Positions 1 through 64,000 of a DNA stretch of 64,000 nt are shown in pieces. Origin of the DNA: Octopus vulgaris. Lineage: Eukaryota. Position 1 is the stretch's first letter, and each line of letters begins with the position of its first letter. The stretch spans positions 9,114,001-9,178,000 of the forward strand of contig OX597833.1 in the NCBI GenBank assembly GCA_951406725.2, given 5' to 3'. The position numbers were made by a program, and so were the translations under genes. The notes under the pieces were generated by a model. The model did not search any database. It was not told where the DNA came from and saw nothing but the letters and a program-made list of their open reading frames with translations.

Positions 1-799
1 CCTGTCCCATATATCTTTTCAAGGTTCTCTCTCCTGATATGCATCATTTTTGTCAGCCTTGCCTCACATCTACCAACAACAAAATACTTTTCACAATTGA
101 ACGTTATTTTCACCTTGTCTTAAAATGCATTTTTGTACGAATGCACTCTTTTCCCTAGATTGTTTGTTTCTTTTTTTTTTATAGAAACTCTCTAGCTGGG
201 TAGTAGTGTAAGGGTCTAGCCTGACCCTGTCTGAGATTTGAAACCAAGTCCACCTGCTTGCTGCTTGTCAACATGAGCAGGAAATCTTCTCAACACCAGA
301 TAATTGATGAGGAAGCACTCAATCCCCTAGGACCTGTGCTGGTCAAGGAAAGGTCACTCCTTTGTTTTGGATTTGACCTACATTACTGACCATAGTCTAT
401 ATAACAGAGAATTTCCTATCTCTTCCTCTTATGTGTCAGCTATGACCAAGAGCAGCACATTTCTCAGCCACAAGAAAGATGATGCCACCTCTATCCTTTC
501 TAATCAGCACCGTGCATTCCTTACTCTTTCACTCTCTACTGACAGACAACCTTTTTGTACACTATCAACCAGCGAGCCAACCTTGCCACTATCACTAGAA
601 TTGCTCCTGTCTCTTTAACTACCCGTCAGGCAAACGAATAAACATATGTAAATAATATTTCTTCCTGTTGATGGCATTTTCCTTCAATGACCAAATATGC
701 CTGGGGTTGTAATAACCCTAACCCTAAACCAGTTAAATCTGGTCTTGTTCCAACTGTGGCTTACATCTCAAGTAGGTAACATCAAGCACTTTGGATCAG

Positions 800-1280
800 A
801 TGTTGTGGACCATAAGAAAGACTCTCTTACATGTAGGAGACAAGCCCGGAGCGTCTGTCACAATCTATAAAACAATGGGCAATCAAGTATTTCAAAGTTT
901 CTCACCATCTTCAGAGCATTCACTTCCATGGAGCAGAAAGTTGGACTACGAAGAACAGAGGTTCAAGATCATCTTGATGGTTACATACGTAGAAAAAATT
1001 TCTCAAGATGGTTCAAAATATCTGATTACACGAACACAAAATCTAAGAGGCAGTTTATGGACGCACTCTACCCATCTCCATAATCATTGCTCAGTGCTGG
1101 TTGGTTTTAACATCCGAACAGATGTTATATTCTAATGTCCTAATACGGGATGACAGCCACTAAGCTACATCAATGTTTTTAGCTGAGACACAAAACATGA
1201 AACACGATATACCAATAGTGGTGATGGGTCAGAGATTCCTGGTACAGCATTGCAAAGCACATTTGGTTGTGACCACTTGA
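800..1280 (+). mobile_element. Decayed RTE-type LINE, 3' ORF fragment
   Basis: Frameshifted translation gives HGAESWT...LKMVQNI...YG..LPIS, typical of the post-RT region of RTE LINEs. Confidence 0.55.
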
Positions 1281-1945
1281 AGAAGTTACACATAGCCTCT
1301 ATTTACATTTACCTGGATTTAGGGAATTAAAATGAACATTTCATAATTATAAAACGGGAAATAAACATTTACAAACTCTATTGAAATTGTGTTGATTTTT
1401 AAAATTAAACTTCATGGTTTCATTTGATGCATTAACGAGATTAAACAAGTTTAAAGACAGTCATTTTGGTGTTACCTGCTCCTGAATGTATCCTGTGGTG
1501 AGGTGGACACCCTCCATTTCTCGTGATGCCAAGGAATCAAGTAGGTGGTGATGATCTAAATGATGTAAAACCATTTTTATTCAATTGGTGTTTACCTCTT
1601 GGGAAAAGAAGACAAAAACCTAATGGAAACTATTAGAAATTTTATAAAGGAAAGGAGATCATTTTCAGAAGAGTAATTTAATAATTCTAAAACATTTAAT
1701 TCTCCTGCTCAAGACAGAATCTGATATGTTAAAAGGAAAGCAGGGGAAATATGCCAATACAGCAGGATCTCATTAGGGAAACATTATAAACACAAACCAT
1801 TGTGATTGGTTTCAGTTTTAGGAAATACGTTCAGAAAATTTGAGTTTGTTGTTTATTTAATTCTTTTTACCGTCCAATTGTAGCAGAATGCTTTTTATGT
1901 GGCTGTTTGGTATCATCTGTTTACATTTTCTAAAGAGAATTATGA

Positions 1946-2365
1946 CGTAGTATCAAAAAGTTTCTGCACCAGTTCTGTAGCACAGACCTTCATGAGGCTG
2001 GGTGCTGAGGGACATCACTGGGTTTTCTTTGCAAGTTGTGAAATTTGCGTTTTTGTAATCACGTGTGTATGCTGTAGTCTGCAATTTTTGTCATAGACAG
2101 AAAGTTGGAACAAAGGGCCAACATGAAATTTTGAGTTAACCTTGGGAAGTCTGTTACAGAGACATTGAGCATGCTTTTGGCAAGCTTATGGTGACGAGGC
2201 AAAAGTTTTGAGTGGCATGGGTGCTTCAAAAGTGGAAGAACGTCCTTGGAAGACCTGCAATGAGTGTCACCTCTGGAAATGTGGGGAAAATTCATCAGTT
2301 TGTGCATTTAGGATTGCCAGAGGACAATCAACGGAATTTTGAAGCATTTGAGGGAACAAAGACTT
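1946..2365 (+). mobile_element. Mariner transposon remnant (N-terminal HTH of transposase)
   Basis: DRKLEQRANMKF*VNLGKSVTETLSML..AYGDEA..FEWHGCFKSGRTSLED with stops and deletions. Confidence 0.8.
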
Positions 2366-4250
2366 TATTTTAACTCATGGTGTCTCTTCACACCATAGAA
2401 ACGTTCTCAACTATGGCCTCAACTTAAATTTGCTCTGTGAAACCACTTCACACCATCAAAATTCTCTCAACGGTGGCCTGAGATTAAATTTGCTCTATCC
2501 TGTGGCCTGACACTTCATTTTGCATCAGAGAAACTCTATCAACTCCAGCTGGGAAGTTTAATTTACTCATTGATGCTTCACATCACAGCCACTCGCAAGT
2601 GTGACCTGAAATATTCCCTATAATTCACCGAGTTACTTTCCATGACAGAAACTCTTGATTGTGACCCGAGACTAGAGTTTGTTCTGTGGTGCCACATCGT
2701 GCAATAAGAGACTCTCACAACTTCAGTCTGAGTCTTTAATTTCCTCTGCAGAACAGTTTAAAGCCAAAGTAGCTTTGTCAGCTGTGAACTGAAACTATAT
2801 TTGGTTTCATCTTGCCACCTGATGCCATAGAATCTCTCACAAATGTGGCCTCAGACATTATCTGATCTATGATGTCACTACATGTGATAGAAACTCTCCT
2901 CACTCGAATTCTCTTGATGCCACAGAAACTCTTTCAACTGGAACTTGGAATTGAATTTGCTGTGCAGTGTTCCTCCGCACTACAGAACCACTCTTGATGG
3001 GGGCAGAAGATATTCATATGCCACTGCATAAAATAGAATCCCTTTTGTCGATGACCTGAGATTCTAATTTCCCCTCTGCTGACACTGCATACCTTAGAAT
3101 CTCTCTCAGTTGTGGCCAGATATTTAAATTTGATATAAGGTACCATTTCACACCATATAAACTATCCCTTTAATTTTCACTGAGGTGTGTCTGCATATCA
3201 TAAAACTCTCTCAACTTTCCACAGAAACATCCTCAACCATGGCTTAAGATTTTAATTTGCTCTCTGATGCTTTTTCACATCACAGAAACTCTCATGAATT
3301 TGGTTTGAGGCTTCAATACAGCAAGTAGCAACATATCATGCCATAAAATCTCTCTTGACTGTGACATCAGTTTGCCCCGCAGTGCCACTTTACCCCCACC
3401 TCAAACTCTGTCATTTGAAACATTAATATATGCTAAAGAGACACCTTGTGCCATAAAAAACACTCTTGACAGTGACCTGATAACATAATGGCTCTGTCGT
3501 GCCATTATGCCATACTAAAGAAACTCTCTTAGCAGTAGCCATAGACTTGAATTTACATTTTAGACACATGCTGTGTGCCACCACTTTCAGCCATTGAAAC
3601 TTGTTGAACTCTGGTCTGAGATTTTATTTGTTCTGTGGTGTATCTTCACACCTTAGAAATTCTTTTGATTATGATCTGACACTTAAATTCGTACTGTGAT
3701 GTCAGTTCAGACCACAGAAAATTTCTTCACTGTAGCATGGTATTTTTAATGTCAGTGATGACAATTCACACCATAGAATCTCTCTGAACTCATGCTTGAA
3801 ACATTAATTTTCGCTGTAGTAGCACTGAATACCATGGATTCTGTTTTGAATGTCACTCAAGATTTAAATTTGCTCTTTGTGTCACTTCATACAATAGAAA
3901 CTCTAACGACTCTACCCTGAAACATTGATTTCCTCTGCATATGAATATTTCACTTCATAGTAGCTCTCTGACCAGTGTCCTAGGAACTTCTTACTATAGA
4001 AATTCTCTCAACTGTGTCCTAAGGCATAATTTGCTATGGGCTGTGACTTGATATCTATAAAGTCTTTGGATTCTGACCTGAGACTTTTATCTGTTCAGAG
4101 ATACTCTCACATCACAGAAACACTTCTAACAAGGACTGGAAATTCCACTTTGCTCCACGGGGTTCCTTCTCACCAAAGAACCTCACCCAGTTGCCACTTG
4201 ATGCCTCAGATGTTTTTAGTGATGTCCCATCTTGTAACATCTAGAAATAT
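2360..4250. repeat. Degenerate ~60-61 bp tandem array, roughly 30 units
   Basis: Recurring unit like CACACCATAGAAACTCTCTCAACTGTGGCCTGAGANTTAAATTTGCTCTGTGGTGCCACTT at 2389, 2449, 2821, 2881 and onward. Confidence 0.8.
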
Positions 4251-4269
4251 AAAGTGAATCTTGACTCTT

Positions 4270-5290
4270 AATCAGTTTTCCCATGTTAGATGTTTCAGGC
4301 AGCATGCTCCTTCCCGTATGGTCGGTTTAAACTGGTTCCCTTCTATTTGAGGTCTACCTGCAATGTCCAACACCAGCTGCTCTTGGACAGGCCCTTCTGT
4401 TTTTCTACCTCCTCTGTCCATGTCATTAGTCAAGTAAAAGCCAGCTACAAAATATATCTGAATAGTTTAAACTGGAAAAGTATCAATATGTCTTGTGTGG
4501 TGGAATTGCTTCTTGGAAGGACTTTATTCACATGTAGTTCTGTCTTGTCAGTGACTTTGAGGATATTTCTTAGACCCCATCAGTGGAATGTGTTCACCTT
4601 GTGGGCTGCCTTCACTGACATTTCCCCAGGTTTCACTGCTGTGAAGAACCCTAAAACTATTGAAATTTATAACTGGGCCTCTATGTTAGTACTGATGCTT
4701 ATTGTCTCTCAAATTTGGTGCATACACTGGAACATGGCCTATGCTTTACCGGTTGTGCTCTTTACAGTACTTTTTATGCTTGCTATATTATTGTTTGCAC
4801 CACCCACACAGGAGAAATTTGTGTTGGATGAAGATAGAAGATTGTGTTCGGGTATTCATCTGCATCACTTTCATCTTTCCACAGCTAATTTTCCTTGTTT
4901 ATTTTGCAAGGTTGGTTCTTATTTCTTGCAGGTCAGCTCTTGTTTCTTGCAGCAGGGCAAAGTCATCATTGAAGCTTAAAACCCCACAAAAACCTTCCCA
5001 TTTTCCAGTCTTGCAGTGCTCCCACTGATTAGTTTCTTAGTCATGAAGTTAATTACAAGCAAGAAGAGAAAGGCTGAGAGTATGAAGCCCAGATAGACTC
5101 CAGTAATATACAATATGAAAGTATTACAACAGCAACAGACTGTTGTCTTATCTCCAGATAATAGATGCTGAGAGAGAGATTCTGCTTCAATAATCAAGAA
5201 AATTAAATTTTCTAAAGTATTTCAATCTTTTCTAAAGGCTGTTCCAGGAAACATATTAGAATTCTTTCCATTGAACAATGGAGAGACAAA
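4270..5290 (-). mobile_element. Decayed RTE-type LINE (RT C-terminus and 3' region)
   Basis: Minus strand gives LSFNDDFALLQETRADLQ..KMKVMQ (FADD-type motif) with stops. Confidence 0.65.
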
Positions 5291-6116
5291 CTATTAGAAT
5301 CTGCTGTAAGAATGACACATCTCTGGTAATATTGGTAAACGAGAGGCCCCAAACTACTTTCTCAACCCAATCACAGTAAGTGAAATGGTGAAAGATTACT
5401 GTGAGTGGATTAAAGGATAAGTGGGTGGCTGTGGTCACTGTGAAAGGTCTGACTGTTGTCAGTACAAAGGGGCTGTTGTATGAAATACTGGAGTTGTTCA
5501 AGGAGTTGATGACACTGCTGTGATATACATATTTCCCCCCAAAAGCTGTGATATCCATATCCCCCCCCCACAAAAGCTAGAAGTAGATTCATCCACAATA
5601 CAATATATTGTGAATATATATAACATCTGAGTCAACTTTTGGTGTACACACACACAGACATATACACACACATATATACCCCTTCCATGTCTATCTGTCT
5701 ATATATATATCTTAGTGAACCATGAATGTACACCACCCGTCTCTGTTGTAAAAAAGAGATCACTAGAAAGATGTCAAAATTCACTTTTAATTGAGGCAGT
5801 CAAGTTGCACAGACGGGTCCAGCGCCGAACTAGACATTTCCTGATATCCACTGAAATAACTTATTGTTTTGAGTTAAACCCATTAAAGAAAAATTTCATC
5901 CATTTCTGCTTTATAGAACAAGTACCAGTGATGCACTGGGGTTGAGAAAAGTACTTTTGTCACACCTATTTAAGTAATGGAAGCAGAGTTTTGTGACAAA
6001 ATACGAAATAAAGAATTGTTTCTAATCTTTTGTAGACAGAAACAGCAATATTTTAGATTTATCACAGAAAGATAAATCTAGCTTAATATAATGGTAGACA
6101 TTGATGGAGCATGAGA

Positions 6117-6197
<81 letters not shown>

Positions 6198-6657
6198 GGA
6201 GGGAGGGAGGGAGAGAGAGAGAGAGAGAGAGAATAACATCTCAGCTTGTATGATTAAAGAATTAAACATGGAAGACAAAAAGAACTTATTGTGTGTGTGT
6301 GTGTGTGTGTAGCTCCACAATACAAAACAACAACAATTTGGTTCAACTCAGCTCCTTAACAACAACAACAGTAATACAAGTGGAGAGAGGCTGTAGAGAA
6401 AACAAATAAAGCAAGCTGAGACTGTGTCACCATTTCATCCATTTGTTGACACCGATTCCTCTTAATTACGATGCAAATATATTGGAGAAAGTTCGTTATG
6501 ATTGCTGTCAATTTCTTTTCCTTCTTCACTGAAATACAGGACCTTTGAAAGCTCATTCATAAAACAATGTCTGTATCGTGAGAGAAATAGGTATAAATTA
6601 TTATTTTACAGAATGGTGTAACCAAGCTGTCAAGTAAATGTCATTTTGGTTGATTAT

Positions 6658-6711
6658 TTTATTTTAAAAAATATGTATAAAAAGGTGAATTAGACAATCT
6701 TTCCTTTTATT
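6658..6711 (-). promoter_or_regulatory. Candidate polyadenylation signals (two AATAAA on the minus strand)
   Basis: TTTATT at 6658-6663 and 6706-6711, ~370-420 nt past the stop; the hexamer is common by chance in AT-rich DNA. Confidence 0.25.
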
Positions 6712-7078
6712 TCAGATTATTTTCGCTTTGTCTTATTTGTTCTTCTGTACACTCCTGATTACAGTTGCAATCATGTCTCTTAATTCTATTGAAGATCAGA
6801 AAAGATTTCAAGAAGATTTCAAGTGTAAATATGCAAAAAGAATATAAAGGAAAAATGCCGATCAAATTACTAAACACAAACAAACTTCCTGATTACATCT
6901 AGGATTCTTGTCTTACCACTCAATGTCATTGTTTCAAAATATTCCAATTGGAAGCAGCAACTGTCTTTCCATTCAGATGTTGGCAGTCAGCAACAATGGC
7001 AGCTGTACAGAGATAAGGAAACAATGATGAAGTTAGGTTCATTGCTGCTTGAATATAGAGATTAATATTAGCATTAAG

Positions 7079-7305
7079 TTATGATGTAAGTGTTGGAACA
7101 TATGGAGAGCGAGTGGAGTCTATAGAACCTTCACGAGATGAGGCAGGGTAACGCATGGATGAACGAGACAGGGAACTCTCACGGGAGGTTTCACCTGGGT
7201 CTCGTGTTCTCTTGCGTCCACGCCGGAACAATTTTTTGAGGCTTCCACCAAGAGATGAGGATTTCTTTATTGGTGGTACCTCAAGGCTGATTCCATTAAT
7301 GTCTT
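7079..7305 (-). CDS. C2CD2L: C2CD2L-like terminal coding exon, EDINGISLEVPPIKKSSSLGGSLKKLFRRGRKR...PTLTS*
   Basis: ttgcag acceptor, phase 1, TAA stop at 7081-7079; second polybasic segment. Confidence 0.87.
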
Positions 7306-7484
7306 CTGCAATTAGAAAGCATTACAAAAATATATGAGATAGTGAAAGTAGAAGGTTTTTATGAATTTATATTTTAGATTATCATTACATATGTTACAAC
7401 ATTGTCACATTTGATGGGTTCCATCTCGTTATTTCTGTTCACCCATTGCGGTTAAATAAAGAAATGATAGATCAAGAGGGAGTT

Positions 7485-7518
<34 letters not shown>

Positions 7519-8605
7519 AATAAAGATGAAAAGAGTGAGATCCTGCTGTATGCACACATATCAATATACATAACCATTATTATGGGGTGGGACTGCTAAG
7601 CAATGACAAATGTAAGGTCTGAATGTGTCGGTGGCAGGTTCAGGCTTGGAAAGAAGCCAGTCACCGTGTTTTATCATGGAGAAAATTTCTCCAACACAAA
7701 ACACAGTTTACAAGCCCAAATGTGCTTTTAGCATATTCAAACTGGTCATAATGTTGCCTAACCATTATTATTTCAATTCTGATTTCTCCATCAGACAGAA
7801 TTTGTTGAGGCAGATTTTCTTTGGCCTCATACTCTTCCTGTCACCATCCATTATAATTTCCAAATAAGGTATTATTTAGCCATGACCAGACATGTTTTCA
7901 TAGGAGATGAGAAATTGAAGGACATTGCTAGCATAGTGGTGATACTCATTTACAATCATCGTGTGAAGTCAGTCAAGGCTATGAAACAAGTGATATTAAA
8001 ACAAATCTACATTTTTGCTATTTTTCATTTGCTCTGCTCGTTTACGTTAAATGTTGTGCTGATTCTCCTTGGAAACAATTTTTTAGTGGCTAATACCATA
8101 GCGGATCTATTTTTAGCACTAGAGTCGACCATATAGTGGTCACTCTCTTATATTTGTGTATATATATCGAAGGAAACCCACCATGCACATGGTCTTTAAA
8201 GCTGGATACCCTAACCTTAACACTAGCCACTTGACACAATATATGGGGCTAATAATTTGTTTTTGTGGCAGCATTACTTGAGAGCCAGCCATGTTCTTGA
8301 CAAGGCTAACAAGCTCTCTCAACCACAAATATTTCTGCTTCTCTAAAACCACTTTGTAGAATGTTCTTCATGTAATTATTAAGCATCACTAAGACTAGTG
8401 AAGTTGCCATTTCTCCCTCTGTAAACTGTTCATTAGCAACTAATAAAGGAGCCAGAGAATCCCTATTGAAGCAGAGTGGAAGGGATGAGAAAATGGCAGA
8501 AGGGGTTGAAGTGATGGCTACTCATACAAGTGGATAAATGGTGTGAGTGGTCTGAGATGGGAGTATAGTAAGGGTAATGCTAGACATACCTTATAGTGTG
8601 TGGGT

Positions 8606-8674
<69 letters not shown>

Positions 8675-8837
8675 TTAAGGTGAATAGAGAGTTGGAAAGA
8701 TGGCATGACTAGTTAAGTCCACAGACCTCCTTATTTAGATTGGGCAGTATAGGTGCAGTGAGGCGAAGCAAACCACTCTCACCAACTACGAAGAGTGGAA
8801 AAGACAAAAAGGATAGAGGCATGGGTGATTGATGTTA

Positions 8838-9085
8838 TAATAATAATAATAATAATAATAATAATTGTGTACAGTGCTCAGGTGCACTACAACTCATCTA
8901 AAGTGTATATATAATCGGCGGATTTCGGAAAGCATGAGGGCCTTAAAAGATGCAGTGTAATGGCAGTCAACAACTGACGCAGGCAGTTTATTCCATGCTT
9001 CAGCAACTCTGAGCGTGAAAAAATGTTTCCGAAAGTCATGGGAGCTGTATTGTTTTCTGACTTTGTAGGCATGTCCACATGTATT
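8838..9085 (-). mobile_element. CR1-type LINE 3' end with (TTA)n tail
   Basis: RKQYSSHDFRKHFFTLRVAEAWNKLPASVV is the typical CR1 ORF2 C-terminus, followed by a simple-repeat tail. Confidence 0.8.
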
Positions 9086-9919
9086 ATATGAGAGACATGA
9101 GTGGTAAGAGACAGGGTCACTCAGTGTTCTGAGATGTATGTCCAAAGCAACAGAACTCAAGCGATAAGAGTAATGACAGAGATGAGAAAAAAGGAAGAGT
9201 AAATGGGTTGATGGCAGGGGCAAAAGAGGAGAAAGTCAAGTGAAGTGGTGGTGGTGGTGTGTGAGGTGTGATATAGGGTCATTTATACATAATGAAGTGG
9301 TAGGAGAATCTTGCAGCAACTATCATAATACAAATAGTATGAGTGATGAGTGATAGAGATTGGCAGGGAAATGAGTGACAGGGAGAAGAGAAGGCATCAA
9401 GGTGTGGAGGAGGAGCAATAGTAGACTTTTGCGTACATAGTGGTTTCAAATTTTGACACAAGGCCAGCAATTTCGGGGGAAGGCGAAAGTCGATTATATT
9501 CCCCCCCCCCCCCAGTACTCTACTGGTACTTATTTTATCAAACCAAACCCCACCAAAAGGATGAAAGGAAAGTTGACTCCAGCAGCATTTGAACTCAGAA
9601 CGTAAAGATGGATGAAATGGCACTCAGCATTTTCTCTTCTAAGCAGAAAATTGCTGCCAACTCTCACCGCTTTGGACTCTTTGGTGTCCATCTTCATATC
9701 AAACAGGCTTTTCAGAAAATCATGTTTTTTTTGTTATATTTAACAAGACAACCACAAAATAAAAAACAAAATAGTTTTCATTCAGAAATCTTTTTGATCA
9801 ATAAAATAAAAGACAGAATAAAAGAAAAGAATTTCAGCCAGAATTACACAAAATGCACAGAGATGGATATCACTTTTCAAGTGAGAGGGAAAGAAATAAA
9901 AGAGATGAAGGAAGATTAC

Positions 9920-10087
9920 CTGTTGATTTGGACATGGGCTTGAAGCTGGACTCGGTTGGTGACAGGTAGGTGATGCTACCTCCTTCTGATTTCAGTGACT
10001 GGGCTCGGTCTGCACTTTGGGACCGCACCTTGGAACGACCAAATCTTTTCTTAAGAGTCTTGGCCAGAGAGAAGGATTTCTTTTTCT
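9920..10087 (-). CDS. C2CD2L: C2CD2L-like exon L, EKKKSFSLAKTLKKRFGRSKVRSQS...MSKST
   Basis: ccctag acceptor, G|gtaatc donor, 168 nt, phase 1-1; first polybasic segment. Confidence 0.87.
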
Positions 10088-10837
10088 CTAGGGACAGGAG
10101 TGAAGCAAGAATGTTAAAGAGGATCACAAAGAAGAACATGGACAAAAAAGACAAGAAATTACGAATAAGTTCATCATTGATCTGACATTTAGCTTCAAGT
10201 TAACGAGTGATATTAAAAGGAAAACACAGAAATTTCATCTCTGACCATAACTGGTAGAAAATCATAGATTTTAGTCATACATCGACTACATACACACTGC
10301 TGTCTGTCTGTATGTGTGTATATATGTTGTCTTAGATAGGTGAGTATGTACATGTATGTAGATGTGTGTATATCATTCATCATCATCGTTCAACGTCTGT
10401 CTTCCATGCTGGCATGGGTGGGATGGTACCATAAGAGCTGGTCAAGCAGAAGCCTGCACCAGACTTCTGTGACTGTTTTGGCAGGGTTTTTACAGCTGGA
10501 TGCTCTTCCTATCACCAACCACCCAGCAGAGTGGACTTGGTACATTTTACATCGCAAAAGCACAGGCGAGGTCAGTTTTGGCAAGATTTTTACAGATGGA
10601 TGCCCTTCCACACACCAACCACTTTACAGTGAGGACTGGATGCTTTTAAGTGGCACCTGCACTGACAGGATCATCAAGTACTTGCAAGACATAAAAAAAG
10701 AAATTTAAGAGGGGAGGAGGCATTGGAGGATGTGATGATGAAAAGGTCATAGTGAGACAGAAAGGTCAGGGATGAAGACAGGTGTGCTACTGCAAAGAAA
10801 ATACACGGTTGCCCAACCTGATGGAAATGCAGGAGAA

Positions 10838-10901
<64 letters not shown>

Positions 10902-11660
10902 AGACAGCAGGATAATGATGGTGGCAAAATGCCGACAAGGAACGGGGGTGGGGGATCAGAGTATAAATGGGATGGTTGAGTAGAGGAAGAGAGAGAGATA
11001 TAGATGGTGGCAAGTGCCAGGGCATACCTTTGAGGTTGAAATGCCAAAACTTAAGTGGCAGGATATTGTGAAGGGAGTGTGAGTAGGTGGGGAAAGACCT
11101 GGGTATATATAGAGTTGGAGGGACTACTGGATAGCAAGGATACAGAGGAAAAGGGGTTTGAGGACAGGGTTGGGGAGTGATAATTAGGTATAGGGTATGA
11201 AGGGGAGGGGGGAAATGTGAGAAAGAGAGAAGAGATGTAGATTGGTTTGTTGGGGTAGGGAGAGGGAAATGTTTTCTTGTTACATGTGGGTGGAACACCC
11301 ATGTCGGAGGGGGGGGTAGCAGATAGCAATAACAGAGCGAGACAGGGCATGTGTGTAGAATGTAGAGGTTGGGGGGAAGTGGTGAGCAGAGACAGAGTGG
11401 CACAAGGCCAAGAGGACAGGGTTGGGGAGTGAGAGGTAATCGTAGAACATGAAGTGGAAATGTGAGAAAGGGAAGATAGGTAGAGTGTGTGAGAAGCTTG
11501 CTTGTTAAGAGGGGGGTGGGACACATCGTGCTTCTAGGACTCAGTTCTGCTGAGGTGGGCAGATCTTCTCAAGAATTTCATATTGCCAGACATGTTGACT
11601 TATACATATGTGTATACATATGTATGTACATCTCTATATGTGCATGTTACTGTTTGTATA

Positions 11661-11900
11661 TCATCATCATCATCATCATCATCGTTTAACGTCCGCTTTC
11701 CATGCTAGCATGGGTTGGACGGTTCAACTGGGGTCTGGCAAGCCCGAAGGCTGCACCAGGCCAGTCAGATCTGGCAGTGTTTCTACAGCTGGATGCCCTT
11801 CCTAACGCCAACCACTCCGAGAGTGTAGTGGGTGATTTTATGTGCCACCAACACAGGTGCCAGACGAGGCTGGCAGACGGCCACGCTCGGATGGTGTTTG
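11661..11900 (-). mobile_element. SINE-like family with GTTGGCGTTAGGAAGGGCATCCAGC core and (GAT)n tail; other copies near 10378-10690, 29641-29878(+), 35722-35850, 38700-38950(+), 46982-47165, 48719-48930, 59844-60330
   Basis: At least 8 recognisably homologous, non-coding copies in the window in both orientations. Confidence 0.75.
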
Positions 11901-13594
11901 TTACGTATATATGGTGTATATACGTGTGTATATATATATATACATGAGTATATATATATATGTCTGCATATGAGTGTTTAAATGTATGCCACTGACTATT
12001 TATGTTGACTGATATATATGTTAGTTAGAGTGAGTATGTTGACTTTTATATGTGTGTATATTAATGTATGTATATAGGTACATACATGTATGCATATGTG
12101 TATATACATATATGTGCATGCCTGCGTGTATGGCAATGTATACCAGTGTATGCTTGTGTATGTATATTGACTAATAAATATGTGCGTATGTAAAAGTGTG
12201 CAAATGTGTGTGTGTGTGTGTGTGTGGAGGGGGTGGATAATGAGAAGGAGGAGGATATTGAAAGAGGTGGTGGAGGACGAGGAACAAGGAGGAAGGGAAG
12301 GATGAGGAGAAGGAGAAGACTGAGGAGGAAGAAGGGGAGGAGAGAGAGAAGAAGGAAGAGGAGAGGGAAGAGAAGAAGAAGAAGTGGGTGATGCAAGTTT
12401 TTGTAAGGTTGGAATAAGGCATTGGAGATATTAAATAAGTCAGAGCAGAGATCCTTGTAATAACGAAGGGTTGGGGCGAGGGGGAGAGAGAAGGGGAAGA
12501 ACACAATGTGCCAAATATTGATGCCAAACAAGAGTGGGAGTCTGGCTATGAAGGATGAAACTTTTCTCAGGATCAAAACCATTCCAAAGCCAACTGAATC
12601 CAACAACAAAGCACAATTAGGAGGTTGCTTTCCATGCTGCAGGACGAGTGGGGTTAGGCTGTTTCAGCATTAGACACAACCTCACCCATGTGATCCAGCT
12701 GAGGTTAATCAAACTCTGTCTTGGGACCAGTTGCCACCACCTCTAGTAGCATTGTCCTTTCAAGGGCTCACACCTTCTGATCCACAGCTGGATACCCTTC
12801 CAAATGCCAACTGTGTTCCAGTGTGGACTGGATGCTTTTACAGTGTCACCAGCACTGGCAGGGTAACCAAGTAACTCATGAGATAAGGGATTATGAGAGG
12901 GGCAGGGGCCATTTGAGGAGGGGAACTTGTGTCAGGGGATGAAAGGTTAGAGGGTGACAAAAATTGAAATGGAAAGAAAAATTTCATAAACTGTTCTTCA
13001 TGCCCAAAACTCTGCATATTTTATGGTGGTATGAGATCACAGCAGCAGGCCCATGTAGGTAAGACATGGCCCATGTAGGTAAGACATGGCCCATGTAGGT
13101 AAGACATACATGAACCATTGGCATTCCATTCTGGATGAAGAGCTTCAATGCCTATTAACAGACCTGCGACACGGAGGACGGAAGCCACACTTGAACATTC
13201 ATAATAGATGTGCAGTAAAAGGAATCCATGCTGAATATGAGACGTTGCTGCAGTATTTGGGATCAGCTCTTGGTGCTAAGAAAGGGCAACTCTAGGTAGA
13301 AGCAGAGGTCTGCCATGAGCAGACAGCCACCAAAATCTACAAAGGAGACTAAATAAAAATGTGTTTTGGTTTGCTTTGATAAAAACTGAAAAAGAAACAA
13401 AATCAATGAATAAATGCAAACAAATTCAATGTTTTTGTTGTTGTTTTCTTCTCTTGACTAAACATTAACTTAGATTTTATCAACATTTGGTGGAACATTA
13501 CTGATGGTGATAGTATACAAACACACACACACACAGCTGGATAGCAAGATAGGGAGAGATGGAGCGAGAGCGTGAGAGAGACCAGAATAGTTAC

Positions 13595-13688
13595 CTTTAT
13601 CGGATACAGTACTTCCAGTTTGAGATTTGTCAGCGGAGGCTGAAGACGGACTGTCAATATTATCTTCTCCTGGCAAACTGTCTATGGT
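13595..13688 (-). CDS. C2CD2L: C2CD2L-like exon K, TIDSLPGEDNIDSPSS...TVSDK
   Basis: ttgcag acceptor, G|gtaact donor, 94 nt, phase 0-1. Confidence 0.8.
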
Positions 13689-16479
13689 CTGCAATGTGAC
13701 GGAGAATGATATGTGGAATGTCAGGAAAGAATGATTGAATAGGAATCAATTGGTTCAAAGAATCAATGTCAATACAAGAGAACCCCTTGATTTGCTTCTG
13801 CTTAATTAACATCTTGTAAACCATTCAATATTAATTAGATCCAGTCAAATCATTCAACTCATGCAAGTATGGAAGATAGATGATAAGTGATGATGATGAT
13901 GGTAATTTTCAATATTTACATTACAATTAAGGCAGCAGGCTGGCAGAATCATTAGCAGACCAGGTAAAAATGCTGAGAAGCATTTTGTCCCTCTTCAAGT
14001 TCTGAGTTCAAATTTCACTGAGGTTGACTTTCATTCTTTCTGCTTAATAAAACAAATATCAATGGAACGCTGTAACCAACTTACTCCTTCTTCTGAACTT
14101 TCTGGCCTTGTGCCAAAGTTTGAAACCAAGATTAATTAGTTTTCTCTTTATAACACGATCGTTAAAGACACTATCCCAGATCTGACTAAAGCCTTGTGAA
14201 TGGATTTAGTAGATGAGACCGAAACTGAAAGAAGCCAGTTGTGTAGTCTTGTGTGTGGCCACCTTTGTCTTGACACCTCAGGATGCTTGTAAACAAGTCT
14301 CACTATCATATCAGTGATGTTCTTCCTTTCCATTCGTCTGTGGAAAATGTCTGGCCATGGAAAAGATTTCTTTACTTGGAAACAGGGAAGAGTTGATGAC
14401 AGAAAAGGCATCTGGCCCTAGAAATTCTACGTGGCTCATGTAAACATGGGAAAACTGACATTAAAATACTGATAATGTGGCTAACCTGCAGATGTATAAC
14501 AGACTCTTTCACATAATTAATGGCCAACCTTCTAAGTGTAATTGCTTGATTATCAATTTTATAATTACTTAATTACCAATTTCATAATTTCTGTACACAG
14601 AGAATATTACCGTATATTTGGGACAGCTGAAAGAATTTATTTCCTAGATGTTCTTCATGCTTAAAGCTATCCTGTACACTCGCCTTATATGCAGGCTGCC
14701 TTTGCTGTTAGCTCAACTCTTTTCTCTGTCCATTGTTTACACTGAGCACACTTCATGGAGTTCTTACTCCTTTTCTACATAATAATTATGGCCATTTCCC
14801 TGACAACAGCTGAGTCCTGCCTTACCATAACTTTAGTCTGTCAACAGGGTAGGCTGTAGGAACCCTCACTTTTCTCTATAAATCTCTCGATTCCCTCTCA
14901 TCAAATACTTTCAGTAATATTTCTCCCAACCTTTGACTGTTCAGTGAATCTTTAGACTTCCATAAGCTTCTTCTCCATCTGTCTAAACTTATCTACCTCT
15001 AAACTATTTAAATTTCTGACTATAAAAATGTGGGAAAAATATAATTATCTAACTGTAAAATATAATTAACCATGAAATATAATTATCTAATAATAAAAAA
15101 TATAATTACTTGTAAAAGTATAACTATTTTACTATAAAAACCAAATGAAGTTCATCAGGAGGCCGTTTGGAATAATGTTAGCTGAGAGGATGTGTAGCCA
15201 ATGTGGGATGACGTCAGCAGCTGGGTGCATTGACCGGAAGCTGAGGCAACCGGAAAGGGCAGCTGTCAGGCGTGCGCAGGGAGCGGTCAATTGGGCCTTT
15301 CCAACGTGGGTCGTCCAGGTGACAAGACGTGTGAGGACGTTGCTAAGGGTTTGGGTGAGCAGCTGCTATCTTTAGTGTTCGGGTTGGGGCTGTGTCGAAG
15401 GATTAGTTACCACAGAAGGGTCTCCATCACGAGGAAGAGAAGGTAGGTGCCTTTATATTCAAATCGCGCACTCACCACAGCCAAGAGATGAGGAAATCTC
15501 TCCAGGTTGAGCCACTAATTCTTCATATTGAAAGGTCAGAGCTCTGATACAATGGACATGGGATATAAATGTTATAGAAAAGAATCACAAAACAGATTCT
15601 TCAAGACAAACCAGCTGGCAGCAGGAGAGTGAGGAGCAGAACAAGAGCGAGATGGTCGGATGAGGATCCATGAGTGTGATTTGGTCAGGGCTGAGATATA
15701 TAATGACATCTGTTTTTGATAGGACCCAATGGGAGAGGCACCTGAAGCCCTGAATGGTCCTCCCAGGAATTGGGGGTGGAGAAAAGGGCTGGATGGATGG
15801 ATAAAAATAAGATGATCTAATTGTAAAAATATAATCATTTTCTTGTAAAAATGTAATTACATATTTGTAAAATATAATTATCTAACAACAAAGAAGTAAT
15901 TAATTAACCACCCCCACTGCCACTACTACATCAGCCAATTAAAAAATTAATATAATTAAGCAAAGAGAAAAATGAAATAAAAGATTTAAAAATAAATGTT
16001 TTTTTTTTCATTTTGCAGGGTTTATAATAGTTATAGCAGCACAAACAATTAGTAGCAGACAACAATGGTGAAGTATTGGTAGTTATCATGCTGTTAGTAG
16101 TTGTAGCCCCTGCGACCACTGCAGCAGTTGAGCAACGACAACAACTTGAAGATTAATGCTTCCAGTGTAAGAAGAGCAAGGAAAAGCTTACAAACAAAAA
16201 GGAAATAATAAATAGAGATAAGACAGCATGCCAAGCATATGAAATGAGATGGAGTTAGTAAATGGAGGCTATTACCTTGATTACAGGTACGACAGGTTCC
16301 TGAAGGGGCAAAGAAAAATGGAAATGTTGGATAAACTGAGAGATGAAGGGGAAATGAAAAGATTAGAGAAACTCATTCATGTTTTATGGCCTTTAAGCAT
16401 ATATGTTTGAGTGTGTGTGTGTGTGTGTGTGTACCTGTGTGTATATGTATGTATACAGACACACACACACACATAGATA

Positions 16480-17200
<721 letters not shown>

Positions 17201-17547
17201 TGTTATATATCTTAGTTGTCCTAAAACTTTTCAGAAGTCAGAAAATAAACAGGTGTTCATATATTCAGTAATTTCTTTTTTAATATAATTCTTGCACTGC
17301 CCTAGGACTGATTCCCATGGTTTATAAAAGATCAAGGCCACAACATATAGTGTTCCCCACTATATATGATGGTGACTATGTGCCTACAACATATAACCAT
17401 AAGAAATTCTTTTGTCAGGCAGATTTGACATGGTTTGCCTGATTTAAGCACAAGCGCCTTAAATCTGAGAAACACATAGAAATCCCTATGTTTCTGAGTC
17501 AATCCTGATTTGGTTTTACTAAATGAGAGCTGCTGAGGAGAGCTTAC

Positions 17548-17672
17548 CCTTTTCACACTGGTTATAATTAACGTACTAGTTTTAGTGGGTGTGCGTGGTC
17601 TTTTGGATCGCTCCAGTAGTTCTCGGATGGCTGTCTCGGCTACGGACTCAACATTGTTAATAACTATCATTT
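17548..17672 (-). CDS. C2CD2L: C2CD2L-like exon J, EMIVINNVESVAETAIRELL...TPTKTSTLIITSVKR
   Basis: ctttcag acceptor, AGG|gtaagc donor, 125 nt, phase 1-0; conserved TMEM24 motifs. Confidence 0.92.
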
Positions 17673-20600
17673 CTGAAAGAAATCGAAACCTGTTAAGCAA
17701 ATTCAGAAATAATTCATGCTGTTGTTAATTGCAGGGAGAACATTAGCAACAGTGAGATCAAATGCAAAATCAAAATCAAATGAATACATACGTACGCACA
17801 CACACACATATGTGTGTGTGTGTGTGTGTATGTGTGTGTGTGTCTGTGTGTGTGTATGCAGACACACAAACACACACATACATATCCGAAACATTTCAAA
17901 GCGTGTTTTCCATTCATCAACATAGAAATGATGTGTTTTCTACAAGAAACATCTACTTTATCTCATCTGTAACTGATATATTTTTACAGAGATAGCAGTG
18001 ATGGAGGTAAATCTGTAAGTTCAGATATTTAACAGTTCGGAAATAAGATACAATTTTTTAATTCTGAAAACTCCCTCCCATTATGACAATCAGTTTCCTT
18101 TTCTGCTTTTTATAATTTCAAGACAGTAACCCCCTCGCCTGCTTCTTTATGACCAATATGTTAGGGTTAGATTTCTAAACTGATTTTGGGATTGTAAATA
18201 CATAAATCATCCTGTATAAACCTGGTAATCAAACATATTGAATCCAATTTTCAGTAAATATCAAGCTGCAGAGGAAGTAAGACAAAGTGAGGGCTGCGGG
18301 AACCAAACTGTTTTTAAAGGATTATTGATGTACGATGGATTAGAAAATTTCATTTTATAACATTTTTGTTAAGATCAGACTAAACAAGAGAATGAGGGGT
18401 CTTAACGGAGACCACAATCATTACAAACTGGCCCCATATAAAAAAAAAAGGGAGTCCTTATACAAGCTGTTGTTACCGTCTCTCTGTTTTAAATCATAGA
18501 ATATTCCACACAGAATTATGCATAACTTTATGCTGATTAAGCAAGTTTAATAATTTATAGCCTAAATGGTGATTCTGATTGATTTTGGTTCATAAAGAAA
18601 AGGAGTGAATGAGGAGTTAAGGGCTCATGTTACACGCACCCCCAGTAAAAATTCTGTTGATGTTTGGAAGAACACACTTTCAAATTTTGGGGATTAGTTG
18701 ATAGAGTCAAACAGTTGTATTCTACAGTGGACATTCCTCAAAGTTCCATTCCTCAACCTTTGTACTTACAACAATTTGGCTGCCTGTTGGTGTAATCTCC
18801 CAGAAACCAGGTAGAACCCCTGAAGTAAAGGAGGAACAGCCTGCAATAACCATTAAATATACAAACCCAGACGGAAAAAAATACAACATGGACATTGTAG
18901 GAAAGAAAAAGTGGGAAAGAGGAAATAGCAACAAGAGAAAACCAGCAATGAAGATCCATTACAGAAGTATCATTCAAAATATAACTGTATATAGACATAT
19001 ACACCCGCAGATATGTGTGTGCATGTATATTCACATAAATATATATACACCTATTTATAGGTGTTTATATATATATGTGTGTGTGTACATATGTATAAAT
19101 AAATAAATAAATATGTGAGTGTCATGTAGATATTTATATCACCACCGTCATCATCATCATCATCATCATTTTACATCTTCTTTCCATTCAGGCATAGATT
19201 GAATTCGTCATCACAGACCAAATCAGCCCCCATCCACAATTATTGTTCTTCCTTCTAGATTAATCAATGGATTAATGTAACACTCGAGATGAATATGAAT
19301 ATATATATACTCTTGTGTCTGGGGAGAGTCATTTTCTTTTTGTGCCTTATCATGTAACACACACATTGGTAAAATTTCCACTTATTTCTTATTTTTATTT
19401 CACTAAAATTTTTGTTGTGTCTTGCAATCTTTTCAATAGTCTTGACTCTCAAGACTAATTGAAAAGGTTGCAAGACGCAACGAAAATTTTCTGACTTCTC
19501 CAACATTAATCCCACAACTGTTGGTCTTGTTGTTGTTGTTGTAGTTACTGTTGCAGCAGCTGTTATTGTTGCAACTGTATCATGGAGGCTAATAAGTCTT
19601 CAGTGTTAAAATGAATTTTTCCTTGGTTTCGTACCAAAAAAAAAAAAAAAAAAATCTAAACAACCAACGCAAACAACTTGTTGCCACTTTTATCTCCTTT
19701 GTTGGATAAATAATTCCACAAAGACTGGGGAAAGAAAGTATTCACAGGGCACAGTTCTTATTCCTGTCGCCTGAGGATAAACAACGCTCTCTGTCAATGG
19801 CTCATGGTGAACTGCTTACCCTGAACTCTGACAGGTCTTATTTTATTGCAATGTGTCTGTCCCCTCTTAATCCCATGGGGTGGTGGTGGTGGTGATGGTG
19901 GTTGGAATCCTTCCACAATGCAAATAGTCAGTGGGCTTATTAAGAAATATTTGATAAAGACAGAAGCAGTATTAATAATAACAGGTAATCTTAATCTACT
20001 ACTTGACATACAGGTTGTGTTAGATCCTCACCCTACCCATCAGATGACCACCTTTCCTGAGTCATGGCTCATTTCCTGTATGGATGATGATTCAACAATT
20101 TGGATTAGGTTGAAAACAGGTGCAGGGTTTTTTTTACCTGTTAATCAGCAAAATGGTAGAAGCATGGAATTGAGCCTCAGGTACAACGATGACATCAGAC
20201 AGTAGAATATGATGAGATATATTTTGGTGAACAAATGCTTTTCGTACGTAATTTGTTTCAGAGATTGTCTTTTCCTCTGATATGAAGTCGATCACAATTA
20301 CCACAAGGCATTAGTTTACTCTTTTCTTAAAAGGAAGACATTTCAATAAAACAAGAACCTACCTTGTACGGTATTTAATATACCTTTAATGTCTCTATTG
20401 TTGATTTCCATGCTGCAGAGTTATTCTGAATGATTTCTTTGAGTTCATTTTCATTTATTTTATATAAATTAGCAAAGATCATAAACATTTTTTAACTCTG
20501 TTTGCTGTTTCTATATGTCCGAGGATCTCATCTGCTGGAGTCCAACTACAACTGTAATGCTGGTGATGTCCACTGAGCCAGAGATATGTCTCCAGTTGTC

Positions 20601-21170
20601 CTCTTATCTCTGGACAGTCAGACTAGCTTTGCCTCAATGGCAGGTGAATTTCACACATTATCTCCTGTCACTTCTCATTTGCAGTTAGTTGCAACTGGCA
20701 CCAGGCATTTTTTCTAACTTCTTTTAAAGCAAAGATAGAATCTGACAAAATTATAATAATATTAAGCATTATCATCAACATCATTATCATCATTTTTGCA
20801 TGTTTTTCTATGCTTATGTGGACAGGTCTTCTCTAGCAGACTGTGAGGCGTGGTCACTAATCAATCCTTTGTGAATTTCAACACTCATAAATTAATTCAC
20901 ATGCCAATTAGTCGTACTATAACATTTTCTCTTTTGCTCATAACTTGGTCCCTCAATTTATTCTTCCTAAAATACCTCCTGGGACTTTCGAACAATTAAT
21001 GATGATACTGCTACACTAATCATTGTATATGACACCTGCTTATATTACAGGAGTCAGTATGGCAGTGGGCCCTATTCTGCCAGATATTTTCACCATCTCG
21101 CTGACTATGAGGATAACAACAACAACAATAATCAAAATCACAAGACAACAAAAACAAAAACACTTATTAC

Positions 21171-21287
21171 CTGAAGATTCCTGTTTATCTGTCCGTCCTC
21201 CAAACGACGGAGAAGACTGGTTGGTACTTGGAGAGTTTTTACTACTTTCAGAATAAGGACTAAGTTTTTCTACGACACACGGCACAC
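21171..21287 (-). CDS. C2CD2L: C2CD2L-like exon I, SVPCVVEKLSP...KQESS
   Basis: ttttag acceptor, G|gtaata donor, 117 nt, symmetric phase 1-1. Confidence 0.8.
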
Positions 21288-22102
21288 CTAAAATATTGGA
21301 AACATGCAAAACTAGCCGGGTGCAGGGTGGATAACAACAACAACAACAGCTACAGATAAAAATCCTTAAAATAAACCGAAAATAATAACATTTTGGTAAC
21401 TCTAAAGCTGAAATGAATCAAAAGAACAATTCTTGCTGTTTGGCCAATTCATGTAGGAAGTGCCAACTCTTAACCAACCATTTTAGTTAAGCAAAGTTAA
21501 TTAAGTCTAGTTATTAGTATTTAAATGGGTAGCTTCAAGGAAAACCAAGCTACTGTAGGCAAAAGCTTTAGTTGAACAGCAGGGATGGTTGTGTTGTATG
21601 AGGTTTACTTCATAAATATGTGATTTTGGGTTCAATTTCTTTATGTGGCACCTTGGGTAAGAGTCTTCTGTCAGGACCTTAAAGCATCCAAAGTCTTGCA
21701 GATGAAAGTGTAGGGAAGAATGTTGTATGTGTGAGTGTGTGTGTATTTACACTGATATTATTGGTGCGATGATGATGATGTTACATTTACATCATTCAAA
21801 AGACAAATCCTTTCCCTCAGTAGAATTGAGCAAAAATATTCTACTGAGCACTACAGTGGCATCATAGCTCAGGAAACTGGCTCAGTAAGTGTGCTCCAAC
21901 ACCAGGCACCAGGAATGAAGCTGATGTAAAACTGATGAAATAACATCACCAAATGTGATATTGATAAACATTTGCCCAATTTGATGGTTTTAGAATTATA
22001 TAAAATAGACACAGGGATTTCTCAGTAGAGGATCCAAACTTGCTCTACCCCTGCGCTGGGATAAATATAAATATTACAATTATAGATAGATAGATAGATA
22101 GG

Positions 22103-22104
<2 letters not shown>

Positions 22105-22187
<83 letters not shown>

Positions 22188-22190
22188 AGG

Positions 22191-22257
<67 letters not shown>
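22105..22257. repeat. (GA)n microsatellite; others at about 6128-6232, 8610-8673, 10841-10896, 23403-23464, 49037-49114, 52991-53079; (CA)n at 46422-46495
   Basis: Directly visible. Confidence 0.97.
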
Positions 22258-22258
<1 letters not shown>

Positions 22259-23397
22259 AGAAGTATGATCTAATAAATATAGTCCAGCGACATGGCCCAC
22301 TACAGTCCAGTCACCTGGATTAATGCAGTTTGTGGTCCAGAAACACAATGAAACACCTGTTATCATAAATGTATTCACATTCTGTGCACAGGTCATGTGA
22401 CTTGAAACTTGCCTCATCATTCACAACCGTCTTTCGATGTCTATGGTTGACACAACCCCTCAAAAGACACTATTAGATCACTGTGACCCTTTTAATAAGA
22501 TTCTATTTAATGACAAAGTCAGGGATGCAAATGCTGCACTCATGATTGTATAGGTTCCACAAGACAGATGGGGAGGAGAGAAAGGACCCATGACATAAGA
22601 CCCTTGGCCAGATCCTGTACAACAGACTGAACTTGGAGCACACTTGCTTCGATGCTGTTATGTCTTACTGAAACAACACAACCATTATTATATGATTGGT
22701 GTATTTCTGTTAATATACATTAGAGGGGAGTGAATGAAAAGGAGTGGGTCATGCATGAAGGAAAGGGACAGGAGTTTGTGTGTGTGTGTGTGTGTTTGGA
22801 TCAGTCCTGGAGAAATATAAACATACATACATTTATATACACACTCGTTTGGAGGTATTTCTATACAAAGGCATCATGCACACACAGACTGACAGTTATA
22901 AGATGATGGACATAAAGGCTACACACTCGATCATATTTTGTAGGGTCCATGGGAGTAGTGGAAAAGGGTGCAACACACAGCCACACACACAACCATATAC
23001 ACAGCCACACACAGTTCAATGCAGAGCCATAAACACCCCTGTACCCGACCACACATACAAGAAGAATATTTTATGAGAAACATATAGTGTTACATGTGTA
23101 ACATGGCTGTGTTACAGGTGACAGTGATATAGTTTAAAGTAGTGTTACTTGCTTACAGTGGTATGATGTAACATGTAATAATTGTAAAGTCAAACAAGGT
23201 TGTGTTACATGTGACAGCGGTACAGTGGGACACTCGTATATTATTTCCATTGTTACAGAGGCACGGGGGAGCAAGAGGGGTGGGGTGGAGGGAGATAGCA
23301 GGTGGGGTTCAGTTTAGGTTTTCCTACACTTAGGTGTTAAGGGAGGGATTTAGGATTACATAAACAGGTGGAGGTAAGAGGATGGGAAGAGGTGGGA

Positions 23398-23470
<73 letters not shown>

Positions 23471-23699
23471 ATAAGGTAGGGAGGAGGTGATGTTTGATTT
23501 GTTGATCGGAAATTTATAAATTTGATAGTGAAATCAAGGATACATTGACTGAAAGCTTTTTTCAATACCCCTGTACCCACTTTAAGTTAAACATGAAGGG
23601 GTTTCTAGTTCACAAACAATTTGAACAGCAATTAAGATTGACCATAGGGAAGCTTCTAAACATTTGACTCCTGTATGAGCCGATAGGGAGAGCCTTTAA

Positions 23700-23920
23700 C
23701 CCTTTAGTATTTAAACCGGCCATATCTGGCCAAAAGTATTCTGCCTGTTTTATGTTCAAACTGGCCAGATCTGGTCTCTCACACCAACCCTACATTATCA
23801 TTTTAAAAATTAACAGCTACCTCATCAAAATCTCATAGCTACAAGATAATGCATGATTAGTTCAAAACAAAGTGGATGAAAAGGGATTAATTTTGGCAGA
23901 ATAATGCGAACACTAAAGGG
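23700..23920. mobile_element. piggyBac-type MITE (221 bp)
   Basis: TTAA|CCCTTTAGT...ACTAAAGGG|CTAA: terminal inverted repeats beginning CCC and a TTAA target site (right copy mutated). Confidence 0.75.
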
Positions 23921-25015
23921 CTAAATAATCATTCCACCGAGAAATAGCAGACAAATTCCCTTCCATCATAAAAGAAAGGAAAGACACATCGAAGAATATA
24001 ATCATTAATATAGCTGATAGACTGATCATGACAGGATTATATTTGATCATAGGGTCTGTTTGAACAGGACTGACCTGGGGTTAAACAAGACAGTTTATGC
24101 CTATAGTTGATAGGATGAACACCAGCATATTACAAGTACTGACACTAGGGGAATAAAATGTAGTAAAATAAACTTGATGAGATTTGAAATCAGAAGCTAA
24201 AAGTATATAACTAAAAGTTCAATGTTTGGAGTTTGATATTCTCCAGTGTTGGCCATGTTCAGCACCAAGTCTTCTGATATATGGAGTCAAGGATGGAACA
24301 TGGTCAACAGGGATTCCTGTGGTTGAGATTATTGACCATGGAAGGACTTCAGCCGGATCTGGGCTCAGAATGTTAAGGAACTTAATTACTCGAAGGGATT
24401 TAGTCAACTGATTCTACCAGTGGGCCTCACTAAAAATAATTCTAACGAGTCCATTATTAATTATGAGTTGTCAACAGTTAGTAAATCATTAATTGGAATA
24501 TATCAACAATAATAGTTAATGAGTTAAGGTATCAAAAACAATTAGATTGTTAATTGTAAAGTATTAACAATAGATAAGTAAATTATTATTAGCAATCAAA
24601 ATATAGAAATAAACTTAATGGAAAGGAAAAATAAAAATATTCCATTGTTTTCTCCAAAAAGTATCAATGGAATATCAATAAAAATGGTTGGAATAATCTA
24701 AGCAAGAGTGGGGGATACCTTCTCCTGCTCTGTTTACCATAAAATGGATATTTCAATGAAGAAATATTGTCATAACATATTCAAGCTTTCACAGTTTTCT
24801 GAGACAAGGGACAAATTGCCAATTAGAGGTGAGCCAATAAATTGTTACTTTGACTAAAATTGGCTATAAATTCACAGATGGGAAAATATTCTTGACAAAC
24901 TCTCAGACTCAATTGATGGAGTGGAATTTTACTCACACCATGCTGACTACTAGCAGTTTAAACATTAAAACAAAGAACAAAATGGTTAGATCTTGTTTGG
25001 AAATATCGCACTTAC

Positions 25016-25214
25016 TCTGATTGCCGGGAAGAAGGGTGCCGTACTGTGGCCGCTGGGTAGTGGTGGTAGTTGTGGTAACTACCGTCCCACCAGGTGTTAT
25101 GGTGCGTGACACTTCAACTCGGCGGCGTGGAGAGGTCTGGTTGTTTCTGAGATTCTTTGGTCCTAGAGCAGAGTCCATGTATTGTTCTACTTCAAAGGGT
25201 TCCATGAGAAGGAA
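25016..25214 (-). CDS. C2CD2L: C2CD2L-like exon H, FLLMEPF...RTITPGGTVVTTTTTTTQRP...GNQ
   Basis: tttcag acceptor, A|gtaagt donor, 199 nt, phase 0-1; TMEM24-type Thr-rich beta motif. Confidence 0.9.
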
Positions 25215-25885
25215 CTGAAAGTTAAATAAAATGAAACCTGAACAAACTCAAATTCCCATCTTCAGTTTTTGTTGAAACTGTATTTAAATTAGCCACCATA
25301 TTCACTGTCATATTAGACCCCATGATGCATCACTTCAATGTATTTATGCGGCATATTACAATGAAACCAGACAAATAAGGTTCTCCACTCCCTGCCCTAG
25401 CCATATTGATTGGTTGAGCATCATACAGCAGTCCAATAGACATATCAACTTTCCTCTGTTCCTGCAGCTTGTCATAGTGTTTCATCTTGTAGTACTTGTG
25501 ATGTGGTAGCTGTATACAGTTAGATGGACTGAGCTGCAATGTGGTACCTGTTTACAGTTAGGTGGAGTGAGATGTTACTGTCATCCCAACCAACTTCCAT
25601 ATCTTTGTACTCCTGTTATTGTCATAATAACTGAGCCCTAAATTTCGATACTCCTCTTATTGTCACAATAACCAAAGACAATTATGAAGTGTGTATCACT
25701 TGATTATGTCCTAAATAAAGCTTACCATTAAACTGAAAACATTCATGAGGCCCCAACGTAAGCCACCCTTATCATTCATCTCAATAACCTATCATAAGCT
25801 TCCTTCCTGAGGCAGGTTATTGTTGGAACTTCCCACCTCATACAGTTACTCAATGTAATTAGAATAAAGATGTTACTATACTTAC

Positions 25886-26013
25886 CTCTACTGTTAAAGA
25901 GCCGACTTGGTATTCCATACTGCCAGAAGGACTCTGTAAGGGAATAATCTGTCGACTGCTTGGAGTTTTCCGGACATCTTCAATGTAGATTGTTGCATCT
26001 CCAAGGAATTCAT
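25886..26013 (-). CDS. C2CD2L: C2CD2L-like exon G (C2), DEFLGDATIYIEDV...RQIIPLQ...GSLTVE
   Basis: AAG acceptor, GAG|gtaagt donor, 128 nt, phase 1-0; absent from the ORF track but translates to the C2 C-terminal strands. Confidence 0.9.
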
Positions 26014-28448
26014 CTTCAATTAAACAGAAAAAATTTGTTGAGCAAAATTAATGCAAGAAAGTGAAACTAGAAGTGATCATCTCAGTCATTAAGACTAAAT
26101 GACATTAAACAATGAAGAGTAGTTTCTTAAGGATCTTTTCAAAAATTCCATTCAACAGAAACTGTTGCCATAAACTTATTATTTCAAAAAATTTTTTTTT
26201 GTCATTTTTTTCTCATCAGACATGATATCAGATGTGCCACTAATTATAGAATTTGTCTGAAATTGCTTCATCACTGTGTCTTCAAATGCTAATAATACCA
26301 GGAATAGTTGCTCCTGACAAGAACACAGAACTCTTGGAGTTTAGAGTCTCATATTTAAAATTTTCAGTGGTATTAATAAGATTGGTTTGAAATTTCTAGC
26401 TGCACTCTTTGGTTTGAAGATGTCTGGCAGAGACCAGTACTTCAGGAAAGGAGCAAAAGGCAAAATATCACCCTTCCAGTGAAGGTGGGTTTTTAAAGGA
26501 CTCACACTAAATATCATAAAACATTTTGTGGGAACTCATATGGTTCTGTGAATCCACCATCTTTAAAATGGTTTTATAATATGAATGAGATGGTCACATG
26601 AGGATTTATAAATAAAAATGTTTCATCATTTAGTCCATAATTCAACTAAAATAGTCAGAACTGTAAAGCATAACAAAACATTCAACAACAACAGCACCAA
26701 CACCACTGTCACTAGTACTGTTGCAGCCATCACTATCTCGTCGTCGTCGTCGTCGTCATTGTCATCGCCACCACCACCATCATGTCTATTATTTCATCCT
26801 GGTTCAAACATATTCAGTGTTTAATTTTGTCAAGCAGGTTATTTGCAATAAAAATTATTTAAAACCCTCTTTGATAAAAGATGATCTTCATCTCCAGCTT
26901 AATGTGGGGTTCTCTTAGAACACAGAAAACTGCTTTTATTTAGTTTGAGAAGATCTCTCATAAGAACTTGTGGTGTATAAAAGCACTTGTATTTATATCA
27001 TCAACAAAAAGAACCATCTGTTATGACCACCAGAACTGCCAGACGCCATGACTTCCCCCAGCTGTGGGTTTCTCAGTGACAGATGTCCAGTAGTGGCATA
27101 ACAGCTGAATCTCCCATCAACAATCAATAGAATATCAGTGTCTGCCCAGGCTCTGGTGTCACAAATAGTCAGTGGGCTTATTAAAAAATAATTGAAAGAA
27201 ACAGAAGCAATATTAAAACCAAAAGGTAATCTTAATCCACAACTTAACATGCAGGTTGTGTTAATCCTCTCAAGGCAAATACTGCAGTATTTTGTGTTCT
27301 AACACAACCTCTGTTTTAAGTTGGAGACAAAATCACTTTTTGGTATTAATAAAGTTTCTGTCTCTATTAATTACTCCTTTCATATTTTTTGGTAAAAATG
27401 AAGGAATCAAAATTGCAAGCATCCCCTATGATGTTGGGAAAGATGTTGGGTAAGACCAGTGGATTTGCAGAATAAAGGAACTAGAAGAAATGGTTGCAAG
27501 GAGGAATATATTTCAGGAAATATTCACCAATGTCTATGACGGATGGTTCATGACCATATTATTGAGGAAGTAGCAACAAAGTAAGAAAAAGTTAGAATCT
27601 GAAGAAGCAGAGCGACAAAGGAATATAAATTGGTTGTCATGGAAGTTTCTGGAAATAGCAAATACATTTTATGACTAATTAATTAATTCGTAATTTGGGT
27701 GAGTAGAACACTAATAAAATACAATTTTTGAAACAGTTCCCTATATTTGTATAATTTTCCATTATTGCATAGCTCCCTTTACTTATGTGGCTCCCTATGT
27801 CTATGCTGTTTCCTGTATTTGTAGACTACCACAAGCTCCAGACTTGCCACTGTGTGTTGGTTTGTCTGCTTCAATGATTCTGGGAAGTATGTCAGCAGAG
27901 CGAAAGCTCCTAGGAGGTCAAAAGATAGAACCAGTCTAATATGAGCCACTATTCTTAGAGGTCAAAAGGGGTTCACATAGAGCCAACACTTGTACCTAGA
28001 AAAAAGCAAAGTTACAGAAGCATTGATGACAATTCAAAACCTGGAAGAGTGAAGCTTTCCCTCATTTAAAGACAGACCAGAGTCAACAACAGAAGAAAAG
28101 TTGTTGATGGCCTTTGCTCCACAGGCAGTAAAAGGGGCTTAAGGAAGTAGACTTGTAGAGTCCCCTATACATATATTGCCCCCTTCTTAGAGATAAGCTT
28201 TATCTCAGCTGCTAACATTTATCACTGGTTAATCAAATATTAGTTTAATGAGAGAGATCTAATGAAATATTTCTGTAAGAAGCAGGGGAAACCTGGAAGG
28301 TAAACTGAGGCGTTTGATGATATTTCAAATGGATTGGGATTGAATTTATGACAAATTAGAGTGTCTAAGTCTACCATGATTACTTAGCTAGTAAGTGTTT
28401 CTTTCTAAACAGATGGTAGTGGTGGGTGTAAGGTTTGCATGAACTTAC

Positions 28449-28513
28449 CAGCTGGGGACTTTCCTTTGTCATACAACTCGAAACGAAGAAGGGTTGATGC
28501 TGGAGAAACATCC
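28449..28513 (-). CDS. C2CD2L: C2CD2L-like exon F (C2), LDVSPASTLLRFELYDKGKSPA
   Basis: ttcctcag acceptor, G|gtaagt donor, 65 nt, phase 2-1. Confidence 0.9.
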
Positions 28514-29310
28514 CTGAGGAAAAAAAACAACAACAAGAATATAGAGAACAATTTATTCAGCATACAAACATAGACCCAGAGATACATACACACCAATAAA
28601 CACATATACATATATATGCACATAGATACATACATGCACACACACACATGCACGCACGCACTCAAAGACCAATTGAGTAATGTACCTATAATGACTACTG
28701 TAGGCTAAATAAAGAAAAATATGTAATGGCCATTATTTACACCTTGCTGTATATCTATAAAACCATTACAGAAGTCTGGTGCAGGCTTCTGCCTGGCCAG
28801 TTCTTGTGAAACCGTTCCACCCATGCCAGCATGGAAGGCAGATGATGATATACATATTCTTTTATTTGTTTCAGTCAATTGACTGCAGCCAAGCTGGAGC
28901 ACTGCCCTTAGTCAAACAAATCGACTCCAGGACTTATTCTTTGTAAGCCTAGTACTTATTTTATTGGTCTCTTTTGCTAAACTGCTAAGTTACAAGGACG
29001 TAAAGATACCAACATCGGTTGTCAAGCAATGGTGGAGGGACATAGACACACAAACATATGCATAAATATATATATATATACATACGATGGGCTTCTTTCA
29101 GTTTCCGTCTACCAAATTCACTCACAAGGCTTTGGTCAGCCCGAGGCTATAGTAGGAGACACTTGCCCAAGGTACTATGCAGTAGGACTACATATATCAT
29201 CATCGTCATTTAATATCTGCCTTCCATGCTGGTATGGGTGGGACGGTTTCACAAGAGCCAGCCTGGAAGAAGCCTACAATAATTTCTGTGACTGTCTCGT
29301 ATATATATAT

Positions 29311-29640
29311 TCAAGGGGGTACACAAAAATAACTGGAAACATTCTGTGGGACAAGCCTGTTGTAGTTCAAGCTTCTGCTTCTAGAAGCCACTTGATGCAT
29401 CCCTCAGGCATCAGTGTGCCAACCGGTGTTGTTGAGTAAAGTCATACTGCCAAGTGGTGTGTCTTTGTTTCTTTCCTGTTCGTTGATTTTTGTGATGGCT
29501 GAAATGAAGGAACAGCATGTTTCCATGAAATTCTGTTTTCTGCTGGGGAAAATGGCTGCTGAAACAGTTGTCATGCTTCAACCAGCTTAGAACACCAGTT
29601 TATGAGTGGTTTTCATACTTTAGAATGGTAACTTGTCACT
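29311..29640 (+). mobile_element. Mariner remnant (5' end and transposase N-terminus)
   Basis: MAEMKEQHVSMKFCFLLGKMAAETVVMLQ..YEWFS; starts right after a TA run. Confidence 0.7.
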
Positions 29641-31036
29641 TGGTTGGTATTAGGAAGGACATCCAGCTGTAAAAACCATGCCAAAACTGACCTTGCCTGC
29701 GCTGGTGCCACGTAAAAAGCACTCAGTCCAGTGGTTGGTGTTAAGAAGGGAATCCAGTCATAAAAACCATACCAAAACACACTGAAGCCAAGTGCAGACT
29801 TCTGCCTGGCCAGCTCCTGTCAAACCGTCCAACCCATGCCAGCATGGTAAAACAGACATTAAATGATGATGATGATGAAATATACGAAGCTAAGCATTAT
29901 GAAGTAGATGACAAAGGACCATGAAATCTGGTGCCTAGCTGTACCCAGAAAGACCCATTCACCACAGTAGAATTGATATCCTACAGCATCTTGGTTAATA
30001 CTTGTCTGTGAGGGGGCTCAGCCTCACACCCACCAGCGTCCTCTCTGCCCTGACAAACATCTACCTCCACCTTTCATCCCCTAACACCTGAAACCTCTCT
30101 ATCACCTGAGAGCAAAATAGGGGCATACCACATCCCTCGGCCTTCTTAGTTACCTCCTTCCCACACCTGAATCACTTATTGATATTTTCGATCTAATTTG
30201 AATTCTTTGCCATCAAATTTGAATTTTTCAGTTGGTGCTCAAGAGTTAAACTACACCAGCTGTAAGGGAATACATGTCTATCTTATGTAACTGGTCCAGT
30301 AGAGCCGACCAACTGATATCTGAAAAGTCCGATGAAATAACTCATGAACACTTCTACCAAAAGATGCTCCATTACGTCTACGGTCTGAACAAGGGGAGAT
30401 AATTGAAAAAGAATCATTCGTTTATTATCGCCCCTTGTTCAGGCCAGTCGTCGTAATGGAGCATCTTTTGGTAGAAGTGTTCATGAGTTATTTCATCGAA
30501 CTTTTCAGATATCGATTGGTGGGCTCTACTGAACCAGTTACATAAGATAGACATGTATTCCCTTACAGCTGATATAGTTTAACTCTTTTTTTTTTCAAAG
30601 CTTGAGCACCAATTGAAAAATTTAAATTTGATTGCAAAGAATCCAAACAAGATCGAAAACATCTACATCTTCCCTCACATACCGTCTCCACTAACCACCA
30701 CTTTCCCGTGCATTATCTCCCCTCTGTTGTTCTCCATCAGTTAACACCTCTCTTATCTGTTATCATCCTCAATACCCTCCCATATCTACCACAACTTCTG
30801 TCCCTGAGACTATATTTCACTCCATCATTTGCCTCAGCCACCTCTACCCTGCCTACCCACTCAGTCCAAACTTCTGCATCCCCCCCACTTATTCTTACCC
30901 CTCCCAGTGTCCCTTGAGGGTATAATATAGATATATCCTTGGTTATAAATGTTGGTGTTAGTTTGGACTAACATCAGTAGAAGAGCAATCACGAACCAAT
31001 GTGGTGCTACATTAAAAACCATTTAAAAGAACTCAC

Positions 31037-31145
31037 AAGAGGAAGTGTTCGTCCCAAAATGGACTGACAGTATTTCTGACGACTGTGGTCTCATATTTTT
31101 GGTAGGGGCTATCCATTATAATCACACAGAATGGGTCACCTGTTC
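31037..31145 (-). CDS. C2CD2L: C2CD2L-like exon E (C2), GTGDPFCVIIMD...SPFWDEHFL
   Basis: tttcag acceptor, TT|gtgagt donor, 109 nt, phase 1-2; classic C2 motifs DPF and PxWDExF. Confidence 0.93.
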
Positions 31146-32209
31146 CTGAAATTAAAAAAAAACAAAACACATTCATCATGAGCAAATAATAATCCTTTCT
31201 TCCATAGAAACAAGTCTTGACATTTTGGGAGAGCAGGCTAATCAATACCATCAACCCCAATGCAGAGCTGGTACTTATTTTACCAACCTGGAAAGAATGA
31301 ACGGCAAAGTCAACCTTGGTAGCATTTGAACTTAGTTTGTCATAAGTTGCAAGCATTTTGTCTGCTGTTCACAGCCTTAATAATAATGATAACGGTTTCA
31401 TATTTTGGCACAAGGCCAGCAATTTTAGGGGTTGGGGTAAATCAATTACATCAACCCCAAGTGCTCAACTGGTACTTGTTTTACTGACCTCAAAATCATG
31501 AAAGACAAATCCAACCTCAGTGCAACTTAAAGCCAGAGTATAATAAGTCAAGAGAAATGCTGCTAAGCATTCTGCCAGCTTGCTGCCTTAACAACAACAA
31601 CAACAACACTCCTTTCTATTATAGGCATAAAGTCTGAAATTTGGGTGGTAAAGGGGTACTTATTTCATTGACCTGGAAAGGATGAAAGGAAAAATTCAAC
31701 TAAGCAGCAGTTGAACTCAGAACATAATGATGGACAAAATGCTTAGACAAGTGCCACAAAAGTCTCTTGTTAACAATGTTTTAATGATGTTCATAGATTT
31801 TCTATGGTAAACTTTTGGCAGTGTGCGTTCTAGTTGTACGAAATTATACATCCAGTCAAGGTAGACTTTAGCTTCTATACATCAAGAGTCAATAAAACTG
31901 CTGGGTTCAATTTAATCAGTCACTTCCTTTGCCTGTCATCAACATCATTGTTGTTATCATGATGACGAATCACTGCTATTGTCATCAATGATAATAAGGG
32001 AGGCAGAGCTGATAGAATTAACGAATTAAAAGTGGTTATTTGTTATGTTTTTGAGATCAAATCTAGCCAAGAAAACATCAATCAGTGTTAAATTGGTAGA
32101 ATCACTTGAAATGACATTGCATGGAGATGTGGTGGTTTGCATCTAGTTTATATGCCACTGCCACCCAACCACACCCCTCCCCCATCATATTTTAGACTGA
32201 TTTACTTAC

Positions 32210-32357
32210 CAACATCTCTTCCTCCAAGACTTGTTGCTTTAATAATTTTCACAAACAACCGTTTGTCTCCAACTGCTCTTGGGGGTTTTGGAGGAGGAGC
32301 AGTCAGAGCCGGAACCCTTTTAAATGGTAATGTGGATTGTTGTGCCAGAGACGTACG
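32210..32357 (-). CDS. C2CD2L: C2CD2L-like exon D (start of C2), RTSLAQQ...KRLFVKIIKATSLGGRDV
   Basis: tttcag acceptor, G|gtaagt donor, 148 nt, phase 0-1. Confidence 0.9.
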
Positions 32358-33695
32358 CTGAAAAATAATAATAATATATAAACACACAAACATATACACA
32401 CATACAGATTGAATATAACATCTCCTGGATTGTATTATGGACTGCTTTTCTGGATGATGCTAGTGGAAAGATCTGCTATTTGTGCCTGGAAGAGATCATG
32501 GGAATTTTATCTTAGAAGAAATCAATCAATAAGCACTAAAATCATAAATTCAGGAAAACTTTCAAAAGATATAATCCTGCAAGTTTTGTATTGAATTCTT
32601 AATATTTTGATATTCTGTTCCAAATCATAGCATTTATACATAAGGTATACCCTTGGAAATTTTTGCATTACCTATGGAGATTACAACCTGAAGACTTTTT
32701 TGGAAGCTTGTAAGACAAAATACCCAAACTTAAACAGGCTGCAACCTTTAAGGATCATGAAAACATCTGTCTACAAGATGCTATAGTAATTGAACTCTTC
32801 TTTCTACATTTAATTATGATTGCAAAATCAATAACCAGTAAATATGAATGAGTCAATTGGAATACTTAAATCTGAGCAAATACACAAAAATTATCCATTT
32901 TTGTCTATTATTTTCCTTTTAAATCAATTTGCTTTAGTATGAAAGACAGGGCAAGCTAATGACAATATCCATGTGTATTTATCCTTTATGTGTGGCTGTG
33001 TCAATGAATATTGACTGCTATCATGTTGATTGATATTTAACCTCTAAATAGGTGAAATCTAAACCAAATGTCCAAACATTTACCTACATAACTGTTCAAA
33101 GAACTGTCTCTTAGAGAATCATAAAACACTGACATCTATTTAATGAAAAAAATGGCTATAAAATCTTCTTGTCAATATCAGGCTTGAAAACTAACTAATA
33201 ATTAATTAGCAAGCTGGAATAAATTTTTTTTTATCTCTTTGACCTTTAAATTCTTACAAATGATTCCATTTAAAATAAATTCCATCTTAAAGCTAAATTG
33301 TTTGATGTTTTAAATATTCTTCTGAAGAAATATTTTCTATTTTTTACCAACATTTTATTTTATTGTTATATATTTTTTGTTTCATCATTTTCTTGTAATT
33401 TTTATTAAATATAGTAAAAAAAAGTTTATTAAAAAGACATTTTTAACATCCAACTGATTTAGAAAAGTCTTCTATGTGAAAACCTAAAACAAATATTTCC
33501 ATTTATTGCAATCAACATTTTAGGAATTACTCCTTACCAAATACTTTTGTTTATCAGAATAGCATCACACTGGTGAAGAACACTTAACAATGGTACTGTT
33601 CATGGTGATGCTCTTTACATTTTTGAGATGAAATTTAAAGAATGATTTTAGAACCAAAACTATTGTAATTTTCAACTGAATTAACTTCGTAAATA

Positions 33696-34002
33696 CTAGC
33701 AGTATCACCTGGCGTTGCTCGGGTTTGTAAGGGAAATAACTATATAAGCATTTTTAGAGAGTTACTTCCCTTATATAATCCGAGCAAAAATCATTAAAAA
33801 TGCGGAAAAATGATGGTAAATTTTTTTTAAAACCGTAGACTCATCGTAGACGTGCGCTAATACCCAGAAGGGCTCGATATGAATCACGACTATAAGATAC
33901 CCACTTTTGGTTAAACGGCCCCGCAAAATGTGGGAGTAGTTAGGAATCTAAATCGGAGGAGACAGAGTCTCACACACACAACTTCAATTTTATATATAAA
34001 GA
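33696..34002 (-). mobile_element. Non-autonomous Helitron (307 bp)
   Basis: Minus strand reads A|TCTTTATATATA...CCCGAGCAACGCCAGG...CTAG|T: 5' TC, subterminal GC-rich hairpin, 3' CTAG, inserted between A and T with no TSD. Confidence 0.85.
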
Positions 34003-34201
34003 TTTCCTCTCAAACAATTTCATTTTAGTTTCAACTAGAAAATGGAACTTATTATAGTCTTGGACAGATAATCTTTACAGGCTTTCAGAACTTTCTGCAG
34101 AACAGATTTGAGAAGAACAAGTAAAGCTCTTTCTATACAGAATTTAGCTGACAACTTCTTTCCGAAGACCTTTGGAATATTAAATATAATATATGCTTTA
34201 C

Positions 34202-34242
<41 letters not shown>

Positions 34243-34244
34243 TC

Positions 34245-35570
34245 TTAGCTCTTAGATCCTCCAGTGTTTTCTGCACAACAGGTAACGAGCCTTCTCTGAA
34301 TCTCCAGACATCCTGATTGCTTGCCTTCTTCCTGACTCCACTTGGGCCAGATCCTTTTGCTTTCATGTTTTCCTGAAACATACATCTTCCTTGGTCTTCC
34401 CTTCAGTCTCTGGCATCCACTCCATCACAATGGTAACCTGTCTCTCCTGCCAGTAAACTCTATCTGCCTCTTAATCACCATTTCCTGCAAACTTCCCAGG
34501 CTCGTCTCATCACCTCTTTGTTTCTCACTCTTTCCTCGTAAGCAATACCCAGCATTGAATGTAGACAGCATTGAGGGAACATGTCCAGCAATTGAGAGAC
34601 CTTTGCTGTCTTCTTCCAGGTTTCACAGGAGTAGATGCCTGTTGGTATAACAAGAGCTGAGTACAGCTGAAGTTTTATCTTCTTACTGATGATTTTTGAT
34701 CTCCATATTGGACGAAGGTATTGGAATACTGATGTTGTTTCACCTATCCTGGTTAGCACTGACTTTTGCATCATACTACTTGAAACTATAGCTTCCAAGA
34801 CAGGCAACCTTATCAACGTTCTGTTTAGCCTTGTTTAGATGCAGGAGGACCTACAAGATGATCGAAAGCATGGAATGATGGTTCCATTACCCCCAAAAGA
34901 TAATCTGGTGAACTGTAACAGCTGGCATAGCATTACAGCTGTGTCCTGCTGAATAGATTAAAGAAGGAGATTGAAACTGTGTTGAGAGAGAAGCAGACAG
35001 GATTTTGGAGTGGCAGGTCTTGTGTGGGACAGATTTTCATGTTGTGGAATATAACTGAGCAAAGTAGAAAACATAGACTGCAGCTGTTTATTGATTTCAT
35101 TTTTTTTAAAGAAAGCATTTGACAGAATTCACCAAGATTCACTCTGGAATATTCTGAGAATCTAAGGAGTTCCAAGCAGATATATCAACATTTTTAAGTC
35201 TCTGAATAAAAACTCACAGTCTTGTGTGAAGAAGAGCAGTAGAACCAGAGATATATCCAAAATTGTTACTGGAGTGAAACAGGGTTGTATCTTGTCACCA
35301 TTTCTGTTCCTGATGCGAAGCAATGGATAGTTTTAGAATATCATGGGGAGTGAAAAGACAGATGGGCTTTGATTTTGTAGATGACTTGTCCTTATTAAGC
35401 TCCTATAGAGAAACACTACAGGCCATGACAGATGGCCTTTACAGTTAAGAGGTGAAAGCAGGATCGCAGATTAATGCTGAAAAGACCAAAGCCATGTCAA
35501 ATGGTGGTACCCAAGCAGAACTTGTCAGTCTTGGACAAGACAAAATCAAGTGCATTGACAAGTTTACATA
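34245..35570. mobile_element. RTE LINE with inverted 5' part (34801-35570 on plus, 34245-34800 on minus)
   Basis: Plus part: LREKQTGFWSGRSC..FIDF..KAFD..GVKQGCILSPFLF..FVDD..KTKAM..DKFTY. Minus part: LGS.IVSS..RIG..IWRSKIISKKIKLQLYSALVIPTGIYSCETW. Confidence 0.85.
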
Positions 35571-35929
35571 TATATATGCATGTATGCGGACATATACAAA
35601 CAGTTCTATTTTCCTGTTGCAACAAGAAAACGGATCTTAAAACATGAGTATATATAGAGAGAGGCTGTTTAATCATCATTAGCAGAAGTTACAGAATGAC
35701 TCAAGGGCCAATGGTTTATACCATCATCATCATCATCGTCTGCTTTCCATGCTGGCATGGGTTGGACGGTTTGACAGATGGCTGCACCAGGCTCCAATCT
35801 AATCTGGCAGAGTTTCTACAGCTGGATGCCCTTCCTAATGCCGACCACTCACACACACACACACACACATACATTGTTTATTTAAAGGGCATAATACATA
35901 TCTTTAAGAGCCTAAATCCAGTTGCAACC

Positions 35930-36700
35930 CAAGATCCTGTCTACTTGACCAACGATATATGATTTAATCTATCATATGTGAGGCAGAAGTTACTGCAATC
36001 CTAAATAATAATACAACAGAAAAGAAGACTTATATTATATGAAGGTGAATTTAAAAATTGCTCTGGCAATCACATAGCCCCCTTCCGACATAAGGGCAAA
36101 AGTAAAGCTACTAAGTTGGCTAGCTATGTATGGAATTTGAAAGATAACAAAACACCACATGTGATTAAATGCAAAGTAAATGAGAAATCCATACCTTTTG
36201 TGAATGTCTTATTTTCTTTCGTAGAAGAAATGAACCAATCAACAAAATTGCTGTTTGAAAATACCTCAAACTAAGATTGTTTGAAACCTTTTTCTATGGA
36301 AAAGAAAATCAAACTCATGGCTGTAAAACTTGCCACAACAGCTGTAGTTACAGAACAGTGAACAATGTTCTTTTTGGATGCATTTGTATACTGGAGATAT
36401 TTTCTAAGTTCACTTTGAATTTAACTCATTTCAGATTGCCTTGTACAACAGGAGCGATTGTCACCGTTGTATGGTGAATTCATCAATTAAAGATGTGATT
36501 TTCTCTATCCTATTTTTATTGTCTAATTCTCTGAATTTCTTCTAAAGGCTATTTGGATCTATTTGTCATAGATGAGGGGGTTACCTTGGATGTGTATTCA
36601 TCTTACAATTACTGGTTTCTGATTGTTGGATATAGTTAAACAAATTTGTTTAAAACTGAGTGCTTTATTTATATCTGCCTGGATTTTTTAATCCCTTTTC
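35930..36700 (+). mobile_element. Penelope-like element 3' remnant (GIY-YIG region and tail)
   Basis: EGEFKNCSGNHIAPFRHKGKSKATKLASYVWNLKDNKTPHVIK resembles the C-terminal half of PLE GIY-YIG endonucleases. Confidence 0.7.
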
Positions 36701-37399
36701 TCTTCTTGTATGTGTGTGTATACACACAAACACACACACACACATGTATATATGTATATATATACACACACATACACACTTAAAAGGTTGTTACTGCTCT
36801 AAAGTTTTAACGTGTTCTTCTTTTCGGACTTGTGAACTACTGACCAATACATACAAACATACATACATACAAATATTATTTATTAGCGATGGAAGCAACA
36901 TCAGTACCAAAAAGCAATCTTTATATTCAACTTAACATGGATGTTTTGTTAGAACACCTTAGCCTTGAGAGAACCTCTCATATAGTTGCTTGGTGCATTT
37001 GGACATAAAGATTACCTGATGTCACAGATCACCAGCAGGCTTATTTGTGACAGAAGCACTATTATAGTGCTTCTGTCACAAATAAGCCTGCTGGTGATCT
37101 GTGACATCAGTGTCTGAGTAGATATTCTATATATTGTAGCAGAGAAATTTGTTTTGGTATGTGGTGACCAAATGTCTCCTATTGATGGTGTCCAGTTGAC
37201 TAAAATAATGTGAATTATGGCACCCATAACAGGTGATTCTTGTGTCTGCTTTTATGCACCAAGTGCCTATATGAGAGGTTCTCTCAAGGCTATTAATGCA
37301 GTATTTAGTGTTCCAACAAGATATTCATGTTAAGTTGAGAGACTTGTAATTATAGAGGCATTAAATTACTGGACCATGTGATGAATATTACAGAGGGAG

Positions 37400-38690
37400 T
37401 TATAGCTCAATTAATTAGGAACAGAATAAGACTAGATGAAATGCAGATCAGCATTGTTAGCGGAGAGGTACCAAGAATGCTATTTTCATAGACAAGCAAC
37501 TGCAAAAGAAGTATTTAGCTAAGAACGAGTTGTTGTACTTGGCATTTGTTGATCTAGAGAAAGCCTTTGGCATAGTACCCCATTCTGTGATATGGCGGTG
37601 CCTGAGGTAGCCAGGGAGAGATGAATGGCTTGTGAAAGCAGTACAGGCCATATACAGGGATGCTGTTAGCAAAGAAAGAGTTGGCCATGGGTACAGTGAT
37701 GAATTTAGTGTACAGGTAGGTGTCCACCAAGAGTTGGTCCTCAACCCCCTCCTATTCATCATCATCCTCAAAACCATATCAGAGGAATCTAAGACTGGAA
37801 GCCCATGGGAACTACTATAGGCTGGTGATCTTGCCCTCAGCAGAGTCTGTAACAGAATTATAAAAGAAATTTCAGGTGTGGAACCAGAACCTGGAATCTA
37901 AGTCTTAAAATAAACTTAGCAAAGACTAAGGTCCGAGTAAGCAAAGAATTGGACAGGGCCCTTCACCCATCAGGGAAATGGTCCTGTAGTAAGGGTGTAG
38001 ACAGAAACTCCATTCAGTGTACCCAGTGCAAGCTATGGACACACAAGAGGTGCAGTAGATTAGTTAGAAGATTAACAGAGAAAGTAGTATTTGTATGTGG
38101 AAGATGTACGGAAGCCATAATGGCCATAAATACACAGGAGATTGATCTCCTTAAATGTCCCAGTGGCTCTCTGGAAGTTGTAGATAATTTCTGCTACCTG
38201 GGTGCCCTATTTAGCAGTAGAGGAGATTATACAGAAAGTGTAATCTCAAGAATAGTATGGAGAGAGTTCAGAGAGCTTTTACCTCTGTTGGCAACCAAAA
38301 GTCTCTCTCTCTCTGAGTGAACCTGCAATGCTGCGTGGGCCCTGAATGTGGAGGACATGTGAAGGCTGGAGTGGGACGAAGCTAGTATCTTTTACTGGAT
38401 GTGACATGTCTGTATGCATGTGCAAAAGAGCATGAGTGTATTGAAGAAGAAGTTAGGTATAAGAGGAATTATATGCAGTGTGCAAGAGAGGAGACTGCAC
38501 TGGTTTGGTCATGTGATGCAGATGGATGAGGATAGCTGGATAAAGAAGTGCCGATGGAAGAGGGAGACCCAGGAAGACAAGTTTTGAAGGCCAATCTCAA
38601 AATGCTAAACCTTATGAAGGAAATGACAGAGGACCGAGAAATGTGGTGCATTGCTGTATTTGAGAAGACCTGCCCACCACAACAGAATTG
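37400..38690 (+). mobile_element. RTE-type LINE remnant with a Cys/His-rich insert in the RT C-terminal region
   Basis: LAFVDLEKAF, VGVHQELVLNPLLF, PWELL*AGDL, KTKV, SIQCTQCKLWTHKRC..CGRC, VVDNFCYLG. Confidence 0.85.
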
Positions 38691-40734
38691 AGATCCTAAA
38701 AGCAAGGTACCATGTAAAAAGCACTGGTGCTGGTGCCACTTAAAAAAATTTGGTGATGGTGCCACAAAAAAGAACCTGATACACTCTGTGGAGTGGTTGG
38801 CATTAGGAAGGGCATCCAACTATAGAAACCAAGCCAAAATCAGACTATGGAACCTGATGTGGCCCCTAGTCTACCAGTTCCTGTTAAGCTGTCCAATCCA
38901 TGCCAGTATGGAAAGCAGAAATTAAATGATGATGATGATAATGATGATCACACACACACACACACACACACACAACTATTGTGGGCACAGAATACTAACC
39001 CAAATACTATGAATTCAAAATTCTGGTTTTCTAGTACAATACTCTCAGTTGATATGTGGTTTAATTTGCATCAAACCATTTTCACAGAAATCTCTGCTGC
39101 TTTCATAATCCATTTATGTACAAATATATATCAGTCAAAATGCAAGGAACAATTTTAAACTTTCTCCTGCTGTGCTCCCTATATTTGAGCATAGCACATC
39201 TACAACTACATTATTCAGTATGTCTTTTAAATTTTCCCACTGCAAGTTTGATTTGAGGAGATTTGACTCCTTCTTGATGGTCAAGTACCACATAGATGCC
39301 TGCCTATATCCAGTATACCTCCTGTATTGAACACCTTACTGTGTGGCCCTAGACCAGAGTGAGATTTCATTGCTGTTTCCAGCAAGTCAAGAGTCCATCA
39401 TTGGCTCCCAATGTTTCTCTTCCACTGATTTGTTTCAACTATCAGAGAATTACAGCCACATATTCTCCAAGGAACACTTTAGAAGCTGTTTAATTGGTTT
39501 CTGAGAATAGATTAAAGCAGCTGACCTCACAGTGATATACCTAATGTTAAAACAGATTGTAATTATTGAATTAACATTAAAACAAGGAGTTAACTCTGCA
39601 TAGATAACCCAACAGCTATTTTCTCCTCAGTAAAACCTAACTACCAAACCACAAAATGACTTGTATGTGTTTGTAGTTTTGGTGTGAAAATAACTGATTA
39701 GGGAATCTAAAATGACATTGATTAGAAAATTTCCTATGGGACCTCTAAATGGAATACATAGATTTAATATTAATTATGATGATGATTGGCATCGAATAAT
39801 TTCTAATCTTACATTCCAGCCATGGCCACCTTGTCTTGTCTACAACTATAAATGTTCAGTGTGTCTAAGATGGTAAGGTGTGACTTGAAAGTTATCTATT
39901 TATCTAGATCAGGACTATTGGTAAAGGACAAACTACTGTGTATAGTTGTCTTGAGGTTGCAAGCTCTAATTCCACTGAGGTAGACTTTGTTCTTATTCTT
40001 CTGGGGTCATTAAAATAAAGTAACAGTAAAATATTGGGATTAATTTGCCTAGCTGGCTTTGTAATATTAATAGAGCCAATGAAGGGGCCTGCATGTGCTT
40101 GCTTGACAAACTAGAAATAACAGCCAAATCTACTTCAAGTCACACCTTACCATCTTAGACACACTGAACATTTATACTTGTAGATAAGACAAGGTGGCCA
40201 TGGCTGGAATGTAGAATCAGAAATTATTTGGTGCCAATCATCATCATAATTAATATTAAATCTATGTATTCCATTTAGAGGCCCCATAGGAAATTTTCTA
40301 ATCAATGTCATTTTAGATTCCCTAATCAGTTATTTTCACACCAAAACTACAAACACATACAAGTCATTTTGTGGTTTGGTAGTTAGGTTTTACTGAGAAG
40401 ATTAAATAAGACTGAAACATGTCCTGAGTTATTTAACTTACCAAATGTCAGACACTTTCTCTCCCTCTCAGTCTATGTCAAAGTTCTCTCCCTTGCCCCT
40501 CTTGATAACAATTGCCATTAACCCAAATAACTTTTGTTCTCATTGTGAGTGTTAATTGTCATTGATTAAGAATTTGTTTTGGCTCCCTTTACTCAGTGTG
40601 TTTCATGAGCATTTAGCTACATATTTTTCATGCAGAAGACACTCTGAGGAAATTGACTTTCTTTCGGATTGTCAACTGTGATAAATTGAAATTATTAATT
40701 AAAATTATAGAGAAAATAATGATAATAACAAATC

Positions 40735-41425
40735 CAGCAAATTGTTTTTAGGAAGGGAAGAATTAGTTGCTTCCATTGACTCTGGTGCTCAACCGGATCT
40801 TATTTTATTGATTCCAAATGGGTGAAAGGCAAAGGAAACCTGGGCGAGATCGAAGCTGAGAATGTACAGAGCTGGAGGAAACGCCGCCACTAAGCATTTT
40901 GCCAAACATGCCAAGGATTCTACCACCTTGCCACTTTAATGGTGATGATGATGATGATGATGGTTTCAAATTTTTGCACAAAGCCAGCATTTTTTGGAGA
41001 AGTGGGTAAACCAGTTATAGCGACCACAGTGTTCATCTGATTTCATTGACCCCCAAAAGGAGGAAAGGTAAAGTCAGCCTCAGCAGAATTTGAACTCAGA
41101 ACAGAAATATGCCTGAAATGCTGCTAAGCATTTTGCCTAGCATTCTAATGGTTCTGCTAGCTTGCCTAAGTGATGATAATGATGGTGATGATGATGATGA
41201 TGATAATAATAATAATGATGATTTCGAGTTTTAGCACAAGGCTAGCAAGTCGATTACTCCAGTACTCAACTGGTACTTATCTTATCGACCCTGAAAGAAT
41301 GAAAAGCAAAGTTGACCCCTGATAGAATTTGAACTCAGAACGTGAAGATAGATGAAATACCATTAAGCAGTTTGACTGGTGCGCTAACAATTCTGCCAGC
41401 TCATCACCTTTAAATAATAATAATG

Positions 41426-41459
<34 letters not shown>

Positions 41460-41760
41460 CAATTTTTTTTTTTTTTACCTCAGCACAAAGTCAGTAATTG
41501 TTGGCCCTGGAGGAACAAAGAAAGCAAAACTGATCTTGGTGTGATTTGAACTCAGAACATAAAAAGTGAAAACAAATATTATAGATATTTTTCCAAGCAG
41601 TCTAATGATTCTGCTCATCCACCACAGATTGATTGGGGTGGGAAAGCTTACATTCTTTTAGAGTTGAAAGTTTGTATTATTAACCCTGGAAGGTAAAACA
41701 AAGCTCAGCAGAACTTGAACCCAGAATGTAAAGAACTGAACCAATGATTGCAAGGCTAAC
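40735..41760 (-). mobile_element. Cluster of 4-5 tandem tRNA-derived SINE copies; same family near 9442-9620, 13930-14128(+), 31250-31740, 47860-48010(+), 63427-63600(+)
   Basis: B-box-like GAGTTCAAAT followed by GTCAACTTTGCCTTTCATCCTTTCGGGGTCGATAAAATAAGTACCAG-like core (resembles Deu/Nin-domain SINEs from memory); (AAT)n or (GAT)n tails. Confidence 0.75.
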
Positions 41761-43985
41761 ACTGTTAACAATCCAGTGGAAATGGCTTATCTACAAACAA
41801 ACCTGTTGACATAGAAAATAAAGTGACATTAATATATTTCTGTTTACAATAATTGAATGTATTAATGATGGAATAGTTTGAGAAAACAGTAAAAGACAAG
41901 AAAAGCTGTTGTTAAGGAATTGTCCAATGAAGGGCTACAAGCAATGTTTCTGTGACTAATGTTGAGGGCAGCAACTATTGGAGCTATCAAGGTGATCTCA
42001 GTCTATTAACTGACTAATTAAGCATAATTACATTAGATATTAATTAACATTGAATGCAATTTGGAAGACTCAATGCTTTTATAATTTTTAACATAACAGA
42101 AATTTTCAGCAATGTATGGAGGGAGTGTGTACAAAGCAATAGAGTGGAGTTAAATGTTTAAATACAAGAGGACAGGGGTGAAAGGAAGATGAGGTGAACG
42201 GGTGAAGGAAGTGGAGATTGAGTGATGGAGAAAATGATGGTGTTAATAATGGTGACCCTTATAGATGTAATGGTGGTGGTGGCAGTGGTGGCTGTGGGCA
42301 TTGTGAATGTTGTTGCTGTTGCTGCTGTTGTTGTTGTTGTCATCATGAAAATTGTGACTGGAAAGGCATCCAAACACTGGAAACACGAGGACAAGCAGTT
42401 CCCTGCATTTCATTTGCAACCTCTAACTTTTAGGTGGGGACAATTGCCTTTATGTTCTGGTCTTGAGGGTCTTGTGAAGTACATCAGAGGACAATCTTCT
42501 TTTCTGTAAACCAAGCCATTAAATAAATAAGAGATTGCAGAAAGCAACATTGAAACCCATGTAATGCAAAATCTATGAATTCAGTCTGAGTCTTATTGTT
42601 TTGATGGCCGTGGCTGGCCTGGCTGATAGAATTGCTTCAGATCATACTTGACAAGATTTGATCTGATAAGATTTTGTTTTGAAATAACTACATGGCTGTG
42701 GAGTCGAAATTATTTTAAACTGGAGCTGTGTCTCAAACACACACACACACACACACAGACACAGACACAGACAGACACACACTCTCTCTCTCTCACCACA
42801 TACCTTTCACGTATCTATTGTCTCCCATTGTTAAAGTAAACACCAACAGTGCTAATATTCCACAACAACAATCACAAAATTCTATTACTATTTTACCAAA
42901 GAAGTGTTGGATATCAGTACCGAACGGGTGATTGTATTTACGAATTTTCTGATGAATTGAAGTGAAATCTGAGCAAGTTTTTCTTCCTTAGTTGGAAAAT
43001 GTTTGGACGTAGTATTGAGGGACTTGCCTATCATTGTGGAGGTGTGTGAGTGTGTGTTTGAGATGTTATAGATATCTGTTTGTACAGAGAATTTCTACCT
43101 TGACATCAAAAGTTACTTTCTGAAATAGACTTAAAATCTGGAGTTAAATCCAGATTAAAAAAAATATTAAAACAAAAGAAATAGAATTAAGGGCTGAGAG
43201 GAAAGTGCAATAATGAGTGGATGATCCTTGATGGTTTGACTAAAGGGCATTGATTCGGTTAATGTTTAACTGTAAGTCAATGTTTAAAGAATAATGTTTA
43301 ATTGAATGTTTCAATATGAGACTAATTTAGTTCATGAGGTAATTAGCATTTCTTACTAATTATACCTTCTCCAGAATCCAATAAAAATACCATTTTTTTA
43401 TGCTGTAAATTTTAACACTTGGAATCCTAAGCCAAGGCATGGTTGTGTGCTGCTCTCAAAACACACAATTATGTCAAACTCACTTAAAACTTATTTTTTG
43501 TGTTAAGTATGAGTGAGTGGTTAGCAACTTCACTAACTCCATTGTCTTAGGTTCAATCCCATTGTATGACAAGTTTGGCAAATGTGTTTTTTATCATAAT
43601 TCAGAATTGGTGAAAGCTTTGTAAAGTGAGGAGGAGAACCCCCCCCCCCCTAGAAGTGTGGTTGCTTATGTTCATATGTGCCCCAGTTGCACCGTCCAAC
43701 CCATACCAGCATGGAAAGCAGACACTAAACGATGATGATGATGATGTGTGTGTGGATATGTGTATGAGTACGTATATGCACCTACATGTTTGTGTGTGTA
43801 TGGGCATGTACATATACATGTTTGTGTGAGTGTGTACGTATGTAGATGTTATCAACGCAGGAGGTTTTCATGTCAATGTGTTGTGAGAATATGGTTGCGT
43901 GTATTTTTTATCTTTTATATTTTTTCCTAACTATTAGAGTAACTTCCCTTTTATTCAACGGTTATTTTATGGTGTCTGTTGCCAT

Positions 43986-44048
43986 TAATAGCCGATGAGA
44001 ATGCATCGTAGCTCTTAGCTCCAGCATTTGAAACTCTGAGTACTATTA
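43986..44048 (+). ncRNA. Minimal type I hammerhead ribozyme-like motif (U4C variant)
   Basis: TAATAG-CCGATGA-GAATGC..GCATTT-GAA-ACTCTGAGT-A-CTATTA: stems I, II, palindromic III, GUA site. Confidence 0.6.
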
Positions 44049-44112
44049 TGACAACTTACTGATTGTCCTAAACAGTTCGTATGTACACACCCACACCCAC
44101 ACACACATACAT

Positions 44113-44154
<42 letters not shown>

Positions 44155-44246
44155 TTAGAGACAAAACCACTATTATGCAAATCAAACAAAGAAAGACTTA
44201 ATCCAATACATAAAAAAATTTTATAAATTAAATATAATTAAGATAT

Positions 44247-44292
44247 CCACTACGATCGTTTCTTGTCACTTCTATTGACATTCATCAGGTGG
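44247..44292 (-). ncRNA. Minimal type I hammerhead ribozyme (Penelope-associated type)
   Basis: CCAC-CUGAUGA-A-UGUCA-AUAGAAG-UGACA-A-GAA-ACGAUCGU-A-GUGG: intact core, palindromic stem III, GUA site; first pair of stem II is an A.A mismatch. Confidence 0.72.
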
Positions 44293-44414
44293 TTTCAAGA
44301 CCTTCTTTGCAAGTTTTAAACTGAAGTCTTCAGTTTAAAACTTGCAAAGAAAGTCTTGTATTGGATTAAGTCTTTCTTTGTTTGATTTGCATAATAGTGG
44401 TTTTGTCTCTAATA

Positions 44415-44459
<45 letters not shown>

Positions 44460-44463
<4 letters not shown>

Positions 44464-46078
44464 AACATGGATTTATAGAGAAAATTTCAACTTCTGAAAC
44501 CAAAATTCAGTCAACTTAGAAAAGGAGACAAAAAAAAAAAAAAATTAGATGAAAAAATGTGATTCTTTATACATGAATACATCAACAAATGAACCAGTGG
44601 TAGTATGGATGGCACCTGGAAAACTGATCCTAGCAGAGAGGGAAAAAACATCTAAGAAGATTTTAGAGTCAAAAACACTATGGCTACAGAAATATGAAAA
44701 GACCAATGAGAACGGACAGATAAAAGCTAAACACTGGCTTTTGATGATAACCTCCAGATCTGAAAAGAGTTCAAACACTAAAAGAAAAGAAGGATTTTCA
44801 CATAACAGACAAAGATCCATCGATCAGTCCCCAAAGAAACAAAAACTTTTGACTCTCCACAGATGTAACAGGAAGTGAGACAAGTCACAAATCTGCAGAA
44901 GCCAAGTCACAAGTCCAACAAAACTACACAGAACAATAACAGAGTGAGAAACCAACCCATAAATGAAGGATCAAAAGTTTACTTAGCCAGAGATAACCAG
45001 CCTGAAGTATGAACATACAGAAGAATGTGAAATCTCAACATAAACACTCCGAAGTCAAATGAAAATCCTTTTTTAAAAGAGATCTTTCATCAGAAAAAGG
45101 ACAAAAAAATAATACCATTCCTCAAAAGACATTTGGAAACATGTACAAGTAAACCTTGAATAATAAATTTATCCAACAAAATAGTATCTCAAGAAGAAAT
45201 TAAACTGTTGGGGAATGGGCTAAAATTTACTTCCACTCCAAAATTGAACCAAAGTGAGTGTAAAAGACACAAAAGATTTTCGCCAAAAGTCATGATTAAG
45301 AGAATTCTTTCAAAATGCTGAACAAACGGATGAATGACGAGTAAAGAACAAGAAAGGATTTGAACCACCTTTAATCAGAGACAAACATTTGGAAGAATAA
45401 ATAACCTTGTGACAGTCAGTGGAGTCCAACATTACAAAGAGGAAATGTGTTGATTTAATTAAAAAAACAATTTACAAAACAAATCATCAATAATCAAGGA
45501 AACCAACAAAGATGGAGAAATCATAATTTGGGACAAAACCCATTCGAGAGACAAGGTTCTGGAACAACTTAATAATAAACCCTTCGACAGGAAGCTAAAT
45601 AAAAACAAAGATAAAAAAGCCATGAACAAAGCATGTGGATTCATCTCAAGGCACCAAAATAGCCTCAGATAGAATGATGTCAATTATTTAACCAACTTTG
45701 AAGTAAAGACCAATAAATTCAATGGATCACCTAAAGTTCATAAATCAAAACTAATTCAAGACAACATAACAGGAAAACATAAAACAAATGTCAAAATTGC
45801 AAAACCTACAGACTGGAAACTACACTCAATCATAGCTGGACAAACATAAAAAAGCACACTGCTTAAATGACCGAAAGGAGAGGATACTGAAACCTTTATG
45901 CAACATGGTACCAAGCTTCATCTGAGGAAATATGGGATTTCTAAATTACATTCCTCAAAGTGTACATCAAGAGACAATTCTCCCTAGCTTAGATATAAGT
46001 AGTCCATACACCAATATCCCACATGACTTGGGAATAGAAAGTGTGAACCTCTGCTTGACAAAATGTCCAGGAAATATT
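44460..46078 (+). mobile_element. Penelope-like retroelement remnant (N-terminus and RT up to motif A)
   Basis: LLGNGLKFTSTPK, IIKETNKDGEIIIWDK, FNGSPKVHKS, LDISSPYTNIPHDLG correspond to PLE RT motifs (LxKGLxFxPTP, ADKG, YGLPKIHK, DVxSLYTNIP); many stops. Confidence 0.85.
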
Positions 46079-46420
46079 ACTCTTTTACTCTTTAACTCTT
46101 TCACTTGTTTCAGTCATTTGACTGTGGCCATGATGGAGCACCACCTTTAGTCGAGCAAATCGACCCCAGGACTTATTCTTTGTAAGCCTAGTACTTATTC
46201 TATCAGTCTCTTTTGCCGAACTGCTAAGTTACGGGGATGTAAACACACCACCATTGGTTGTCAAGCGATGTTGGGGGACAAACACAGACACACACACACA
46301 CATATATGTATACATATATACGATGGGCTTCATTCAGTTTCCGTCTACCAAATCCACTCACAAGGCTTGAAAAATGATATTTGTTTACAATTAGCATATA
46401 AAAAAGACAAGGAAACCACA

Positions 46421-46497
<77 letters not shown>

Positions 46498-47169
46498 AGT
46501 TTCAGTTAGGTAAATTTCCTCATAAGGTTTTGGTCAGGTTGGGGCTGTAGTGGAAACACCTGCTCAAGGTACCACTTAATAGGATTATATGAAGACACTA
46601 CCAACAGTATTAGACTTTGTTGAAAACTGCACAACATTCCAAAGATAAATGAAGAACTCTTGGCTAAAGGAGTGGTACACATATAAGAATCTATTATTAA
46701 CAGGGATGAGAAGCTGAGGGGGGAGGGAAACCCCTTTTGTTAGTGGTTGCATGGCTGGTTGATTGATTGGTTTGTTGGTGCCTTCTAAAAGCTAATTAGT
46801 TTCTCAGGAATCTAAAAGGTAAGAGGGAGGGAAAAGTGGGAGTAGCAGTGGCAGTAGTAGTGGTGCTCTTAGTGAAATGTAGTGATGTGGTGGCAAGCAA
46901 GCTTGTTAAGAATATAAGAGCCAAGAAGATGGAGCAAAATGAGGGCAGTGGAAGGAGTAACTCCAGTTGAATATTCATCCCCATCATCATCATCATCATC
47001 TTTTTAATGTCTGTTGTCCATACTGACACAGGTTGCACAGTTTGACAGGAACCTGCAAGCTGGAGGGTTGCACCAGGATCAAAATGTCTGCTTTGGCATA
47101 GTTTCTATGGCCAGATGCCCTTCCTAAAGCCAACCCATTTACAAAGTGTACTGGATGCTTTTGAAGCAA

Positions 47170-47199
<30 letters not shown>

Positions 47200-47202
<3 letters not shown>

Positions 47203-47830
47203 AGTAGTCTTATTTTTATCACGTGCTTTCACACTCACCACCGAGCACAGCTCTGTGTGCCTTGGGTATTTGTGGTTTGTTTTGTTGTTATTTTTCCTGT
47301 ATTGAAAGTGCTTTGCGTAGGATGTGTGCAGTACCTAGTGCTGCTATTTTCTTTATGTTATATACATTCATAAGTCCTGGTGTTTTGGTTATGTATTTGT
47401 CTGAATGTCTTTTAATCATACTTAATGCACCTACTATTATAGGAATTGTTTCTGTTTTAGGTTCCACATTCGAGTTACCCTCCATCTATGTCAAACTTGG
47501 GTGCTGCATCCTAAATTCTCTCATTACTTTTCTTATCTTCCTGTCTAATTTAGTTAGTCCATTTAGAGACCAATTAAGGATACTGAAGCTGTAACTTATA
47601 ACTGGGATGGCTAGAGTGTTGATACCTATCATCTTGTTTTTTGCATTGAGCTCTCTTTTAAGTATTAATCTAACTTGTCTATGGTATTTCTTCCTTATCT
47701 TCTCTTTCACTTGTGTGTGTTGTACTGTATCTTGTTCACTGATTTGTATGTCTGGCTTTGGTCTAGTTTCCCTCTTTTCAAGGTTGGTTTGGCACATTTT
47801 TATAAGTAGAATTTCATGTTTATTTCTTTG
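47200..47830 (-). mobile_element. R4/Dong-like LINE remnant, internally deleted
   Basis: ILKRELNAKNKMIGINTLAIPVISYSF..LDRKIRK and IPIIVGALSMI..IAALGTAHILRKALS. Confidence 0.8.
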
Positions 47831-49034
47831 GTAAATTCATGCACTTTATTATTATTATTATTATTATTTGCCTGTCTTTACATTCTGTGTTCAAATGCCT
47901 CTGCAGTTGACTTTACCTTTCATCCTTTTGGAATCAATGGAATAAGTACCAGTGGAGTACTGGGGTCGATAAAACTGACTAGCCCTTCCCACAAAACTTC
48001 AGGCCTTGTAGTTTGTTATTATTATTATTAAGATATGAAACAATAGAATAGAGGTGTGGAAACCTCTTATTAAGGGAACTGAAGTGAACATATGAGGACG
48101 TTGAGACAAGTGCTGATGTGTAAGTCAAGGACAATGTGTGTGTGTGTGTGTCTGTGAGGGTGTGTGTATGTGTGAGTGTGGGTGAGGGTGTATGTGTATG
48201 TGAGACTGAGTGTGTGTGAGGGTGTGTGTGTGTGTGTGAATGTAGTAGATAGTAAGAAGGGAAAAACTGAGATGTGGGGGTGGGGCTTTGTGATGTATGG
48301 GGAAGATAATAATTGTGGAATGATATATCAAGGAATGTGGGTTGAAAGAAAGACTGAGAAAAACACAAGAGGAATTGTAGAAAGTTCATGTAAGGATAGT
48401 GAGCTTCAGAGATGAAAGATGAGCAGTGAGATGATGCTGGGTATGAGTCAACCTAGCAAACCCACAAGCATGGAAAAATGGATATAATGATAATGAGGAT
48501 GAATGAGCAGGTAGATGCATGCATACATACATATGTATGTGTATATATATATATGTGTGTGTGTGTGTACATACATAGCTATCCATCCGTCTACTCTCCC
48601 CTGATCCCTACCTCTACTGTTTGCTCAATTTCTCCTTCCCTCTCATGCTCTACATTACCCACTTTCTCAGCACCTATCATTGTAAATATACAAATAACTT
48701 ATAAATAATATATACCCTCATCATTTAATGTTCATTTTCTATGCTGGCATAGGTTAGACAACTTGACAGGAACTGGCAAACCAGAAGACTGCGCCAAGCT
48801 CTGCTGTTTGCTTTGGTATGGCTTCTATTGCTGGACACCCTTCCTAATGTCAACCACTTTATAGAGTGCACTGGGTGCTTTTTACATGGCATTATCAGCA
48901 GTGAGGTCACCAACTAATTTACAAAACCCCACAACTGAGCAGTATTCAGGGAGGTGGCTTTGTGCCAAGTGAGGTTACAATATAAATAGAACAGAATTAG
49001 GTGTCTTGCAGTAAAAGAGATACATGGCGAAAGA

Positions 49035-49117
<83 letters not shown>

Positions 49118-49174
49118 TAAGTATTAGGGGTGAGAGTGAAAGTGAGAGTGGTGAGTAATGAAAAATAGAGAAAA

Positions 49175-50628
49175 ATTAAATCACCTGTTATATATAGATG
49201 ACTTAGACATCTTTGGAAAGAGTGAAAGTGAAATAACTGGTCTGGTATGCTTATAAAAAACAAAAGGTAAAGTTGTGTCGTCTGATGGTATAGAACTATC
49301 CAATGGCGAGAGAATCAAAGATGTTGAGATTGATGGATATAAGTATCTGGGTATTTTGGAGTCTGACAAAACAGAGGAGAGTGAGATGAAAGAAAGTTTT
49401 AGGTGAGAATACCTCAGAAGAATCAAATCAATTATGGAAAGTAGACTCAATGGAAAGAACAAGACCAGGGCAAAGAATAGATGAGCTGTTTCCTCAATGC
49501 AATGGAGTGCAGGTGTTGTTGGTTGAACAAAGAACAAGATTGAGGAAATGGAGAGAAAAACCAAGAAGTGATGACAATTAACAAAGAACTGAACCCAAAA
49601 AGCAATATTGACTGGCTGCATGTGTCTAGGAACAAGGGAGGAAGAAGCCTCATAAGATGCAAGTTCTGTGTTGCCTACAAGAAGAAAAATCTGGGATGGG
49701 ACATCAAACAGCAGAGTGAATTCTTGCTTGTCACTGTTAGAAATAACAACATGATACCTACCGAAAATATGACACCCCAAAACATTTAAAAACCAAGATG
49801 AAGAGCAAAGATTAAACAACTGGAAAATGAAATCAATGCATGGGTAGTACCTGAGAGAAATCAAAGAGAAAGACAAGACCAACACCTGGAGGTGGCACTG
49901 AGACATTGATATGTGGCACCCAAGAACAAATTCTGAGAGTTAATTACATCAAATTCAAAATATCACATGTGAGTGAGTGTAGCAAACTGGCACCAAAGGA
50001 ATAGAAAAGGAGGCACGATATAGTGGCTAAGATTGTTCACTTGAGATTGAGTGAGAAGTATAGTCTTGGAAGAACACAGAAATGCTATGAACAAAAACCA
50101 GAAGGCATCACTGAGAATAATGAATATAAGATCCTTGAGACCCTGTGGGATTTTACAATCCAATGTAGCTCCCTAAAAGATGCCTAAAGACCAGACATTG
50201 TTGTAGTGGATTAAAGGAAAAAGGAAACTAAGATTACAGATACTACCATACCTTGGGACACACATGGAAAAGGTGGAAAAACACAAATTGCTAAAAGACA
50301 AAATCGTAAGAATGCGGTCAGTGTAACTGTTATGGGGCAGTCAGTGCACTAAAAATCAAGTTTGAGAAATATGCGGGAGAAATTGAAATTGACATGAGAG
50401 TAGAGCATGCTAAAAAAAACCTACTCTGTTGGGTGGGAAGAGGAAGGATTTTGAGATTGGTGATTGGGTGTTAAGCATCTTCCATGATACTTAACATCTA
50501 GGTACCAAGTCTTATAACTCATGGAAAAAGACCCTGAGAGAGACTCTGTGAGACCTTTGACAACAGATTGTTGTCTGCACTCACTGAATTAACCAGAGCA
50601 AGTAAGATCGAAAGTTCTGAGAAGTAAA

Positions 50629-50632
<4 letters not shown>
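49175..50632 (+). mobile_element. R4/Dong-like LINE remnant ending in (TAA)n
   Basis: NHLLYIDDL, YKYLGILE, EYLRRIKSIMESRLNGKNK, LWDFTIQC, RPDIVVVD; many stops. Confidence 0.8.
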
Positions 50633-50684
<52 letters not shown>

Positions 50685-51200
50685 GGTATAAAAGTTGGGC
50701 TACAGCAGGTATAAAAGATGGGTTACAGAAGGTACAAAAGATGGGCTACAGCAAATATTCTGCTCAATACCACAGATTTGCTTGTCAGTTGTTTGACTAT
50801 AACCAGTTGACCATGTCCCTCAGTGTCTGATGATATGTGCATCTCTGACCACAAGCAGAAGTAATGGGGGAGCATCATAACCATGTGTTGAGAGGGATTC
50901 TTTGGAGTTTGGATAATTCACCTTTGGAAACATGGGTGTTTTGTTCAACATCCTTAAAAAAAACCTTAGTCAAGGACGTTTTAAGTGATATACTCTATTC
51001 TGCTTGAAGAAAATTCTAACTGGGCTCCACCTTTAAGGTCATGTGTTTTTATCTTGATACGAGATCACCATGTTGCACACATATGGTTGTGATGCATGTA
51101 CCTGGTGTACCCTTATCAGACAGGTAGTCATGATGGGTAAACTGGGCTTTGTATATTTTACCCCAGTGTCACTTTGATTGCATGCATTGCTCTCTTACTC

Positions 51201-51240
<40 letters not shown>

Positions 51241-51244
<4 letters not shown>

Positions 51245-52005
51245 TGACCCAAAATGCCAGTTCTGTAACGATGAGATTGAAACAATAGACCACCTAATCT
51301 CAGGGTGTAGAGTCTTAGCATCTCCAGAATATAAAGCATGACATGACAGAGTCGGCCAGTATTTACATTGGACAATATGTCGGCATTATAAAATCAAAAC
51401 CGCTGACAAATGGTATAAACATCATCCTGAAGCTGTGACTGAGGGAGAAAATGTGTCGATTCTATGGGACTTCACCGTGCAGACCGACAGGACTATAAAA
51501 GCTAATAAACTGGATATTATTATAAAAGATCAGACAAAAAGTATGTGTTTATTAATCGACATGAGTATTCCCTGTGATCACAATATAGTGGCGAAAGAAT
51601 TTGACAAGATTAGTAAATATAAAGACCTGCTAATGGAAATTGGAAAAATGTGGCATCTCAAGACGACTACAGTACCAGTGATTGTAGGATCTCTAGGAAT
51701 GATAAAAAAGGTACTGAAACCTATTTGAAAATGATTCCAGGCTTACCAGCCCTACAGGAAGTGCAAAAAATCGTATTAACTGGAATGGCTCATGTACTGA
51801 GAAGAGCACTATCGCTGTGAAAATAACATCCATCCATGAATTTATTTATTTATTAATTTTTAAATACATATTTTATCTTTGAATTTGCGCGTGTAATCTG
51901 GGAATGCATACAATGCCCTTCTCTGCCCTAGGTGTATGGAAAACACTCAGCGAGAAACGGAAGAAAATTTGAAGAAAGAAGGAAAAAACACGATAATAAT
52001 AATAA
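51241..52005 (+). mobile_element. R4/Dong-like LINE 3' fragment (CCHC and restriction-like endonuclease) between (TAA)n tracts
   Basis: CQFCNDEIETIDHLISGC, ILWDFTVQTDRTIKANKLDIII, IDMSIP, KISKYKDL. Confidence 0.87.
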
Positions 52006-53010
52006 GTAAAAATGTAAGTTGAGGATGTTACATGTAAATAATCTCATAGACCGAGCAGAAAAAATAAGGCAAAAGTTCTCATGGTGGAAAAGAAGACTTG
52101 GGAATCAAGTTGAACAGTTCAACAGATCTTGGAAGGTTAAATAATAGTAATTAAAAAGAAGTCAGGGAAGGAAAAACATAAAGATGAGCTTAAAAGAAGG
52201 TTACAGGTAGCTAAAGAAGAGGAAAGACAAAAATTTAAGGCAAAGTTAAGGCACAAAAACAAAACAAAAAGAGACCAGATACCAACGGAAGAAACCAATA
52301 TTGGCTGAAGAGGGTCTTCAGAAACAATGAAAGAAGATTTTACCAACAGCTGAACAATGAGGATGAACATGAGGGGAATGTTTACCAAACACTGAAGCAG
52401 TAAGGAACTTTTGGTTAGATATTTGGAACAAAGAAGTTCAATGAAACAGAAAATTAGACTATTTATGGAAATGAAAAAGGGAAATGCAAAATAAAACAAC
52501 CCCTGGGCCAAACGGTGTTCAGGGATTCTGGTTCCAATGTCTCTCAAGTACACACAGCTCTAAACAACTGTTTCTTAGTGACTGTATAGAAAATAAAATA
52601 CCAATATGAATGATAAAATGGACAGTACTGATAGAGAGCAGAAGTTAGCAATTATAGAGCAATCAGATGCTTACCAATACTCTGGGAATTATTAACTGGC
52701 CTCTTAGCAGATAAGATATAAAACATTCTGGAGAAGAAGAATCTGTTGCTAGAAAAGTAAGAAGGATGCAGAAAGATGCCTGCTTGCATCTTTTTGATCG
52801 ACAGTGTGATATTGAGATAAGAAGTTTCTTAATGGATGGATAGACTACAAAAAGCATAAGATACTGTATCACACTATCATTTCTGCTTAGCGCATGCACA
52901 CACACACACACACAAGATCTCAGTATTTGTTTTTCTGTTCTTGAAGTGAAATAATTATCTTATATACTAAAATAGAATTTTAAAATACTTGAGAGAGAGA
53001 GAGAGAGAGA

Positions 53011-53081
<71 letters not shown>

Positions 53082-53842
53082 TGTGTGTGTGTTTGTTTGA
53101 ATGAGAGAAAGAATAAAAGAATGAGATAACTAAAGATCTAGTTGATATTACAAACTTTGCTATGTCTTGATATTCTTCCTTCCTCACTCCTTTCTGTTTA
53201 AATTTCCACATCACTTTCCTCCACTTTCTCTTGTATTCTCTGTCTTGTTGTCTCTCTACCTCTCTCTCTCTCCTTATCTCTCCCTTCCTCTCTTTCTCAT
53301 TTCCTCTTCCCCTTCATCTTTCCCTAGCTGAGTTACCTTACTGCCATGCAAAAAGGAAGTAGGTAGGTAGGACATACTATTGTATTAATATATAAATTTT
53401 AATATATTTGAAATGATTTCCTGATTGAATTGGAGGTAATAATGAGAAGTGAAGAGAGGGAAGAGTAGAAATAAATAAATAAATAAGAAATATGAGATGG
53501 AGATGAAAAGAATGAGAGGTGGAAGTAAAGAGGTCAAAGAAGTCAGAGAGAAAGGGGGAGAAAGAGATAAGGAAGGAGATTAGTGGAAGGGAGGGGAAAG
53601 AAAGATTCAGTTTGTTTTTGAAAAAAGAAAGGGGGGGGGAAACTCATTTTAAAAATAAAACACATATGGAACGTTAGATAGCATCCACATTATCTAGGTT
53701 AGGGTTGGCAATCTAAAACGGTAGTGTGTGTCTGAGGCAAAAAGGAAGGGAGAGTGGAGGGAATTTTAAGTTTGCTTTTCTAAAGAAAGGGATTGAGTTG
53801 GACAAGCAACAGCCGTGCAGAGATCTTTTACTGTTTACTCAC

Positions 53843-54085
53843 CCTGTATATCTCAGCTATTTTATGACTGAGAGCAACTTGATCGGTTATATTATGACTT
53901 ACAACGGGCATCTCTTCATCAAACTCAGGAAAGGTGACCAGAGGCCTGTAGTCGAGGTCGTGGCTTGAGTCAAAACTGGATGACAATCCCAGGTAGTCAG
54001 ACATGTTGATAGTCACTGAGGACATACACAGTGCGTTGCGGACAACTTCTTCTACTACTCCAAGGTCAACAACTTCTTCAGACTC
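53843..54085 (-). CDS. C2CD2L: C2CD2L-like exon C (end of SMP and linker), ESEEVVDLGVVEEVVRNALC...IAEIYR
   Basis: ttcctag acceptor, AGG|gtgagt donor, 243 nt, phase 0-0. Confidence 0.82.
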
Positions 54086-54205
54086 CTAGGAACATTTAGA
54101 AACAATAAAATATATTTTTAAGATCTGCAAACTTTAGAAGAAATGAGCAAAAAAGTTAGAATATTTATGATAATGACAACATGTATACATACATATGCAT
54201 ATATA

Positions 54206-55029
54206 GAGGGTGCAATGGGTAAATTGTCATCATTTTTAGTTTTGTGCATGTGCATTTTTTGTAGGGTCAGCTGGGCACTGTCTGTGAGGAAAACAACACC
54301 ATGATGCAATTTACTCAGCCAGAAATTTGGAAACGACATGCTGTACTGCTTGGCATTTGTGCTGGAAGCTCCAATATGAACATTTTAGAGTGTTTGGGTG
54401 TCAATCTGAGGACATCTACCAAGAGTGATAAAAATCAAACATCTAGTCAACATCATGGTGTTTGGAGTGATCACTAGTGATGGCAAAGTTATGCCTCCAT
54501 TCATCTTCTCACATGGCCTCAGACTCGACATAGAAGCCTACATCAAGTGCCTGGAGGAGGTAGTGCTGCCCTGGATCAAGAGGGTGGCTTCTGGAAGACC
54601 CTACGTCTGGCAACAGGACTCTGCACCATGTCACACAAGTAGGAGAACGCAGTCATGGCAGTCAGACAATTTCGGTGACCACATCACCCCTAACATCTGG
54701 CCACCTAACTCCCTAGACTGCAACACCCTTGATTATTATGTGTGGGGTGCAGTTGAGCGAGAGACCAACAAAACTCCTTGTCACACCAAAGATGAACTGA
54801 AGGCAAGGATTATGACAGTATTCGCCAATTTAAATAAGGAGACCATCCAAAAGACTTGCAGGATCTTCCAAAGTCATCTGGAGGCCATGGCTGATTTTAT
54901 TGAATAAATTTACTCTTTAGTATTTCAAGATATTTTTATGTAATTTTGGTAAATATATCTGTTAAAATGAAATGTCAGAGTTATTTTCATTTTTGTGTAA
55001 TTTAGATGACAGTTATTCACTGCACCCTG
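54206..55029 (+). mobile_element. Tc1/mariner DD37D (maT-type) transposon, internally deleted
   Basis: TA|GAGGGTGCAATGGGTAAATTGTCATC...GATGACAGTTATTCACTGCACCCTG|TA TIRs and TA TSD; ORF 54425-54907 has QQDSAPCH and NTLDY with 37 residues between the two Asp. Confidence 0.9.
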
Positions 55030-55261
55030 TATATACACACACACATATATACATATATATACACACACAGACACACATATATGTTTATTCTTTTATTTGT
55101 TTCAGTTATGCGGCTGCAGCCATTCTGGAACATCAGGATTTTGCACTGTTACTTATGATTATCCTTTGGCTGATTTCCTCAAGTTGGGGGTTTCATGTTA
55201 CCACTCCTGTATGTGCCATTGTCCCAGCTGTTGGCCCATTTGGTATTCTAGTGCAATGGAC

Positions 55262-55830
55262 TTCTGAAGAATGTGTGGGAAAAGGGTCGAAAGCATAACA
55301 CACATTGTTAGTGCTTGTGAAAGTCTTGCGCAGAAATGGTACAAGCGTAGACATGACAAGGTAGCCCAAAACCTCCACTGGCTACTATGCCATAAGTATG
55401 GATGTGAACTTACAGGTGCTTGGTACCAACATACACTGGAAAAGGTAATGGACGAAGAGGGGAAGGCAAAAATCCTCTGGGACTTTAACTTCCAGACAGG
55501 CAAGGTATTAGGGCACTGAAGGCCAGATACAGTAACCTTTAAGAGGGACAAACAAGAGTGCCTAATAATTGATGTGGCAGTGCCAGGAGATCAACAGATC
55601 ATCATAAAAGAAAGAGAAAAGGTTGATAAATATGGAGACCTGAGAATTGAGATGGCTAAGATGTGGCAGCTACAGGAGTCAAACATAAAGGTTATCTCTA
55701 TTGTCATTGGAGCATTGGGTTCAATACCACCCAATCTGGAAAAACATCTGAAGACTTTAGAAATACCCTACAATCTAGGTGTACTGTCTGTCTGAGGTCC
55801 TTGCTGTGACTTGACAAACAGTACAAACCC
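55262..55830 (+). mobile_element. R4/Dong-like LINE 3' fragment (CCHC and RLE)
   Basis: CGKRVESITHIVSAC, RRHDKVA, ILWDFNFQT, RPD, IIDVAVPGD, EKVDKYGDL. Confidence 0.85.
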
Positions 55831-56804
55831 CCTGTATATTTACAGATATTTATTAATATGTCACATGTTTTTATAAATCATATATTAGCGCTTGTGTCCA
55901 CTCTAGTGGAATCATCAGATTGAACTTTTTTAAGGAATTATGTCACTTTTTATAGTATTATTGAGTGTGTAAGGGTGGGGAGAGATATAAAATAGTACAA
56001 GAGGGTGAGGAATGGGGAGAAAGCGAGAGAGAGTGCACGTGTATGCATACACAAACACACACACATGCGCTCTCTCTCGCTTTCTCCCCATTCCTCACCC
56101 TCTTGTACTATTTTATATCTCTCCCCACCCCTACACGCTCAATAATACTATAAAAAGTGACACAATTCCTTAAAAAAGTTCAATCTGATGACTCCACTAG
56201 AGTGGACACAAGCGCTAATATATGATTTATAAAAACGTGACATATTAATAAATATCTGTAAATATAAAACCATCCGGATTTCTGAGTACCTCTTTTCTTC
56301 TAATATATAATACCTGTACATCATCTCCAAACCTTCTAACACACACACATATATATATATATCTGTGTGTGTGTGTGTGTGTTTAAAGACAGGTGGTTAT
56401 ATAGGCATAGGCATAGCAGTGTGTTTGAGTAGTTTAATTCTTAAGCATTTTGCTTTTGCTCCAGTCCCATTTATAGCAACAGTAAACAAGGACAACAACC
56501 AGAAGAACATTAAATAAAGCAGCTGTATTCTCTAATTGTACGATGTTTGATTCAAAGTTTTTTATAAAACTGTTTCTAAAGAAGGAATTGTGCCACAAAA
56601 AGATGGTTGACCAACATAACAAGAAATCAAACACAGAACTAACAACAACAAATCTCAGAGATTTGGGAAAAACAGTAAAAAAAATCAACACCAAACCAAT
56701 AATTCATAAAAGACAATAATTATTCTCTATTCGTTTTAATGAACATTTTCTCTTTTTTTTTTGTCAATCTTAACTAAAAACAAGGAGGTAGAAAATTTAC
56801 ACAC

Positions 56805-56909
56805 CTGATATGGGTTAATTGGTTTCACCTTGACTTTGGCTAAAGGCTGACCATCAAAACTAGTCGTAAGAATTATATGGCCTTGAGTGTATTTGAAATA
56901 GAGTTTCAC
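56805..56909 (-). CDS. C2CD2L: C2CD2L-like exon B (SMP-like region), VKLYFKYTQG...VKPINPYQ
   Basis: attcag acceptor, CAG|gtgtgt donor, 105 nt, phase 0-0; beta-rich SFDGQP motif typical of SMP domains. Confidence 0.8.
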
Positions 56910-57049
56910 CTGAATAATAATAATAATAGTAATAACAACAACAACAACAAAATAACAAAAATAAGAAAAACATAATAACAACAACAATAATGATGATGAT
57001 GATGATGATGATGATCATAACAACAGTGAATATCAGACATGAGGCAGAG

Positions 57050-59400
57050 AATAACCCAACATAAGCCAAGTTGTGCTGGGTGCATCCTGTTGTGTACACC
57101 AAATGGGAATGCTTACAGGTTCCACCTTCTGTATAAATTATAACATTTCTCTTATGATTTGTGATGGAGTGGACTTGATTCTTATTGCTGCACAATGGAC
57201 AGGAGTCAACTCTCTCTTGTGGCTGTTTTTCAGGCCATGACATGCAGAAACTCTAATCGAGTTTTTATTGGGATTACAGATACTGGTTAATTGTTCTCTT
57301 ATGTTTTTGTTGCATCTGAAGTCTGGATGAAGAAATATTTGTTTGACAAGGATATTTTTCTGAAATATACTAGTAACTTTCAAGCAACACTTTTCAAATG
57401 CCAGTGAAATTTTGGTGCAACTTAATCAATAAAGGAATTCGGTCGTAAATTTCACTTTGCAAAAATTAGGCATCTACATTTGACTTTCCTTGCTAATTTC
57501 AGCTATGACATTTGGTATTTCCTTTAATCATGATTAACTGTAACCATGTTTGACATAATGGAACACAAGGCTGTTTGCATGTTTCCAGTAATCCCTTATG
57601 TCATACAAATCTATTTTATCCTCAAAAGTTGAGGCTTCAAATTTGACTTAATTATATGATGTGGATGAGAGGAGCAGTGGTGAAGATAAATATAAGATGA
57701 TGTGGGTTTACAAAATAACATTTCAACCTTCTGAAAACTTAATTTTTGTGTCCAAAATTTGACACTAATTTTTGAAAAACTTGATCAGAATTTTATATTA
57801 GAGTTAAAGCCATAGTTTTGTGTGAAGCAGTCTCAGAAATGCAAAATCTCAACTCAACTATTTCACAGAGAAAATGAAATGGAATACTTTTGTTTGACCT
57901 TTTTTCAAAGACATTTGTGCATGCTCCCATCCCGTCATCACAGTCAATGTCAGGGTATAGTGAAGAAACAGCCATGGTAACCAAAAAAAAAAAAAAAAAA
58001 TTGTTTGACTCTAATTTGATGCTTAGAAAAAGTGGTAATTTTGGACACAAAATCGAAAGTATCCTGAATACAGGAATTTGATCTTTTTGCTACAAGGAGT
58101 AGGAAGCCATCCAACCACTCTGAAATTTTAGTTGTGCAACATTTATACATGCTACAAATTGGGGGCAATGGTGGAAAATTTTCAAACTCTTTGTGTATTT
58201 TTGGAAGGCAAAAAAGAGGTATTCTTTGTTCTGACCATAAAATCCTAGAATCAGTTACATTTATGAAATTTTTTTCCTCCATTTCCAAAATTATTTTGTC
58301 AAGTTCCTCTCTGTAATTCAAGTTTGAATCAATATGTAATTCTTCATAAGAAGTTGTGCCATTTAAATCTTCTTCAAAAGCTGAAGTATACTCATCCTTG
58401 TCCATAATAAGAGTAGTACCCCATCCTTATCAGCCATTTTAACAATAACACAGTGCTTTATGCTGGGATAAGGTTATTCCAAGTCTTTTTTTTTTTTACT
58501 TGTTTTGAAACTTTCCCTAATGTCTTGCTTGACAACATTCAAGAAATTCTAGCAGTGCTTGTAAATGTCCCCACCAAACTCATCCAATTTGGATATTTTC
58601 AATCTAATTACACCAGGTTTAATTATCATCATTTTCAATAAACATTGGATTTTCCAACTCCTTGTTAACCGTTTTTCTCAAAAATATGTTCCTTAGGCTT
58701 ATAACAGTGACCAAACTGAAATAATCTTTTGGTTACTTTATTTTTGTGAAAATTCTTAGTGCTTGGGCAGAATCTCAGTCCAAGGTCGAAGATGGAAATA
58801 TCATGTACTAAGAGTTTTAACTTAGATTTATAACCAACTAATTTTCTAACAAGATAGATCTTCTTGGGTAATTATTTCCCACATTGTTACTGTCATTAAA
58901 TTTCTGACTATCTTTTGATTTTTGCCGAAACTCTTCACTTAAAACATGAGACTTATTGGGAGACAAAAGTTACGTGAGAAGTCATAACTTTTAGTTGTCT
59001 TTCTAGGAGGAACCCATTTGTGGATGGGTGATAGAAAGTGAGCGACTTCTTTGGTTTTTGTTGGCATTTGAAAAACTTTAACTTTTGGGAATAAACAAAT
59101 TTATTGCTCTTAAGGCAAAAACTAAAATGGGTTTGGACTCTCAATTGCTAAAATAAAAACTTCTCAAGAGTTTTCAGAGATTAGTTCAAATGTGTATGGA
59201 AGGGCAAAAATGTCACAATCATATGGGCCAACCTGGGGATTAGTTATTTGAACATGTTGAATTGTAGGAGTTAATGTTTGTTTATGGTGAGTAGAGTATT
59301 GTTATCTGAGTGGTTAGCTCTTGTAATATGGTAAATTTAAACTTTCATAAACATAAACATCTCTGAAAAAAATTGATCAATAAAGTAAAGTGATTGTTTT
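57050..59400 (-). mobile_element. Penelope-like retroelement remnant (RT and start of GIY-YIG)
   Basis: MDKDEY..LPKIHK..PLPPICS..KISEWLD..IQDTFDF; TCKHSHLVYTTGCTQHNLAYVG (GIY-YIG-like); left boundary firmer than right. Confidence 0.8.
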
Positions 59401-60539
59401 TGATGTGATGGGTAAACAATATGAGGTGTGGACAGTATGCGAGGAATTCAGTGTAAGAAAAAATGGTAGGTAGTATAGAAATTTCAGGAAACTTTTCTGT
59501 TATCATGTTCAAGATAGCGTTAACAAGTTGGTCTCATAACATTTGTCATAAAAGTAAAGATGACTTCTCCACATATTTCAATCATTTTTAGCCAAATTAT
59601 TCCCTCATTCATTGGCTCAGTACAACTTAAATCCTTTTCCAGTTTCTTTTCCTTTTTTCCTTTTGTTTTCTTTTTTACTTTCAGGACAAAAAAAGAAAAA
59701 GATGAAAGAATTTGAGGAAGACAGACATACTTTTGAAATATTGTTCAATTCAATAAACAGAGTCAATTTCTATTACAAATTGTATCCTGCTCTTCTTATA
59801 GACTATTTACCTTTGAGAAGAGTTAACTCAATCTTCCTCCTCCTCATCATCATCATCATTTTATGTCCGCTTTCCATGCTGGCATGGGTTGGACAGCTTG
59901 ACTGAGGACTGGTGAGCCAGAGGCTGCACCAGGCTCAATCTGATCTGGCAGAGTTTCAACAGCTGGATACCCTTCCTAATGCCAACCACTCCCAGAGTGT
60001 AGTGGGTGCTTTTATGTGCCACTGGCATGACGGTCAGTTAGGCAGTTCTGGCAACGACCATGCTCAAAAGATGTTTTTATGTGCTACCTGCATGGGAGCC
60101 AGTCTGGTGGCACTAACAACGACCACGCTCAAATGCTGTTTTCCACGTGCCACCAGCACATGTGCCAGTAAAGTGACACTGGAAACAATCACACTCGAAT
60201 GGTGCTTTTCACGTGTCACTGGCACAGGAGCCAATCTGTGGCCCTGGCAACGATCACACTCGAATGGTGCTTTTCACGTGTCACTGGCACAGGAGCCAAT
60301 CTGTGGCCCTGGCAACGATCACACTCGAATGTGCTTCATACATTAATAATAATTGTAATGATGATGATAATGATGATGATGCTGATGCTGATGCAGCGGG
60401 CACCAGTTCTCATGGCTTCTGATCTAAACTGATTGGAAGTTTTTATGTACATGTATTGTCTTGGTGTAAAAGAAGGGCTACAGCAAGTATTCAGCTTAAG
60501 ACCCCAGATTTGCTTGTCAGTTGCTTGACCCTAACCATC

Positions 60540-63060
60540 TTTTCACATATTCACCAGGGCTAGCACTTTCCTCTCCATCCTCACATTCCTTTCCAAGTAG
60601 AACATAAAAAAAGTTGATGAGAGCTTGACTGAAGAGGAAGGTGTTTTTCTTCCTCAATCCTTTCAGCCTTGTTCACCACACAATCTCTTTCACTGTAGCC
60701 ACTAGACAGAGGCACAATGCCTGCTCTGCCTTGTTAAAGGTGGCTGGTGGAATGATCCTCACTATGGATTTGGCTGATAGTCAGATGATGTTCAACATAA
60801 CTCCATAAGTCAGTAACATTTGGATACTGCATGAGTGCATGCAGAACTGTTTTGCCACTCTGCCTGCATCTTGGAATGGTTCTGCTGGAAGTCATCCATG
60901 GTAGTATTATACCAACTAGTTCATCCTTGTCAAGGCCTAGAGTTTCCTTGAGAACATCATTGGTCTCACTCACCACTAGATTTCTATACATTGCTACCAT
61001 AGAAATTCCATTGACTGTATTACCTAACTGGCAGAAAGCAGTGAGTGCTTGATGACGTAATGCCTTTTTTTCACTACTGAGGGTGCACAAAAAACGTTGG
61101 GGACAGTACAGGACAATATGATGTGGGGTTACATAAAGAAGTGGCTAAAAAGTAAAAAAACAGTGAAAAGATAAATTCTAGTGATGAATAATTCCCCAAA
61201 AGAGGGAAACTTCCTTGGGCTACTTATGGAAACCCCACAAAACGACAGTTGCCCTGACCACTAGAGCAAGTGCTCTCTCCATATTATTTTCCTTCAATCT
61301 ATAGGTGCCTGCTTAGAGTAGGTCCATTCACTTGGATCATTCTTGGGACATTCACTCCCCTTAGCAGCACTTCCCTCTCCATCCTCACTTTTCTTTTCAA
61401 GTGAAATTTGAAAAAGTTGATGTGTGCTTATCCAAAGAGGAAAGTGTCTGTCTTCAGCTCTTTCAATCTGGTCCACCACACAATCTCTTTTGCTAAGGCT
61501 ACCGGACAAATAAATATTGTCTGCTCTTCCTGACCAATGGAAGGAAGTAGGATAATCTCAATAGACCCAGCCAATAGCTGGATCAGTCCTACACACAACA
61601 GCAAGTGTTTCACATAAACCAACAATTCAACAATGCTTGAGCACTGGATGAGAGCATGCATGCATTTCAGGCAAGCCTGGCTGATGGTACTTCCATGCCT
61701 GTGGAGTTTATTTCAAACCAGCAATGTGCCTCCCAGTAGCATTATCGCGACAAAGATTTCTGAAATTATCTGTGGACCCTGGCCTGAAAGATCACCAGAA
61801 CAGACCAGCCGGTTGATTCATGCTGATACCCAGAATCTCCCCTAGAATGCTGTTGCACTTGTCTATCACGAATCTTCCTTGGAACACCAAAATGGAAGTT
61901 CCACTGACTGCATTTTTACTTGAGTGTCAAAGTACCGTGAATGCCAGACAACACCCTAAGGACCAGGTGTCCTGCAGCTCAGTTGAAGAGATGATCAGTG
62001 GGAAAGCAAATCTGACAAAAGGTGACCACACCTGCTCACCATTAAAGAAGTGCTGGAGATGTCATAGCCTCAGTACAGGTCTGCATATCAACAGCCCAGA
62101 CATGCTCAGTCCTCCATTCAGTGGGTGTTGACAATGGAGCACCTAACCAGTGGAATGCATCCCTTTCACACAAAGTGCAAGAGTAGGTGCTCCAGTCTGG
62201 TCAGACATAAACTGGGGCTAGGCATGATGGTTAAGTGGTAAAATATAATGAAGAGGATGTATGCATTTGCTACCTTTGGCCACCCTGTCAGAGATATAGT
62301 TTCTGTCAGTCAATTTCTGGGTAAGATTAGCCACCCTGCTCATCACCTCATCCCAATTCTTCTCTACCTCGAAACCAAACCAAATCCCAAGCAATTTAGC
62401 TGGTTTTTCTGTCCAGCATGTCACAATGTTATTGGATCTACCTCACTAGGTGCCAATCTGCAGACCCATTGACTCTTCTTCGTTAATTTTTGTCCCTTTC
62501 ACCACTTTGTATTCTTTTAGAGCAGTGCTGATTAAGTAATCTATGTGTCTGATGTCTGACACTGTAAGGTAACATCATCTGCATAGGCTGACATGGTCCT
62601 CCCACGTGGGATGCCTCTCAACACTTCCATTTTTCACAGCAGTGGCTCTAGAGCTTGTACATACAGAGGAAATGAGGGAGGGTAACCTTGATGGACTGAG
62701 TGCATGATGCTGAATGGTTCCAAGAAGTAATCATTCACCCAAACTACCAAGCAGATGTTGCACACTGTGGCAATCTAGCCATGGAAAATGGGACCAAAAC
62801 TGGCTGCCAAGTAATGGTGGTCAACCCTATAAAAGGCTTTTGATTGATCCAAATTGATCAGAGCTCCATCCATGCCAAGTTCTTTAGCCATCCTGTCCTT
62901 GATGTATTACAAGAATTGCAAGTTGTCATGGATAGGATTGCTTTGAATAGTGCTGCATCTTTGCACATCACAGCTCAGTTCTTCGATCAGCATCTGCCTC
63001 TTTGTTAGCACCTTGACCAAAAGGGGATGATGTTAAAGCAAGGGATGAATTATCACATGG
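60540..63060 (-). mobile_element. L1/Tx1-type LINE remnants (two 3' ends, one with RT)
   Basis: DQSKAFYRVDH, SAYADDVT, KLLGIWFG, and two zinc-knuckle-like ends (CRQSGKTVLHALMQY; HALIQC). Confidence 0.75.
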
Positions 63061-63256
63061 GGATAAATACATCTGAGGGGTTTCAGCACTGTTTCCAGTG
63101 ACCCAAACCAGAGGTTAATTTTAAGCTATGGAAGAAAACCTTTGATCTTAGGAACTATTTCAAATCTTGGAGCAAATCCTGGGAGAAATTAGGGATACAA
63201 CAACAACAACAACAACAATTACCAGAGTGCTGATAAAATGAGAAGAAAGTACTTAC

Positions 63257-63376
63257 TTTCGCTTGGTATCTTGCCACGTCACATAAACAATTGGTTAGTT
63301 TCATTCCAGTGTGAGTTTTTTGGGAGGCAAACATAGAGAATGACAAGTTGCGAGCATCAGAGAAATAATTGATGAC
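63257..63376 (-). CDS. C2CD2L: C2CD2L-like exon A (SMP-like region), VINYFSDARN...DVARYQAK
   Basis: ttttccag acceptor, AAA|gtaagt donor, 120 nt, phase 0-0, open frame. Confidence 0.75.
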
Positions 63377-64000
63377 CTGGAAAAGAAGTAGAAATGAATG
63401 ATTTTAAATTATTATTCTCATTATTAAGGCAATTAGCTGGCAGACTCATTAGCATGCCAAGTGAAATGCTTGGTAGTATTTTGTCCACCATTACATTCTG
63501 AGTTCAAATTCCTCTGAGGTCAACTTTCCCTTTCAATAAAATAAGTAAAGGTCAAGTACTTGGGTCAGTCTAATCAACTCTCCTGCCCCCCCCCCCTCCT
63601 TAAAAACAATGTAACCTGTATAGAATTAAAGTATTCCCAGCCTGATGATTAGTTAAGTTGAAGACCTCTCGTTGAGTAATTATTACATCAGAGGATCTGT
63701 TGGCTGGGAAACATATGTTGCCTGAATTTTACCTGTTCCACTCCCTCAATTTGGATTTTTATTCACATTTATTCACAACTCTAGTTGTTAACAGTGAACT
63801 CTATAGAAACTTTCAGCTTATTGAATTTCCTTGTAACTTTGAAATGGGAAAATGTGTTTAACCTTTGATGCCAGTAAATTGTTATTGTTGCTGACTGTTT
63901 ACTGTCCACTTTTTGTTTTCAATACCTAAGCACCTTGAAAGAAAAGTTGGGCATAAGAGGCATCAAATGTGGTGTGCAAGAGAGATGACTGTGCTGCTAT

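Follow-up and report, generated by a model that had tools for sequence, protein, structure and literature searches.

A hammerhead ribozyme in an octopus C2CD2 intron points to a Hydra-clade-like Penelope family with putatively spliced short copies and a ribozyme that likely cleaves in vivo

Hammerhead ribozymes are carried by several described Penelope-like elements (PLEs). In the available text on Penelope of Drosophila virilis (Schostak 2008, PMC2377424; Cervera and de la Pena 2014, PMC4209133), a short exon 1 is followed by a 75-nt pseudo-LTR (pLTR) intron that ends just before a hammerhead with a short palindromic stem III, pLTRs lie head-to-head, and genomic copies are described as retaining the intron, the majority of elements containing introns (PMC2377424). 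The Hydra clade (Craig et al. 2021, PMC8557442, including Hydra-1_Obim) is described, in the portions of that paper at hand, by a GIY-YIG endonuclease at the C terminus, a DKT motif, a CxCx5C linker, CxxC and CxH motifs, the absence of GxKF and a hammerhead with a mismatch at the base of stem II, together with (TA)n targets, inverted 5'-truncated arms and a one-sided tail. For Poseidon of Anolis (Frangieh 2024, PMC11167929), the accessible text reports reverse transcription that starts internally at two tail-defining sites, on both strands, insertion of mostly uncleaved RNA and no RNA ends at the hammerhead site. Non-LTR retrozymes (PMC7229834; bioRxiv 10.64898/2026.07.22.740005, in their available parts) are short repeats related to pLTRs, non-coding and bearing a type I hammerhead, arranged as head-to-tail tandems, and U6/LINE-1 chimeric pseudogenes (Moldovan 2019, PMC6789731, likewise) consist of U6 ending in T5, joined to retroelement RNA at scattered junctions and retrotransposed. 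As far as the text at hand goes, two questions are left open: whether Penelope-like elements use an antisense or an unspliced sense RNA template (PMC3846280), and whether minimal PLE hammerheads cut in vivo (PMC4209133, PMC11167929, PMC8557442).

Here we describe a hammerhead in a 64,000-nt stretch of Octopus vulgaris DNA (contig OX597833.1; hereafter the window) and the family to which it belongs. The minus strand at positions 44292-44247 reads CCAC CTGATGA A TGTCA ATAGAAG TGACA A GAAA CGATCG TA GTGG and is a minimal type I hammerhead (44247..44292) with a 4-bp stem I (CCAC/GUGG), a 5-bp stem II (UGUCA/UGACA), the core CUGAUGA plus GAAA, and the palindrome ACGAUCGU as stem III. The core (CUGANGA, GAAA and UH closed by stem I) is complete, and the predicted cut follows GUA, between 44251 and 44250; letters, core, stems and cut site all agree with the sequence-only reading. 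The G10.1-C11.1 pair is absent and replaced by A·A throughout the family. A descriptor search of both strands of the window found this hammerhead as the sole match, and 60 windows shuffled in 2-mer blocks gave one match in total. An Rfam check with the Hammerhead_1 model did return the motif (15.2 bits, E 0.25), but the match is weak and under the gathering score of 34, and an Rfam scan of 10 kb did not detect the hammerhead, giving only microsatellite-driven miRNA matches. The folding energy of the 46-mer was not better than that of shuffled sequences (z -0.89), so the assignment as a Penelope pLTR hammerhead is supported by the complete core, the family copies and their variation and not by folding energy. 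The computed probability of the active fold in a monomer is 0.0016 and the computed energy of the palindrome duplex -10 kcal/mol, which bears out the earlier suggestion that the palindromic stem III is predicted to favour a dimer.

The hammerhead lies on the pre-mRNA strand of the host gene, as had been claimed for a C2CD2L-like gene. Exons on the minus strand are identical to octopus C2CD2 proteins (SMP and C2), and the exons at 54085-53843 and 32357-32208 flank a 21.5-kb intron of C2CD2/C2CD2L (32358..53842, minus strand), in which the cut site lies about 9.6 kb past the donor and 11.9 kb ahead of the acceptor; the first coding exon is about 116 kb outside the window. At the exon before this intron, two donors lie 60 nt apart (53903-53843, minus strand), the longer form matching an Argonauta protein and the shorter form Octopus proteins. 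Segments at 54410-54907 (plus strand), 51342-51728 (plus strand), 37457-38320 and 34475-34834 (minus strand) in host introns we take, by eye, to be pieces of DDE transposases and LINE RT/endonucleases.

Within the intron, the hammerhead sits in a 270-bp head-to-head pLTR pair flanked by two (TA)n runs, the target microsatellite (44107..44147 on the left and 44418..44459 on the right). On the minus strand, a remnant of element exon 1, the 5' leader ending in GAAG (44302..44327), is joined without the 1.1-kb intron to element exon 2 (5' UTR/pLTR; 44148..44301), which by alignment to the copy L082 runs from the splice junction (44302|44301) through the hammerhead to a short 3' end with no tail and differs from L082 exon 2 at 5 positions in 153 nt. 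The same leader precedes a GT donor in the intron-bearing copies L082, L063, L098 and L131, and exon 2 is preceded by an AG acceptor in unspliced copies. Since the leader lies in cis before the GT donor of the element, a trans-spliced leader was rejected as the source of the 5' 27 nt. The inverted second arm (44328..44419, plus strand) consists of the leader and the first 6 nt of exon 2, then skips about 86 nt, hammerhead included, at a TG microhomology and continues with the pLTR's 3' part; the inverted-repeat arms match over 57 nt at 100% (I1) and 31 nt at 97% (I14). From this anatomy, the window copy would be an intron-less copy made from the spliced 5' end of the element mRNA. The insertion is 94-99% identical to its best matches among the other copies, and appears young (97-99% identity to other copies) and shows no sign of domestication. 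Contigs of four public runs break at the repeats of this locus.

The sequence-only reading had tied the ribozyme to a nearby Penelope RT remnant in the opposite orientation. The remnant is there, on the plus strand from about 44460 (44460..46060), with GLKF, DKG and PKIHK motifs and many stops and frameshifts, but the tie to the ribozyme does not hold. It belongs to an unrelated and much older C-terminal-endonuclease Penelope-like family, whose best relatives are only 65-86% identical to it and carry GLKF, DKG and, C-terminally, an endonuclease whose linker has CxxC, and the window pLTR or hammerhead is present at 0 of 19 other loci of that family. By its motifs it reads as Neptune-like, a label that follows the accessible part of PMC8557442, and it was rejected as the parent of the ribozyme. 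A further decayed Penelope-like RT fragment with a PKIHK motif lies in the next host intron (57950-58426, minus strand). At 36035-36199 (plus strand), in the same intron as the hammerhead, tblastn (E 6e-6) matches the endonuclease end of the Hydra-like homologues P0006 and P0007 and marks a further decayed Hydra-clade fragment with no descriptor-positive hammerhead.

The proposed genome-wide copy count, made with a 27-mer of the ribozyme, gave 169 exact matches and 0 for the control, and the wider family must be larger, given 344 first-look candidates for the ORF start. A domesticated intronic ribozyme of the CPEB3-like kind, which would need to be single-copy and conserved at its locus across species, was rejected on this count. 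At locus L081 (C10), a pLTR-ORF-pLTR arrangement with a 2979-bp period places the hammerhead in sense orientation to an ORF for RT plus GIY-YIG. The order of the element is promoter region, exon 1, a 1.1-kb intron from GT to AG, exon 2 with the hammerhead and tail, the RT/GIY-YIG ORF, and a 3' UTR with a second GT donor. L082 shows the ORF, the 3' UTR up to a GTAAGT donor, 1.7 kb, a short exon ending in GAAG, a GTACGT donor, a 1116-nt intron, the AG acceptor and exon 2. By eye, the L081 and L082 ORFs have a C-terminal GIY-YIG, no CCHH, a CxCx5C linker, CxxC and CxH, motifs that their homologues share; the L082 ORF has DKT in place of DKG, lacks GxKF, and has KWK at the RWK position, where P0006 and P0007 have RWK. 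A Pfam search with the AT-biased ORF query gave no RT match. These motifs, together with the pLTR hammerhead in sense to the ORF and insertion into (TA)n, suggest a Hydra-clade-like Penelope parent, a placement from motifs and not from a tree. Inverted 5'-truncated arms and a one-sided tail are further traits common to the family and that clade. Unlike Hydra-1_Obim and the Hydra clade as far as described in PMC8557442, the octopus family has a 1.1-kb pLTR intron and a second donor in the 3' UTR, and its protein and hammerhead, compared by eye, differ from those of Hydra-1_Obim. With Penelope of D. virilis it shares a short exon 1, a pLTR intron ending just before the hammerhead, a short palindromic stem III and head-to-head pLTRs. 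With retrozymes it shares short non-coding pLTR-related repeats bearing a type I hammerhead, but the octopus copies are solo or head-to-head and not head-to-tail tandem units; retrozyme identity was therefore rejected, and no dimer or circle in cis is expected from these copies.

The L081, L082 and L152 ORFs contain a long asparagine-rich stretch between the RT thumb and the endonuclease linker, which resembles the N-rich inserts of rotifer Penelopes described in the accessible text of PMC3846280. Beside the Hydra-like element at L081 lies a second Penelope-like ORF fragment of another clade, with thumb and GIY-YIG (L081:6254-7267, minus strand). At loci L288-L311 there are four or more additional subfamilies in which intron-bearing pLTRs are joined to the ORF; several of these have no stop over the 1.9 kb covered.

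The window 46-mer is found unchanged in 26 of 199 parsed arms. The A·A mismatch, which the sequence-only reading took as a possible weakness, is not peculiar to this copy: A occupies 10.1 in 140 of 143 arms and 11.1 in 139 of 143, and by our own count from the part of PMC8557442 at hand (File S2), 15 of 25 published Hydra-clade hammerheads have a mismatch at 10.1/11.1. The mismatch thus appears to be clade-typical and not a sign of decay. Subfamilies are alike in the core, in stem I and in the four inner pairs of stem II, and differ at N7, at 10.1/11.1 and in loop II. Sister subfamilies have the palindrome ACAAUUGU in stem III; the two changes that turn ACGATCGT into ACAATTGT preserve the palindrome, and some copies show G-U and U-U intermediates. 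Among arms, core columns vary by 0.7% and other columns by 1.8%, but we set this aside as evidence because the parser favours similar sequences and CpG sites are found outside the core.

Genomic arms of the family carry the intron, an exon 1-exon 2 junction or a 3'UTR-exon 2 junction, and the same two 3' ends are shared by all three kinds. In an unbiased sample (the first 100 of 161 matches, representing 77 insertions, 76 of them classified by the longest arm), 38 were spliced, 15 unspliced, 2 spliced from the 3' UTR and 21 short. In a sister subfamily, counted over all of its 72 arms, spliced arms numbered 32 and unspliced arms 13, while 2 started at exon 2 and 25 were truncated inside it. 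None of 98 spliced arms reached past nt -33, a limit that we read as the putative transcription start. Such exon-1-spliced genomic copies imply that a sense, spliced RNA served as template. ORF-joined copies were examined at 25 loci with a pLTR tail leading into the ORF, chosen as the best among 40 that were scored out of the 344 candidates and mostly from sister subfamilies: 15 had the intron acceptor, 1 the 3'UTR junction and 0 the exon 1 junction, and 9 had no hammerhead directly upstream, so that 15 of 16 ORF-joined copies with the hammerhead upstream were unspliced. Full copies thus appear to keep the intron, as published, and short copies mostly lack it, in contrast to the retention described for the copies of D. 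virilis Penelope; the evidence for splicing comes mainly from short copies.

Two loci show unusual junctions. At L147:375-675 (from C1:189194700 on), each of the two inverted arms has foreign sequence of about 150 nt, with AG as its last bases, fused to the first nucleotide of exon 2; this sequence looks like a host exon that was spliced to the element acceptor and then retrotransposed. At L081:1783-5376 (C10), the one such locus, the 3'UTR-exon 2 junction is present in each of the two pLTRs beside the ORF, which fits a circular template (from back-splicing or cleavage-ligation) or a tandem precursor.

Among 69 head-to-head pairs, 62 carry one tail, on the longer arm in 32, on the shorter in 21 and on tied arms in 9; 6 pairs, including the window pair, have no tail. 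Both arms extend past the junction in 19 pairs and none of the 19 mixes classes, for pair loci partly selected for spliced arms. Fold-back of the cDNA as the sole source of the inverted arm misfits the 21 pairs with the tail on the shorter arm and was rejected in that form. The pairs would fit priming on both target strands at two internal sites on one RNA molecule, and Poseidon, in the available text, is alike in starting internally at two tail-defining sites on both strands. One pair (L021:1676-1780, C17) has a GC-rich spacer of about 100 nt between its arms with no Rfam match at the gathering score.

Hammerhead cleavage leaves a 5'-OH end, and the first nucleotide after the cut is nucleotide 51 of exon 2 (0-based). 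Of the insertions truncated within exon 2, 6 of 16 start at nt 49-51, where 0.9 are expected (P 1.3e-4); one of the 77 insertions, starting near nt 37-40, was dropped for want of an anchor, and its inclusion gives 6 of 17. Genome-wide, a 3-nt interval at the cut has 10 matches on ten chromosomes with unrelated flanks, while the interval upstream has 1, a point deletion in a full arm, and the interval downstream 3, from 2 insertions (P 0.002 against the flanking intervals with rough efficiency weights, 0.019 against the downstream interval alone); microhomology blurs the apparent 5' ends by 1-2 nt, 7 of the 10 matches having A before GTGG and 4 sharing TAA|GTGG. The sister-subfamily sample, which is blind to ends on the downstream side of the cut, has 9 of 25 arms starting no more than 2 nt from it, or 7 of 22 after clustered arms are collapsed (P 1.2e-4 against a uniform and 0.002 against the local rate). 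An ORF-bearing copy (L305) also starts at the cut.

At two loci (C4 and C25), U6 snRNA (Rfam RF00026; 102.5 and 101.4 bits) is joined via its terminal T5 exactly to GTGG, the first bases after the cut. The junction is present in both inverted arms at each locus, and a genome-wide pattern search finds only these four arms; at C25 the tail is on the short arm. The chimeras represent two events and belong to the sister subfamily (A·C, longer loop II), not to that of the window. They resemble the U6/LINE-1 pseudogenes in that U6 with a T5 end was joined to the RNA of a retroelement and then retrotransposed, but the partner is Penelope-like and the junction is fixed at the ribozyme cut, whereas the U6/LINE-1 junctions are scattered. 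According to the accessible part of PMC6789731, ligation of U6 by RtcB needs a 5'-OH. U6 at the cut site and the need for a 5'-OH argue, as fossil evidence, that the family ribozyme cleaves in vivo, and a template switch to U6 would equally need an RNA end at the cut site. From these ends, it is likely that the family's ribozyme cleaves in living cells, in about a tenth of templates, and that about nine in ten, including the template of the window copy, were uncut. Insertion of mostly uncleaved RNA is also described for Poseidon, but there, as far as the text of PMC11167929 at hand goes, no RNA ends lie at the hammerhead site, whereas about a tenth of octopus insertions start there.

Could these patterns have arisen in other ways? 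The splice junction is known here from genomic copies alone, and intron-less copies might then stem from a DNA deletion or from a separate non-autonomous family instead of spliced RNA. We consider this very improbable, since two different upstream sequences each stop precisely at a GT donor and continue with one and the same base, the one that follows an AG acceptor, three exon-1 variants track subfamilies that also hold unspliced members, and the 5' ends of spliced arms scatter over -33 to -10 with different flanks; spliced RNA is the reading we keep. The ribozyme might also be dead in vivo, with the clustering at GTGG due to stalling of the RT or to microhomology at an AT-rich boundary and the U6 joined by template switching at the stall. 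The low in vitro activity of this class, the lack of reads ending at the site in Anolis and the short microhomologies at several junctions speak for it, but varied partners (a TA repeat, the inverted arm at several positions, an intron arm, the tail and U6) converge on one base, the neighbouring intervals are nearly empty, and the pattern is repeated in a second subfamily. Moreover, if a 4-bp stem made the RT stall, ends would be expected at the 3' edge of the stem, not after it, and the U6 junction occurs in both arms, with the tail on the short arm at C25. A dead ribozyme is therefore unlikely in our view, and cleavage in vivo remains the preferred account of these ends.

A family ribozyme that appears active raises the further possibility that the window copy cuts the C2CD2 pre-mRNA co-transcriptionally, enough to affect splicing or output. 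The motif is in sense to the pre-mRNA, intact and identical to that of 26 of the parsed arms, and it would be accessible there: in the predicted fold of the host pre-mRNA, the two arms pair as a 90-bp hairpin, and the hammerhead, its stems I and II formed, loops out of it because the second arm has lost its own hammerhead, and so it is not masked. Against this, a search of the 184 kb spanning the gene found no second hammerhead apart from a poly-A artefact, the active fold of the monomer is computed to be rare, and the window copy lacks the tail and the 5' region of the ORF. In the available text of the cited work, monomeric minimal hammerheads gave no detectable cleavage (PMC4209133), the Anolis hammerhead needed the element protein (PMC11167929), and hammerhead cleavage within an intron left splicing intact (work cited by PMC2995048). 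The insertion is also young and bears no sign of domestication. An effect on the host is thus improbable: with no dimer partner in the gene and no context for binding of the element protein, cutting of the host pre-mRNA is probably negligible, and the hammerhead probably has no role for the host gene.

The reading that we prefer, and hold to be quite probable, is that the window copy is a short, promoter-less, intron-less 5'-end copy of a Hydra-clade-like Penelope element, inserted as an inverted pair into (TA)n of a host intron, whose hammerhead likely cuts the element's own RNAs in vivo, though only a minority of them, and is probably without a role for the host gene. In the mechanism we propose, reverse transcription would start inside the 5' UTR at two sites (the tail and the short end), with both target strands primed, and would run about 200-250 nt to the 5' end of the RNA. 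That end would usually be the cap (nt -33 to -20) and, in about a tenth of insertions, the 5'-OH made by the hammerhead, which may sometimes be ligated to U6 snRNA, probably by RtcB. Cleavage would need a dimer formed through the 8-bp palindrome or the element protein, neither of which the host pre-mRNA would offer in cis.

More tentatively, and at somewhat short of an even chance, all of these observations may belong to one replication scheme. A sense RNA would be the template, with both strands primed on one RNA at two internal sites; spliced mRNA would give short dead copies and unspliced RNA full ones; the hammerhead would cleave in vivo, its 5'-OH entering RtcB ligation; and L081 would derive from circular RNA made by back-splicing or cleavage-ligation. 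In such a scheme, since spliced mRNA yields short copies and unspliced RNA full ones, intron retention would be a filter and not the mark of an antisense mechanism.

In the literature searched, to which subscription papers such as Arkhipova 2003 and 2006 did not belong, we found nothing on spliced PLE copies in genomes, on PLE copies that begin at the cut site or on U6-PLE chimeras, and the accessible text of PMC8557442 mentions none of the three for the Hydra clade; some intron-less copies may already be in print. As regards the host gene, the finding is deflationary: what its intron contains is a young and ordinary piece of a transposon. For Penelope biology, the spliced copies, the ends at the cut site and the U6 junctions bear on both of its open questions, because spliced copies need a sense template and copies with cut-site or U6 junctions point to cleavage in vivo. 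The same counts (junction class, 5' end relative to the cut site, and U6 junctions) can be applied to any PLE family with a long-read assembly. The motif itself is of a known kind, and the value of the finding lies in the family and not in the weak host role proposed earlier.
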